A stretch of DNA of 64,000 bases from Adineta ricciae (taxonomy: Eukaryota). The stretch covers positions 23,044 to 87,043 of the forward strand of contig CAJNOJ010000052.1 of NCBI GenBank assembly GCA_905250025.1, in the 5' to 3' direction. The position numbers were made by a program, and so were the translations under genes. Every line of letters begins with the position of its first letter. Positions within the stretch are counted from its first letter, which is position 1. The notes beneath the pieces were generated by a model. The model searched no databases, was not told the DNA's origin, and saw only the letters and a program-made list of their open reading frames with translations. Below, in pieces: positions 1 to 64,000 of the stretch.

Positions 1-572
1 GAGAATACCACTTGGCGTACGCGCGCTAACAGCGTGTACATAATGAATCAGTATTGGTCGGACAACTGGCTGTTTGAATATATGTTAATACTACAGAGTA
101 AAGAGAAACAGAGAGAGAGAAGTCGAATTATTCTCTCTCCTCTAGAGAACACCTCCCTTCGTTTTAGTATTATTTGGATGACAACGACAGAACGACCCAC
201 CGGTCACTTGATCATTTTTCTTTGTGTTCTTCTTGTGTCGAAGAAGATTGGTTGATAGATGCATGTCTGTATATGTACATATCCAACAGCGATGTTTTTG
301 CCCTTCTCCCTCTCTCTCGCTGTCCATATAGAGACGAGACGTTCACATGGCAGAGACGGCGCCGTCTATCTTCTTTTCTTCTCTTTTTATATGTGTATGT
401 ACGAAAAGAGAAAAAAAGCGAAGAAGAAGGAGAAGGAAAGCAAACGCGTTACTGACCTGTCCATTCTTTGTCCACTTCCTCATTTTGCTAGATTTCTATC
501 TTCGCTCATTGACTTTCTTCAAAATTTTTACACGAATATATCAAATTAATAAATCGAATTTTCTTTCTTTAG

Positions 573-2088
573 ATGTCACTCTATTTAGTCACAGATGCAT
601 TTCGTAAACTCGGCTCGCCGGGTATCAAGAATGATGATTTCTATGACCGGCTTAGTCGCAAGTATTCATTGATACTTCTCGGTGTATCATTTTTAATTGT
701 CAGCTCATCACAATTTGTTGGTCACCCAATTAATTGCTACACACAGAATATCGCTGGTAGTCATACAGCGTACGTTAATTGGGTCTGCTGGATAAGTTCG
801 TCGTACTATTTACCGTTCGAAAAACCCTTACCGACACGCTATGAAAAACCACCCGAGAAAATGTATGTAGAAACGAATGACTTTCGGAAAACATGAAGTC
901 ATGATTACTTTCGTTTAGTCCTTATTACCAATGGGTACCATTCATTCTTCTTTGCATGATGTTTCTTTTCTACTTGCCGGGTTTCATATGGCGTAATTTG
1001 AATAAAGCTTGTGGAATCAACACAAAAGTGATTACCAAAATGGTTGCCGATATGGATCAAATGGACGGAGAAAAACGCGAAAAGGCTGTACGAGCTCTGG
1101 CTAAGCATATTGATAAAGCTTTAGCTTATCATCGAGAATATGATCATGGTTTACTGTATGTTCTCATCGACTCTTTGATTGAAATCATACTACGTCTTTT
1201 TTTTTAAATTTGCATTTAGATATAATATCCGTCGACGTGTTGGTTCAATTCTTTTCTGCAGTGTTGGTCGCCATTCTGGCAATTATTTAGCATTAACCTA
1301 TGTTTTGGTGAAATTACTTTATATTGCAAATGCTGTTGGTCAATTGTTTCTTTTGAATGTATTTATGGGACGTGGATTTAGTTTAATTGGTCTAGAAACC
1401 ATTCAACGCTGGATGAACGGTCAAGATATGGAAGCTGTCGAACGTTTTCCACGTATAACTATGTGCAAGTTTATTATCCGAACACTCGGTGATAATATTC
1501 AACCATATGACGTTCAATGTTTATTACCAATTAATATTTACAATGAAAAGGTAAGAATTTGAAAAAGAGTCTCAATTGGAAACACCGAATTTAATTTAGA
1601 TCTTTTTATTGATATGGTTCTGGCTTGCTTTCGTTGCTGCTGCTTCAATCTATGGTTTATTCAAATGGTTATTTTATTTCACATCGAATGCTCGAGCAAA
1701 CTTCGTTCGTCGATTTTTGAAAGCTAATGACATTCGTTATTTTTCGCCATCAACAACATCATCATCGACTGGTATCGGCTCCAGTCATGATCATGATCAA
1801 GCACCAATCAAACGTCTTGAAGATTTCGTCAATAGTTATTGTCGTCAAGATGGTGTTCTTCTTCTACGTATTATCAAAAAGAATACAAATAATGTTATTG
1901 CTGGTGAAGTCGTTTGTGCCTTATGGGATAATTGGAAAGTTATGCCCCAAATTCGTTTTAACGCTTCACCAGAATCGGACAATGGTGGTCAAATTATTGG
2001 CCTAGGTGTTAAAACTCCTCTCACAAAGATTGGTGCTGGCGAAGGCAATGAGAAATTATTACCCCCTATGTCCGGCATATTATCCTAA
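573..2088 (+). CDS. Innexin (gap-junction protein), 4 exons. Approximate exons: 573-862, 919-1155, 1220-1550, 1600-2088.
   Basis: Spliced product contains the innexin signature PYYQWVPFILL at the exon 1/2 junction. It also contains the conserved block GRHSGNYLALTYVLVKLLYIANAVGQLFLLNVFMG and TM-like segments. Introns are 56, 64 and 49 nt with GT..AG ends (GTATGT, GTATGT, GTAAGA donors). Reading frame is maintained across all junctions. Confidence 0.85.
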
Positions 2089-2543
2089 ACATTTCAAATG
2101 ATTAAACAAAAGCAAAGGAAAGACATTAAATGAGCCCTTTGAAAAAGGAGGATGATGATAATGTTGTTTTGGTACTTTCTTTTTTTCTCTTTTTTGCCTC
2201 ATTCTTGTATCTTTTTTTTTCATTCTTCTTGTCTTGTATACATTCAATTGATCAGAACTTGATAGCTATTTACTTCTTTGGTTTACTATCTTTCTATGTT
2301 TCCCAACTGCTTTTGTTTCTTCTGTTTCTGTAGTGGTAATAATAAAACTTTTGTGAAGCTGATTCGAACGATCTTCTGGGAGGTAAACATTCGCTGAAAG
2401 AAAGGAGAAAGAAGAAAGAAAGAGAGAGACGAAGAACGTGTGAAATCTACTGATGCATATGTTTCATTAGATCGAAATAGTAAAAGAATAACGCTGAACA
2501 GTGCGATTATCATTTCACTAGTCGTAGATTGTAAAAAAAAGAT

Positions 2544-4079
2544 ATGCTATATGCTGTTGTCGAAGCTTTTCATAAACTAGGTTTACCGCGAACCAAGAAT
2601 GATGATTTCTATGACCGACTTAGTCGAAGATATTCGATGATCCTCACGGGTGTTTGTTTCATCATAATAACTTCGACAAATTTTGTTGGAAATCCCATTC
2701 ACTGTTTTACACAAATGGTTGATAGTCAATATAAAGTCGATTATGTCAATTGGGTCTGCTGGATTAGTTCGTCATACTACTTACCATTCGATAAACCCTT
2801 GCCAAATCGAAATCAAGAACGACCAGAGAGAATGTTCGTACAAACGCCACTTTGAAATTGTATTTCTCGGTATTTTGCTTTCTTTTTCAGTCCGTATTAT
2901 CAGTGGGTACCGTTCATTCTATTCACAATGATGATACTGTTCTATATTCCGGGATTTATCTGGCGAAAATTGAATCGAAGCTGTGGTATCGACACCAAAG
3001 TGATTACAAATAGTATGCTTGAAATGGACCCATTAAATAGCGAACAGCGAAAAGAAGCGATGTCGTCATTGGCGAAACATATTGATCGAGCTTTGACTTA
3101 CCATCGAGAGTATCATCATGGATTTATGTAAGGTTTCTCGTTGTTTGTAAATATATTCGTTGTTATTACACATAGATACAGTACGTGGAAGCGATTTTCG
3201 TGCTTATTATGTTGTACAGTCGGTCGACGTTCGGGAAATTATTTAGCTTTTGGTTATATTATTGTTAAACTACTTTATATTGCTAATGCTGTTGGTCAAT
3301 TGTTTCTTTTGAATGTTTTTCTTGGTAATGGATTCCAATGGTATGGACTGGAAATACTGAAGAAATGGTTCTATGGACAAGAAATCGAAGCTGTTGAACG
3401 TTTTCCTCGTATCACAATGTGCAGATTTATTTTAAGAACGTTAGGAGATAATATTCAGCCGTATGATGTTCAATGTTTATTACCAAACAATATCTACAAT
3501 GAGAAAGTGGGAGGGATAATGTTTGTTTTTGTCTTAAATTGAGAGGAATTGAATGTTTAGATCTTTCTATTCCTTTGGTTTTGGTTGGCATTTGTTGCAG
3601 CTGCATCAATCTACGGTTTATTGAAATGGTTTCATTATTTTACATTGAAATCACGAAAGGATTTTATTCGTTGTTTTCTCAAAGCAAATGGAGTTGATTA
3701 CTATTCGGAAAATATAAACAATTATGACATCGAACTGCTCCGAACGTTTGTTGACAGCTATTGTCGACAGGACGGAATCCTATTGTAAGTTTTACTCGGA
3801 TTTTACACAAATAGTTTCATCTTTCACTTTTTTAGATTACGTATCATCACAGCGAATATGAACAACGTCCTTGTTGGTGAACTTATTTGTACTCTGTGGG
3901 AGAATTGGCAACTACAACGAAAGATTCATATCAACAGTTTATCTCAACACATTGAACATCGTCGAGGAAAATTATTGGACGATCATGATGATAGTAATAA
4001 TTCGACATTAGTAGAATCCAAAACAGGAACATTAACTGTTCATGATGATCGATATGTATTGTTACCACCGCGAATTTAA
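2544..4079 (+). CDS. Innexin paralog, tandem duplicate of the upstream gene, 5 exons. Approximate exons: 2544-2833, 2891-3127, 3176-3506, 3561-3784, 3836-4079.
   Basis: Same architecture and motifs as the upstream innexin (PYYQWVPFILF, GRRSGNYLAFGYIIVKLLYIANAVGQLFLLNVFLG). It has one extra intron relative to gene 1, after RQDGILL, with a GTAAGT donor. The first intron apparently uses the weak donor GTTCGT at the position where the paralog uses GTATGT. Confidence 0.8.
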
Positions 4080-4604
4080 ATTGAAGGTCGTGATATAGAT
4101 GAACAATGATGTGTTCTGTATGGATTTTTGCCCAAGACGTTGAGAAAGAGAAGATACATTTTTTAGTTTCGTTTTTGATATTAAAATTGTTATGAAAGTA
4201 ACGATGTCTTTATTTTAAAATGTTTCCTTCTACCTACTGTGATATCGGATGACCTTTTTACATGTTCAAACTTATTTTGGAGGTGAGGAATGTTTAACTT
4301 CCGTAGAGTTTTCAACATTCGAAGTACAAAAACCGTTCATTTGTTTGTTTTTTTTTATACTTCGACTACCATCGCCATCTATAGAATAGTGTGAAACATT
4401 GATCAACGGTTAATCTCTTAACAAAAATTCTTTTCGTTATAAATTTAATATAAATTTTGTTCTCAGCCGTATACAAGTAAGTTTGCTATGATTGGTTGAT
4501 GAGCAACACACCGTGACCTGACGTGTTAAGCTAGCAATCAAGCTTTCGCAGCTGAACAGCGTCAATTGTTGATCGTCATTCTGTCCTAATCTCAATTTCC
4601 CACG

Positions 4605-5301
4605 ATGCAAATCTCTTCTACCTTTGTTATTCTTTGGTTTTCTCTCATTAATTCTATTTATTGCATCAGTTTTCATCTGCCAATTAGTACAAAAAAATGT
4701 CTGAAAGAAGAAATTCATAAAGTACAGTAATCAAATTTGTCGAACATTCAATTCACACTTGGTTTTTCATTATTAGGACACGATCGTTACCGGTGATTAT
4801 GATATCACTTCTGTACCTGGTTTTCCTACTCATCTTCAAGTAAAAGATACCAAAGGGCATACTCTCTACAACAAGGAAGATGCCGTCAAAGGCAATTTTG
4901 CGTTCACAACGGAAGAGTACGATATTTTTGATATTTGCGTTGAAACAAAATTACCTCCTGGTCAACAGAAACATCATCTATCAGGTTTCCAAGCATCCAA
5001 AGAAGTTAATATTAAAATCAAACACGGCGTGGAAACCAAAGATTACGATGCGTTAGCAAAAGCCAACAAACTCAAACCGTTAGAGGTTGAATTGAATCGT
5101 CTGGAAGACTTGTCATCTGCAATCGTGTCCGATTTTGCATATATGAAAGAACGTGAAGAAGAAATGCGTAATACAAATGAATCTACCAATAATAAAGTTC
5201 TTTATTTCTCAATTTTCTCGATGATTTGCCTCATGAGCTTAGCCATTTGGCAAGTCCTCTATTTACGACGTTATTTCAAAGCAAAAAAACTTATCGATTA
5301 A
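4605..5301 (+). CDS. TMED10: TMED10 / p24-delta cargo receptor (emp24/GOLD family), 2 exons: 4605-4721 and 4777-5301.
   Basis: Signal peptide [20 protein letters not shown] is followed by [29 protein letters not shown], which matches human TMED10 [29 protein letters not shown]. Also present are the GOLD domain, a coiled coil, a TM segment with conserved Gln ([12 protein letters not shown]) and the C-terminal FKAKKLID KKxx-type tail. One 55-nt intron, GTACAG..AG. Confidence 0.9.
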
Positions 5302-5453
5302 ATTTAATAGTCAAAAGAAAAGGCATTCTGTTCGACATCGTGTTTTTTTTGTAGTTGTTATTGTTTTTCATTTAATTTAAATGTTAATTTCAAAACTAAC
5401 GTTTTTATTTTTATGTATTAGTATTAATCTCATTTTCTTTCATTCGTTGTAGA

Positions 5454-7462
5454 ATGCGTTCGATTGTGATCTTAGCTCTGACATTCTTATTAGCATTTGC
5501 CTTCGATGAATTTTCTGTTCCGGAAGGTGAAGATGCGCCTTTGACCGGTCCAAATGTAGTCGTAGATCTCAGCAGCAGTAATTTTACACAATTTATTCAA
5601 CAACATCCCGTCGTTCTTGCTGAATTCTATGCACCATGGTAAGTATCAATGCGAGACAAATGTTGACTCAAGCGAATTTTTTCTTCTCTCTCTTATTCAA
5701 GGTGTGGGCATTGTAAACAATTAGCGCCACATTATGAACAAGCTGCACGTTTAATGAAAGATGCTGCAAATCCAGTTGCTTTTGCCAAAATTGACGCAAC
5801 GATAGAAGAATCATTAGCTCGCGAGTATTCAATTGAAGGATATCCTACCATAAAAATCTTTCATAAGAATAGCGAAAAGCCAGTAGAATATGAAGGTCCT
5901 CGTCAACCTGCATCAGCCATCGCTGATTTTGTCAAAAAGTATGCTGATCCAACTTGGACACCGCCACCTTCGGATGTTGTTGTTCTTACGGTTGATAATT
6001 TCGAGACATTCACTACAGAAGAAGAGTTAACTCTAGTCGAATTTTATGCTCCATGGTGTGGTCATTGTAAACGATTGGAACCAAACTTCGAAAAAGCAGC
6101 AACATCACTGAAAAAGGATACAAAAATTCGTTTAGCCAAAGTTGATAGCACTGTGGAAACAGCATTAGCAGCTGCACATAATATCACTGGGTAAGATCAA
6201 CTTGTGTTTCTTCGATCGGTACTCATCTTTAGTATTCTACAGATATCCGACATTAATTGTGTATCGCAAAGGTGGAAAATATGCACCTTATGATGGTGAG
6301 CAAAGTGAGCAAGGAATTGTTTCGACAATGAAAGAACTTTTGTCATTACCAAGTCGTGAACTACGTAATATGAATGATTACAAAAATCTATTCCGAAAAA
6401 ACGATCAACCTGCTCTGATTGGTGTTTTTCAATCGGATGAAGATGAATTATATAAATTGTTTATTGATTACGCATATCACCATCGAAAAGCATTTCAATT
6501 TGGTCATACATTTGAGAAGATCTCCGCTTTAGATGGTGTCCAAGCACCTGCAATTGTTCTTCAACAGCATTCTGATGTTCGATCGAAATACGAAAAAGAC
6601 AAAATAGTTTTCACCAAAGCTAATGCACTCGAAAGTGAATTCGAAGAATTTGTCACGAAGCACCAAGTGCCATTAGTTGGTGTGCTCACACAAGAAAATC
6701 AACGAACCACTTATTTATCTCGCCGACCAATTTGTGTCGTTATCTATGACGTGGATTTTTCGTTCGATCATCGTGAACGAACACAATATTGGAGAAACAA
6801 AATTCTCAAAGTTGCAAATGATTACAAGGACAAATACACTTTTGCTATTGCTGATGAAGAAAAAATGTCGTCATTATTGAAAGAATTCGGCTTAGAAGAA
6901 TCTGGTGAAGATATCAATGTTGGCTGTTTCGATAAAGATGGTTTGAAATATCGTATGGAAGATGATGATGAATTTACTTCGGAATCATTCGAAGAATTTA
7001 TCAATAAACTAATCAAAGGAAAAGTCAAACCCTATATCAAATCTCAAACATTACCCAAACAACCCATTGTCAATGGAATCCAAACTTTAGTTGGCAAGAA
7101 CTTTGAAAAAGTTGTTCAAGATCAAACGAAAAATGTCCTCGTCTTTTTCTATGCACCATGGTAGGATCAAGTTTTGCCATTCAATCTCACCATCTTTGAT
7201 GAATTTCAGGTGTGGTCATTGCACAAAATTTAAACCCACGTATGCAGCGCTTGCTCAACGTTATGCTAGTCGATCAAATCTCATTGTTGCTCAAATTGAC
7301 GCAACGGCTAATGATATTCCTAAAGGTTTTGAAGTAGCTGGTTTTCCCACGATTTATCTCGTTCCAATGAATAACCAACCCGTGAAATACGAAGGAAATC
7401 GTGATCTAGATGATTTAGTGAAATTCATTGAGAGTCATTCACAATTCAAAAGTGAACTTTAA
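5454..7462 (+). CDS. PDIA4: Protein disulfide isomerase with three thioredoxin CGHC active sites (ERp72/PDIA4-like), 4 exons: 5454-5638, 5702-6190, 6243-7160, 7210-7462.
   Basis: Signal peptide MRSIVILALTFLLAFA. Three APWCGHCK motifs are present; the first and third are each split by an intron inside the Trp codon. b/b'-like middle domains and a C-terminal KSEL ER-retrieval-like tail are present. Introns are 63, 52 and 49 nt. The a0-a-b-b'-a' arrangement is that of ERp72. Confidence 0.85.
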
Positions 7463-8059
7463 ACAGAAATGACGAACAATCAAAAACTATCTTTATACAT
7501 TCCGTCAAACTGATATCGAATTTGTTTTTGTGTGTTTTAGTTATTTATTACTTTAGTTGTTTTGTTTTATCATTGGTGCTTTTATTTTACATGTCATATC
7601 AAGTAACGATACGCAAGAGAGAGTGAGAGAAAAAACATCGTTGATATTTTCTTTTGTTTGATTTTGGAGAAGCGTTGTTTAGTGTGCCAAACTTTACTTT
7701 TACATGCGTCATGATACTTTATCACTCGACAGATAATAACATGACTCTTGTTCGGTCATATTTACCGTAGGAAGATCATCATCTCTTCGAATAAAATCGC
7801 ATATCGCTGATTAATCATTTGATTACGAGCAGAAATAAATGAGTGTGCTTTTGATTTTTTTTCTTGCTGAGAAAAAGAAGAACAGATAAATAGATGTTTG
7901 TGTAATCTAGCGAGAGCTGTCGAGTTAAAAATGAGTAAAAGTATGGCAAAGCTTGTGATTCGTCGAGATAACAATGAGTCATACATATACGTCTTCTTTG
8001 TAGATATATACAAATATGTCGACTTTTATTTATTTCATTTGAGTGAACATTAGAACACG

Positions 8060-9774
8060 ATGGCAGCCAAAGCTTTTCAAGTTGCTCTCGATGCAGCAAC
8101 AAACGAAAACAACACTGAAGAGAATTGGGATAGAATTTTAGGTAAGTTATAATCGACTTTAATAATGTTTGGAAAAGCACTTTTCTTTCTTTTCATTGTA
8201 GAGGTATGTGACTACGTTAAAAATGGTCAAGTAAAACCTAATGAATTACTTGATCAAATCGTGAAACGTTTGAAACAAACTCGTAAGGCGAAACTACAAA
8301 TGAACGCTTTAACATTATTCGATGCAGCGGTAAAAAATTGTGGTCAACAATTTCATCAAGCATTTACATCACGTGCAACAATGAATGCACTCGTTGAAGT
8401 TATTGATGATTCACATACGGAAAACATTGTACGTAATCGTATAGGTTCATTATTAAAACAATGGATGAATGATCCAGAATTTAAAGACAAAGCTCAGTAT
8501 GCTATGCTCGGTGCAACATATAAAAAGTTAATAACAGAGAAAAATTACACCTTCATTGATGGACCTAATCATCAATCGATATCCTCAGCAGGCACAACAG
8601 TGGCAGGAGTTGCAGCACGAAAAACTCAAGATGATCTATTGGCAAAACGAGAAGAGGAAGAGTTTGCTAAAGCTAGTAAGTTTATTTTCTGTTTGGAGAA
8701 GTATATTTTCAAATCGTATTCCATTGATGTGTAGTTGCTTTATCGATGCAAGAAGCAAATCAATCAAAACCACAGCAAACAGCTACAAATTCACTTTATC
8801 CATCGATGCAACCATCTTCTTCAACAAATCCGACATCGGCATCGACAATAACAAGTTCAGTTGGTAATGAAAAGAAAGCGAAAGCTTTATATGATTTCGA
8901 AGCGGCAGAAGACAATGAAGTGACATTCAAAGCAGGCGACATTTTGATTATTACGGATGACAGTGACCAACATTGGTGGAAAGGTATCAACAATGGTGTT
9001 GAAGGTCTATTTCCAGCTAATTTCGTTACGAAAAATCTTCAACAACAAGTTGATTCGCCTAGTCAATCAAACGGAACAGCTAATGTAAGCATGTCGAAGA
9101 AATTCATCTACTCGTTCGACTATCGTTTTTGACCGAATTTGTAGGATATCAATCAAAAGCAACAACAACGTCAGAATGAAATTGTTAAAGATCAAGTCGT
9201 GATCGATGAACGTCTTATCGATCGATGCTTAGGAATGTTGCAAAATGCTGATCCAACCGGTGAAATCGAGGCCGATTCGAATGAAATGCTCATGCTGGAA
9301 GACACATGTTATGCAATGGGTCCATTGATCGATCATGAACTAGAAAAAGTCGATCGTAAGCATGTTCAATTAGAAGAATTGAATAAAAACCTACGCGAAG
9401 CTATGGATTTGTATCACCGATTGATGGAAGAAGGTCGTATACGTGCAGCTCAAGCGAAAACAAATGCTGCTCAACTAGCTAATCAAATGTACCAACAGAC
9501 ACAAATTCCAACTCAACAATATTATCCAGGTCATCCAAGTTTACAACAACAACAACAACCACCAATGATGTATCAACCTTCACAAATGTATAATAATCAA
9601 ATACCTCCACAAACTCAACCATCCATGCCTTATATTCCACAACAAGCAACAGGAGCATATTATGTTGATCCCAATTTACAACAAACGCAACCAGTACATA
9701 TGATGTATACGATGCCACCAAACATGATGCCGCCGCAACAGCAACAACCAGCTGCTTATAGCGAAACGCAGTAA
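8060..9774 (+). CDS. STAM: STAM (signal-transducing adaptor molecule; ESCRT-0 subunit), 4 exons. Approximate exons: 8060-8141, 8201-8667, 8735-9084, 9145-9774.
   Basis: N-terminal VHS domain (NWDRILEVCDYVKNGQ...). A UIM (EEEFAKAIALSMQEA) is formed across the exon 2/3 junction. SH3 domain ALYDFEAAEDNEVTFKAGDILIITDDSDQHWWKGINNGVEGLFPANFV. A coiled-coil/GAT-like region is followed by a Q/P-rich tail. Intron donors are GTAAGT, GTAAGT and GTAAGC. Confidence 0.85.
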
Positions 9775-10222
9775 TGTTTTAGGACTCGAACTGTACATTT
9801 ACTTTTTCTTCTGCCATGAAAATATCCACATCTTCTCGATTTGATTTCGTCTTTTAAATTATGTTGTGTTCAGTTTTTTTTTCTTTCCTTTTTATGAATT
9901 GTACGATCATCGTGTACGAAATAAAAACAAATCTATATATACATATAAACAAACAAGAATAATCCTATGATTTGCTCTTTCTTCTCCAAAAAGTACATTC
10001 ACACGTTCAGGACAAACTTTTGCTTATGCAAAATATTTTGAAGTACATTCTGATAGATTACTTTTTGGTTCTTCACCATGGAGAAAGTGTCATGAATATG
10101 TCATTTGTTTATGAAAAGAAAGAGAACGATATAAATACATACCTTATCTCACATACGCAAAAAAAACGATTCGAATTCACGGAGTGACAGTGTTGCAAAT
10201 ACTTTACTTGTACATTGTTCGA

Positions 10223-12845
10223 TGGATGAATCTCGTCCAACACGACAACGAACAATTCAAGGTATGTTTTTCCAAGTTCAGTTTCATACATCAATCATAT
10301 CGAAGCTAACAAACTACTGTTATTTTGGTCACTATGGGAACTAGACTTCTTTTTGCCATCACCAAATATTAATAATCAATGCTTTTTATTTAGTTGTTTC
10401 GTTGCTAGATAAAATTCACTTGAAGAAAGAGCCCGATCTGCCAACATTACTATCCAATCTCCGTGAAAGTCTTTTAAAAAAATCCGAAGATGATGATCAA
10501 ATTGATTCAAATATTATACAACTTACCGAATCCATCAAAGTTAAACTTGAAGGTCTTGAAAAATTCTACCAGAAAAAAGAGATCTTCGATATCCTGCAAA
10601 CAACATTGGAAAGGTTTATTAATGATATTATTTCAATAACAAAACTACCAAATATTCTCTCCAATGAGAGATTTCTAGATATTATTCACATTATAATTTT
10701 GTCGGCAGAAACGCTCGAATTACGTTCGATAATAGAAAACGATCCGCCTTATGCACGGACTATCTGTTTTCGCTTTTTCAACTTATTGGCATCACCTGTT
10801 ATAACTGATTTTCTCAATGAAAAAATCAGCCTTGTTCTATTTGAACTGATTGCATACGTTTTGCGCACGATTACCAGTTATATTACCATAACGATCGAAG
10901 TTATTGTTTTCAAAAAAAATGAACTACAAAATCAAGTTCCAATTCTACGTTCATTATTGAAATACATTGATTGTCACAAAGCCAATTCTGATTTCACTGA
11001 AAAACGTACGGCAGTTGATTCTTTATTTACTTTTATATGGTCATTAGCCAACGATACGATTTTAGTTCCAACTTTGATTGAAGCGGAATGTCCAAAATAT
11101 GTATTACAATGGATTGCAAACGAAGACATACCATCAGGAATGCAGCAACCATGTATACATATCATACACAACATAGCAAGACATGAGAAAGGTGTGAAAG
11201 TGTTAAACGATGCGAATGGTATAACCATACTTAAAGATTTCAAGAGACGAGTGCTTGATCCGAACAAAAACAATCAAGACGAATTGTATACCGAATTACG
11301 ATTGGTTTACTGTATGGCTGTATCATTATTAACCGAACCAAAAGAAAATCATGAAGATTTGGATAATCTTCGCAAAATTCTTGATCAATTGATGCAGTTA
11401 GCTGTTGATGCTGGACAATCTGTACAGAATAAATATCGAGGCTTTCACGTCAGTGAACCAATTGTTGTTTTAACGAAATTGTGTATTCATGATGAAATTC
11501 TCAATTATGTTTTAAATGAATCAAATGTACAAAGAATGGAAGCACCAACAAAAATTCAATTTTTCTGTCATTTACTAGTTAAATTTCGTGCTGCAGTAGC
11601 TACCGACGATGATTTAGATCAATTAACACTGATAGCTCTGTTTAACATTATATGGAGCATATCATTTCATGATAAATATTTATCTGAATTGAAAAAGAAT
11701 TTTCAGTTTTTACTAACAATCAAAACTCTAGCAGTTGATAATACTGCTGGATCAGTTGACCAATATGTACCGAATCACATGTCATCGATACCCAAAGCAG
11801 CTCAAGGTATCTTATGGAATCTTGACGAAGATAATCCAGGTATGCGGAAAAGAGTAGAATAATAAATAATTGCATTGCTGTTTTCGCTTAGGACGACTCG
11901 TTCGAAACACTACTGCGGAATCGACAGCAACGACGCTAGCGGAACCGGTTACTGATGAAACAAACAAAACACGTGTAATGGTTAGCTATTGCCATACAGA
12001 TCAAGAATTCTGTCGTCAATTAGTTGACGCATTAAAGAAAGGTCAGCTCAATGTATGTTCACGAAATATTGAAATCAAAGCGTGCTTTGATTTTTAATAT
12101 AGATAATCGCTTACATATTTGGGTAGATTTCGCATATTGCCATACAGAAGACTTTTGGGAAGAAATCGGTGAAGCTATCGAAAAAGCAAATGTTGTGCTC
12201 TTTCTAATGTCCAAAGAATATCAAGATAGTAAATCATGTCGACAAGAAGTGATGTATGCGAAAGATTCGTTGAAGAAACGTTTTATTCCCATATATGTGA
12301 AAAAAGATTTTCAAGCATCTGGGTGGTTAGGCGTACGTATTGTTGGTCCACAGTATATTCGCTTTGAGAAACGGCCATTTGCAGATACAATGAAAGAATT
12401 ACTGAAATTGATTTTTGAAGATAAAACAACAACAGTATCTGCGCCAAAAGAAGAAATTAAACCTCTTCCTCCACCTCCAGTCACTGAAACAAAACCGACG
12501 GAAAGTACAGTGAAACCTAGTGAACCTATTCCTACTCTCACAGATTTCAAACCATTGAAAAAACCTGTTGAACAATGGACAAGCAAAGAAATTTCTCAAT
12601 GGTTTAGCGATAACCAAATTCATCGTGAACTAGTTGATATATATGATTTCAAGCATGGTACAGATTTGCTTCTTTATAGTCAATGTCTTCGACCTGATTG
12701 GCAAATTGAATATAATGATATGAAAGAACGCTATCAACAGAAATATCATACTCCACTATATCGTGATCAATTCGTTCGTTTCGTCGGAGCAATGAATCGA
12801 CTGAAACCATCGCAATCAAAATCAAAAACATGTGTCATTTCCTAG
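10223..12845 (+). CDS. SARM1-like protein with domain order helical (ARM/HEAT-like) - TIR - Pro-rich linker - SAM. About 4 exons: 10223-10261, 10394-11839, 11892-about 12054, 12103-12845.
   Basis: The TIR domain spans exons 3-4: VMVSYCHTDQEFCRQLVDALKKGQLN ... IWVDFAYCHTEDFWEEIGEAIEKANVVLFLMSKEYQDSKSCRQEVMYAKDSLKKRFIPIYV. It aligns to the human SARM1 TIR (DVFISY..., [33 protein letters not shown]..., WVHKEI...), including a Glu at the position of the SARM1 catalytic Glu. The C-terminal SAM-like domain is WTSKEISQWFSDNQIHRELVDIYDFKHGTDLLLY... The large N-terminal exon is leucine-rich helical repeat. Phase-compatible introns are 132, 52 and about 48 nt; the exact donor of the last intron is ambiguous (GTATGT versus GTTCAC). 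Confidence 0.65.
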
Positions 12846-14994
12846 AATCAATGCTCATTTTCTTCTTGTTTCATAAGTAACAAAATTGTAATCTCTCAAA
12901 CAGAAAAAAGAGAAGATCGACACTTTGACTGATAGAATGACATATTATACAAATAATAACGATCGCACTAAATAGAATTTCTAAGAATTGACGAACTAAT
13001 GTTAAAATCATTAAATCATTATGAGCATATCCATTATAATTTCGGCCATTGTCCAAGTGAGTTTTAGCATATACTTCAGGATGTTTATTAGCATCATTTT
13101 GTTCAATACCTCGAGTCGCATATGATGACGTGTTTTAACAGAAGATTTATGATCTTCTACTTCAGACTATGTTTGAATCTATAACAGAAAAAGATGAAAA
13201 AGTCATATTGTCTGATATGTTATCGAGATTTAGCATCATCCGTAAATGCCCGTTACGTGACGGTATACACACTGGCCAGTTTTGATGTGTTGTTTGTTTT
13301 ACTGATGTAAGATCGGTAATTGAATCAGTTATCGCTATTTTTAAGAAAAGAATGTCAATGGAGCGAACAAGAATAAGAAATTTATCAGAAGATAAAATAA
13401 AAACAACAAAAGTACTTAAAAACTGTCTTCTTGCAGAACGATACCGATAATATCAAAGCCCACCAGTTCCAAAACCAAGTGTAACAAGAAGCGACGTTCT
13501 TTCAAGTCAATATATAACGCCTTGAGTATATTTATAAAAAGAGATCAGTGTCACCAATGTGATGGCCAAAGCCTATTGTGATGTTGACCAATATCATTGC
13601 ACGAACGAACAGATAGAAACCTCCCAAAATTGTCATTACGTGCCGCTTTGAAATCGTCGATTGTGTAAAACGCGTGATATTGAAAAATAATCTGAATAAT
13701 GTCACAATGGTACTGTTATATCCGTTGGTATCAATTATGTCCAACTCGAAAGTTGAATTCAATTATTCAGGCTTGTCCTTGACCTTCGCTTGATCCTTGC
13801 TCCTTCAATAACCAACGCACATCTTCACACTCAACTATTCAAGTATAATAAATGAATTAGTAGTTGAATGGCTGAATTCAAGTTTCAAGTTGGCCATGTA
13901 TGAATTTCTAGTGGGGGGTATTGATAATGATGGTGATCATGACCATAATAAAACTATAGCAACTATTGTTGTGTGTATTGTTTTTGTGTACTTTAATTAT
14001 GGAGCATTTTTTTCATTTTGTTTATTGCGAATAAAGAATTGTACTGAAATACAGCACGAGATATTTAGACATTTATGATAACAATCGATCATGTTGTCAC
14101 CGATTTATATGTTTTTCTTTGTTTTACGAGACAGTGCAGATTAAACGCAATCAGGTTCTATTATCTATTAGACATATTAACATTTGTTCTCGTGGAACAT
14201 ATCCATATAAAATGTAAATATCATTTTATATAATATTTGTTTGCTGCGATACAGTTTCACATCTCACACAATATTTGTAGTAACACAGAAATAATTCTAT
14301 CAAGCTCAGATTATACTGCAACTGTTGTCTGAATCAAATGAATCAGTTTCCGTCCCCTTGATTTGTCATTTTAGTTCTGCGACAATTCACAACTACCAGA
14401 ATTGAATAACAGCGGATGATTTTGTAAATCTTTCGAACAGTATCCCGATTGCTTTACAGTGAATGGATGTAATCTATTTTTGTTCCAAAACCCAGTCATT
14501 TAATACTGTTGCAATACATACCCTTCGGCAGATAATATATATTTCACCTGTAAAACTTTTACATTAACTCATCTGTTTGATGGTCTATTGCTACCTAAAT
14601 ATTGCCATGGTACTGGGGATTAAAAACACCGTAATCAAAAGAGTTTTATTCCAACAGTTTTCCTATCAAAACATGCAGTAGAACATTCGTAGCTATGTAG
14701 ACTTGATTCTTAAACTGATTATAAAGATATGCAAGAACGCCATATTATGATCGTTTCGTGAGAGGAATCATAATAAAAAATAATAAGCATCATCTCTTAG
14801 AATCAGTATTCATTTTTTCTGCTCTTCTTCTTCTTCTTCTTCTTCTCTTCTCCTTGTTTTATAAATAATAAAATCTTCATCTCTTCGGGCAGAAAAAACA
14901 ACAGCAATAAACAAAAAAAAAAACTGGAAAGAAAAATAAGATTTTCACTGCCGGAATTCTATATGGCAAATATCATTGATCACACTGGTCCAAC

Positions 14995-17863
14995 TCAATC
15001 AATTCCATCATCAATCATGACTCCTTTGACTGTATATGTTTTAATGCATGTTTCCAAGTGCTCGAATAAGATTTCTAAGCGTCGATCAACAGCTCGAAGA
15101 TGTTCATCAACGAGAATCTTTTTTAGTTGTTCACTGTTTTCTAACGAACGTGAAAGTAAAGTTGAAAGTCCTTGCCGATAAACACGGTAGAGACGAGCAA
15201 ATGTCGAATAACGAAATAGACAGCACTGTCGAATTGGTGTAAGAATTGTCAAGTCATCATGATCGTATCGACCAAAACTTCGGCCATTATCCAAATGAAC
15301 TAAAGCTGTGTTAGCACCAAATGAGCCAATACGCATCATATGATGACGATCCAGATTACCTAAAAAAAATGATGAAAATATTTTCCATTCATTTGATTCC
15401 GGATAGAAAAAACTAATCGAGTTTATAGCAGATCATTTATCAATTGAAGGAAAATAGGAAATCTGTCATGTTGAAATGTCATCAATTAAATTGAGAAAAA
15501 CTATTTACCAATGAGAAAATCAAATGCTGATAAATCCATCATATCCAATAAAAGACGATTATGGTAATCATCATCTAAAAAACGAAGATTCTTTACACGA
15601 CAAATGCAACACACGTTGATTTACCTAGGAAAACATGATCGTAACAGTAATTTTCGTTGTTTTCCCATTTAGCTTTTCGTATAGCACTATAAGAACGACG
15701 GTAAGGATGAGTAATTTTATGCCATTCTACTTCTGGTGGCCGTGGTAGAAGAATTTGCACAGAACCTTCTAATCGATCACCCGGCTTCCCACAAACAGCA
15801 TGTGATGTGTCACAATAATATGAACAATGGCCACGAAAACAAGTATTATTCGCTATGAATTTCACAGAAGATATACAATAGAGTAAATAATTGCCCTGCG
15901 TTCGACTTACCTGGTGAGACAAAGAATGTTTTAGCCAGATCTTCGGTAGCTCGTTCGTGAATATCTCGTGTGATATGAACTAATCGTCCAATTAGTGGAG
16001 GAACCCGGTAAAAACCAAGAATTCTTCAATGAAAAATAAATGCTCTCTTAAGATGAATTGTCTAGAAGAAAAAAGCAATCAATTACTTGTCTAAATGAAA
16101 AGCAGCGATTTCTGCATGATGTCGTTCAATATCACTAAAGTAGAAGTGATCTGGTAACGTTTGATAGTTGCGTGGCACTCTACAAGATTGAATTACGACA
16201 GGATCAAATAGAGGAAGAAAAATAGTCAATGTATTACCTGTATGGTTTAAACAGAGCTTCGAAACCATCGGGTAAATCAAAAATAACTTTAATCTGTGTG
16301 CCTTGCGACATTTCACCTGACAAAGATTCATCAGTTACAGAAGCTAAAGGCAGAACAAAACTGTTTCTTACTTGCTTCGATAATTTCCGCATTTTGTAAA
16401 TGGTTAAGAAGTCGAGGAAATTCTGGACTACGTGGATCGTAAACACGCAAATTGTTCACTGTTTTCATAAATGCATACCATGTTGTATTCAATTTCCTAA
16501 GAGAATATTACACTTCTATTTTCACTCGTTCTTTTTCTAGAACATTTCATTAATCAAAATTTTTGATGGCAAGAGAACTATCACATTATATCGATGATAA
16601 ACCTCATTAAAGAAATGATGATGATCATGATGATCAATTATTTATATCGCGGTAGAAACATCTCATCTCGTTTATACTTGATAGAATTCATACACATCAC
16701 ACAAAAATAGTAGTAGATATTAACACTTTGAAGCACCCAATAATTGCAAGCATTCCTTCAGAACAAAGGTCATGTCTCATCAGGAAAAATATTCCGGTTC
16801 TACTTCCGCAACGTGCTTATCCAACGAGGAAATCATAACAGACAAATCGTAGAACAACTGTTATCGAAATTTCGTAAGTAGGACAATACGAGAGTTCTTA
16901 AAACTACTAATAAGAAATCTCAGATTTGAATATCTCTTCTCTTTCATTAAATTATATATGGGTTTATGACTCTTGAAAGCTTAGATGCCTAAACGAGCGA
17001 ACATGATTTGCTATCACTATGTCGTAGCTATTTCGAATATATTTCTTCTCTCCATGGAAGAAAGCAAATGACACGCGATACTGGAAAATGTATCAGATTG
17101 CAAAGCGATTTTGTCATGGCAAAACCGCATATGACAATGGAAAAATCTGTCTCAACAATATGTTATTTGTTAGATTTTGGAAAAAAAAACTATCAACTTA
17201 CGAAGGTTCATCACGTAATAATTCATCATGTACAAGGCTGGCAAGAGTAACAATCTTATCATTCTGATGTTCCTTTTTCCATTTGGCTAAAGCTTGATGA
17301 ATATAATTTCTTAATTGCACTTTATCATGTTCGCTAACACTTTTCACAGTTGTAGTTATATCAGGATGAACTGTAGTTGTTGTTGTTGTTGTTGTTGTTG
17401 TGACTGCCTTATTGGCTGAATCAGCTGTATCAGCATGTGTTTCAGGATTTTTATTCGGCTCATCTTGTGCGTTTGCTTGTTGCTGTTGCTCGACCAGTTT
17501 CTCAAAATTCCATGCCGAATCGATCGGAAATAGTTTTTCTTTGTCTAACGAATGTGTTTCATCCGCTCGTGCATTGCGTATCAATTGAAATAACTCTTCA
17601 ATGCGACGCGGTGTTATATTTGACGATCGAATAAATACTGGATTTGATGGTGTTGCATGGAGATCGTAGATATTTTGATGATTGACTGCTGACCAGAATG
17701 GAATAACACCGGGCGGAATAGGGACATCACGATGTTCTTCTTCTTCACGTTCAAGTTCATTAGTTGACCAGATAACCGTGTAAAGTGAGGTAAGAATGAA
17801 TATAATTAAAGTTGCCAGAATGAAAGTTATTGTTGTACGCAGTCGAAAACGTATCTGCCGCAT
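14995..17863 (-). CDS. FAM20-family secretory-pathway (Golgi) kinase, FAM20C/FAM20B-like, 8 exons. Approximate exons in plus-strand coordinates: 17202-17863, 16372-16497, 16239-16316, 16087-16179, 15921-16023, 15625-15852, 15510-15574, 14995-15360.
   Basis: Type-II signal anchor in exon 1 (MRQIRFRLRTTITFILATLIIFILTSLY). Conserved FAM20 blocks include [119 protein letters not shown] and DRRLEILFEHLETCI. Introns are 50-62 nt, except a 149-nt intron and a first intron of about 700 nt. Exon 1 contains an (ACA)n tract encoding T11. Confidence 0.8.
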
Positions 17864-18884
17864 TCATTTATTACACACGAACAACGATGATTTGATGTAT
17901 ATTTTTGCTTTGTGGTATAGAAAAAAGTATCATTCGAATAGGTTTCTTCTTGCTTTCTATCTTTTTCTCGCACTCGCACGCGTGTGTTCGTCTCTTTCTT
18001 TCGCTTATTGATGGCACAAATAAGAATATAAATGAAATGATTATTCGTTTAATCGCTTCTTCAAATATGCAATTAACTGTTATATAAAATACAGGCTAAG
18101 AACAAGATGCACGTTGTTAGCTTCCGATTTCCGTCGATGGCGCCAAATGCATTTTTTTTTCAAATGTTCGTATTTTATTTATCTACGGACAAACATAATA
18201 GAAAAAAAGACAATAAAGAAAACTAAATTTAATAACAGATGCTGTAAATGACTATGAAGAATATCTTTCCTGAGAGGAGATTTTTCTCTCTTTTGCGTGG
18301 AGTTCTCTTTCTTATTACACTCGACGTATTGAGGGTAAATGGTCGTGACTCCTGCAGTAAGCTTTCTTTTCTCTAATTCAACGCGATCGAATACTAACTG
18401 TTGTCTCTTGTATTTCTGTCGGTTCATGTCTGCTTTGAATAGGAAATGATCGAGCTAATACTTAGGAGAATGTGTGAGAGAAGATTGATGTAGTTCTACG
18501 CTTTCGAATAGAGAAGAGAAAAATGTAAAAGAAAATACGAGAAATGGTCTTGTGTGTCATGGAAAGAAAAGGAGGAGAAGAGAAAAAATATATTCAATGG
18601 TCTTATTGATCAAACGAGAAAAGAGAACAAAATGTATGTCGATCCCTGAAAATAGTCCACTCCAATGTACCCTTTTCGCTTTGTTTAATATCAAATCAGT
18701 ACGACGCACATGCTTAAGCCACCAGGTAGTATATAAAAGACCAGAACGCAAATTTCTCTATTTATATATACATATATATGTATGTATGTTCGTACAAGAG
18801 TTAGTTGAAGAAAAGAAAAAATTACATCATGATGAATAACAAGACAAGAAGAAAAAAAAAGATATTTTGAGGTCTTAGAGATAT

Positions 18885-23907
<5,023 letters not shown>

Positions 23908-24079
23908 TTTATTATTGTTTGTGCATATGCTTGATTTTCATTCGCTAAGAGCATCCGCCAATAGAACCATCGATTATTATCATCGAAAGTAGCGTTGTTT
24001 GATTTGATTACTGTGTCAAACAATTTTTTCCTCTTTTCACCTTCAACGTCCTTTTTTTTATTGTTAAGATCAGATAGGA

Positions 24080-24744
24080 ATGTGGAGTTCAACAATTTGT
24101 TTTTTTATTTTCTTTTCACTTTTTGTGGATAAAGGTAAAATGAAAAAGAAATTTCTTCTCAAATAAAATCTGTTTTTTTTTTCTTTTCGTATAGCTCAAC
24201 CCGAAGTTCCTCAACTGTTTGACTATTTAAATGGTTTCTACTTGGATTGCTATGAATGTCATAGCAATCGTCCAGGTTGCGGTGCTAAAGTTGATTGGAT
24301 TTTAATGCGTTGGAAACGTTGTGTCGCACCAGGTGGAAGTAAATGCGTCAAAATCATTGAACGTTCACCTGATGGTATGATTATATGCTGACGAATAGGA
24401 AAAATATACGTCGCTTTTTTTTTCTTCACAGGCGAAATGAATTATGTGCGTGGTTGCATCAATCAGATTGAAGCTGTCAGACCCGAAATGCCAACAGTTC
24501 GAGAAAACGGATGTTGGACAGCTACAGATAACTATGTGGTATGTTGAATAGTGATCAGAAGATAAAAATTATATTTTGTTCTAAGGGTTTGGCTTATCGA
24601 CCATGGTACGTGCAAACGGATGAACCCATCTACTGCTTTTGTGATGAACGTGATGGATGTAATTCGGCAATACGATCATTGACAAATTACATCTTGGTTT
24701 CATTCTTATGTTTGCTTTCATTTTTTATACACTTGATCAATTAG
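24080..24744 (+). CDS. Ly6/uPAR (three-finger, LU-domain) secreted protein with a predicted GPI-anchor signal, 4 exons: 24080-24134, 24195-24374, 24432-24538, 24586-24744.
   Basis: Signal peptide MWSSTICFFIFFSLFV. Ten cysteines occur in LU-domain spacing (CYECHSN...GCG...KRC...SKC...GC...GCW...CFCDERDGCN) ending with the characteristic CN. This is followed by a hydrophobic C-terminus, ILVSFLCLLSFFIHLIN, typical of a GPI attachment signal. Introns are 60, 57 and 47 nt with GTAAAA, GTATGA and GTATGT donors. Confidence 0.7.
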
Positions 24745-25201
24745 AATCATTCCGTGTTCTTTTTTTTGTATTTTGTACATATCTTTTATCTGATTATTAC
24801 AATTATTATACATTCCATTTCTTATCTTGCCGATTGATCTGAGTTCGTGTTTTTTTTTCTGAATGGACCTTTTTTTGTGCAAAATATGTAGGAGACACAC
24901 ATTGCTATGAATTCCTATTAGAGATAAATGATGTTCTTCTTTTTTTTATGAATTTAATAATAAAAAAAGGTATGTCGTAGAGTATTGCACAACAATTTTT
25001 CTCTAAGCAGTTCACTTCAACGTGTGAGAGACAACATCGTTTCTCAACAATGGTGCAATTACACCTGTATAGCATGTTCGCTACTTATATAAACTCGGTA
25101 AAATTGTACATGCGTCTCAATTTCATTCAGAGAACATTTGGAAACACAATTCACGAAGAATATTGCATCACGAATTGGTAAGATGAGTACAAATTTGTAT
25201 C

Positions 25202-26916
25202 ATGTCGCATGAAAATAACCCGTGTCTAGAAATAATGACTGACACAAACGCAACTACGACAAACGATACGACTGTATCCGATGAACCAACAGAATTAGAT
25301 CTTGCTTTCATCATTGACGCAACTGGCAGCATGGGATCGTACATAAAATCTGCACAAGATGTATGTAGACGGATTCATGAAAGACCAAAACAATTAAAAT
25401 TGTTTAGAATATGAGAAAGATCATTGAGGACATTATAATAAGTGAACGATGTGCATTGAATACAGCTTTAATTTTGTACCGTGATCATCCACCGCAGGAT
25501 TCAACATTTATAACTCAAATTCACGACTTTACTGACGATGCAGAGGAAGCAAAAAAGCATATTGATACAGCCTCTGCTAGCGGAGGTTTGATCTGAAATG
25601 ATATATTTTTGAATACTTTTATTGAAAGAGAGTATTTTCTAGGTGGAGATGGTCCAGAAGCAGTCACGCCTGCTTTATATGCAGCTGTACATACTTTATC
25701 GTGGCGTAAGAATGCAGTTAAGATTGCCCTTCTCATTGCTGATGCTCCTCCGCACGGATTAGACCAAAACGGTGATACATGGCCTCAAGGTAACATCTAG
25801 CTTCTATGTTATTGCCAACTTTTCATAAGATTTCTTTTGAAGGCGATCCATCAGGACATGATCCTATGAAATGTGTCGCTGAGCTTGCTGAAAACAGTAT
25901 TACATTATACACAGTCGGTTGTGAACCGGCAATTACACCTTATCGTGATTTTTTTATGGCACTGGCTTTCAAAACTGGCGGCCAGTACATACCATTGAAT
26001 GACAGCGCTAGCTTAGCTTCGGTTATTACTGGATCTGCAAAGGAAGAGATCTCTTTAGAACGACTACTGGCGCAGGTGCATGAAGAAGTGATGCGCGAAG
26101 CTGCATTGCGCGGTGGTCCAGTTGATGAAACTGAACTTACTCGTCGTATCCATGAAGTAATGCAAGGGGGAGGTAAGTAGAAAAGACAAACCAGTGTCGT
26201 ATTCAAGTGGAATTACATGTTATTTATTCATCTAAAGGTGCTAAAGCTCGTCGAGTAAAACTAAACAATGCAACTGGTACTATGAATATTCCAGAAATAA
26301 CATCCGCTGCCGAAGAGCTTTCAAAAGTGGCAACATTAGAAGAAGTTCGACAGAAATGGACGAAATCTCCTTTCACGCACAGTTTATTTTCAATGGCCCC
26401 CGCAACTAGAACAGGTCTAGGGCGGAGGAAAAAAGCAGCGAAAGCAGTCCGCACAGGTGCGCGTGCACCACTAGTGTAAGATAAAATCTATTTTTGTGCG
26501 CATTTCAATGTAAATCACGGTTGAATTGTAGAAAGAAGGCACCACTCAAACGAAAAACACCGGCAAAACTAGCACCAACTACTAAAAAGAAATCTCGTCC
26601 TGACACACCTCGTGGTAAAAGACGGAGCGCCCGTTTAGCCCTTATCATCAGTGATGATGAAGAAGATTCCACTGAAAAAGACGAAGATGAAGAGGAAGCA
26701 ATGGATGTGAGTGTGCCTACTCAGTCGTGTTTTGTTCTATGAAAATGACTTTTGTTCTAGACAACAACTGTACCAGTACCTTCTGTCGAGAAACCCGCAA
26801 AGTTAAAAACAGAAATATCAAATATCGACCTAAAAGACGATGAACTACTGGATATTAGTCAAACTAGACGACTGGTCCGCAAATGTGTAGCACGAAACAA
26901 ACTGAAATCTACTTGA
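25202..26916 (+). CDS. von Willebrand factor A (vWA, MIDAS-containing) domain protein with a Lys-rich/acidic C-terminal tail, 7 exons: 25202-25360, 25408-25585, 25643-25789, 25843-26172, 26237-26475, 26532-26706, 26761-26916.
   Basis: vWA start with MIDAS: LDLAFIIDATGSMGSYI. Further vWA blocks ALILYRDHPPQD, GGGDGPEAVTPALYAA and KIALLIADAPPHG. The tail KKAPLKRKTPAKLAPTTKKKSRPDTPRGKRRSARLALIISDDEEDSTEKDEDEEE is NLS-like basic followed by acidic. All introns are 47-64 nt and phase-consistent. Confidence 0.7.
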
Positions 26917-28103
26917 ATCAAACTTGTTATAATATAATTTGAGGGATATTTTATCATGTTTATTTAACGTTTAGTAAATGACTCACACAAGCAATATCCG
27001 TTTTAAATACCGCCCCTTTTCTATTGATTCATACATATGAACAGTTACTAGCATCATAGTACTATGAGAGTTAGCTGTACCTGGTTTATGACAGTACGTA
27101 AATATCGTATGAAACCAATTTTATATATCACAAAAATGTGTCGTTGTTTCCTCTTATAAAACTATATTGATAGAAAGGATTGTATTTACAATAGAAAATA
27201 TATCGAATGTGTAGCAAGGAAACGATGACTATACCCTATGAACACTAATGATATGTTTTATATACTCGTTTATTCCAAGTCTTTCATGAAGACTTATTTG
27301 CTTTGTATTCTTGTTCTATTCGATGTGATAATATACAATTCAATGTATTTCTCTCATTCAAGTCTCTTCAGTGTGTATCAATTATCTATATTGACATATT
27401 TTGATCTTTCTATTGCATTCAACTTCAATTTTTGCTATAAAAGATTAGAATGGGCCAGCATCTGCTGCATCTGACATTACTATTGTAACAATTGTCTGAT
27501 CTCTGTCTTGATACAATTCCTTGACACAGTTCAATGATCCATAAATATTGATGTTTATCACTTTCAATTGATCTGCTTTTTTTACATTTGCTCTTTCTTC
27601 CCTCTCGCATATAGTTTAGTCTTTTTATAATGCAACTTTCTCATATGTATATTTAGATATTAGACAAATCAAGAAAAATGAGAAGTAGAAAAAGGCAAAC
27701 AAAATAAAAGGAAAAAACACTTCTTTTTCTTCTTCGTTAGTATCTTATATTGAGTTTTTTTCCTCTTGTAAAGTTTGAAAGACTGCCGCACAAAAAAAGA
27801 AGGGCAACAATAGACACATAAGAAAATCAAAAGCGAGTTCTTGAATATGTATACATACACACACACATATATATATATATATATGAAAACAAAGAGAAGT
27901 ATAGAAGAATATGTTCACAGTTCAAGAAGAACAAGAATCAAGCAAGCTAACAATGAAGCAAAACGAACAACAATGATATAATGCAACTCGTGCGTATCTG
28001 GCATCTAAAGGAAAGTAAAGGACACGAAGAAAGAAAAATCTATCTGTTGACAAGAAAACAAAATATGTACGAAAGAGCCGGAACAAAAGAAACAATATGA
28101 GAA

Positions 28104-30152
28104 TTAGCTGGTCTGTTCACCTCGACAGATCGGACATCGAGTTGATGTCTATAAGAAAATGAAAAATGCAATCGTTCAGATATGGTTGAAATGTAAAGAT
28201 CATCAAATCGAATCTTACCTTCAGCCATGGATCAATGCAATCACTGTGAAAGAAGTGTTTACAACGTAGATGCTTCAATTTGTCACCACCGATATATTCA
28301 CTTAAGCATACAGCACATTTATCATCAACTTGAATAGTTGTACAAGATTTAGTATAGATCATTGTTGGTAAACGTTCCAGTTCACTATCGGTAAGGCCAA
28401 CGACGGGTGTCTCATCGGGTATTGTCAGATCGAAAAAGTCCTACATGTATCAGCGTATCGTAGAAAACTAATTATTCGGTTAAAAAGTGAGAAAAACTTA
28501 CACCAAATTGAATACTAAATGCAGCTGGTAATGAAAAAATTTCATGGCCAGGTGACATCCATGCATAAGCAATTAAATCAATTGATGCTGTTGGTGGATG
28601 ATGATGATAATGACTATGATTATCACTGTACGAAGCAGCATGGGCATCGATAACGCGGCTGAAAATTATTTTAGAGAAAAAAGAGAGAGAGAAAGAGATT
28701 TGCTTTTTTTTCATAAGCCATTGTTGTACTTACTGAAGTAGATCGGTAAGAAATGAAGGTGAAGGTCTTTGATGCAAATGAGTAGTCATTGATGTTCGAT
28801 GAAAGAGTGGACCGCGTGGTGATGGTGTTGGCTCGAAAGTTATTCCACTTCGATGATGGTGATGATGATGATGTGAGTGAGGGTGATGATGATTTGATTG
28901 TTGCGTATAAGAAGAACGAGGAGGAGGAATTGGTGGACGACGAGGTAAAGCAACAGGTGGTGATTCAAGTAGAAATTGTCGATGATCAGAAGAATGATAT
29001 ATATTGCGAGGCTGTACAGATGACGATGACGTTGTTGTTGACGATGGTGATGGTTGAATAGGACGATGATGAAGATTGTAATGCGTATTGGTATTATTGA
29101 TTTCATGTGCGTGTTCAATTCGATTTCGTTGTATTGCTTGTGAACGTTGTTCAAATGGCCGAGAAAGAGAAGGAACATTGTCGATATACGATGTTCGGGG
29201 CATCGAAGTTGGTTGTGGTTGTACATGTCGATGGTTTCTATATAATAAAGATAAGAAAACAGATAGTTGAAAGAAAAGAAAAGAAAAGAAAAGAAATGAA
29301 ACATTTACGTATATGGTTGATAATGATGGTGACTAGCTGATCGATACTGTTGATGTTGGACATGTGAAGCATTCTCCTGTGAATGATGATTCGTTTGATC
29401 GTTTTCATTGTTAATTCCTTCATGTCTCGATCGTTTACGTTCGTGATGATGGTATGAATGTGATGACTGAGATGTGGATGTACTGATTGCAGATGAACGT
29501 TGCCTTTTCGAATGATTGTGATTGTTGCTATTGTTATTATAATTATTATTATTATTATTATTATGAGATGATCGTTGAGTTATGCCATTGTTATCTTCTT
29601 GTTCATCATCAAACCATGGGGGACGACGTGTAAAAGACGCTGCCGATGGACTTTCTAAACGATAATGGCGATGGTGTGGAGCTGATGCTGTTGCATTTGC
29701 TGCCGCCTAAAATACATTGATGAATAATTTTTGAGAAAAAAGTTTTCCTTTACCGTTACAGCATTCAATGGGAGTAACGACCGAGTTGGCTCGTCTTCAT
29801 GTGATTGCAAGTAGTTAAAATGACACGATGGTTGAGATTCATTTCTTTGATGAACTTGTTGATTACTAGTTGCTTCACGATTCGATGAATGCAACGAAGA
29901 AGAGTCAAGTGTTTGGCGCTGATGTGGATATTGAAAATAAGTAAAATCATTCGGCGTCGAAACTGAATGAGCTGTAGAAGATGCAGTTGTTGGTTGATGT
30001 GTACACGATAATGTATCCGTTAGTTGCCAAGATGAACTATCTGAGGGTGTATCATTCGTTTGTGCCGTCGGATAAGAAACAAAGTCGCACATTTGAAGCG
30101 ATACACGATGACGAGGAGGTGCAAATGGACGGTTCGAATATTGGCGAGACAT
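28104..30152 (-). CDS. RING-H2 E3 ubiquitin ligase of the RLIM/RNF6/RNF12 type, at least 6 exons with a long low-complexity His/Ser/Asn-rich N-terminal region. The last three exons are approximately 28502-28650 region, 28219-28440 and 28104-28148.
   Basis: C-terminus reads GLTDSELERLPTMIYTKSCTTIQVDDKCAVCLSEYIGGDKLKHLRCKHFFHSDCIDPWLK, then a 70-nt intron, then TSTRCPICRGEQTS*. This matches the human RLIM/RNF6 RING-H2 (GLTKEQIDNL...[44 protein letters not shown]). The RING is split between the last two exons. Upstream exons encode H-rich and PPxY-like low-complexity sequence. Confidence 0.7.
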
Positions 30153-30710
30153 GAAAATCTGTATGCAATTTTAATACAAAAGACAAATAACTCTGTACAA
30201 CCTTCCTGAATACTTCGTTCGATGTAATCAAAGAAGAAGAAAGGCTATAAAAAGGAAGGTGAAATGAAAGAATGCAATGCACGTGGTGTCCATGATGTTG
30301 AATTGAATGACAAAAGCAACCAATCATTTTCGAGCGATCGTATGTCATCACAATGCAAGCCAGTGACCTCTACCGACCTTTCAAATATGCCATTCTTTAG
30401 TCATCAGAATATGTACAACGCAGATCACGTCAAGAATAACTCACTCAACTCTCCACCGAATAGTTAACATAAGTAAAAATGTAAAAGAGTGTTGTTAGGA
30501 GGAACGACCTCTATAGAAACAGCTAAAGTTAGGTTCGAATATACTTTCACACTTCCTTTCATTTCGAGACGGTCGTATTTGAAGATAAGCTGGCAATAGA
30601 GCGATACTCTTTCACATTATGAATAACACTAGAGTGTTACTTTCAAACGTGCGTTTCTGATAGAAATTCTGAAGTCCTTTTTATTTATTGAATGAAAACT
30701 TATTAACACA

Positions 30711-31255
30711 TCATTGTAAAAGTGTGAATCGGGAATGTGGTAAATGTTCTTCTCTTGAGTTGTCAGCTTCTTGGTTTGATGCTTCCGAACAACTTTCATC
30801 TATTTGACATGATTCTAAAATCACAACCAAGGTTGAAGAAACGTCGACAAATACAAACTACATACCTGTTCCGCAACATACACCATGAGCAGCGCATCGA
30901 CCGTTCGGTACGCTGGAGCAAACAGCCGAGTTGATCACACATGGTGTGAGACTATGGCTTTCCTTTGAGCATTGACGAACATCGGATGGATGACCGATGC
31001 GACAACCTAAGCCATTACAGCAGATCGATGGGCCAAAACACTGGCCACCAAATCCACACCGTGGACACTGAAATTGAAAAAAAAAGAATATTTAACAGAA
31101 AAAGAAATGTTGTGTTTATGTCTAACTTGATGCTTGTACGATTCATTATCCAGATCTGAACTTCGTTTACCACCAATTGGACAGTTGGTTATATAACATC
31201 CGTGATTAAATTCAAGAATAGCAACAAAAAGGATCAAGATAGCGAATTGATGCAT
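30711..31255 (-). CDS. Vasopressin/oxytocin-type neuropeptide precursor (nonapeptide plus neurophysin), 3 exons. Plus-strand coordinates: 31127-31255, 30866-31067, 30711-30799.
   Basis: Exon 1 encodes signal peptide MHQFAILILFVAILEFNHG, then CYITNCPIG, then GKR (amidation Gly plus dibasic cleavage site), then SSDLDNESYKHQ. Exon 2 encodes the neurophysin core CPRCGFGGQCFGPSICCNGLGCRIGHPSDVRQCSKESHSLTPCVINSAVCSSVPNGRCAAHGVCCGT, which has the conserved Cys pattern of vertebrate neurophysin (CLPCGPGGKGRCFGPSICC...GRCAAAGICC). Exon 3 encodes DESCSEASNQ... Introns are 59 and 66 nt, the first with a weak GTTAGA donor. Confidence 0.8.
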
Positions 31256-31853
31256 TGCGCGAAAAATACTACAATAGAATAGGAAGTAGTCAATGATATT
31301 GACGAAAATTTAAATATTCGACGCTTACTTTATTGATGTAGATTGAAATAAAAGTGGAGACACAATATTTTCTTCAATAATGTGCAATTAAATTGAACAC
31401 CAAAGGTACTTTGCGCACTATTTATAAAACATCGTAAAGCAGTGGGCGACAACGTAGGTGTTAAAATTAAATCAATCGAGAAAGTATCGACGTCTAATAT
31501 TATTAACACACTGTATGCGTCAATTGTAATATAATAACTGTTGGCACATTTTCGCAGAGAAATCTTAATCAAAAACACTCTTTGTAGGTGTTATCGCATT
31601 GTCTTGCATATGTTCGCGTTTTTAAAAGTGTTTTATTTGAAAAAACTTGCGTTTTTCTATGGTAACAAGCAAACATTGAGTACTTGGGCAAAGTTTTCAA
31701 ATCATGGATATTTATTTGCAAATAAATTCTTTGGCATACACTCAAAATCATTTGAAACTATTTCATTCCATACACAAACACACAATAAATTAAAAACAAC
31801 ATTCATATCTTCATTACTATAGAAAAAACGCCATCACCGGAGACGAAGCATAG

Positions 31854-34558
31854 CTAATAATCATTACTGCCCTCATGGTCTTGATCTTCTCTTGTTGTAG
31901 GTGCTGTTGTATCATCACCAAGTAACTGACACAGTTCATTCAAGCGTTGTTGGATTTTTGGAATGCCAGCTAGTTGTGTTTCAAGACGCTCTTTTTCGCC
32001 TTGCAATGTCAAAAGTTTCTCAGTGTTAAGTATTTCAAACGTCCACCGACCATCGCCATTAAATTGTAATAAATGTGTATGATATGCCCTGGTAAAGTCA
32101 AAGAAAAAATAGTGATTACCACGATAATTTAGCAAAGTTAACTTACCAGAGTGATGGTCGATGAGTAATTGTCAATAATGAAATGCCTAGTTCTTTCGCT
32201 CTCTCATATATTTTACCCTCAACATCAATGGATACAGCGCTTGTACATTCGTCAAGCAGAGCATAGCGTGGTCGATGATAAAATATTCGTGCTAGACCAA
32301 GCCGTTGCTTTTCTCCGCCAGATAGAATGTCTTTCCAATCGCGTTCAGCGCTCAAACCACCTTCACGTTGAACGATATATTTTAATTCGACATTGTCAAG
32401 AATTTCCATTAGTTTTGTATCGTCAACAAAGGCATTGGCCACTGTATGTGGATAAATAATCTGATCACGTAATGTCCCTGGACACATGTAAGGTCGTTGA
32501 GGAATAAGAAAGAAACTGGATGGATCTGGTCGATGGAGACGACCCGAGTAGACAGGCCATAAACCTCGAACAATACGAAAAAATGATGATTTGCCACAAC
32601 CATTTGGTCCAGTTATAAGGACATGCATAGCTGGTGTGATCTGAACAAGAGAATCATCGAATGCTAAGATTAAACTATTCAGTTATCTTTACTTTTAGTG
32701 AGAGACTTTCAACAATAACATCACCGTTAGGCGTGATAATGGGTACATCTTCAGCAATGATATCTTCGTCAGATTCAATTATTTTGCCTTCTATTATAAT
32801 GTGAAAAAGCAAACTTTGTCAGTACGCTTTCCTGCAGTAATGATATTTACGAACCTGCACGTTGATTAATTGCAACTTTTTTCTTTGCAACCACAGATGA
32901 CGAATGTTCATCATGATTTTCATCTGTTGTTACTAGATTCCGTTGATAATGTGCATTCGCGCAATCATCAAAAACATGAAGCATGGTATAAACTCGATCT
33001 GTATGTCCCGCAAGTTCTGCGATCTAAAATAAAATTGTATCTTTCCTGTCTGAACCATATTTGATTCTAACAGAGCAATCTTACTTCTTTGTACGAGGAA
33101 ATAATTCGTTCAAGTGCGTCAGCACCGGATGTCAGTAAGTTTTTACTAACAGTAAATGCTTCTGTACGCGCGCTAATACCAAGTGGATCTCCAACAGGAT
33201 CTACAAACAAATTTTTGTTTACAAGTTACAAAGCATCCAAAAAATCCGATATACCATCAGTTTCTGGTGGCCCATCATAGGTAAGAAAAGGAATAGCAAT
33301 AAACATCATTCCACCTACAAACGAAAACAACTTCAAATAAGGAAAGATATTTTCCGTGAAAGCACCTACTTGCATGCCAAAAATATTTCATCAAGAATTG
33401 TTCGAGCATGATAAACCACAGTTTTTTCTTAATAATCAAATTGGTTTGTTCACGTAATTGATCATATAATTTCAAAACCCAATTTTTCTCGACCTAGACA
33501 CAGCATTATTATACTTGCAATTGTTCCAGAAGAAAGTCAAAGAAAAGCATACTTGATGACCATCGAAGAAGGCGATTTCTTCAGCATTAGCAATAACTCT
33601 TGTATGAGCGAAACGAAGTATACCTCGTCGGCGTGCTTCTTCCGAAACAAGTCTACCGAACCGAGGTGATAATTTCCGAAGAGCCGTAAATGTGATGAGA
33701 AAAACGATCATTGTCATGACAGGAACCTCTAAACGATATGAAAAACACCATTTGAAGAGTCTGATCGTGTCAATCTATCGAAATACCTTTAAGACCACGT
33801 GCTGTTGCTCGTTGTCGAACCATAGCGATAAGCGACCATGAAATGACGGCGATATCAAAAAACGGTTTTGTTAAATGTGAAAATAGATGTGTCAATGTTG
33901 ACGTGAATGTTTCAATATCATCAGTTAGATTTTGATCTGGTGTTAACAATCGACTGTCCAAATTTGTAACGCGATAATAAGTTTGATTCTAAAATAGAGT
34001 CAACGTTAAGAATAACAACAAGAAGAAGACAAATTGAAAATTTACTTTGAAATAAGCTTCATATGCATGTTGTGTTAGTCTCGTACGCAATGCTAACGAA
34101 AGTTTTGATTCTATAAAACGAATTGAGCTGTTGATAAAACTAGCGGGAACGGCAACGCCAATAAAAGTGCATATGGTTCGAAAAAACTGACGAGGATTTC
34201 GTTGTACTAAAGATTTAACAATAGCACCATCGAGATGTGCTATGTAAATGGAAAGGAATGTTCGGGTGATTAATGTGGTTAAATGAAGTATCAGCAAAGC
34301 AAATGAATCACTTTTTACATTTGGAATAAGAATACGAATTAAAGCTCGAAGTTGATGATAAAATTGTTTGTTGAGTGCGTTACGAATGGGTGATGATGGT
34401 GATGAAGCATCAGTAGTGCGTGATTCTTTTGAAATAACGAGTGCACGACGTTTCTTCAATAAAGCTGATCGACGATAGCGACGAATAAGATAGGCAATTA
34501 CAGCAAAAGATGAAGAAAACAGAAGAATTTTCGCTCGACGAGATCTCAACGAATACAT
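31854..34558 (-). CDS. ABCD1: Peroxisomal ABC half-transporter, subfamily D (ABCD1/ALDP-like), multi-exon.
   Basis: N-terminal TM domain matches PMP70/ALDP (…[42 protein letters not shown]...[17 protein letters not shown]). EAA-like loop [15 protein letters not shown] with Walker A ([11 protein letters not shown]), [21 protein letters not shown] signature [15 protein letters not shown], and Walker B/D-loop [16 protein letters not shown]-terminal coiled coil [34 protein letters not shown] parallels human ABCD1 [34 protein letters not shown]. Last exon is 31854-32088; the preceding exon ends at 32147. Introns are about 50-60 nt. Confidence 0.85.
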
Positions 34559-34909
34559 GCTGTGAACTAAACGATATAATTCATGAAGATAACTACGTTC
34601 GCGAACTTTATGATAAGGCGAACAGAAAGTACTTCGTCCGTTGAATGGCGTTATTTATCTTTGGTTGTCAACCAGCTGTTTAGATATCTTTTAATGGATG
34701 TAAAGTAACCAACAGTGAGTACTCATTAGATGTCATTCTATACAATGAGTAAAAGAAAGAGAAAAAGAAAGAAACAGTCTTTAGGAGAAGCTTTATTTAC
34801 AAAGTAAAAAATACAAACGACACTAATGTTGATAGTAAAAGAAACGTTGAAAACTAAACGTCAATAAAAGCAAAAAGGCTTCAGATAGAAATGTTCTATT
34901 GTGTGATAT

Positions 34910-36830
34910 TCATTGCAGTTTTAGCTGTTCTTTAGATGAAGATTCGCCAATTTGTTCACTGGTATCGTAATTACCGATCTGCTGATATTCACTAATGAGA
35001 TCATTTAAACTCGCTTCCGCTAAATAATGAAAAGAAGATATTCATTGAGATATTTTAAAGCATCGGTACAACAAATTTATTCACCGTCAGTGAACTCAAT
35101 ATCATCCATCCTACGTAATAAATTAAAAAAATATAAGTGAGCTGATTCGATTTTAGTTTTAAATTACCCTTCAGCTGTATACCAATGTATAAATGCTTTT
35201 CTTTTATACATAGCACAGAATTGTTGACAGATTTTTCTGAATAATTGCTCAACAGCTGTATTGTTTGCTGTGAAACGAGAAGCTATATGTAGACCTTTAT
35301 TAGTTCATATGAAACAGAAATTAACTTACCGAGAAAAGTGCAGGACATGCGACATCCTCTCGGTGGAATATCACACACCGCTGTCTTCACATTATTCGGT
35401 ATCCATTCAATAAAATATTGAGAATTACGATTTTGAACGTTTAACAGTTGCTCATCGATTTCCCGCATTGACAATCGACCACGAAAGACTAATGCTAGCA
35501 AAACAAACATCAGTATTAGCATCATGTGTATATACAGGGAATAGCCATATGAATGCTCACCAACTGTAAGGTATCGTCCTTGTCTTGGATCGACAGCACA
35601 CATAGCATTTCGAGGATTGAAAACTTGATGAACTAGATCTAAAACAGACATTGTGCGATATGACTGAGCAGTTCGTGACGTTAACGGTGCCAAAGATGAC
35701 ATAAAAAAATGCAGACGTGGAAATGGAACCATATTAACAGCAAGTTTTCTCAAGTCGGCATTCAATTGACCTGAAGTATCACATGAAGAAGAAAATAGAG
35801 AAGATTCTTTGTTATGAGATGACATACCAGGAAAGCGAAGACATGTAGTAATACCTGACATAGTATTAGCAATCAAATGATTAACTAGAAAAAAGAAATT
35901 TTATAAGAGTCAAATACTACAGTTCCTGAGTATACAAACGATCAGTCAATGTTGGAGTAGAAATCTTGAGCGATCGAGTACATATTTCATAGAGAGCTTC
36001 ATTATCAAAACATATTAACATATCTGTTGACTCAATATGATAATGAGTAGCAAGTAAAGCATTGTAAGGCTCAACAATCGATTCTGACACCTGTGGTGAT
36101 GGAAAGACGGTATACGAAACAATCATACGATCAGGATATTCTTCACGTAGACGATTCAAAACAAGTGAACCAAGTCCTGAACCTGATCCACCACCGATAC
36201 CTTGCATGATTTGAAAACCTGATGACAAGTAGTTCTTTCACTAATAATTCAATAGGTTGATTATTACCTTGCATACAATCGGTGCTTTCAACTTCGCGTC
36301 GGATACTATCTAATAGATAGTCGATCGTTTCAGATCCTTCACCGTAATATCCTACGAGACAAAAAATATGGATTATTTTGACTTGATAGTGGATTATTTT
36401 GGATTAAACCTCTAGCCCAGTTGTTACCAGCTCCGACGGTGCCAAAAACAAAATTATCTGGTCGAAAAATTTGACCATAACACGAAGCTCGTATGCAATC
36501 GATGGCACCCGTGTCGAGATCACATAAAATTGCTCGTGGAACATACTTACCACCTAGAACCAATGAATATACTTGTGTTTAACAAAAACTACGCAAATAA
36601 ATATCAAGTTTTTACCTGTTGCTTCGTTAAAATAGACATTAATTCGTTCAAGTTGTAAGTCAGAATCGCCGTCGTAAACTCCAAGAGGAGAGAGACCGTG
36701 CTCATTGGCAACAGTTTCCCAAAACTAGAACGTTGTAAAAATATTTCTCAATTCTATATATTTGTATTACTTTGGATGCTATCTGATTACCACATTGTCC
36801 AATTGAAATATTTACGATTTCACGCATAAT
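34910..36830 (-). CDS. Beta-tubulin, divergent paralog, about 11 exons. Start is at 36830; exon 1 is 36774-36830.
   Basis: [22 protein letters not shown]..., then [48 protein letters not shown] (GTP-binding loop region). Further blocks are [59 protein letters not shown]..., [74 protein letters not shown] and [35 protein letters not shown]. The C-terminal tail [22 protein letters not shown] lacks the usual poly-acidic EEGE tail. Ten introns of 46-66 nt. Confidence 0.85.
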
Positions 36831-37805
36831 TTAATCAATTGACTGCTTGGCCTTTGCTTCTGATTATTTTATTTGAAATGAGATGAACGCCTATGAATGT
36901 ACACGTGGTTGATCAAAACAAGCAAATACGAATGCAGAGAAGACGAATAATCCATGTGCTTCTATCCATCGTACAATAAGAAACGCTACCATCGCTGAAG
37001 GAACTTTTCGGTTATCTCGAAATATCTGAAACATCTACTGTATCAATTCTTTTGTTTCCTCCTCAATTGCCAGAGTTGATTTTCGTCTATTTATGATGTG
37101 TTGCCCAGTATTCTGCCACTGAGATAGAAAGATATCGAAACGAAAAAGACGATACGCGTCAAAATTTAACATATTTCAGAGAGCTTAATCAAAATTATCG
37201 ACGCATCGCTATTTCGTGCATCTAAAATGAAAGTATTGTGCGTGATCCAATGCTTGAATTATTTATCATAATGCGAGCCATCACGTATTGATTTGCGCCA
37301 TAAGAGGGAAGATCAAGTGAGAACCACTTGCAAATACCATATACCTACATATGGTTGGCTGTTTATTCTTATAAACTTATTTTTTCATATAACCACTGGA
37401 AAAATCTATCAAACAGATCTAGAACAGAAATGATTTAATCTTTGAAAAAAGTTAATTCATATAAATAAATGAAAATGAAACATCTGAAATTTTTGTAATG
37501 CACTTCATATATTACGATTTCTATCATCAAAATAATGTAAAGCACAATATTCCGTCTAATAGAGCTATTAAGAAACGAATTTTAGCACGTTTCACGTCTT
37601 AATCGGATACACGATAGACATTATTAGATAAAATTCTACACATTTTTATGTGAATTTCATCCTGCGCAATACCGACTCTCTCTCTCTCACTCACCCGTCC
37701 GTGTGTAGCCTATAAATTAACGATATCTGTCTCATTTTCTTTTCAGAATATTTTTTTATCGCAAGCGAATATGCAGTTTAAACCGTAAGTACAGTTTTAA
37801 TACTA

Positions 37806-38065
37806 CTCAGGTCAACAAATCCGATGCTGGATCCGACCATCCGACGAAATCCGATCGGATTCCTGGAAACGGAATTGCATTGGAATCCGACTAGAAAAAT
37901 CCCGTCGGCTGTTGCAAATTTTATGAGCGATCTTTTTAGCTATGTTCTATGATGACCCTTAGAAAATCCAGGAAATCCATGTTTCGGGTCCGAGACCGTC
38001 GAATTCCTGTAGGATCTAATAAAATCCTATATTGGATCCAAGTATGGGATTGTTCGATCTGAGTA
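37806..38065. repeat. Dispersed repeat, copy A (about 260 bp), related to the copy at 38945-39115. Probable non-autonomous TE or MITE-like element.
   Basis: Direct sequence similarity between the two copies, roughly 85-90% identity over shared blocks. One shared block is ggattcctggaaacggaattgcattggaatccgactagaaaaatcccgtcggctgttgcaaattttatgagcgatctttttagctatgttct. The element contains internal short repeats (aatccgat, ggatccga). It lies in the long intergenic region between beta-tubulin and the next gene. Confidence 0.6.
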
Positions 38066-38944
38066 TTTTACTTTTGCTTGAAAACTTCACTACCCAGGCC
38101 CAAAACAGTTACTCGTAATAATCGTCACATGTATAAAAGAACGCGTCCATATTTTATCTTAGAATAGTCTTCTTTTACGATCCTGTACTATTGCGTCTTC
38201 GATCGGTACCAAGAATAAGTAAAATACGACGATAAACATATCGTTTTGTCACTACGCTTCAGAAGATATATGATAAATACACCCTCTTTAGTTGAATAAC
38301 GTATAAAGACGAATTAGTTGACTATCAGTTTTTCACCACGTTAAATATCCTTTCGTCTAATTAAAGGCGATTGGCCTATCAATTTATATCAGAAGTTTTA
38401 TCCAAATGGGTCATAAAACGGCGCCATATTCATAAATTAAATATTACTAAAGTACCTTTATAGGATGCAATGATAAGAAAAAAGCGCAATGATCAGATTA
38501 TACACATGGAACTAACATCATACATGATTCTGCTAGCAGCGTGTTGTTCGTGGTAAGCAAAAGTTGCTTCTCCTAGTGCATTTGACGGGGAGAACATAAA
38601 CCGTTGTGTACAGAAACCTCACAAAATGATATAAACTCTTCTCACGAACCTGTCGAAATTCAATATGGTATGTTTCTGTTTATTGCATGATGTTATCAGT
38701 TCTTCTCCGATTTCCATTTCATTCAGGTCGACTACTGAATGCGAATGTCTGGATGATGGACACAATAGATATGGTATCATATCAATTTAATAAGAATAAC
38801 TTGCTTAAAAATGACCAACACCCTCAACCTGCCGAAAAGCTCACTGCGCGTAACCACATCGTTCCAAATTGACACTCTATATCCGCCCTCAACATACAAC
38901 TACATCATGAATATTTTTACAAGCTCAGATATCGAACTGATTTC

Positions 38945-39115
38945 CAGGTTAACAAATCCGATCGGATCCCTGGAAACGGAATTGCATTGGAATCCGACTA
39001 GAAAAAACTCGTCGGTTGTTGCAAATTTTATGAGCGATCTTTTTAGCTATGTTCTGTGATGACCCTCAGGAAATCCATGTTTCGGATCCGAGTATGGGAT
39101 TGTTCGACCTGGGTT
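38945..39115. repeat. Dispersed repeat, copy B (about 170 bp; internally deleted relative to copy A).
   Basis: Same orientation as copy A. Shared blocks include caggttaacaaatccgat..ggatccctggaaacggaattgcattggaatccgactagaaaaa.ctcgtcgg.tgttgcaaattttatgagcgatctttttagctatgttct.tgatgaccct.aggaaatccatgtttcgg.tccgagtatgggattgttcga. It lacks about 80 nt that are present in copy A. Confidence 0.6.
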
Positions 39116-40211
39116 GACCCACAAAAAACGTCGACCATTATATACAAGTTTTCTCAGCTTGTGTCGCTGAAGATGAACCATAAACGAGAATAAATTGGCG
39201 ATTGGGCATAAAATAAAAGTACAATAGAACATCCTCAAGAACGTAGTGTTCATCTCTAAATTGTGTAGTGCCTTTTATATTTGATTTTTAGTTTCACTCA
39301 AATAAAAGTCACAATACATTATTCTAACGCTTCATATCGACCGACGAATATTGTAAAATTTCAGATCAATGCCTTATAATAATCCTACAGATCGCATTCG
39401 TGTGCACTTTAAGTTGGGCTTCTTTTCGACTATTGCGATTTTTTGAAGGGCCTTCAATTTCCATTCAACTGGACTCGTTTCTTCTCTATTGTACAAAACC
39501 ATATCAAATAATTTTCTCTTTTCAGATACAAAAAAAAACACATTTGGAAATTCTAGGTAAATCATGCAATATCCAGGTTATGAAATGAACAGTAACGCGA
39601 TATATCTGTGTTAGATATCTAAGCATATGAATCAAATTTTGAAAAGAATGGAAATATTCAAATCTTATCATTCGGTCAACCCACGAAGCAGAAGATCTTT
39701 CGAATCAATCATCGATAAACTACTTAATCCATTTTCAATTTCTATAGTCACGTTATAATCTGAATTCTTCATACATTTTATTATGGCAGACAGGATTTCT
39801 ACTCTATTCTTTTCCACACATGACTGACGAGATGATTCGTAAGATAGTGTTCTTTTCGTTCTCTCTTTCTCTCTCTGGGAAAGCAAAATCACACATAGAT
39901 TTATGCCGAATAGTGGGAAGGAAAGGAAAGAAAAGAAGCAGAGGAAATATAAAGATAAATTATGCATGTACACGTTTTCTTTTGCGTCCATCTACATAGT
40001 GAAATTTAACAACTGAGCAGAAGAAGTTAATCATCTCATTTTTCATTTGTCATCTTCTAGTACACATCGATTTGATAGTTGATTATTTATCTAAGTCAAT
40101 TGATAAACTCTTTCAATTTTTTTAGTTCGGCCATAGAAATAAATTGAACGTTGGGCAAAACAGTCAGCCATTGTGTGACGAGGACGATATTATTCAAAAC
40201 TTCAGATACGG

Positions 40212-41891
40212 ATGGCGGACGACAAATCGCCACTTGTTCGAGATATACGGATTAGTGATGCTGTTATATGCGATAAAAATCAAGATATTTTATCTCGGAT
40301 GGATATGACCGATATTGACAGTGAGTTTTTCTGATCATATATCAGTTTTGATATTATTTTTCTCACGTTTCAGTGGACGCCGAAACAACGGTACGCCCAT
40401 TTGACGTATTTTCATTGAGTTTTATCAAAGAAGAAGAAACAATCGAATCAATGTTCATTGATGAATTTATATCAAATTCTAGTTTCGATTTACCGCATGG
40501 TAAGCGACGGCACTATTTGTACGAGAAACGATTTCGATAGTATTTGTATGTTCAAGTTGTCGCAGCATCATCGTCGATCCCCTCTTCTTCTCCATCTAAT
40601 TGTAGTGATTCTCAATCGACTGGTATTTCAAATTATCATGTATGTTTAATAAACTGGTCCATTTTCCAGTTTTACATTTAAACCGTTATATTTAGTATAT
40701 CGTCGATTCTCATGATTATTCATGTCTTTCAATATCCTTCAGCAATCCTCCAGGTCCAATCTACCACGTACGATACTTAAGTGAAATTACAAATTCACCG
40801 CTCGATGGTAACATCGTACATACGAAGAAGAAGACGAAAAAGAATATTTCTGGACGTTATCTGAAGGGAGAACAAAAACGACACGTGACCATCAATGTAA
40901 GTTTTGAACAAAAATGAATCATACATAGAAAGAATCAGAAGAGAAAAAAGGTTAGGTTTAAACACACATCACTATTCAACCACTACGGTAGTTGCCGTAA
41001 AGAGGAAGTGATATACCTTATCTGATCGCGTATGTATGTATGTGTAAATGTCGTTAATTGGTTATCATTAGAAATAAACAACATGATTGGTAGCAGATGG
41101 CAACGTTTCGTTTCTTCAAATAAGATAGTTATTAATGATATTGTACAGATTGCGTTTGAACAAATGAACCGCTGTTTTATCGATTGATTTTAAAAAATGT
41201 CTGTTGCGTCATTTGCATCTTCTCTTATACCTTTAGCTTCCTTTAAATTTGTTTGATTACAATGAATATTATATCCGGGTCACTCGTCTTACTGTTCCCT
41301 ATCAAAACTGTTCGTTTATTCATCCATATCCACTTTTGTATTCGCCACCAAAGAGAAGAACACTCTCTGTCATCACAGAAGAAAAAGAATGGATTTATTT
41401 CAAGCTAACCAGGGAAGATCTTTGTTCTCATTCAAAACAGTATGTATAACCGGCAAATGATTTCCTATGATTTTATTATTACCGTCATCTGTAGATTTCC
41501 AAACCTCATTCTAACTCGTATCAAGCAATCTGAATTGAAAGCGATGCACACATTAAAGTTATACGGTGAGTTTGTTCAACTGACAACACCGTTCATTTCT
41601 TTCGGATTGTTTAGATGATCATTTAGTTACATGTACATTTGAAGGTGACACTCCAAAAAAGAAGATTGCTCTCTATCAATTGAAAAAATCTCAACTTGAC
41701 TTTCGCTTAGTCATGAGATGTCCTCAAACTGGAGGATTTATAGATTTACACGCCTCGTGCCGATCAAGAGAACTTCTTGAAGGTAGAAAAACCACATATC
41801 ATCTCTATAATTAAATCGTTCATTTTATTTTGTAGAAGAAGGCGGCGCCCCGATTGATAGCAAGAAACTAGTAATGTCGCTTCCATTGTAA
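40212..41891 (+). CDS. Uncharacterised conserved-looking protein, at least 8 exons. Exon 1 is 40212-about 40305; the last exon ends 41891.
   Basis: Phase-consistent chain of short exons joined by about 50-60 nt GT-AG introns. Segments include MADDKSPLVRDIRISDAVICDKNQDILSRMDMTDID, MDAETTVRPFDVFSLSFIKEEETIESMFIDEF..., YIVDSHDYSCLSISFSNPPGPIYHVRYLSEITNSPLDGNIVHTKKKTKKNISGRYLKGEQKRHVTIN, ...FPNLILTRIKQSELKAMHTLKLYG, DDHLVTCTFEGDTPKKKIALYQLKKSQLDFRLVMRCPQTGGFIDLHASCRSRELLE and EGGAPIDSKKLVMSLPL*. There is an internal NLS-like KKKTKK. No family was recognised. Confidence 0.5.
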
Positions 41892-42532
41892 TATTAAAAT
41901 GTAACTACCGCGAAAAAATTAAGCAAAGTCCAATATCATGTTGTATATAAATTCAATGATTAGTAAAACTTGGACAATCATTTTCTCCGCTTTTTGTGCA
42001 AGTAATTCTAAATGCATATTTTTTGTGTGTTTTCTTCTGGCTTTTGAAAACTGAAATAAATATTCAGCTCAATACATGAAGGGTGTCACAATATTGTAAA
42101 AGAAGTCTATTTTCTTAACAATCTCAGATGTTTCATATATACACTCGAAGCAACTGACGTCTAACGACATCTTTTGACGAGAAACATTAATAATTCCCAA
42201 TCTTGAATATTTTCAAATTAATAACTATTATTTTGAAAATAATATCTGAAAATGATCATAAAAAATATTTTTCTTATGAAATGTTCATTTGTATCCTTCT
42301 CTTCAAAACTCTCTTAGGACTCATAAACGAGTCCAATGGCAGTTGCTTTTTGTTGTTTATTCTCTATGGTCTAGAAAATTTGCCATGTAAATGATCATCG
42401 ATTCGTAAAGAATATCGAAATTAATTTTCTTCCATTTCCAGATGCATTAGCCACCAATATTTGTAAAAATTAACCCAATACAATTCAATAATTTTCGTCA
42501 TAACGCGTGCATTTTTCTCGTCTTTCTAATTA

Positions 42533-45500
42533 ATGTCTCAACGTGCTCGTGTTGCTGCTGCTCGTGCGGCTAAAACTGCTGCTGCATCTTCTTCGTCATT
42601 TTCTCAATCAAATAATAGGTCGAAATCAAAGAAAAAACCTGTTCCAATTCGCAAAGTCACTCGTAGTAATGCGAATAGTGGTGCTATCAAAAAGAAAACA
42701 CCAGTCAAGACTAATCAAAAGTCTTCACCCACTAAACGTCGTCTTCAAAAGCGTTCATCGACAAGTACACGTTCATCGACGCGACTAACTACTGTCACAA
42801 CACCGACACCGACGCCACGGAAAAAACGTCTTTCGGGTTTGACAGCTGCAACTCTTCTTCAGTATTGTACCAATGTCCTTTCGCCACCTCCAGCAAATGA
42901 AAAACAACAAACGAATAAACGACAGTTACGATCAACAAACAGTAGCCCAGTATCACGAAATAATCCAAGTGCAGCAAATCGGAAAAAGACAAAGGTTGGA
43001 TATAACGAATTTGTGAAGTTTTCGTAACAATAATTTTTTATGCAATGTAAATTTTAGATTAACCCCAAAGTAACACAAAAACAAAAAACAACGAATACGC
43101 GCACAGCGCGTACGCGAAAAGCTACAGTAGTAAAAGCATCAACAACATCGTCGAGCGAAAGTGACAGTGAAAATAGTGAAGAAAATGACAAACAAGAAGA
43201 AGCAGATGATGATGATGATGATGATAATCAAAACGATGATGACAAAGCCGATGAGGATAAAGAAGAAGATGAGGATGAAGATGAAGACGAAGATGATGAA
43301 AAACCTTTGAAGAAAAGAGTGAAAGATAAAAAACAATCAAGTGAAGAAGAAAATAGTGTTGATGAAAAGATTCGGCCTTCACGTCGTCGTAGCACGAAAA
43401 CAAAAACAAAAGCAACAGCAAATGGACGTAAGCGTCAAGTTTCCAATGTTTCATCAACAAATGACGTTAAACCTGCTCAAATTGAACTAAACATTCACAC
43501 TCGTTCACGTCGTGAAGCTAGTTCGCGTGCATCAGCTATGATTATGCAACAAAACGAAATTGAACGTAGCCGTTTTAACTTCAGTCTAGCGAATGATCGT
43601 TCAACATCAGTTAGTCGAAGACGCCGTACTAAAAGTACAGTCACAAACAAAGATGACTCCCATACTGATATCATTCCTGATCCGTCTGAACAACCATCGG
43701 TAGAACCATTTAAATTCAATGTTCCATCTGTTCCGCCAGCGCCTACAGTCGTACCCGCAACAACAACGACGACAGCAAATGCAACGAATCATAAAGTTAC
43801 ACCACCTCCATCAATATCTAGTGTGACTGCACCTGCACCATCGGTAACAAACGTATCGAATAAAACTGAATATGCTCAATCGTCAAATGCAGTGACAACA
43901 AAATCTACATATCAAGCGCCATCGACAACTGCTACGACAGTTTCATCAAATTCAAAGTATCCATCACTGACAGAAACAGTTTTAGCTGAGCATGATCGTA
44001 TGCATGGCACAACACCGCCGTACCATACAACTAAACGTGATAATCTAATAAAATGGACGCAAGAATTAGCGTTATATGATCGTCTATCACCGCCGTTTCC
44101 TGAACATGAAATTCCTCTCGAATCATTTCATGGTGCTTCTTCGTCGATATCGTCAACGACTACAACAATAAATGATCAGGTACAATCCAGCCGTGGTATT
44201 ATAATTAGTCAAAATAATAGCAATAGCAATCAAAGTACAAGTGCTGCAACGAACAATGGCGGTTCAATCATCGGTGGTGCTGGTTCATCATCAGCAACTG
44301 TTGCTGGTACGAGTACAGCTACGACAGGTGGAACAACAAGTAACAATACACATAGTAAATCAACTGGCAAAGCGATTCCGCAAGTATCGTCGGGATCTTC
44401 ATTAAAACAGCCAACTAATACTAATACAAATTTTATACAAAAATCTCGTACACCAGCAAAAGGATCAAATGCAGTACCAGGTATGATTTTAACGGTTAGA
44501 ATCCATGAAAGATTTACTTATTATTTAGCTCCGCCTATGGTCGCGCCAGATCTTTCATTATCATCGACTCCTCTGCTTAACTCTTTTGGAGCTCTGACTC
44601 CTACTGTTCTTGGCACACAAACAGCAAACACATCTTCCTCATCATCATTATCATCACGGCCACTTTCATCTTCACTAGATCATCATCTTCATCACCCACA
44701 CTCATCAACAGTTTCGACGCCAATTCCGGCAACAAATGTTAATTCAACCACGAATCCAACCTTTCTAACGCCGTCTGCTGCGGCTGCTGCTGCCGCTGCC
44801 GCTGCCGCAGCAGCAGCTGCATTCCCCATTGATCTACGTCCATTTTATCCACTTCTACCTTGTTGGCAATATCCTGGTAAGATGCATCAATGAATAATTT
44901 GCATGTCTTTGCTTCTGTTAACCTGTTTGATGTGTGTATATATATATATGCTTTCACTTTTCAAATGATGTATTATTCTTTCACTTTTTATGCTTCAGCT
45001 GAACAACTATAAGAAAACAACCAGTTCACTTTTATCAATAGTCATTTGTTTTAGTTAAATTTTTAAAATGAGAAGCGTCAGAAAAAAAACCTATAGAAAA
45101 GCTTTTCCAGATTAAGTCATATACAATTAGTTTCTCTTTCCGGTGCTATATAATTCGATTATTACAGATAAAATAAAAGTTGTCTTATTGACTTGCAGCG
45201 CCCATCGGTATGTAGATCTCCAGGCAATTCGCATACATATTCTTTCATTCATATAAATTCTCTATGCTTTTCTTATTCTATTTTCTATATCAACGAAAAA
45301 CGGCTCTCATTCTAATTTCCTCAATAGACTATTTACTACTGCATACACTGTTCTAAAAAAACCTATTCAGTGATTGATGTCTTGCTTCTCCTCTATTTGA
45401 TGATTTATAACATTGAATTTCTTTTTCTCTAGCTTGGACATTTCCGTCATCAGCATCACTGCTTGGTCAACAAGCGAATTGTCTCATACAACCCTCATCA

Positions 45501-47821
45501 ACACTTCCTCCACCACCGCCCCCTGTTGTTCATCATAAAACATCTATCACACGTCATCGTACAACAACACATTTAGAAACTAAACAAAAGAAATCGTCCA
45601 CATTAACAACATCTACAACCAATTCGAATAATTTGAATAATAATGCTAAACAACAGTCACTTATCCCAATTTTTGATCCTCAACCAAAACCATCGCTATC
45701 ACCAAAAAAGGAAGCATTAACTTTTCATCTGCATACTCATCATCATCATCACATTCATAATCCGAATCCTCCCATATCGTCAAATACATCTTCGTTACTC
45801 AAATCACCGAATCCAACGAAAACAACAACAGTACCACTATCACCACAGAAGTCATGTGTTCTTGTGAATAAAGAGCAGCTTGTTGAAACCAAGACTATCC
45901 TTCCATTGAGTGTAAATAATGTTGTTAAGAAAGAACATCAATTGATAACTACAAATGATTTCTTGTCATCAGCGGCAACAACAGAAAATGAAGCTTTAAA
46001 TTTTTCAATCAAACATTTATCGGCAAATAAGAAAACCAATGGAAATGAATCCGACGGAACTACACATAGGAAAACATCGAGAAAAAGTTCACCAGTCAAA
46101 GGACATGCTAGTTCCGGGTCCAAATCGAATGGGTAAATTAACCAAATCAAACTTTGTTCTATTCGAAAATCTCTATTTATCCTCTCTCTATTTTAAGTTC
46201 GCCTACTCACTCTATTGGTGATCACGCTCCGTATACAATTAGTTCAATCATCACTTCACCGACAAAAACCTCCGCTATCAACCTTAGCACTAGTCCATTA
46301 AATCAACGGCAACGTCTATCGTATCCTACTGGAGTAACTACAACCATTATCTCACCCGTGTCAAATATTCTCAGCGCAAATGGTGAATTAGCTGCTCTCA
46401 GTGATGATGAACGTCAGTCTGCAAAATGTAATCACAAACGGCGTAGTGTATCAGCGACTGCTAGTGCAACAACACTTATATCAATAATAGGAAAAAACGC
46501 TCGTTCAGCGCGGACAGCATCGTCTTCTACCTTGCCTGTTCGATCGAAATCCTCAACATATATACCCAATTCAAAACGATCGCATTCACCATCTTCTGTG
46601 ACATTACTTGGATCAAATAAAAACCCGAGTCAGAGAAAGAAACAAAAATTCTCTCATTATTGGGCTCTATTCGGCAAATCAGAGCAGAAATTAGTGTCAA
46701 TTGATGTAAGCAACTCGGTAGAAAGCATTGTTTCCAGGCGATATGTATAAGAAATTGTTTTAGGCTGACAAACCGCCGGTCTATCGCGAATGTTTCTCAT
46801 CAATTCGACACGTCAAAGAAAAGGATATCATTAAATCCGATGATTGTGTCTTATTACGTCCTGAGAATGCTGAACATTATGGCATAACGCCATACTTAGC
46901 AAAAGTCAAATGGTTTTGGAAAGAACCAGAATCAGGTTCGACAAAAACTAGATTACAATCTCGTATGATCATATAAATCTAATGTAAATTGTAGGTGAAA
47001 TTCAAATGTCACTTGTTTGGTATTATCATCCTGAACATAGTGAACTGCCAGCACGTGTTAAGGAACACTTTTTAAGTAATGAAGTGTTAGCATCAAAGTA
47101 CTGGGACTGTGTGAATGTAGCTTGTATTGAAGATAAATGCTATGTGCTCAACCTTAATGAATACAATCGGTAAGAAAGCTTCTTCTTCTTCTTTATTAAA
47201 TCCACACATTCTGGAAAAAAAATGAAAGGGAGAAAAGAGTTCACGTTATTTTACTTGAAAACATAGAAATGTATGTGTAATAGTTCCGATTTGAGATTCT
47301 CTTTGGAGCAGTACATCGGATATGAACTTCCGGTTGGCAATTGGAATGATTATAATTAATATCGCTAAACTCAATTGTGTGCAGATAATTGAAGTAGTAG
47401 AGCGTTCGAATCAGTTTACAATTAATTAATATTTCAAATTTCTTGGTTCGATATTCATTTCCATTTGATCTCTTTTTCTAGTTATTGTATTCGTGAAAAG
47501 ACATCGGACCTCTTCGAACATCCTGATTCAGTGGGTGATTTGAAATCTCTGTTAAACAGAAATACTTCCACTGTTCAGCATCGACCACTACCGTCGAAAA
47601 ATGTTGACAATCAAAATATCTTCTTCTGTCGCTATGTATATGACCATCGAGCGAAACGTATTTTGAAAAATCCAAGTTTGAATAATCCTAATATGAATTC
47701 AACAACAGCAACAACGACGACGACAACAACAACAACAACAACAACTGCAATAATGACCACGATGACGACAACAGTTGATCCCACTACGACAATTTCTGTA
47801 CGTACGGCAGCACGCATGTGA
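42533..47821 (+). CDS. Large low-complexity nuclear protein with a C-terminal BAH domain (TNRC18/BAHCC1/BAHD1-like). Approximate exons: 42533-43012, 43058-44876 (possibly with an internal 48-nt intron at about 44478-44525), possible 9-nt micro-exon 45197-45205, 45433-46132, 46198-46705, 46764-46935, 46995-47169, 47482-47821.
   Basis: The BAH domain is encoded by the last four exons: DDCVLLRPENAEHYGITPYLAKVKWFWKEPESG / EIQMSLVWYYHPEHSELPARVKEHFLSNEVLASKYWDCVNVACIEDKCYVLNLNEYNR / YCIREKTSDLFEHPD...NIFFCRYVYDHRAKRI. Upstream exons encode basic KR-rich, acidic D/E tract, Ser/Thr/Ala-rich low-complexity sequence including an (Ala)16 tract and a T13 tract. Linking exon 1 to the rest is by phase-compatible splicing only. 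Confidence 0.6.
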
Positions 47822-48461
47822 ATCTCTTGATCATTATGTTTTCTTTCTTGCATTCTTTTTCCTGACGTTTTTTTTTCTGCTCGACGATTCTGATTTCCTT
47901 TCTTCTTCATCTTGTATCTACGATTACTTGTTTGTTTTATAGTTTTCTGAATTCGTTTCAACAACACAATTAAACCTCAATGTTGTTAGTTGAACGCACA
48001 TACATTTGAGTATAGAGAAAAATATTTGTGTGTGATATTCTCTATTTCAAACATTTTCATTGCTAGCAAATCTTTCTACTTTTTCTCTGCTGTGCTCTCT
48101 TCATTTCTTTCTATCGAGCTTTAATTAAATTAACAATTAATGATGCTCGTTACAATCATTGTTACTATGAAAGTTTATTATTCTCTGTCTCGTTGTATAA
48201 AACTTGTACATTATTTTTGTCTTTACGAACAAAAAAGAAAACAAATGGTCTCTTTTTCTCGTTTTGCTCTCTCTATATTTTTTCTTCGTTTTGTTTTGTT
48301 TGTTAGTCGTCACTGCTGCTACTACTATCTCTCCCTTTTCTTTTCTTCGCGTCTTCATTGAGAAATAGAAAAACACACTTTTAAGTCTGGACTTGGTTTG
48401 TTTGGTTGTTATTTTATATATAAATGTTCGTATTTCTAGATTTCTATCGAATTAATTAATC

Positions 48462-48949
48462 ATGTCGGCCAAAAGAGGTCGTGGTGGTGTCGGAGGTGGT
48501 AAATTCCGTATTTCACTCGGTTTACCAGTCGGAGCTGTGATCAACTGCGCCGATAACACAGGTGCGAAAAACTTATTCGTCATTTCCGTCAAAGGCTTCG
48601 GTGCTCGACTCAATCGATTACCAGCTGCTTGCGTTGGTGACATGATCATCTGTACGTACTAACCGTTGTTTTTTCTATCGAAGCTATTTTCACATTCTGA
48701 TCGATTGTTTTAGCAACGATAAAGAAAGGCAAGCCTGATCTTCGTAAAAAAGTTATGCCCGCAGTCGTCATCCGACAACGTAAACCATTTCGCCGAAAAG
48801 ATGGCACGTTCATCTATTTTGAAGATAACGCTGGTGTTATTGTCAATAACAAAGGTGAAATGAAAGGTTCAGCAATTACTGGACCTGTGGCTAAAGAATG
48901 TGCTGATTTATGGCCACGTATTGCCGCCAATGCACAATCGGTGGCTTAA
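48462..48949 (+). CDS. RPL23: 60S ribosomal protein L23 (uL14), 2 exons: 48462-48651 and 48714-48949.
   Basis: [63 protein letters not shown] / [78 protein letters not shown]. This is near-identical in pattern to human RPL23. One 62-nt intron, GTACGT..AG. An AT-rich TATA-like tatatataaa lies about 45 nt upstream of the ATG. Confidence 0.95.
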
Positions 48950-49114
48950 TTGAAACATGAAAAAGAAGAGTTTTCTAACTGTTTTTACTTTCCATCTTAT
49001 AAACAGAAAAAAAAAAGAACGAATCAATGCACATTTTTGTTTTGCTATTTTGATTAAATAAGACCAAATCAAAATATAACATTCAGTTTTTGTTTATCGA
49101 TAGAAACGAATCGT

Positions 49115-49774
49115 TTATTCTGTTTCAGTACTGTACCTAAGAAATGCTCGGGAAAGTGTCGCAAGGACAGAGAGAGTCGCGTAGGGATCGTCGATGGTAT
49201 GTTTGAGTTTATCGAATTCTTTGAGAAGAGAACCTTTTCGTTTGTTGATGTTCAATTGTTTGAGTTGTTCGTCGTTGATTTGTTGATGAAGATATGATTG
49301 AAAAGTGTTTTGTTCTGACACGTCAGACTTGATTAATGAAGGAGTTTTCGCTGATCGACATGAACGAGCTCGAGGCAATGATGGGCGTGGAATATATTGA
49401 TTTGAATGTCTTCTTTGAGGTAGTTTTGATGGTAAAGCTGAACTTAGTAAGCGTTTTTCTGTTTCCGATGAAAACTTCAATAGACGCAAATGATTATGCA
49501 CACGCGCAAGGCAATTTGGCGATGTCAATGATTGTTTTTCGTACGTCTCGTGGTTATTATCTCTATTAGCTGCGTAGAATGGTTCATTTTGTTCCAAACA
49601 CTTTCTCAGATGATTTACTTTGCGGTTAAATAATTGTTCTTGATGTTTGTAAGCATGTAGCGTTGACAGATATGTTTGTTTACGATGATTTTCATCAATA
49701 TCATGTTGAATCGTTAGACGACGATGAGTACACCGACTGATTCGCGCAGTTGTCTTACTTATCTCGTCTTGCAT
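49115..49774 (-). CDS. Hypothetical protein, single exon (219 aa), coiled-coil/Gln-Lys-rich; no recognised family.
   Basis: A 660-nt uninterrupted ORF in an AT-rich genome, where random ORFs are short. It sits between RPL23 and a long divergent intergenic region. Composition is protein-like (basic/helical). No homolog was recognised by eye. Confidence 0.4.
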   Translation of the reverse strand: MQDEISKTTARISRCTHRRLTIQHDIDENHRKQTYLSTLHAYKHQEQLFNRKVNHLRKCLEQNEPFYAANRDNNHETYEKQSLTSPNCLARVHNHLRLLKFSSETEKRLLSSALPSKLPQRRHSNQYIPRPSLPRARSCRSAKTPSLIKSDVSEQNTFQSYLHQQINDEQLKQLNINKRKGSLLKEFDKLKHTIDDPYATLSVLATLSRAFLRYSTETE

Positions 49775-51074
49775 TTCTATCGATATACCGATATAGTTTC
49801 ACGCAATGTGGATACACATCGATGGTGAAGTGTTTCTATTTTGATTTTCTCCTCTTCTCAACTTGAAATTTGTTTCAAGATAAGGTGAAGCAGATATGCC
49901 CTTATAAGATTGTTACTTAGACACTAATTGATATCACCGATGAAAAAGTTCAATCAATAAAAAAAATAAAACGATAATATTCATTATTTTTCTTTTCTAG
50001 ATTTGAATCGATTCTATTCTCTACTGATGATCTGAACACCAATAAAATAATCGAAAACATCTTGATGGTTTAAGATACGTAAAAATCAATATTTTGCAGG
50101 TGAGGCGACGATCGTTGATGTTGACATTGAGTTCACACAGGTAATACCTGGTATACTAATAGAAATACAATTCGAAAGTTTACCGCTACGCAGATCAAAG
50201 CAATTCATACATGAGAAAACAGACAGCCGCTCATAAATTTGCAAGGAATTGATGAGGTAGGAAGAAATCGATTAAATATCTGAAAGAATACACAAGAGAA
50301 TACATGAAAAAGAAAATAATTATCTTCGAAACAGTTTCTTTCCTTTAAGAATAACTTTCATTTTTCATTCGCTATGAATCGAGGCGAATAGATATAATAT
50401 GACTCATTCGATTATATAAGATGATGTCTCATTCACAGTTACGATTCTGCTTTTTTTTCGTCCTATCTCTTCAACTCATAGGCAACAAATTTATTCACAC
50501 TTATAATGTGATATCCTCAAACGAATGTACGAATCGATGTTGCTAGATCTTCGACATCGACCAAATGCACGGTTAGTATACCTTGCTCATATCTCGTCTT
50601 ATAGAAAATAGACCAGTACTAAGACGATTTCGTTTTCATCTTTCACTGACACCGATGGGTTATACAACATGATTAGAAGGTAAATCTATATTTATATTCG
50701 ACTATAGCTTTGGTTTTTATTGTTTAGGTACAATTTGCGATGTTTTAGGCACAATTAGAATTGACTACATCTAATTCTTTTCATTCTGGAGCATGAGTTG
50801 TACTCTTTCGCTCATTGATAAGTATCGCGCCTCTGTATGAAATATCTTTGAAGTAGACGGAGAGACACTAGCTCGGCGATGAAATTTTGATTGAATATTA
50901 GTTCAACATTGTCAATGTTTTATGCTTCGTTGCATTATGACGTCATGCAGACGGTATAGAAACACATGAATTACGCGTCCCATCTATCATATATAAAAAA
51001 TGGGCAAGACTTCAGTGAAAAAGACTCGCATGTTATTTATCCAGAAACTATCATTAGATTGAAGTACTATTTCA

Positions 51075-52153
51075 TTGTTTCAGATGTTAGAATATATTTT
51101 TAACGATCGACTTTTCGTCACTTATACATGTCCATATGTATGGTTTATTAGTGCAAGCTTAGTATTCGTCTTAGAAACAATTATCGGCATTAGAGCACCA
51201 TATGGACGATATAATACGAATAACAGTGGAGTTCCCGTTCGACTGGCATGGTTTATTCAAGAATGTCCGTGTGTCTTCGTCACATGTTATCTTCTATATA
51301 CAAATTGGTCATCGGTATCATTTACAAAGTTCTTCATACTAGGATTATTTCTTATACATTATTTTCAACGGTATGTTAGACTGTAATGTGAGAACTGATG
51401 ATTGTTTACGAGCACATGAGAAGTATATACATACTGAAACGTATATGTGAACGAGGAGTATGTGCCAAGTGAAGGAAAAAACGAGAAAATTTTCTATATG
51501 CTGTAATGTATTCAAACTAAATATTTCGCATTCTTTTCTTTTAGTGTTTTCATCTATCCAATGTTGATTCGTGGTGGAAAACACAGTCCGTATTTTACAA
51601 CTATCTTAGCATTTATTTTTTGCGCTTTGAACTCCTATGCGATTGGTAAAGAGCTCTTGGCTTATCATACTTACCCGAAGAATTATTTATTTTCGTTACG
51701 TGCTCTTGCTGGCACAATTCTGTTTTTCACTGGCTTTATTCTTAACCTACAATCGGATGCGATCTTGAGAAATCTACGTAAAGACGATAATGATCGCGGT
51801 TATAAGATTCCACGAGGTAATGCTTAGCCATAAAATAAGATGACAATCAAATCTTTCCTTTTTGTTCACTAGGAGGCTTATTTGAATATGTTTCGGGTGC
51901 GAATTTCTTAGCTGAATCACTTGAATGGACAGGTTTTGCTATTTGTGCATGGACGTTGCCTGCATTAGCATTTGCCGTATTCACATGGATTAATACAGCA
52001 TTTGGTCGTGGAATCCACCATCATCAGTACGTAGATAGCAAACATTAAAGAATCAGTTATTCTTCTTTTTTGTTTCGATTTAGATTTTATCTTGAAAAAT
52101 TCAAAGATGAATATCCAAAGAATCGAAAAGCCATCATTCCGTTTATTTTGTAA
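51075..52153 (+). CDS. SRD5A1: 3-oxo-5-alpha-steroid 4-dehydrogenase (steroid 5-alpha-reductase, SRD5A1/2-like), 4 exons: 51075-51370, 51545-51816, 51873-52026, 52084-52153.
   Basis: Matches human SRD5A1 blocks: GRYNTNNSGVPVRLAWFIQECP, LFLIHYFQRVFIYPMLIRGGK, GFILNLQSDAILRNLRKDDNDRGYKIPRGGLFEYVSGANFLAESLEWTGFA, and HHHQFYLEKFKDEYPKNRKAIIPFIL (human HHEWYLRKFEEYPKFRKIIIPFLF). Introns are 174, 56 and 57 nt with GTATGT, GTAATG and GTACGT donors. Confidence 0.85.
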
Positions 52154-52251
52154 TTTCCTGAATGAACCTATTTTCATATAACTATAGAAAATCAGCATAT
52201 TTTCAAATAAATAATCTAGCTGCATTTAATAATTGACAGTCTTTTTTTCAG

Positions 52252-53624
52252 ATGCCTCCGGGTCGAAAAAGAACAAGTACAAGTAGTAAATCTTCTACTT
52301 CTACTAATGGTCAACATTCTCCAAAACAATCACCTTACGGTAAATGATCTCATCCCTGTTTTTTAATCTCATGCTTTTCATTTATTAGAATGTGGAAATG
52401 TTGTATGGTGCAAATATAAAAAATATCCATATTGGCCTGGTATCATATGGGATAAAACCAACAAACCAACTCGAACTCTCTATGAAGTCCTTTTCTTTGG
52501 AACATTTAGCCTTGGAGTGTAAGAAACTCATCGGAAGTTGATTAATGTCTATATCTTTGAGTGTTTTAGATCCATCGATCGTAAATGGTTAGAACCGTAC
52601 GAAGGTGTAGCTGAATTCAAAAAACGTATTCAGGAATTAAAAGCTGCCGAAGTATGAAACACATTGATTTTCATGTAGAATTTAGAATCTTTTTTCCTCA
52701 TTAGATACTGATAAAGAATAAAACGAGTCAATACGACATGAACATCACATTAGCAAATTTAGAATCGTTTCAAGAAGCGGTTAAACAAGCATCGAAAGTG
52801 TTGAAATGTTCCAATCCATCTGAAAGATTGAAATTAGCTGATAATATGCGTAAAGGTGTCACATGCGATTTTTTCCAATTAGATATCGAAGACGTAGATG
52901 ACGATGAGCAAGAAGAAAACGAAGAGAATGGAGAGGAAGATCATGAAGACTCGAATTCTGTCATTGCTGACGAGAATAGTACGTAAAGTGATATTTTATT
53001 CGAATAGTAATCATTACCGATTTTTCTAGCTTCACTTGCCCCAGTGTCTTCCATACAAAATGATCAAGAGTTTATTCAAACAATGATTAGACAAGGAAAA
53101 CGAAAGCGAAAATCAGAAGATGAACATAGTTTATCTAATGGGAAAATACGTCGAATAACGATTAAAAACGAGCCTGAACAGGTATTTCAATATCTCCTTT
53201 CTTCTGTGCAAAAGACTTACTCTTTCCTTAGCCATCAAGTAACCCACCACCATCGATTCTATTTCGACATTCCAATGAACAGCCCATAGTTATGTGCTCG
53301 AACTTTGTTTGTCATAGTCTGTCACCAACTGAGGAAACTTTCATATTAGATGCAATCGCACGTGCGGGCTCCAATTGTACGTTTTTCGAAGCAAAACAAG
53401 TTGCTGAAGAAATGTATTCGAATATCATCTGTGTGAATAATACCAACCGACCATTACCTGTTAGCGAAGTCTGGTTCTATTTATTTTTCTATTTACATTG
53501 TGAGAAACTATTCTCCGCACATCCACACTGGCTTCATGATCTTGAAAATACCAAAACATCTGTTCATTATCTACATGAACAACAACAGCAAATAATTCGT
53601 CTGATGAAAACTTATCTTTGTTAG
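52252..53624 (+). CDS. HDGF/LEDGF-family PWWP-domain protein, 6 exons: 52252-52339, 52389-52518, 52570-52651, 52705-52978, 53019-53181, 53232-53624.
   Basis: N-terminal PWWP domain across exons 2-3: ECGNVVWCKYKKYPYWPGIIWDKTNKPTRTLYEVLFFGTFSLGVSIDRKWLEPYEGVAEFKKRIQELK (compare HDGF [21 protein letters not shown]...[24 protein letters not shown]). An acidic tract (DDDEQEENEENGEEDHEDS) and a basic NLS (QGKRKRKSEDE) follow, then a Cys/His-containing C-terminal domain. All junctions are phase-consistent, with introns of 38-53 nt. Confidence 0.7.
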
Positions 53625-53774
53625 CATTGTCTAGTGTGTGTTTTTTGTGTGTACATAGGCAAACGCGTTGTATATTAGAAACTATTTTGTATTGATCTGA
53701 AAAAGTAAATAAAAGTATGAATAGGTGAATTCATTGGAGAAACTATTGAATATATATGTTCAGTTTAAGATAGA

Positions 53775-55293
53775 ATGAATAATAATAATGTAGAAGATCA
53801 GCGATGGAAACTACTAGATCAAGAACGATTCCAAACGTTTTTCGATTCGGATGGACGGCTGGTGAAAGAACATGAATTTAGAAAAGCTGTTTTCAAAGGT
53901 GAGAGGTAGGTCTAGATATTTCCGAGACTGATTTCGACATAAATTTGAAAAAATTCATTGAGACAAATCGATCTGTTTAGGTGGAATCAATGGTAGCCTT
54001 CGCGCACAAGCATGGAAATATCTATTCGGTTTCTATCCACCTCTGGTTTCCAAAGCGTAAGATTATCGACAAATTGAACTCTCTGTTGATATGGATATTC
54101 TACTCTATAATAGAGAACAAGAAACGATTAATATTGAACGTAAATTGTGTTATGAATTTATGTGTGAACGATGTCAAAAAGAAATGCCAGAAGAACGTAA
54201 AATTAGTTCTTCGCTTACTTTTTCATCTCTATATCACATTCGATTTTAGTTCGCTTTCAACTACCACATCTATCATCAAATAGTGTCAGACAACCATCTA
54301 GTCCAAACGACATCTTCTTTTCTATTCAACAACGCATCGAAGCGTATAAACCTAAACTAGATTGGAATGACATGGATCGACATGCACGACTTATTGCTAA
54401 AGATCTACATCGAACTGATTTCATATCATCAGAGAAAAAACCAGATAATTACAACTATGGTCCACTAACACGTTTACTTGTTACATTTGCTTCGTACCAC
54501 CCAACAATTGGTTATTCGCAAGGTAGTACTCACCATCCAAATAGAATAGTCGACCTTATTCATTTGTTTCGTAGGCATGAACGATATGGCTCATTGTTTT
54601 CTTCATGTATTTTCGTTCAATGAACATGAAGCTTATTTCTGCTTCGCGTATTACATAACTCAATCCGGTGAACATTTTACAGAAAAAGGTATCGCTCATA
54701 AGATTAACCAATTACCTAAGTTAATGGAAATCGTTGATCAATTGTTATACGATCGAATTCTATCCCTCAAGGTCGAATTATGGACATTTTGCCATCGTAT
54801 GTATCGAAGCGATTTCATCTAATTTTCTAATGATTTTTCGATAGGTTGGCTATTTTTATGTTTTCGTCGAGAATTTGCCGAAGAAGAAGATACATTAATA
54901 TGTTTCGAAGTTGTTTGTAGCCATTTTCTTGAAGAGAATTCCTTAGCTGCCGAACGTCTTCTTCACGACATTCAACTACGACGAGCTGAACAGAAAGGTA
55001 TCAGCAGTTATTCGTCCACGTCTATGGAAGGACATTCAAAATCCAATGAAGAACTTGGATGTTCATTTGATTTATTCGTTTGCATCGCTATGATATCATT
55101 ATTTCGTTCGTGCTTATTTGATGCTAATGATGAACTTGAAGCATTAGAGGCTATTCAACAACGACAGAAGACACTCGATGTTCGACAGGTTTTATCATTA
55201 GCCGAACAACTTTTTAAAATCTATTGTCAACAAATGGCATCTATGACAGCTCCATCTTTGATTGAAACATCGTCCTACGAAATTATCGATTGA
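53775..55293 (+). CDS. TBC-domain Rab GTPase-activating protein (TBC1D15/17/Gyp7-like), about 9 exons.
   Basis: Spliced product: MNNNNVEDQRWKLLDQERFQTFFDSDGRLVKEHEFRKAVFKG / GINGSLRAQAWKYLFGFYPPLVSKA / EQETINIERKLCYEFMCERCQKEMPEER... It continues with the TBC arginine-finger region IAKDLHRTDF..., then PTIGYSQGMNDMAHCFLHVF (the Gln-finger YxQ motif region), and GWLFLCFRREFAEEEDTLICFEVVCSHF and C-terminal helices. Exon 1 is 53775-53898 and exon 2 is 53981-54056. Stop is at 55291-55293. Confidence 0.75.
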
Positions 55294-55502
55294 TTATTTA
55301 CCTACATGTGATCGAATTTTTCAAATTATTTCTTGCACTTTTCTTTCGATCAAAATAAAAACGATAGATATTCATAATTTGAGGTTTATCAGAAAATGCA
55401 GCATTCAAACGGTAACTGATATCGTTTATTCATGATAATTCCCTCTTCAGTAGAAAGCTTATAACGAATTAGATAGAAATATAATACTGAAATAAGAGTA
55501 AC

Positions 55503-56236
55503 TCATTTATCCGACACCGGATCGGTTGGTTCGTTCTCTTTGTTTTCAATCAATTCACTAACTAGAACTTCATTATGCCGATTGACCAGTTTCGTTGGCA
55601 TGTCATACGTTGCAGAAATAACTTCTTCACGATTGATTGCAAAATCTTTGCATATATCTAATATGCTCTGACTTTCTCGCTTCCAATCTGCTTCTTTTGC
55701 AAAACCGCCAAAACGTTTCGCATAGAAAATTCGTTCCGGTTGTTGATAAATGAATACACCATCGATGTTTGGAATCGGTGCTGAACTATTATGAATATCT
55801 TTATCAAGAATGAGTAACAGCGTAAAGTGGTTCTCTCTGTCATTTGATGTCGAAGGACGGACTTTGACCATAATTGGAAGACACATTATCAATGTTTTAC
55901 CTTTTTTGAAGAAGAAAAACATGTTTTGTTTATTCGAATAGGCAAATTACGATAGTTTACCATCGACATTGCCACCCTGAGTATATTTTACTAATTTCCA
56001 TAGATTTGACATAACAGGTTCATCGCCAACAGTAGCTGTAAATGCATAAGCTGCACAGGTAAATGGTTGATATCGTCGCTTTTCATAAACCTAATCGTTC
56101 CATAAATAGATTTGCATGAAAGACCACCTGTGGTATAATACAGTACCTTATTACTTTCCAGAATCTCATACTTTGGCCATTCAGGATCAGCAGTTACGTG
56201 TGAATACGCTGACGCAGCTGTTCGTAACCAATTCAT
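55503..56236 (-). CDS. SOUL/HEBP-family heme-binding protein, 3 exons. Plus-strand coordinates: 56147-56236, 55961-56090, 55503-55900.
   Basis: ...DPEWPKYEILESNK / VYEKRRYQPFTCAAYAFTATVGDEPVMSNLWKLVKYTQGGNVD / GKTLIMCLPIMVKVRP...NIDGVFIYQQPERIFYAKRFGGFAKEADWKRESQSILDICKDF...TYDMPTKLVNRHNEVLV. These match HEBP1 blocks (WPWQVL..., [63 protein letters not shown]). Introns are 56 and 60 nt. The first intron corrects a frame change that is visible in the raw ORF track. Confidence 0.8.
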
Positions 56237-56845
56237 TTTCTAATGTGTTCTTTATTCTATTTTGTGTACGTTCTTATATCGACGAGTAAAAACGAAATTA
56301 TATAATCAAAGATAAGAGAGATATTTGTTTTTCGCTGTGTACTGATGATAAATTCTGGAACATGTGTTTATTTTTACTGCGAACAACAGACACTTGAAAG
56401 ACATCGATTCATCCTAGTGATCGTTGTTCTAGGTAAAACAAGAGATATGTTACGAGTACATCGAGACAAACAGCTAGTTTAAGAAGAAAATTTTCTTTTT
56501 TTTAAATTACAGGTGCTTACATATATAATACATGATAGAAAGAACAGAAAATCATTGTCTTTTGATGTACCTAATCGATCGACAACAGAACACAGAAAAA
56601 AAAACATGAAACGAAGACCAAGGAAAGAAGAAGAAACTGTACACACATATACATGCCTTTTCGTAGTTTATAAAAGTCTATTTTTTCATCGAAATAACAT
56701 GAACAGAAAATGATCTATGCCGATGAACAAATGTTTATGAATATACGTATGTGTTCCGAAACAAGATTAAAAAAGGAATCAAATAAATCCACAATATTTC
56801 TATATGTACATTGATAAATTTTGATTTTTCTTCTAAAATCTCTAT

Positions 56846-59668
56846 TATCGTAGATATTTATTGAGATCAATAAAGGCACAGTCTGGTATGTTATTCTTGT
56901 GCATAAGCTTGTCACATTCGTGTAGATAACCAGCAAGTACTTCAAGAGCAGGATGTCTTGGCATGTCATGTGCTTCTACAATAACGAAGATAAACAATGT
57001 ATATTTAGATTAATTGGAAGGATTCATCTACGTACCAAGGATAGCACTATTAACAGCACTGGACACCGTTTCACGTTGCGAAGGTTCTAATAGATGAGCA
57101 AGAGGCGATATTTTGGGATCTGTATAGGCTAATAGACTGAATGCATCCTGGAAAGCAATGAAATGCTTAAATCGTGAACTACTCTGTGTGTGATGTCGAA
57201 GGTTTACCTGAAGAATTTTATCATTATGTGGATTTTCTCCATGTTCGACTACCAGATGTTGTTTAAGCGCGTGTAACTCTCGGCCGAATTGGAGAATTCT
57301 CATGAGAAGTTGATCATCATCTTTTTCTATTGACTTTTTCTGCACATCCGATGACGTGATATCCATATCTATGGTATGACTCGAATCTATACAACCATCA
57401 TGCTCCATTCCGTCAAGAATATCAGTTGATTTTCCTGAACATCCATTACTATTTACAATACCATCGGTAAGTTGATTAGCATTATCGTTGTCTATTGATG
57501 TATGACCATTGGAGATCTGATTTGTCGTCGAAGGAGACTGGTTTACTGTTCCATGATTGCTAAAACCATTGGCTGTATTATTGCTAGATAGATTATCATC
57601 AACATCCATTAGATTAACTACAGTATTCGAATTCATCGTTGCTGAATGAGTATTCGATAATTCAGATATTTGACACGATGTTTCTAAATAGAACGACGCG
57701 ATTTGAAATAGAAATAGCGTTCAAACAATTTACCCTGTGAAGATTCATTCGGATTATTTGCACTTGTTCGATGAGATAATGAATTCATTGTACCATTACT
57801 ATGTTGCACTCGTTGAGATGTATATGGACTATTGGAACGAGACCGTGTAGATGTATGCGTTGTAGTCATTGGGGATAAGGAACGTCCAGCAGTTGAATAA
57901 GACAAATTCTTTTTCGAGGAACACAAAGAATTATTCGAATTGTTTTTATTTGCTGATAGGAAATTATTTGGAGATGAACAATTCGTTGTTGTTGACTGAG
58001 ATGCAGATGATGAATCTGTTTCACAAATTTCACTTTCAGTTCCATTGATCATTTCAATAAATTGTCGGACTTTAAGTAAGAACAAGAGATTTTTATCGTT
58101 GAGTAATGTGGGGAAAAGTTCTTTCGTCTTAAAAATTGCATCAGTCGTACGACCTTCAAGGATCAAATGTTGGATAACTAAAACAAAATCACAAAAAAAT
58201 GGTTTATTCAACTATCCTTTCATCATCTTCCTCTTACGCTGCCGATTCCTCATTGAATTCAGTTCATCTGCATAGACACTTTCGGCATTTTTATTGAATT
58301 GTTCAGCTGTAGCACAATACCCGTAATGGACTAGATACGTGGAAACAATTCGACGTAGTTGTGTTTGATGTAGAAGTTCATTTTCTTTTACTACACATTC
58401 AAAAATCGCTCGACGTGTTTTTTCTCGATATTCCTACATGAATTTAGAATTAAACCAACATTTATTTCGATCTCCATCATGTTTCACTCACATCCATATA
58501 TTTTTCGATATCGAATTTAAATGGACTCAAACCGAAATTCGCTTCGATAGCTTCGTGAGGTGTTTGCAAGCCAACAGTTGGATAAATATCCGCCTAGCAT
58601 CAACAAAAGCGATGTTTCGAGTTAATAGAAGACAGTTTATCGCTTACCGGTATATCTCGAAATGATGTACCTAAAAAACAAACGATCAAGCATGATGAAT
58701 GTATTGAAACAAGTAGACTTACCAATGTTATAACCATTGCGTGTATAAAAACAAGAATTTTCAAGAAAATTTACACAGCATCCCACATAATCACCTGTGG
58801 TAAATGTTGGTCCGTAGACAATACCTGAGCCCGATGAGCAAAATGAATGACCATCGTCGCCATGATAACCATATGAGCCTTTATCCCAGCCAGGTAGACG
58901 ATTGAGATTTACATCACTGGTAGATAAACCAATTCCCATATATCTAATTATAAGATGCAAAACCAATGTATAACAAATAGTCGAATACTCTTGATTTTTT
59001 CCTGCTAAAGATCAAGAGCACCGAGTAGAAAATGAAATACAACAAACATCTTCTTATTTTTTTCATACCACAATGAATCAAACTCAGATTTTCCCTTGTA
59101 GTTACTCAGAACCTTCTGCTATCAAATAGAATGTCCGACGAATAAACAATGATTGTTTGATAAATGAAATGTCAATCCTCACAGCAATGATTTCTCGAAT
59201 AGGAATACTGTTTGTTTATATAGGTCAAATTTTTACATACCCATCACGACCTTTGCTTAAAATTTTCACTTCATAATAATAAATACCGGTCAACGGTGGA
59301 ATAGGATAATCAGAACGAACACTCGCTGCATCTTTATGTGATTTACCAGGTCCTGAAAACATACAGTTTTATGACCTTGATTCAACGACGACTTAGCATA
59401 AATTACCTTTGTAGGTGACAACGAGATCATTTTGTTGTAAAACCAAAGTTTGCACTTTTTCTTTTGCATTCCATCTCATTGGCAAATGAATATCATCAGT
59501 AACATGTGGATAGAGTTGAGCAAGACGTTCATAGCCAGTTTTATTATTCGTAGTTCGAGTGGCTGCTGCTACTGCTGCAGCTGCAGCGACAGCCGCTGCT
59601 GTTGTTGTTGACCTAGTTGCCATCCGTGAAGGTGGTAGTGCGGGTGGTGTCGTCTCATTATCTGTCAT
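56846..59668 (-). CDS. RANBP9: Ran-binding protein 9/10 (RanBPM; SPRY-LisH-CTLH-CRA scaffold), about 8 exons. Start is MTDNETTPP at 59668; last exon is 56846-56975.
   Basis: SPRY domain: [41 protein letters not shown] / [37 protein letters not shown] / [74 protein letters not shown]. This is almost identical in pattern to the human RANBP9 SPRY. LisH/CTLH region: [33 protein letters not shown] region: [17 protein letters not shown]...[38 protein letters not shown]-terminal exon: [26 protein letters not shown]... Introns are mostly 50-60 nt, with one of about 300 nt. Confidence 0.85.
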
Positions 59669-59992
59669 TTTTCGAACTTGTCGAGGTAAACGTCTTCGTC
59701 TTTGATGTTGAATTGATAATTTGATAAATTTAAAAACAAGATAGGTGAGATTGAAAGTAAGAATCAAACAACATGAGATATATGCAAAATTAAGCGAACA
59801 ACTTTCATCCATTCCATTGTTGAAATTAATCAAATTGAGTACTACGATGAATCTTAAGCGTTAAATGAACAAATCATATATAAACAATAAATAATAACAA
59901 CAACACAGATCAGCTGACGAGTTCTGTATCGCGTCTATGCAGTCATATTACAAGATGGCGTACGAATCGCTCTAACGAATCGATTTTTTTTC

Positions 59993-60592
59993 TTGTTCTC
60001 GTCTCGTTCTTCTCCTTCTTCGTCTCTTTTTCTTTGTTCTGTCATGCTGTTGAAGATATTCATAAAAAGTCCTTTTCTCCTCGGAAGATTTGTGTCAACA
60101 ATTGAATTGACACGAAATGCGATCGCCAATAAGCCCCTGCAATGGAATGATCTAATCAAATGGCTTGAAAATGGACAGAAAACCTTATTATGGCGTGATG
60201 AATCGTGTGCTCAACGATATATTGAACATCAAAAACAAGTTGCTCGAGATTATCGATCCATCAATGACTTTATACGCATTCATTATCTTAAATGGGATGT
60301 AGATATCGATGAAAGCACTCACAAACGTCTTGCTATTCCAAGTTCTAATTCAATCAAAGAGCCGTTACTGACTCCAAACGATTTTCCTTACTATTTAGTT
60401 TCCAATATTCAGCATTGGGTCATCTGGTGTGATCCAATACCAAAGATTCCCGAAGCAGTTATTGACGAAATCATTCGAAAAAATTTTCCCTATGAAAAAT
60501 ACGAAACTCTCAGTTTTGTGAACCCACCTCGATTAAGATCTGTTTCGGATGTGTTCCATGCACATGTGTTTACAAGAACAAAATTGACTTAA
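59993..60592 (+). CDS. Conserved protein of unknown function, single exon (199 aa). The true start may be the internal Met at about 60044.
   Basis: Long uninterrupted ORF with protein-like composition and Trp/His-rich blocks (LQWNDLIKWLENGQKTLLWRDESCAQRYIEHQKQVARDYRSINDFIRIHYLKWDVD...FPYYLVSNIQHWVIWCDPIP). It lies about 325 bp from the RanBPM start on the opposite strand, arranged head-to-head. No family was confidently recognised. Confidence 0.5.
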   Translation: MFSSRSSPSSSLFLCSVMLLKIFIKSPFLLGRFVSTIELTRNAIANKPLQWNDLIKWLENGQKTLLWRDESCAQRYIEHQKQVARDYRSINDFIRIHYLKWDVDIDESTHKRLAIPSSNSIKEPLLTPNDFPYYLVSNIQHWVIWCDPIPKIPEAVIDEIIRKNFPYEKYETLSFVNPPRLRSVSDVFHAHVFTRTKLT

Positions 60593-60618
60593 GTTTTTGT
60601 ATTTATGTATATCTTTAG

Positions 60619-63600
60619 ATGAAAAGAACACAGGTCGAGAATTACGATACAACACCAAAACGATTGAAAATAGGAAATTTATCGGCAAATAATAATGATC
60701 AGTTTGATAAGGTTGTCATAGAAAGAAATAGAATCGAATGAATTTGTTCATTTTTGATATTTTGATTTAGTTTATTAATAAATTTCGATCATCAATCGAT
60801 ACAAATAATGAAGATTCTCGACCTTTTGATGTTTTTAAACAATATTTGAAAGGTAGATAACACAAAGGAATGAAGATATTGAAACAAGTCTCTCATTAAT
60901 ACACAAAAGAAAGACTCCGGATAGTCTAATGTGTTTTATTATAGAATGTTTGGATGACACTACAGATTCAAAAATTCTTCCAACGTTTATCAAAAAGACT
61001 ATTCAAATCGTGATTACTTCTTCGATATCGACCGTTCATCATCTTGTCTTCACAAAAATTATTGGTCTTATCATCATCTATGTAAACAAAAATCATCTTT
61101 GTTTTCTATCGAATATAATTTTTGTTCTATTTCTTCAGTTGGATAACATCTCATCAGATGCCTTACTCGATATCACACATGAGATCATCACGAAATTAAT
61201 CGAAACATCAGTCAACGCTGACATGTTTGTTTTTGTTTTTTTTAATCCTCGTTTCCTTTTTCTTATGTATTTGAATTTTCTTAGTATGATTGAACTTTTA
61301 CGAAGTATCTATTTACAACAAGTGAAACGGGATGAAACTCAATCTGCATCAGGATCAGCAGCAACAATGTGCGAATCCGTTGTTCAACAATTAGGCAATA
61401 CAACGTAAAGATAATCATCTTTCTTTTCCGGATGTAATCAATTGCTAATATTTAGATGGACTGAAGACAATTACGCGAGTCTCATCGCTATTATGAAGTA
61501 ATGATGAATGATATTCGATAGATAAACGAAATGAGATGTGTTTCTGTGTAGAACAATTCCATTTTCCGATAATGAAAAACGAACATTCATCGATATTATG
61601 TTTACTTTGGATTTTGAATCAATGGTTGATCAACTACCTGTATTTGTTGTAAATATTCTCAAATTGTGTAGTGATACTCGATTAGAAAATGAAATCACCA
61701 GTTCAAGTGGATATATATTCGATCGTTTAATCCAATATTTCATTGATTTGGATAAAAAATCCAACGAGTAACTTTGTCTGTCCTTCGTTTTCGTTAATCA
61801 ATCCATTTTCTCTACAGGAATAAACAATATACAGCTAACGTTCGACTTTGCATTGTTCACATCTTGAATGCTATTGAATTATCACCAGAACTCGGAACAA
61901 TCTTGCTTCGGACATTTAAAGTAACATTCATTTTTCACTTTCTCCAATGAAGACCTTGGTATTTCGTAGAAAATTCAAAGTAATGATGTTGCAAAGTTAT
62001 TTTCGCCATTTTGCTTGGCGTTTGTATTCGCATTACCGAAAGATCGAACTATCAAAGGAAAAGTAAGCAAATCATTCGGTTCATTCGATTTTTCGATTGC
62101 TATGATATGAGTAGTTTATTAAACAATTAAAAACGGCATTTGATCTTGTCTGTCAAACATTCGAAAAGAACAATGAGGCTTTTTGGTTGATACTCTTCAC
62201 GAAAATCAACTATAACGATTTCTATCGTGATTATTTACTACAACTTGCTAAGAAAGAGTAAGGATCTGAATCAATGACAATCTACGATTCAATGTTTGTT
62301 TTTTGTTGAAGATTATTTGGAGGTGATCTAATTCTTTCGGGTTTGATCGATTTTTGTTTTCAATTACTTGATGAATACAGTCAATCACCAATACCTGTGA
62401 ATGAATCATCATTTTCAGTTATCGAACTATTGAAAACATTAGCATCAAAATGGTTATCGGACATCGTACGAGTAAGTTTGACTCATGATTATTTTTTTTT
62501 AAGGTATCAGAGAAGTTTAGTTGCATAAATCCGTGCAAGAGGAAGTTATACATCGTCTATTCGATCGAATACTTGAAGCGAAAACCAATGATCGAACTGT
62601 GAAACATTTCATTGGTAAGTTTCAACAATGATCGTACTTCTAATGTTGAGAAAACGATTCGAAACCTTCTAGAACAATTGTACGATGTAATGAAAACAAA
62701 TAGTCATCGATTTGTTAAGTGGCCTGAACAATTGAAAGATCGACTAGATCAAATTTTACATATGCGTTACGAATTAGCTCGTGATGTACTCGATGCATTC
62801 AAACCTATTATTAAATTAAGTGGGAATACACCTTTTCGTGAAACGTACTTTCAATTACTTCGCACAGCAATGTACCGACCGTAAGTGTGAGAGAACTGAA
62901 CTTGAGAAACAACATATGAGATTTTAGTCGGTTGGATTGTCGGCGAATGGCAGTAGACGGCTATTTGATATTGTTAAAACATGCTAAATGGTTGATTCGA
63001 CCACCATCTGCACAAGCAAGTCAAATGACAATGTTTTCCTTAGTTGAAGTGAGTGTTTGTGATTAAACTAAACAAGAACATGAAAGATTGCTATGAATAG
63101 CGTGGCGCAACGCAAATGAATACGATTAATTCAACGCAACGTTCAACAGAAGGACAATGTATTGAATTATTAATGCAATTAAGACGAAGTCTTTCCCAAC
63201 AGTACGATGTACGATTGGCTGTTTATGAGGTAAGAGAGAAAAGCAAAATATTCGTTACAGATTCAATCCAAAGATTATTTAGGGTTTATTACCTGTCCTT
63301 CGTAAAAGTCCCATCCTTATGGCACCTATTCTAGATATGCTTATTTCTCAGGTAATTCTCGAAATGAAGGAAACAAAAACTTTTATGTGTATATATGTAG
63401 ATTGCATTGTACTATGAACCGATGGGAGATAAATGTACGTTGAATTTATCATCTTGTTTGCTGGAACGTGATGATAAAACCCAAATTATCGAACCATTTG
63501 TGAGTGGAAGTATCTTATTCGGAAAAATTCTCGTTTATCTATCAATTTCAATTAGGCACATCTACTTCATTGTCTTTCTCTTTGTTTACATCGTGCTGAT

Positions 63601-64000
63601 TGTCTCTTAAAAGCCAATTCGAAAATTTTCGACGAAGATCCCGATGTCGCTGTGTATATCAAAAAAGCAAATGATATTTTCAAACGTCTCATTGTGTTAT
63701 TTGATGATGATGAATTTACTGATCTGGTTGGAGTAAGTTCGCTTCACAAGCATGAATACGACATTTTCCGATGGATTCATTTCAGGCTAAAGGTTTACCA
63801 GAAGATAAAACAAGCCCACAAATGTATACACTTTGTATTGATATTTGTAATGTTTTAATTGAATACAAATTTATGCGAATGAAAGATGCGTAAGTAGATC
63901 AACGAAGAAATTGAATGATTCACTTTTGCATTGACTCGTTGAAGAGAATCGACCGCAAGTGTATTGAAATCAATTGATCAAGAATCTCATTTACATGAAA
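60619..64000 (+). CDS. FANCD2: FANCD2-like protein (Fanconi anaemia group D2), 5' part only. The gene continues past the window end and is multi-exon.
   Basis: Exon 1 is 60619-60711 (MKRTQVENYDTTPKRLKIGNLSANNNDQFDK). Downstream exons include FINKFRSSIDTNNEDSRPFDVFKQYLK; ECLDDTTDSKILPTFIKKTIQIVITSSISTVHHLVFTKIIGLIIIY; and LDNISSDALLDITHEIITKLIETSVNADM. The last parallels human FANCD2 [20 protein letters not shown]. Further exons are at 61277-61408, 61538-61771, 62343-62470, 62612-62884, 63116-63230 and 63407 onward, and are helical-repeat-like. The assignment rests on short motif matches, so confidence is moderate. Confidence 0.5.

What the first reader, a model, noticed from the sequence alone, without database searches (positions are those of the whole stretch)
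10223..12845. SARM1-like innate-immune/NADase gene with a permuted domain order (helical repeat - TIR - SAM instead of ARM - SAM - SAM - TIR)
The TIR domain aligns block by block with the human SARM1 TIR, including a Glu (in RQEVMYA) at the position of the SARM1 catalytic glutamate (WVHKEI). In this gene the TIR sits in the middle of the protein. It is followed by a Pro-rich linker and a single C-terminal SAM-like domain (WTSKEISQWFSDNQIHRELVDIYDFKHG...). In SARM1 the tandem SAMs precede the TIR and drive octamer formation. A TIR-then-SAM arrangement would imply a different assembly geometry for a potential NAD+-cleaving TIR. That makes it a candidate lineage-specific immune or axon-degeneration-type effector. 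The first 480 aa are Leu-rich helical repeats, but ARM identity is not proven.
Basis: partly seen in the sequence, partly recalled or inferred. Interest (0 to 1): 0.7.

Follow-up and report, generated by a model that had tools for sequence, protein, structure and literature searches.

The report
Lipid-anchored ARM–TIR–SAM-like rotifer immune-type gene
This is an intact gene of the bdelloid rotifer Adineta ricciae for a membrane-anchorable armadillo-repeat/TIR/SAM-like protein; it belongs to an old, uncharacterised invertebrate 'ARM-TIR' family that has expanded greatly in bdelloids, and it is not a rearranged SARM1.

Summary

The TIR is not SARM1-type by sequence. The whole ARM-TIR-SAM-like unit is homologous (hhalign 99.9%, E=1.5e-31) to cnidarian and annelid 'ARM-TIR' proteins, so the domain order is ancient, not lineage-specific.

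- A conserved C-terminal CaaX box (CVIS) is present. The cnidarian and annelid relatives carry an N-myristoylation motif instead.
- The bdelloid family is very large (at least 431 clusters at 50% identity).

Most likely it is a farnesyl-anchored, SAM-clustered TIR effector or signalling protein. NADase activity is plausible but unproven.

The parts
10222..10261 (+). Exon 1. Start codon ATG at 10222. Encodes MDESRPTRQRTIQ plus the first base of the next codon.
   Evidence: The RQRT..VVSL motif that spans the intron is conserved in Rotaria orthologues. The product equals the annotated A. ricciae protein.
10394..11839 (+). Exon 2. Encodes the whole N-terminal helical domain.
   Evidence: intron 1 is 10262-10393, GT..AG. 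A single ORF covers 10402-11862.
10438..11820 (+). Armadillo-type alpha-solenoid, aa 29-489, about 25 helices.
   Evidence: AF2 pLDDT is mostly 80-90 and the region is all-helical. After SARM1 and TIR-1, the Foldseek PDB matches are importin-alpha, beta-catenin, CTNNBL1 and V-ATPase subunit H. The sequence profile gives only weak ARM hits: ZYG11B 0.036 and plakoglobin 0.097. hhalign aligns aa 216-492 to the ARM region of cnidarian proteins that pass the Pfam Arm gathering score.
11892..12041 (+). Exon 3. Encodes an inter-domain linker and the first strand and helix of the TIR.
   Evidence: intron 2 is 11840-11891. The donor at 12041|12042 is the only in-frame choice.
12103..12845 (+). Exon 4. 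Encodes the rest of the TIR, the linker, the SAM-like domain, the CaaX box and the stop codon, all in one open frame.
   Evidence: This rules out the idea that the TIR and SAM-like parts are separate genes.
11966..12416 (+). TIR domain, aa 521-650, interrupted by intron 3 (12042-12102).
   Evidence: Pfam TIR_2 E=3.8e-20. The PDB profile search hits Cat1, MyD88, TLRs and plant TIRs. This is the most conserved part of the protein, with 72% mean pairwise identity among 14 homologues.
12246..12248 (+). Codon GAA for Glu594, the candidate catalytic glutamate in the motif S588-x-x-C591-x-x-E594.
   Evidence: It aligns with SARM1 E642, with the E of Cat1 'SDWCWDEL' and with a Gln in MyD88. It is Glu in 186 of 197 family TIR domains.
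12417..12563 (+). Disordered Pro/Thr/Lys-rich linker, aa 651-699.
   Evidence: pLDDT is below 50 for aa 652-695. Composition is given. Pairwise identity is only 30%.
12564..12806 (+). Divergent SAM-like five-helix domain, aa 700-780. Helices are 706-715, 720-726, 731-740, 745-760 and 766-779.
12831..12842 (+). C-terminal CaaX box Cys-Val-Ile-Ser, preceded by the stretch SQSKSKT. This is a predicted farnesylation site.
   Evidence: Read directly from the sequence. The motif C-x-I-[SLVC] is kept in 14 of 15 closest homologues. Cys at position -4 occurs in 48 of 97 family representatives that have a complete C-terminus.

Best explanation
Shown. This is an intact A. ricciae gene for a 792-aa member of the invertebrate ARM-TIR family. 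From N- to C-terminus it has:
- a variable N-terminal segment and an armadillo solenoid;
- a highly conserved TIR_2 domain that keeps the glutamate used for catalysis by NAD+-cleaving TIRs;
- a roughly 50-residue disordered linker;
- a divergent SAM-like domain;
- a short Lys/Ser tail ending in the CaaX box CVIS.

Inferred mechanism.
1. The C-terminal Cys is farnesylated, which fixes the SAM-like domain against a membrane.
2. The SAM-like domain self-associates, or pairs with paralogues, as SAM domains commonly do. This clusters the tethered TIR domains in two dimensions.
3. Clustered TIRs assemble into the active form. They then either cleave NAD+ (depletion or a nucleotide signal) or nucleate a signalling scaffold.
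4. The armadillo domain is the most variable folded part. It acts as the ligand- or partner-sensing part, possibly auto-inhibitory, as the ARM domain does in SARM1.

The logic resembles SARM1 (ARM control, SAM oligomerisation, TIR output) but with different wiring: a single SAM-like domain downstream of the TIR and a lipid anchor. The hundreds of bdelloid paralogues suggest a diversified intracellular defence or stress-sensing repertoire.
For: Identity and gene model.

TIR. Glu594 aligns with SARM1 E642 and with the Cat1 motif. It is conserved in 186/197 TIRs, and S588 and C591 in 188. The best TIR-only structural match is the NADase TIR of SPARTA, at 22% identity and rmsd 2.7.

ARM.

SAM-like domain. 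Fourteen of 160 relatives have two tandem copies.

CaaX. The homologous cnidarian and annelid proteins carry an N-myristoylation consensus (MGxGAS) in 108/120 cases, against 0/182 in bdelloids. A lipid anchor is therefore a conserved family property that has moved from one end of the protein to the other.

Conservation gradient: TIR 72%, SAM-like 59%, ARM 54%, N-terminus 38%, linkers 30%.

Family size and taxonomy: 431 representatives at E<=1e-30. Fourteen of the 20 representatives sampled carry a bdelloid species name.

Literature:
- No canonical TLR is reported in Adineta vaga (PMC6043800).
- SARM1 mechanism: ARM auto-inhibition, catalytic E642, and R569/R570 contacting the phosphates (bioRxiv 10.64898/2026.09.21.753143).
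Against: No biochemical, expression or localisation data exist, and none of the four mechanistic steps has been tested.

The catalytic Glu is necessary but not sufficient for activity. The residue four positions before it is Ser590 (Ser or Tyr across the family, never the Trp of SARM1 W638 or the Cat1 and plant 'WxxxE' motif). The SARM1 phosphate-binding pair R569/R570 corresponds here to Cys529/His530. After Cat1, the closest sequence relatives in the PDB are the non-catalytic MyD88 and TLR TIRs.

Only about half of the family representatives end in CaaX. Some of the others may be truncated gene models.
Confidence: 0.6

Rival explanations
1. It is a non-enzymatic, membrane-anchored TIR adaptor or scaffold. 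It would act like myristoylated TRAM or PIP2-binding TIRAP and MyD88, recruiting other TIR proteins or kinases by TIR-TIR and SAM-SAM contacts without cleaving NAD+.
For: MyD88 and TLR1/2/6 TIRs are among the best PDB sequence matches, at E 2e-7 to 6e-5. The Trp at E-4 and the Arg pair of SARM1 are absent. Lipid or membrane targeting is a known feature of TIR adaptors; for example, arthropod MyD88 has a C-terminal localisation domain (PMC7075850). Literature treats ARM-TIR proteins as putative adaptors of unknown function (PMC9334734; PMC6321704).
Against: Glu594 is kept in 94% of family TIRs, whereas MyD88 has Gln at that position. The best PDB hit overall is the NADase Cat1. No canonical TLR that could be served by an adaptor is reported in A. 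vaga.
Confidence: 0.3
2. It is the bdelloid SARM1 orthologue, with its SAM and TIR domains swapped by a lineage-specific rearrangement.
Against: TM-scores to SARM1 are only 0.19-0.24, and the match simply combines an ARM fold with a TIR fold. The TIR profile scores SARM1 and TIR-1 at only E 0.03-0.7, well behind Cat1, MyD88, TLR and plant TIRs. The same ARM-TIR-SAM-like order is homologous in cnidarians and an annelid. Molluscs have both SARM and ARM-TIR genes. Whether bdelloids also have a canonical SARM1 was not tested.
Confidence: 0.05
3. It is a gene-model artefact: two neighbouring genes, or a pseudogene, joined by the reader's splicing.
For: The donor of intron 3 (GTCAGC) is weaker than the nearby GTATGT. 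There are no transcript data.
Against: The TIR and SAM-like domain share one exon and one ORF. The model reproduces an independently annotated protein exactly. The same architecture is seen in over 100 proteins from Adineta, Rotaria and Didymodactylos. All domains show purifying conservation.
Confidence: 0.02

Closest known systems
Invertebrate 'ARM-TIR' proteins. These are TIR-domain-containing proteins with armadillo repeats, catalogued in oyster, sea anemone and Aplysia immune-gene surveys. They are probably one of the 'evolutionarily conserved TIR-DC' classes.
   Same: They share the order ARM, then TIR_2, then a C-terminal SAM-like domain. Profile-profile homology covers 435 columns at 99.87% probability and E=1.5e-31, against Porites, Stylophora, Nematostella and related proteins. 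They share the S-x-x-C-x-x-E motif. They are also predicted to be lipid-anchored.
   Different: Bdelloid members have diverged so far that Pfam Arm and SAM models no longer detect them. Their lipid anchor is a C-terminal CaaX box instead of N-terminal myristoylation. The family is greatly expanded in bdelloids. Which numbered ecTIR-DC class this corresponds to could not be checked, because the defining paper is not in the library.
SARM1 / dSarm / TIR-1 (ARM-SAM-SAM-TIR NAD+ hydrolase)
   Same: It has the same three fold types and the same catalytic-type Glu position, and it is plausibly built on the same logic: an ARM regulator, a SAM oligomeriser and a TIR output. SARM1 is the top full-length structural match.
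   Different: The domain order differs. There is one SAM-like domain rather than the tandem that builds the SARM1 octamer. The TIR is not of the SARM1 sequence type. There is no Trp at E-4 and no Arg pair. It has a farnesyl box, whereas SARM1 (from my own knowledge) has an N-terminal mitochondrial targeting segment.
Lipid- or membrane-targeted TIR adaptors (TRAM/TICAM2, TIRAP/Mal, arthropod MyD88)
   Same: In both cases a TIR domain is tethered to a membrane by a short targeting element so that it can be concentrated at a signalling site.
   Different: Those proteins are small adaptors without ARM or SAM domains and they lack the catalytic Glu. Their targeting is by myristate or by phosphoinositide-binding motifs (my own knowledge; PMC7075850 for arthropod MyD88). 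I know of no prenylated TIR protein, and none turned up in the literature searches.
Prokaryotic effector TIRs of the TIR_2 type (Cat1, SPARTA TIR-APAZ)
   Same: Cat1 is the best sequence-profile match, at 2.9e-8 with the Glu aligned. SPARTA is the best TIR-only structural match. Like these, the rotifer protein couples a TIR to an oligomerisation device.
   Different: This is a eukaryotic protein with introns. It has different partner domains and no nucleotide-sensor domain.

Membership tests
TIR domain superfamily (Pfam TIR_2, PF13676) | A significant match to the family HMM across the whole domain. | tested here: met
   E=3.8e-20, 73 bits against a cut-off of 28. Protein aa 524-645 match profile positions 1-121 of 122.
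NAD+-cleaving TIR enzymes (SARM1, plant TIRs, bacterial TIRs) | The catalytic glutamate in helix alpha-C. | tested here: met
   E594 aligns with SARM1 E642 and with the Glu of Cat1 SDWCWDEL. It is conserved in 186/197 family TIRs.
NAD+-cleaving TIR enzymes (SARM1, plant TIRs, bacterial TIRs) | An aromatic Trp four residues before the Glu ('WxxxE'), and basic residues after the beta-A 'SY' (SARM1 R569/R570). | tested here: not met
   Position 590 is Ser in this protein. Across the family it is Ser 92, Tyr 61 and Trp 0. Positions 529/530 are Cys/His. How far these residues are truly required is known to me from the literature only, and they are not universal.
NAD+-cleaving TIR enzymes (SARM1, plant TIRs, bacterial TIRs) | Measured NADase or cyclase activity that depends on the Glu. 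| not testable with these tools
   This needs a recombinant protein assay.
SARM1 family | The domain order ARM, SAM, SAM, TIR. | tested here: not met
   The order here is ARM (29-489), TIR (521-650), then one SAM-like domain (700-780).
SARM1 family | A TIR of the SARM1 sequence subgroup. | tested here: not met
   The TIR profile scores TIR-1 at E=0.034 and SARM1 at 0.72. Cat1 scores 2.9e-8 and MyD88 2.4e-7. No phylogeny was built.
SARM1 family | An NMN/NAD+ allosteric pocket in the ARM domain. | not tested
   No residue-level structural superposition was available.
Invertebrate ARM-TIR family | Armadillo repeats N-terminal to a TIR, and homology to recognised members. | tested here: met
   The fold is armadillo-type. 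hhalign against cnidarian members gives 99.87% probability and E=1.5e-31. Those cnidarian members pass the Pfam Arm gathering score, at 31-50 bits against 20.6. Pfam Arm does not hit the rotifer protein itself.
SAM domain superfamily | A significant match to Pfam SAM_1, SAM_2 or SAM_PNT models. | tested here: not met
   There is no hit at E<=10 in this protein or in 13 close relatives. In diverse paralogues SAM_PNT, SAM_3 and SAM_2 hit 9, 8 and 6 of 53 members, all below the gathering score.
SAM domain superfamily | A five-helix SAM fold. | tested here: met
SAM domain superfamily | Homo- or hetero-oligomerisation. | not testable with these tools
   No multimer prediction was available, and biophysical work is needed.
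CaaX-prenylated proteins | Cys at position -4 from the C-terminus followed by two mostly aliphatic residues. An X of Ser, Met, Gln or Ala indicates farnesyl, and Leu indicates geranylgeranyl. | tested here: met
   The protein ends in C-V-I-S then stop, at bases 12831-12845. The motif is conserved in 14 of 15 closest homologues and in 48/97 family representatives. Actual modification cannot be tested here.
Death-fold (pyrin) domain | A six-helix death fold. | tested here: not met

The most novel reading that the evidence does not exclude
Bdelloid rotifers reportedly lack canonical Toll-like receptors. They may have turned an ancient lipid-anchored ARM-TIR-SAM protein into a very large, diversified family of membrane-tethered intracellular sensors. 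In this reading the variable armadillo surfaces recognise different pathogen or stress cues, and SAM-driven clustering on the membrane switches on a TIR NADase. This would be an animal counterpart of plant TIR-NLR and bacterial TIR defence systems, built without a STAND ATPase. The move of the lipid anchor from the N-terminus (myristate) to the C-terminus (farnesyl) would re-orient the whole assembly relative to the membrane.
Probability: 0.2. Interest if true: 0.7.

Novelty: new variant of a known kind. Interest (0 to 1): 0.45.

Why it matters
TIR domains that destroy NAD+ or make nucleotide signals are central to bacterial, plant and neuronal cell-death pathways. Until recently SARM1 was the only established animal example, and a 2026 preprint now adds TEP1-type TeTIR domains. 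ARM-TIR proteins are counted in many invertebrate genome surveys but have no known function.

This locus, placed in its family, yields three concrete and testable features that were not apparent from the annotations:
- a conserved catalytic-type glutamate;
- a hidden SAM-like oligomerisation domain downstream of the TIR;
- a conserved lipid anchor that has switched ends between cnidarians or annelids and bdelloids.

If the TIR is active, this would be a second widespread animal TIR-NADase architecture, with an assembly geometry different from the SARM1 octamer. If it is inactive, the protein is a lipid-anchored adaptor in animals whose immune signalling is essentially unknown. In either case the gene itself is an ordinary, already-deposited but unnamed member of a large family.

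Tried and rejected
- Pfam on the spliced protein and on 14 close C-terminal domains gave no SAM hit and no Arm hit. I therefore considered that the C-terminal domain might not be a SAM domain.
- The word-indexed search with the narrow C-terminal profile found only 9 more fragments.
- The N-terminal profile against the PDB gave only sub-significant ARM hits. My local N-terminal HMM did not hit the annelid protein. ARM identity therefore rests on fold and on transitive homology through hhalign.
- Foldseek of the isolated SAM-like model was not significant.
- The afdb50 library was unavailable, so I could not survey AlphaFold models for taxonomic breadth.
- tblastn found no second family member in the window. 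Tandem Repeats Finder found nothing.
- The paper that defines the ecTIR-DC classes is not in the library, and only citing papers were found.
- hhalign of the TIR profile against the single SARM1 sequence has low probability (8.7%). Its residue alignment is only corroborative.
Full report
**What is in the sequence**

The window is AT-rich (about 35% G+C) and has short introns. On the + strand a start codon at 10222 opens a four-exon gene: 10222-10261, 10394-11839, 11892-12041 and 12103-12845. The introns are 132, 52 and 61 nt, all GT..AG.

The 792-aa product is identical over its full length to an NCBI/UniRef entry of the bdelloid rotifer Adineta ricciae, named only 'unnamed protein product / TIR domain-containing protein'. 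This identifies the organism and independently confirms the splice model.

The 'ambiguous' last intron is 12042-12102. The stronger-looking GTATGT donor at 12053 is out of frame, and orthologues read continuously across the junction. Exon 4 contains the last two-thirds of the TIR, the linker, the C-terminal domain and the stop codon in a single open frame. The TIR and the SAM-like part therefore cannot belong to different genes. tblastn finds no second copy in the window.

**TIR domain**

Pfam TIR_2 matches aa 524-645 end to end, with E=3.8e-20 and 73 bits against a cut-off of 28. A nine-sequence profile of the domain gave these PDB matches:

| PDB match | E-value |
|---|---|
| Cat1, the CRISPR-associated NADase TIR | 2.9e-8 |
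| MyD88 | 2.4e-7 |
| TLR6, TLR1, TLR2 | 1e-6 to 6e-5 |
| Plant RPV1, RUN1, RPS4 | 4e-5 to 2e-4 |
| C. elegans TIR-1 | 0.034 |
| SARM1 | 0.72 |

This is a generic TIR_2, not a SARM1-type TIR.

The Glu in SKSCRQEVMYA (E594, bases 12246-12248) aligns with the Glu of Cat1 'SDWCWDEL'. It aligns with a Gln in MyD88. In an hhalign against the human SARM1 TIR it aligns with E642. The hhalign probability is low (8.7%), so it is only corroborative.

Across 183 family representatives the Glu is kept in 186 of 197 aligned TIR domains, and S588 and C591 in 188.

Two features argue against assuming activity:
- The residue four positions upstream is Ser. Across the family it is Ser or Tyr, never Trp.
- The two residues after the beta-A 'SY' are Cys-His. 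SARM1 has the phosphate-contacting Arg pair there (SARM1 roles from the preprint read).

**N-terminal domain**

AlphaFold2 with an 18-sequence alignment gives a confident all-helical solenoid for aa 29-489, with pLDDT mostly 80-90. In a Foldseek search of the PDB, human SARM1 and C. elegans TIR-1 rank first (E 1e-7 to 2e-6), because they combine an ARM fold with a TIR. Next come importin-alpha, beta-catenin, CTNNBL1 and V-ATPase subunit H.

Sequence evidence on the rotifer proteins alone is weak: ZYG11B ARM 0.036 and plakoglobin 0.097. Pfam Arm does not hit them. The link to real armadillo repeats comes from homologues outside rotifers, described below.

**C-terminal domain**

Pfam SAM models do not detect this domain in the protein or in its 13 closest relatives, even at E<=10. 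A narrow profile gave a misleading weak pyrin-domain hit.

I then used the exhaustive HMMER search to collect diverse paralogues and built a 53-sequence alignment of the domain. Four lines of evidence followed:
- **Sequence profile against the PDB.** The hits are almost exclusively SAM domains: SMS1 7.7e-5, liprin-beta 1.1e-4, ETV6, FLI1 and ERG, SHANK, neurabin, SARM1 and DGK-delta. They cover only profile positions 5-46, which is the W-x-x-x-D-V-x-x-W-[FL] ... G-x-x-L-L part.
- **Pfam on individual members.** The three most frequently hit families are SAM_PNT, SAM_3 and SAM_2, all below their thresholds.
- **Foldseek.** SAM domains of DGK-delta, SHANK2 and SARM1 rank best, but not significantly, with E 0.5.

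I conclude that this is a divergent SAM-like domain with an unusually long fourth helix. The evidence is moderate, not overwhelming.

The protein ends ...SQSKSKT-C-V-I-S, then the stop codon. This is a canonical CaaX box. By the usual rule (my own knowledge), X = Ser predicts farnesylation.
- Fourteen of the 15 closest homologues end in C-x-I-[S/L/V/C].
- Of 97 family representatives with a complete C-terminal domain and a short tail, 48 have Cys at position -4. The last residue is Leu in 18, Ser in 13 and Met in 8. Chance would give a few percent.

**Family and distribution**

A full-length profile search of 1.84 billion cluster representatives gave 24,613 hits at E<=1e-3, most of them TIR only. 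It gave 431 hits at E<=1e-30. Of 20 representatives sampled for names, 14 carry a bdelloid species name (Rotaria, Adineta or Didymodactylos). One is from the annelid Dimorphilus, one from amphioxus (TIR only), and four are unnamed or carry no species name.

Variants within the family include tandem SAM-like domains (14 of 160 proteins) and proteins with multiple TIRs.

The annelid protein is two tandem [helical-TIR-SAM-like] units and starts MGSAPS. Its own relatives are 680-740-aa proteins of Porites, Stylophora, Nematostella and Oculina. Those proteins have:
- Pfam Arm above the gathering score;
- a TIR_2 domain;
- a near-threshold SAM_2 hit at the C-terminus.

The rotifer-derived SAM-like HMM hits 118 of 119 of them. 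hhalign between the rotifer and cnidarian alignments gives 99.87% probability and E=1.5e-31 over 435 columns. The aligned region runs from window-protein residue 216 through the TIR and into the SAM-like domain.

The ARM-TIR-SAM-like order is therefore ancient in animals. It is not a bdelloid permutation of SARM1.

The two branches differ in their lipid anchor:
- 108 of 120 cnidarian and annelid members begin with an N-myristoylation consensus (MGxGAS...). None of the 182 bdelloid-type proteins does.
- The CaaX box is the bdelloid feature.

A lipid anchor thus appears to be a conserved property of the family that has moved from one end of the protein to the other.

**Literature**

- 'ARM-TIR' is a listed category in the oyster immune-gene survey (PMC4346834).
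- It is also listed in the Aplysia immunome, which has 11 ARM-TIR genes beside 3 SARM genes and describes them as of unknown function (PMC9334734).
- Placozoan work cites 'evolutionarily conserved TIR-DC' classes that are absent from vertebrates (PMC6321704). I could not read the paper that defines those classes.
- A review states that A. vaga has TIR and LRR genes but no canonical TLR, and that rotifer immune pathways are unreported (PMC6043800).

**How it most likely works**

Shown: the architecture, the conserved Glu, the conserved CaaX, and the conservation gradient. Mean pairwise identity is TIR 72%, SAM-like 59%, ARM 54%, N-terminus 38% and linkers 30%.

Inferred:
1. Farnesylation pins the C-terminus, and with it the SAM-like domain, to a membrane.
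2. SAM-SAM contacts cluster the molecules.
3. The TIR domains, held on roughly 50-residue flexible tethers, assemble.
4. The assembled TIRs either cleave NAD+ or scaffold downstream signalling.
5. The variable ARM and N-terminal region senses a ligand or partner and may hold the TIR off.

This works like SARM1 in outline, but the protein is not a member of the SARM1 family. I put about 0.6 on this overall picture. Within it, catalysis versus pure scaffolding is close to even.

**Verdict**

The gene is an already-deposited but unnamed member of a known, uncharacterised class. The hidden SAM-like domain, the conserved lipid anchor with its end-switch, and the size of the bdelloid expansion are the parts worth following up.

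Noticed in passing
window 8165-9774 (+): The gene immediately upstream encodes a VHS domain (E 4e-24) and an SH3 domain (E 6e-18), followed by a Gln/Pro-rich tail. This is a STAM-like endosomal adaptor. It ends at 9774, about 450 bp before the ARM-TIR start codon.
   Followed up: partly
window 6202-7164 (+): An ORF with Thioredoxin_6, calsequestrin-like and thioredoxin matches, which suggests a protein-disulfide-isomerase-type gene.
   Followed up: partly
window 28001-30000 and 44001-46000: Strong local GC skew of opposite sign (+0.30 and -0.27) against a near-zero background. No tandem repeats were found anywhere in the window. The cause was not examined.
   Followed up: no
related proteins P0035, P0043, P0045, P0054, P0056, P0079: A sub-branch of the bdelloid family lacks the CaaX box. 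Its members end instead in a conserved ...(T/I)WL, after a 'DPQSK..ED' extension. This may be a different C-terminal sorting or binding motif.
   Followed up: no
related proteins P0076, P0082, P0084, P0092, P0147, P0192: Some bdelloid paralogues carry two tandem SAM-like domains after the TIR, which recalls the SAM tandem of SARM1. Other representatives have 2-7 TIR domains, but at least some of those are unnamed or non-bdelloid.
   Followed up: partly
related protein P0020 (Rotaria sordida, 933 aa): This family member continues after the SAM-like domain into an endonuclease/exonuclease/phosphatase domain (PF03372). It could be a real fusion or a merged gene model.
   Followed up: no
related protein P0154 (annelid Dimorphilus gyrociliatus, 1195 aa): This protein is a head-to-tail duplication of the whole helical-TIR-SAM-like unit and has an N-terminal MGSAPS myristoylation consensus. 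Nematostella P0252 and P0249 also have two TIRs.
   Followed up: partly
cnidarian relatives P0249-P0367: Besides the N-terminal MGxGAS, many of these proteins end in ...GLGELC (39) or ...LCCGMQ (6-7). These C-terminal cysteines might be additional lipidation sites.
   Followed up: no

What the first reader, a model, noticed from the sequence alone, without database searches (positions are those of the whole stretch)
30711..31255. Vasopressin/oxytocin-type neuropeptide precursor encoding the nonapeptide CYITNCPIG-amide with a canonical neurophysin
A signal peptide is followed immediately by CYITNCPIG, then GKR (amidation donor plus dibasic site), then a neurophysin domain with the full conserved cysteine framework, split over three exons on the minus strand. 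The predicted peptide resembles insect inotocin (CLITNCPRG) and cephalotocin (CYFRNCPIG) but does not correspond to a nonapeptide I can place. This family is a key marker for neuroendocrine evolution, so the gene is worth confirming.
Basis: partly seen in the sequence, partly recalled or inferred. Interest (0 to 1): 0.7.

Follow-up and report, generated by a model that had tools for sequence, protein, structure and literature searches.

The report
Rotifer oxytocin/vasopressin-type hormone gene
This is a real, intact oxytocin/vasopressin-type hormone gene of the bdelloid rotifer Adineta ricciae, but the same protein is already in GenBank and was named as such in a 2024 preprint, so it is a correct call and not a discovery.

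Summary
On the minus strand at 30711-31255 a three-exon gene encodes a 144-aa precursor: signal peptide, CYITNCPIG, GKR, then a complete 14-cysteine neurophysin. Pfam PF00184 matches at E=2.3e-15 over 79/79 positions. The predicted fold superposes on bovine neurophysin (TM 0.85, rmsd 1.4 A).

One correction: exon 3 starts at 30814 (ttttag|AATCATG), not 30799.

The supposedly weak donor CAA|GTTAGA is invariant in three Adineta species. It is used in every annotated model examined. Both introns sit at bovine neurophysin residues 9|10 and 76/77.

The window is Adineta ricciae: it is 99.99% identical to GCA_905250095.1. The product is identical to GenBank CAF0940750.1 ("unnamed protein product"). 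It is also identical to "Adineta_ricciae_Vasopressin/Oxytocin_2" in the supplement of bioRxiv 10.1101/2024.07.20.604414, which reports VP/OT in rotifers for the first time. That preprint overturns the earlier statement that rotifers had lost the system.

The gene is syntenic across Adineta and under purifying selection (dN/dS about 0.15).

Verdict: interpretation supported, already known, low residual interest. Expression, the amidated peptide and the receptor remain untested.

The parts
31309..31316 (-). TATA-like element TATTTAAA, 61 nt upstream of the ATG (possible core promoter; inferred only)
   Evidence: Pattern found. A comparable 'tataaatat' lies about 45 nt upstream of the ATG in the relative's contig L003. 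Not tested functionally.
31127..31255 (-). Exon 1 (129 nt, aa 1-43): signal peptide, nonapeptide, GKR and a 12-residue spacer ending ...SYKHQ; donor CAA|GTTAGA, phase 0
   Evidence: The donor is invariant in A. vaga and A. steineri. The annotated A. vaga model has its intron at the same CDS position, 129.
31199..31255 (-). Predicted signal peptide MHQFAILILFVAILEFNHG (aa 1-19)
   Evidence: Hydrophobic core FAILILFVAIL with mean Kyte-Doolittle 3.48. Modelled as a helix, residues 2-23. The cleavage site before Cys20 is inferred from the family rule that Cys1 must be the free N-terminus. No signal-peptide predictor was available.
31172..31198 (-). Nonapeptide CYITNCPIG (aa 20-28)
   Evidence: C20, I22, N24, C25, P26 and G28 are invariant in 17 aligned precursors from rotifers to mammals. 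Identical in A. vaga, with 0 non-synonymous changes.
31163..31171 (-). GKR: glycine amide donor plus dibasic cleavage site (aa 29-31)
   Evidence: Invariant in all 17 aligned sequences. Its function is inferred from the established processing of this family.
31068..31126 (-). Intron 1 (59 nt, GTTAGA...TTCAG), at the position of bovine neurophysin II residues 9|10
30866..31067 (-). Exon 2 (202 nt): central neurophysin, CPRCGFGGQCFGPSICC...GVCCGT, 12 of the 14 cysteines and Glu79 (= bovine Glu47)
   Evidence: Exon 2 is also 202 nt in A. vaga.
30815..30865 (-). Intron 2 (51 nt, GTATGT...TTTTAG), phase 1, at the position of bovine neurophysin II residues 76/77
30711..30814 (-). Exon 3 (corrected start 30814): ESCQIDESCSE (the last two neurophysin cysteines) plus an acidic C-terminal tail, stop TGA at 30713-30711
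Evidence: 14 Cys, Pfam 79/79. The product is then identical to CAF0940750.1 and Aric13180.
30684..30689 (-). AATAAA polyadenylation signal, 22 nt after the stop codon
   Evidence: AATAAA-like signals lie at the equivalent place in A. steineri and in L003. Use of the signal is inferred.

Best explanation
This is the Adineta ricciae vasopressin/oxytocin-type neuropeptide precursor gene, paralogue 'VP/OT_2'. Shown here: three exons encode a 144-aa preprohormone. It consists of an N-terminal hydrophobic signal sequence, the nonapeptide CYITNCPIG, a GKR processing site, a neurophysin domain with all 14 cysteines and the hormone-binding Glu47 equivalent, and a short acidic tail. The gene is syntenic and under purifying selection across Adineta. 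Inferred from the established biology of the family: the signal peptide is removed in the ER. The nonapeptide forms a Cys1-Cys6 disulfide and docks through its free amino group and Tyr2 into the neurophysin pocket, which helps packaging into dense-core vesicles. A prohormone convertase cuts after KR, carboxypeptidase removes K and R, and peptidylglycine amidating monooxygenase converts Gly29 into the C-terminal amide. The product would be CYITNCPIG-NH2, calculated monoisotopic mass 979.43 Da. It is an 'oxytocin-like' peptide because position 8 is neutral (Ile). It presumably acts on a rhodopsin-type VP/OT receptor; that receptor was not examined here.
For: Domain: PF00184 E=2.3e-15, 79/79 positions; bovine neurophysin II E=2.9e-12. 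Fold: the AlphaFold2 model has block-mean pLDDT 71-84 over most of the neurophysin domain, and its top Foldseek PDB hits are all bovine neurophysins, best 1jk6_A with E=2.4e-7, TM 0.85, rmsd 1.4 A over 80 columns. Framework: the 14 cysteines align with bovine Cys10, 13, 21, 27, 28, 34, 44, 54, 61, 67, 73, 74, 79 and 85, and Glu79 aligns with Glu47. All of these, plus GKR and the C-x4-C-P-x-G core, are invariant in 17 sequences. Gene structure: the introns lie at neurophysin 9|10 and 76/77. Both donors and both acceptors are conserved in A. vaga and A. steineri, and the annotated A. vaga introns are at identical CDS positions. Selection: dN 0.117, dS 0.803 against A. vaga, with nonapeptide+GKR 12/12 identical. 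Synteny: tubulin / ABCD / VP-OT / RING / VWA / QVR / RRM-Surp-CID lie in the same order as on A. vaga CP075497.1. Identity: the product equals GenBank CAF0940750.1 of A. ricciae and Aric13180 'Vasopressin/Oxytocin_2' in the supplement of bioRxiv 10.1101/2024.07.20.604414. The window is 99.99% identical to A. ricciae contig CAJNOR010000533.1. A relative's contig (L003) carries the same precursor as one uninterrupted ORF reading ...SQCPRCG... and ...CCSPESCHVDESC... across both junction sites.
Against: There is no direct transcript, peptide or receptor evidence for this gene from the tools available. The Pfam model for the nonapeptide itself (PF00220, 9 positions) scores 16.7 bits, just under its 17.1 cut-off. 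Residue -3 of the inferred signal cleavage site is Asn, which is not the commonest choice. The model has low confidence outside the neurophysin core (pLDDT below 50 for residues 21-40 and 125-144). Two of three A. ricciae gene models fuse these exons to the upstream ABCD gene, so the transcription unit is not settled by annotation alone. A 2017 survey, as cited in PMC7181382, reported the signalling system as lost in rotifers. If that applies to the receptor, the target is unknown.
Confidence: 0.92

Rival explanations
1. The exons are not an independent gene but the 3' end of the upstream ABC transporter (ABCD2) gene, as two A. ricciae gene models have it.
For: GenBank CAF0967954.1 (887 aa, this haplotype) and CAF1312375.1 (861 aa, the other copy) join ABCD2 to the VP/OT sequence. 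The Logan contig L003 carries ABCD and the precursor 157 nt apart on one contig, both without introns, as a read-through transcript might look.
Against: ABCD has its own stop codon (GSNDY*, 31856-31854), about 600 nt upstream of the ATG. The separate models CAF0940732.1 (728 aa) plus CAF0940750.1 (144 aa) exist for the same DNA. A. vaga and A. steineri annotate two genes. In L003 ABCD also ends in a stop before the precursor's ATG. The precursor has its own ATG, followed at once by a signal sequence, which could not work if buried behind 730 residues. TATA-like elements precede the ATG.
Confidence: 0.04
2. A decaying or silent copy (pseudogene) left over from the bdelloid genome duplication, while the other paralogue (A. 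ricciae VP/OT_1) does the work.
For: Bdelloids carry duplicated copies. A. ricciae, A. vaga, A. steineri and R. socialis each have at least two precursor sequences. No expression data were available here.
Against: The ORF is intact, with all 16 cysteines, GKR and all four splice sites conserved. dN/dS is about 0.15 against the A. vaga orthologue, with no amino-acid change in the peptide or its processing site. The second A. ricciae copy embedded in CAF1312375.1 is also intact.
Confidence: 0.03
3. A chance cysteine-rich ORF assembly, or a non-hormonal cysteine-rich secreted protein that merely resembles neurophysin.
For: Short cysteine-rich domains can give spurious similarity. PF00220 falls just below its cut-off.
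Against: The neurophysin match is 30 bits above its cut-off, full length, and confirmed by fold. The nonapeptide, GKR and intron positions all match the family. Orthologues occur in every bdelloid genome that turned up.
Confidence: 0.01

Closest known systems
[quoted passage not shown]
   Same: Identical 144-aa sequence. The underlying contig is 99.99% identical to the window.
   Different: Nothing: it is the same gene. GenBank calls it only 'unnamed protein product'. The preprint gives the protein sequence and a peptide alignment. In the parts I read it gives no gene structure, synteny or selection analysis.
Other rotifer VP/OT-type precursors: A. vaga I4U23_030361 (78% identical), A. steineri, Rotaria spp. 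(CYITNCPIG or CFITNCPIG), Brachionus plicatilis (CYITNCPWG)
   Same: Same architecture and the same or nearly the same nonapeptide. Within Adineta, also the same intron positions and the same neighbours.
   Different: 57-78% identity for the full-length bdelloid orthologues listed. The C-terminal tails vary in length. The monogonont Brachionus has Trp at position 8.
Vertebrate isotocin/mesotocin/oxytocin-neurophysin precursors
   Same: The nonapeptide differs by one residue from isotocin and mesotocin. GKR is present, and the 14-Cys neurophysin is 39-45% identical to bovine neurophysins in the structural alignments, with the same fold. The introns sit at neurophysin 9|10 and 76/77, which by my knowledge of the mammalian genes are the exon A/B and B/C boundaries.
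   Different: Thr at position 4. A longer spacer between GKR and the first cysteine than in the aligned vertebrate precursors (12 against 9 residues). A two-residue insertion before Cys101 and short deletions relative to bovine neurophysin II. No copeptin-like glycopeptide, only a 25-residue acidic tail.
Arthropod inotocin / arachnotocin / myriatocin precursors (CLITNCPRG, CFITNCPIG, CYITNCPPG)
   Same: The x-I-T-N core is shared. The peptide is one residue from arachnotocin and from myriatocin (names from PMC3883647 and PMC5153645).
   Different: A different phylum. Position 8 is Ile, not the Arg of inotocin, so the peptide is oxytocin-like, not vasopressin-like, by the usual position-8 rule.

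Membership tests
Vasopressin/oxytocin-neurophysin precursor family | Neurophysin domain (Pfam PF00184) above the curated threshold | tested here: met
   57.6 bits against a cut-off of 27.2, E=2.3e-15, profile positions 1-79 of 79.
Vasopressin/oxytocin-neurophysin precursor family | Fourteen conserved neurophysin cysteines in the canonical spacing | tested here: met
   They align one-to-one with bovine NPII Cys10, 13, 21, 27, 28, 34, 44, 54, 61, 67, 73, 74, 79 and 85 and are invariant in 17 sequences. This holds only with the corrected acceptor at 30814.
Vasopressin/oxytocin-neurophysin precursor family | Nonapeptide C-x-x-x-N-C-P-x-G directly after the signal peptide | tested here: met
   CYITNCPIG occupies aa 20-28, after a 19-residue hydrophobic leader. 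The 9-position Pfam model PF00220 scores 16.7 against a 17.1 cut-off, so it is marginally below threshold by score although every conserved position is present.
Vasopressin/oxytocin-neurophysin precursor family | Gly-Lys-Arg amidation and cleavage motif after the nonapeptide | tested here: met
   GKR at aa 29-31, invariant in all aligned sequences.
Vasopressin/oxytocin-neurophysin precursor family | Neurophysin fold | tested here: met
   The ten best Foldseek PDB hits are all bovine neurophysins. The best is TM 0.85 (normalised to target), rmsd 1.4 A, 80 columns. Block-mean pLDDT is 71-84 over most of that domain, with a dip to about 59 around residues 81-90.
Vasopressin/oxytocin-neurophysin precursor family | Hormone-binding glutamate (bovine Glu47) that pairs with the peptide's free amino group | tested here: met
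   Glu79 aligns with Glu47 and is invariant. The role of Glu47 is from my knowledge of the bovine complexes (e.g. 1NPO).
Vasopressin/oxytocin-neurophysin precursor family | Three-exon gene with introns at neurophysin residues 9/10 and 76/77 | tested here: met
   The window's introns map to exactly these positions, and the same positions hold in the annotated A. vaga gene. That these are the mammalian exon boundaries is recalled knowledge and was not re-derived here.
Vasopressin/oxytocin-neurophysin precursor family | Expressed, processed to an amidated, disulfide-bridged nonapeptide | not testable with these tools
   No transcriptome or peptidome access. The predicted mass is 979.43 Da.
Vasopressin/oxytocin-type signalling system (ligand plus receptor) | Cognate rhodopsin-type VP/OT receptor in the same genome | not tested
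   No receptor lies next to the gene, and no tool could search the A. ricciae proteome for one. The literature held says only that a 2017 survey scored the system as lost in rotifers (PMC7181382). The 2024 preprint reports the ligand only.

The most novel reading that the evidence does not exclude
The ligand is conserved in duplicate, under purifying selection, in bdelloids. These animals reproduce without males and survive complete desiccation. An earlier survey scored the signalling system as lost in rotifers. The evidence here does not exclude that bdelloids keep the peptide but lack a canonical VP/OT receptor, so the peptide would act through a different receptor. It also does not exclude that the system has been redeployed for water balance on entry into or exit from anhydrobiosis. 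Neither idea was tested here.
Probability: 0.08. Interest if true: 0.6.

Novelty: already known. Interest (0 to 1): 0.22.

Why it matters
VP/OT-type signalling is a marker system for the evolution of neuroendocrine control. Reviews up to 2020 listed Rotifera as a phylum that had lost it (PMC7181382). This gene shows that is wrong. However, a 2024 preprint already lists this exact protein and makes the point. This check adds three things. It corrects one splice acceptor. It shows that the intron positions, the synteny and purifying selection are conserved. It flags that two of the three A. ricciae gene models wrongly fuse the hormone precursor to the neighbouring ABC transporter, and that public databases still label the protein 'unnamed' or 'hypothetical'. 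These are points of annotation hygiene, not discoveries.

Tried and rejected
2. I looked for a second copy in the window by tblastn. There is none.
3. I tried to identify the species from the longest ORF (43307-44893). This was uninformative: the best named hits were about 45% identical and probably paralogues. The identification came instead from the exact-sequence look-up and from contig identity.
It worked through the listing of cluster members followed by P0051.
5. The first homology search missed the identical A. ricciae protein. Its 90% cluster is represented by the ABCD protein because of the fused models.
6. Full-text searches for 'CYITNCPIG' and for Rotaria+conopressin found nothing. 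The sequence appears only in a supplement.
7. Lockard et al. 2017, the source of the 'lost in rotifers' statement, is not held. De Oliveira 2019 surveyed three Rotaria species without mentioning VP/OT.
8. Scans for tRNAs and tandem repeats in the window found none.
9. A receptor search was considered and dropped. The protein search appears to list only about 25 best hits, so a receptor query from another phylum would not surface rotifer sequences.

Full report
**What is there**

An ATG at 31255 opens MHQFAILILFVAILEFNHG-CYITNCPIG-GKR-SSDLDNESYKHQ. A GT follows at 31126. Beyond an ...ttcag acceptor, the reading frame CPRCGFGGQCFGPSICC... runs from 31067 to 30866. A third coding segment ends at TGA, 30713-30711.

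Using the acceptor 15 nt further upstream (ttttag|AATCATG, exon 3 starting at 30814) gives 144 aa with 14 cysteines. Both acceptors are in frame, so the choice needs outside evidence:

- Pfam neurophysin (PF00184) matches the 144-aa form over all 79 profile positions (E=2.3e-15, 57.6 bits against a cut-off of 27.2). It matches the 139-aa form only over positions 1-76.
- Bovine neurophysin II aligns ...CCNDESCVTEPEC... with ...CCGTESCQIDESC....
- In a three-species DNA alignment the TTTAG|AATCATG acceptor is invariant.
- Every full-length annotated orthologue reads through this site in the long form, with a second Cys five residues after the first, e.g. CCGTESC.

The corrected gene is therefore:

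| Feature | Window coordinates | Note |
|---|---|---|
| Exon 1 | 31255-31127 | |
| Intron 1 | 31126-31068 | 59 nt |
| Exon 2 | 31067-30866 | |
| Intron 2 | 30865-30815 | 51 nt |
| Exon 3 | 30814-30711 | |

An AATAAA lies 22 nt after the stop codon, and a TATTTAAA lies 61 nt before the ATG.

**Is it a real neurophysin precursor?**

Yes.

- The 14 cysteines align one-to-one with bovine neurophysin II Cys10, 13, 21, 27, 28, 34, 44, 54, 61, 67, 73, 74, 79 and 85.
- Glu79 aligns with Glu47. From my knowledge of the bovine complexes, Glu47 binds the hormone's free amino group.
- In an alignment of 17 precursors from rotifers, fishes, a lungfish and a bat, all 16 cysteines, Asn5, Pro7, Gly9, GKR and this glutamate are invariant.
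- An AlphaFold2 model built on that alignment has block-mean pLDDT 71-84 over most of the neurophysin domain, with a dip to about 59 around residues 81-90. Confidence is low elsewhere; the overall mean is 65.
- The ten best Foldseek hits in the PDB are all bovine neurophysins. The best is 1jk6_A: E=2.4e-7, TM 0.85, rmsd 1.4 A over 80 columns.
- The 9-position Pfam model for the hormone itself scores 16.7 bits against a 17.1 cut-off. I attribute this near miss to the shortness of the model; every conserved position of the motif is present.
- The leader has a strongly hydrophobic core. Its cleavage before Cys20 is inferred, because no signal-peptide predictor was available.

**Splice sites and gene structure**

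So are the second donor and both acceptors. The interiors of the introns differ by substitutions and indels. The annotated A. vaga gene has its introns at the same CDS positions, 129 and 331.

Mapped onto bovine neurophysin II, the two introns fall between residues 9|10 and within codon 77. From my knowledge of the mammalian genes, these are the exon A/B and B/C boundaries. That argues for vertical descent and against horizontal acquisition.

A Logan contig from a relative (L003, run SRR5248432) carries the precursor as one uninterrupted ORF. It reads ...SQCPRCG... and ...CCSPESCHVDESC... across both junction sites, downstream of an equally uninterrupted ABCD gene. Whether it is a transcript assembly or an intron-poor genome, it supports the joined reading frame. 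It is not direct evidence for this gene.

**Whose gene is it?**

- The closest proteins are all from bdelloid rotifers: A. vaga 78%, A. steineri 70%, Rotaria species 57-63%. Nearly all are labelled 'hypothetical' or 'unnamed'.
- All carry CYITNCPIG, or occasionally CFITNCPIG.
- The window is collinear with A. vaga chromosome CP075497.1 over more than 20 kb. The order is tubulin, ABCD transporter, VP/OT, RING protein, VWA protein, QVR protein and an RRM/Surp/CID protein.
- An exact-sequence look-up finds the 144-aa product as GenBank CAF0940750.1, 'unnamed protein product [Adineta ricciae]'.
- The contig that carries it (GCA_905250095.1, CAJNOR010000533.1) is 99.99% identical to window 20711-41255, with 2 mismatches in 20,545 bases.

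The window is therefore Adineta ricciae.

**Selection**

Against the A. vaga orthologue, dN=0.117 and dS=0.803, a ratio of about 0.15. There is no amino-acid change in the nonapeptide or GKR. In the neurophysin domain 64 of 78 residues are identical. The second A. ricciae copy, embedded in CAF1312375.1, is also intact. This is a gene under constraint, not a relic.

**Mechanism**

Shown: the architecture described above.

Inferred from the well-established biology of the family:
- co-translational signal cleavage;
- formation of the Cys1-Cys6 disulfide;
- binding of the N-terminal Cys-Tyr into the neurophysin pocket for sorting into secretory granules;
- convertase cleavage at KR, carboxypeptidase trimming, and amidation using Gly29.

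The product would be CYITNCPIG-NH2, calculated at 979.43 Da. A neutral Ile at position 8 makes it oxytocin-like by the usual rule. The target should be a VP/OT-type GPCR. I could not test for one.

**Comparison with what is known**

The peptide is one substitution from each of the following (names and from my own knowledge):

| Peptide | Sequence |
|---|---|
| Teleost isotocin | CYISNCPIG |
| Mesotocin | CYIQNCPIG |
| Myriatocin | CYITNCPPG |
| Arachnotocin | CFITNCPIG |

It is two substitutions from inotocin and from cephalotocin.

The 2020 review of invertebrate VP/OT signalling states, citing Lockard et al. 2017, that the system 'has been lost in rotifers' (PMC7181382). A 2021 paper notes that a survey of three Rotaria species found few neuropeptide precursors. 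That survey does not mention VP/OT.

[quoted passage not shown] It also lists a second A. ricciae paralogue, two from Rotaria socialis, and a Brachionus plicatilis precursor with CYITNCPWG. It is the only paper in the held library that reports this gene family in Adineta; the other two papers that mention both Adineta and vasopressin do not.

**Rivals**

- Fusion with ABCD. Two A. ricciae gene models fuse the precursor to the upstream ABCD2 gene. I reject this reading. ABCD has its own stop codon about 600 nt upstream. Separate models exist for the same DNA and in two sister species. A signal peptide buried behind 730 residues could not function.
- Pseudogene. This is contradicted by the selection and conservation data.
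- Chance resemblance. This is excluded by the domain and fold evidence.

**Verdict**

The gene and its peptide are already in the public record, so the novelty class is 'already known' and residual interest is low. What remains open is direct evidence of expression and processing, whether a cognate receptor exists in rotifers, and what the hormone does in these animals.

Noticed in passing
window 31127-34650 (minus strand); GenBank CAF0967954.1 and CAF1312375.1: Two of the three A. ricciae gene models that contain this precursor fuse it to the upstream ABCD2 transporter (887 and 861 aa). They use extra introns that skip the ABCD stop codon at 31856-31854. Because of this, the 90% protein cluster holding the precursor is represented by the ABCD protein, and that hid the identical hit in the first homology search.
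   Followed up: partly
window 43307-44893 (+): The longest ORF in the window (528 aa, no Pfam hit) has about 45% identical relatives annotated as BAH-domain proteins. One is A. vaga I4U23_012815, whose locus-tag number is three away from the second A. vaga VP/OT paralogue, I4U23_012818. This suggests the two VP/OT paralogues lie in duplicated (ohnologous) blocks left by the bdelloid genome duplication.
   Followed up: no
L003 (Logan SRR5248432 contig, 2631 bp) 1-2593: A relative's contig carries an intronless ABCD gene followed 157 nt later by an intronless VP/OT precursor with CFITNCPIG, and a 'tataaatat' lies between them. It is either a read-through or merged transcript assembly, or an intron-poor rotifer genome. 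Either way the ABCD-VP/OT adjacency is conserved beyond Adineta.
   Followed up: partly
window 37847-37970 and 38954-39077 (also 38021-38064 / 39071-39114): A 124-nt direct repeat (94% identical), with a second 44-nt repeat pair nearby, spaced about 1.1 kb apart in the gap between the tubulin gene and the next gene upstream. It could be a local duplication or the ends of a small mobile element.
   Followed up: no
window 12051-12845 (+); also 6202-7164, 8165-8734, 57028-57636, 59993-60592: Other ORFs with Pfam hits: a TIR domain (E=1.5e-12), a protein-disulfide-isomerase-like thioredoxin repeat, a VHS domain, CTLH and DUF3605. This is ordinary eukaryotic gene content and none of it relates to the hormone gene.
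   Followed up: no
window 28001-30000 and 44001-46000: Two 2-kb bins have strong GC skew (+0.30 and -0.27). They coincide with the RING-finger gene on the minus strand and the long ORF on the plus strand. This probably reflects biased composition of their coding strands.
   Followed up: no
P0024 (Pteronotus mesoamericanus oxytocin-neurophysin 1), alignment A2: This bat precursor shows CYITNCPVG in place of oxytocin's CYIQNCPLG. It is a mammalian variant with the same Thr4 as the rotifer peptide. I did not check whether it is a genuine variant or an annotation or assembly quirk.
   Followed up: no
P0021, P0059, P0005 (Logan/ENA contigs of about 1 kb): Environmental and sequencing-run contigs carry close relatives of this gene. 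Prokaryote-style gene callers read them straight through the introns (e.g. ...SYKHQVWYQRNVFF...). This shows that Adineta-like rotifer DNA is present in metagenome collections and is mis-called there.
   Followed up: no
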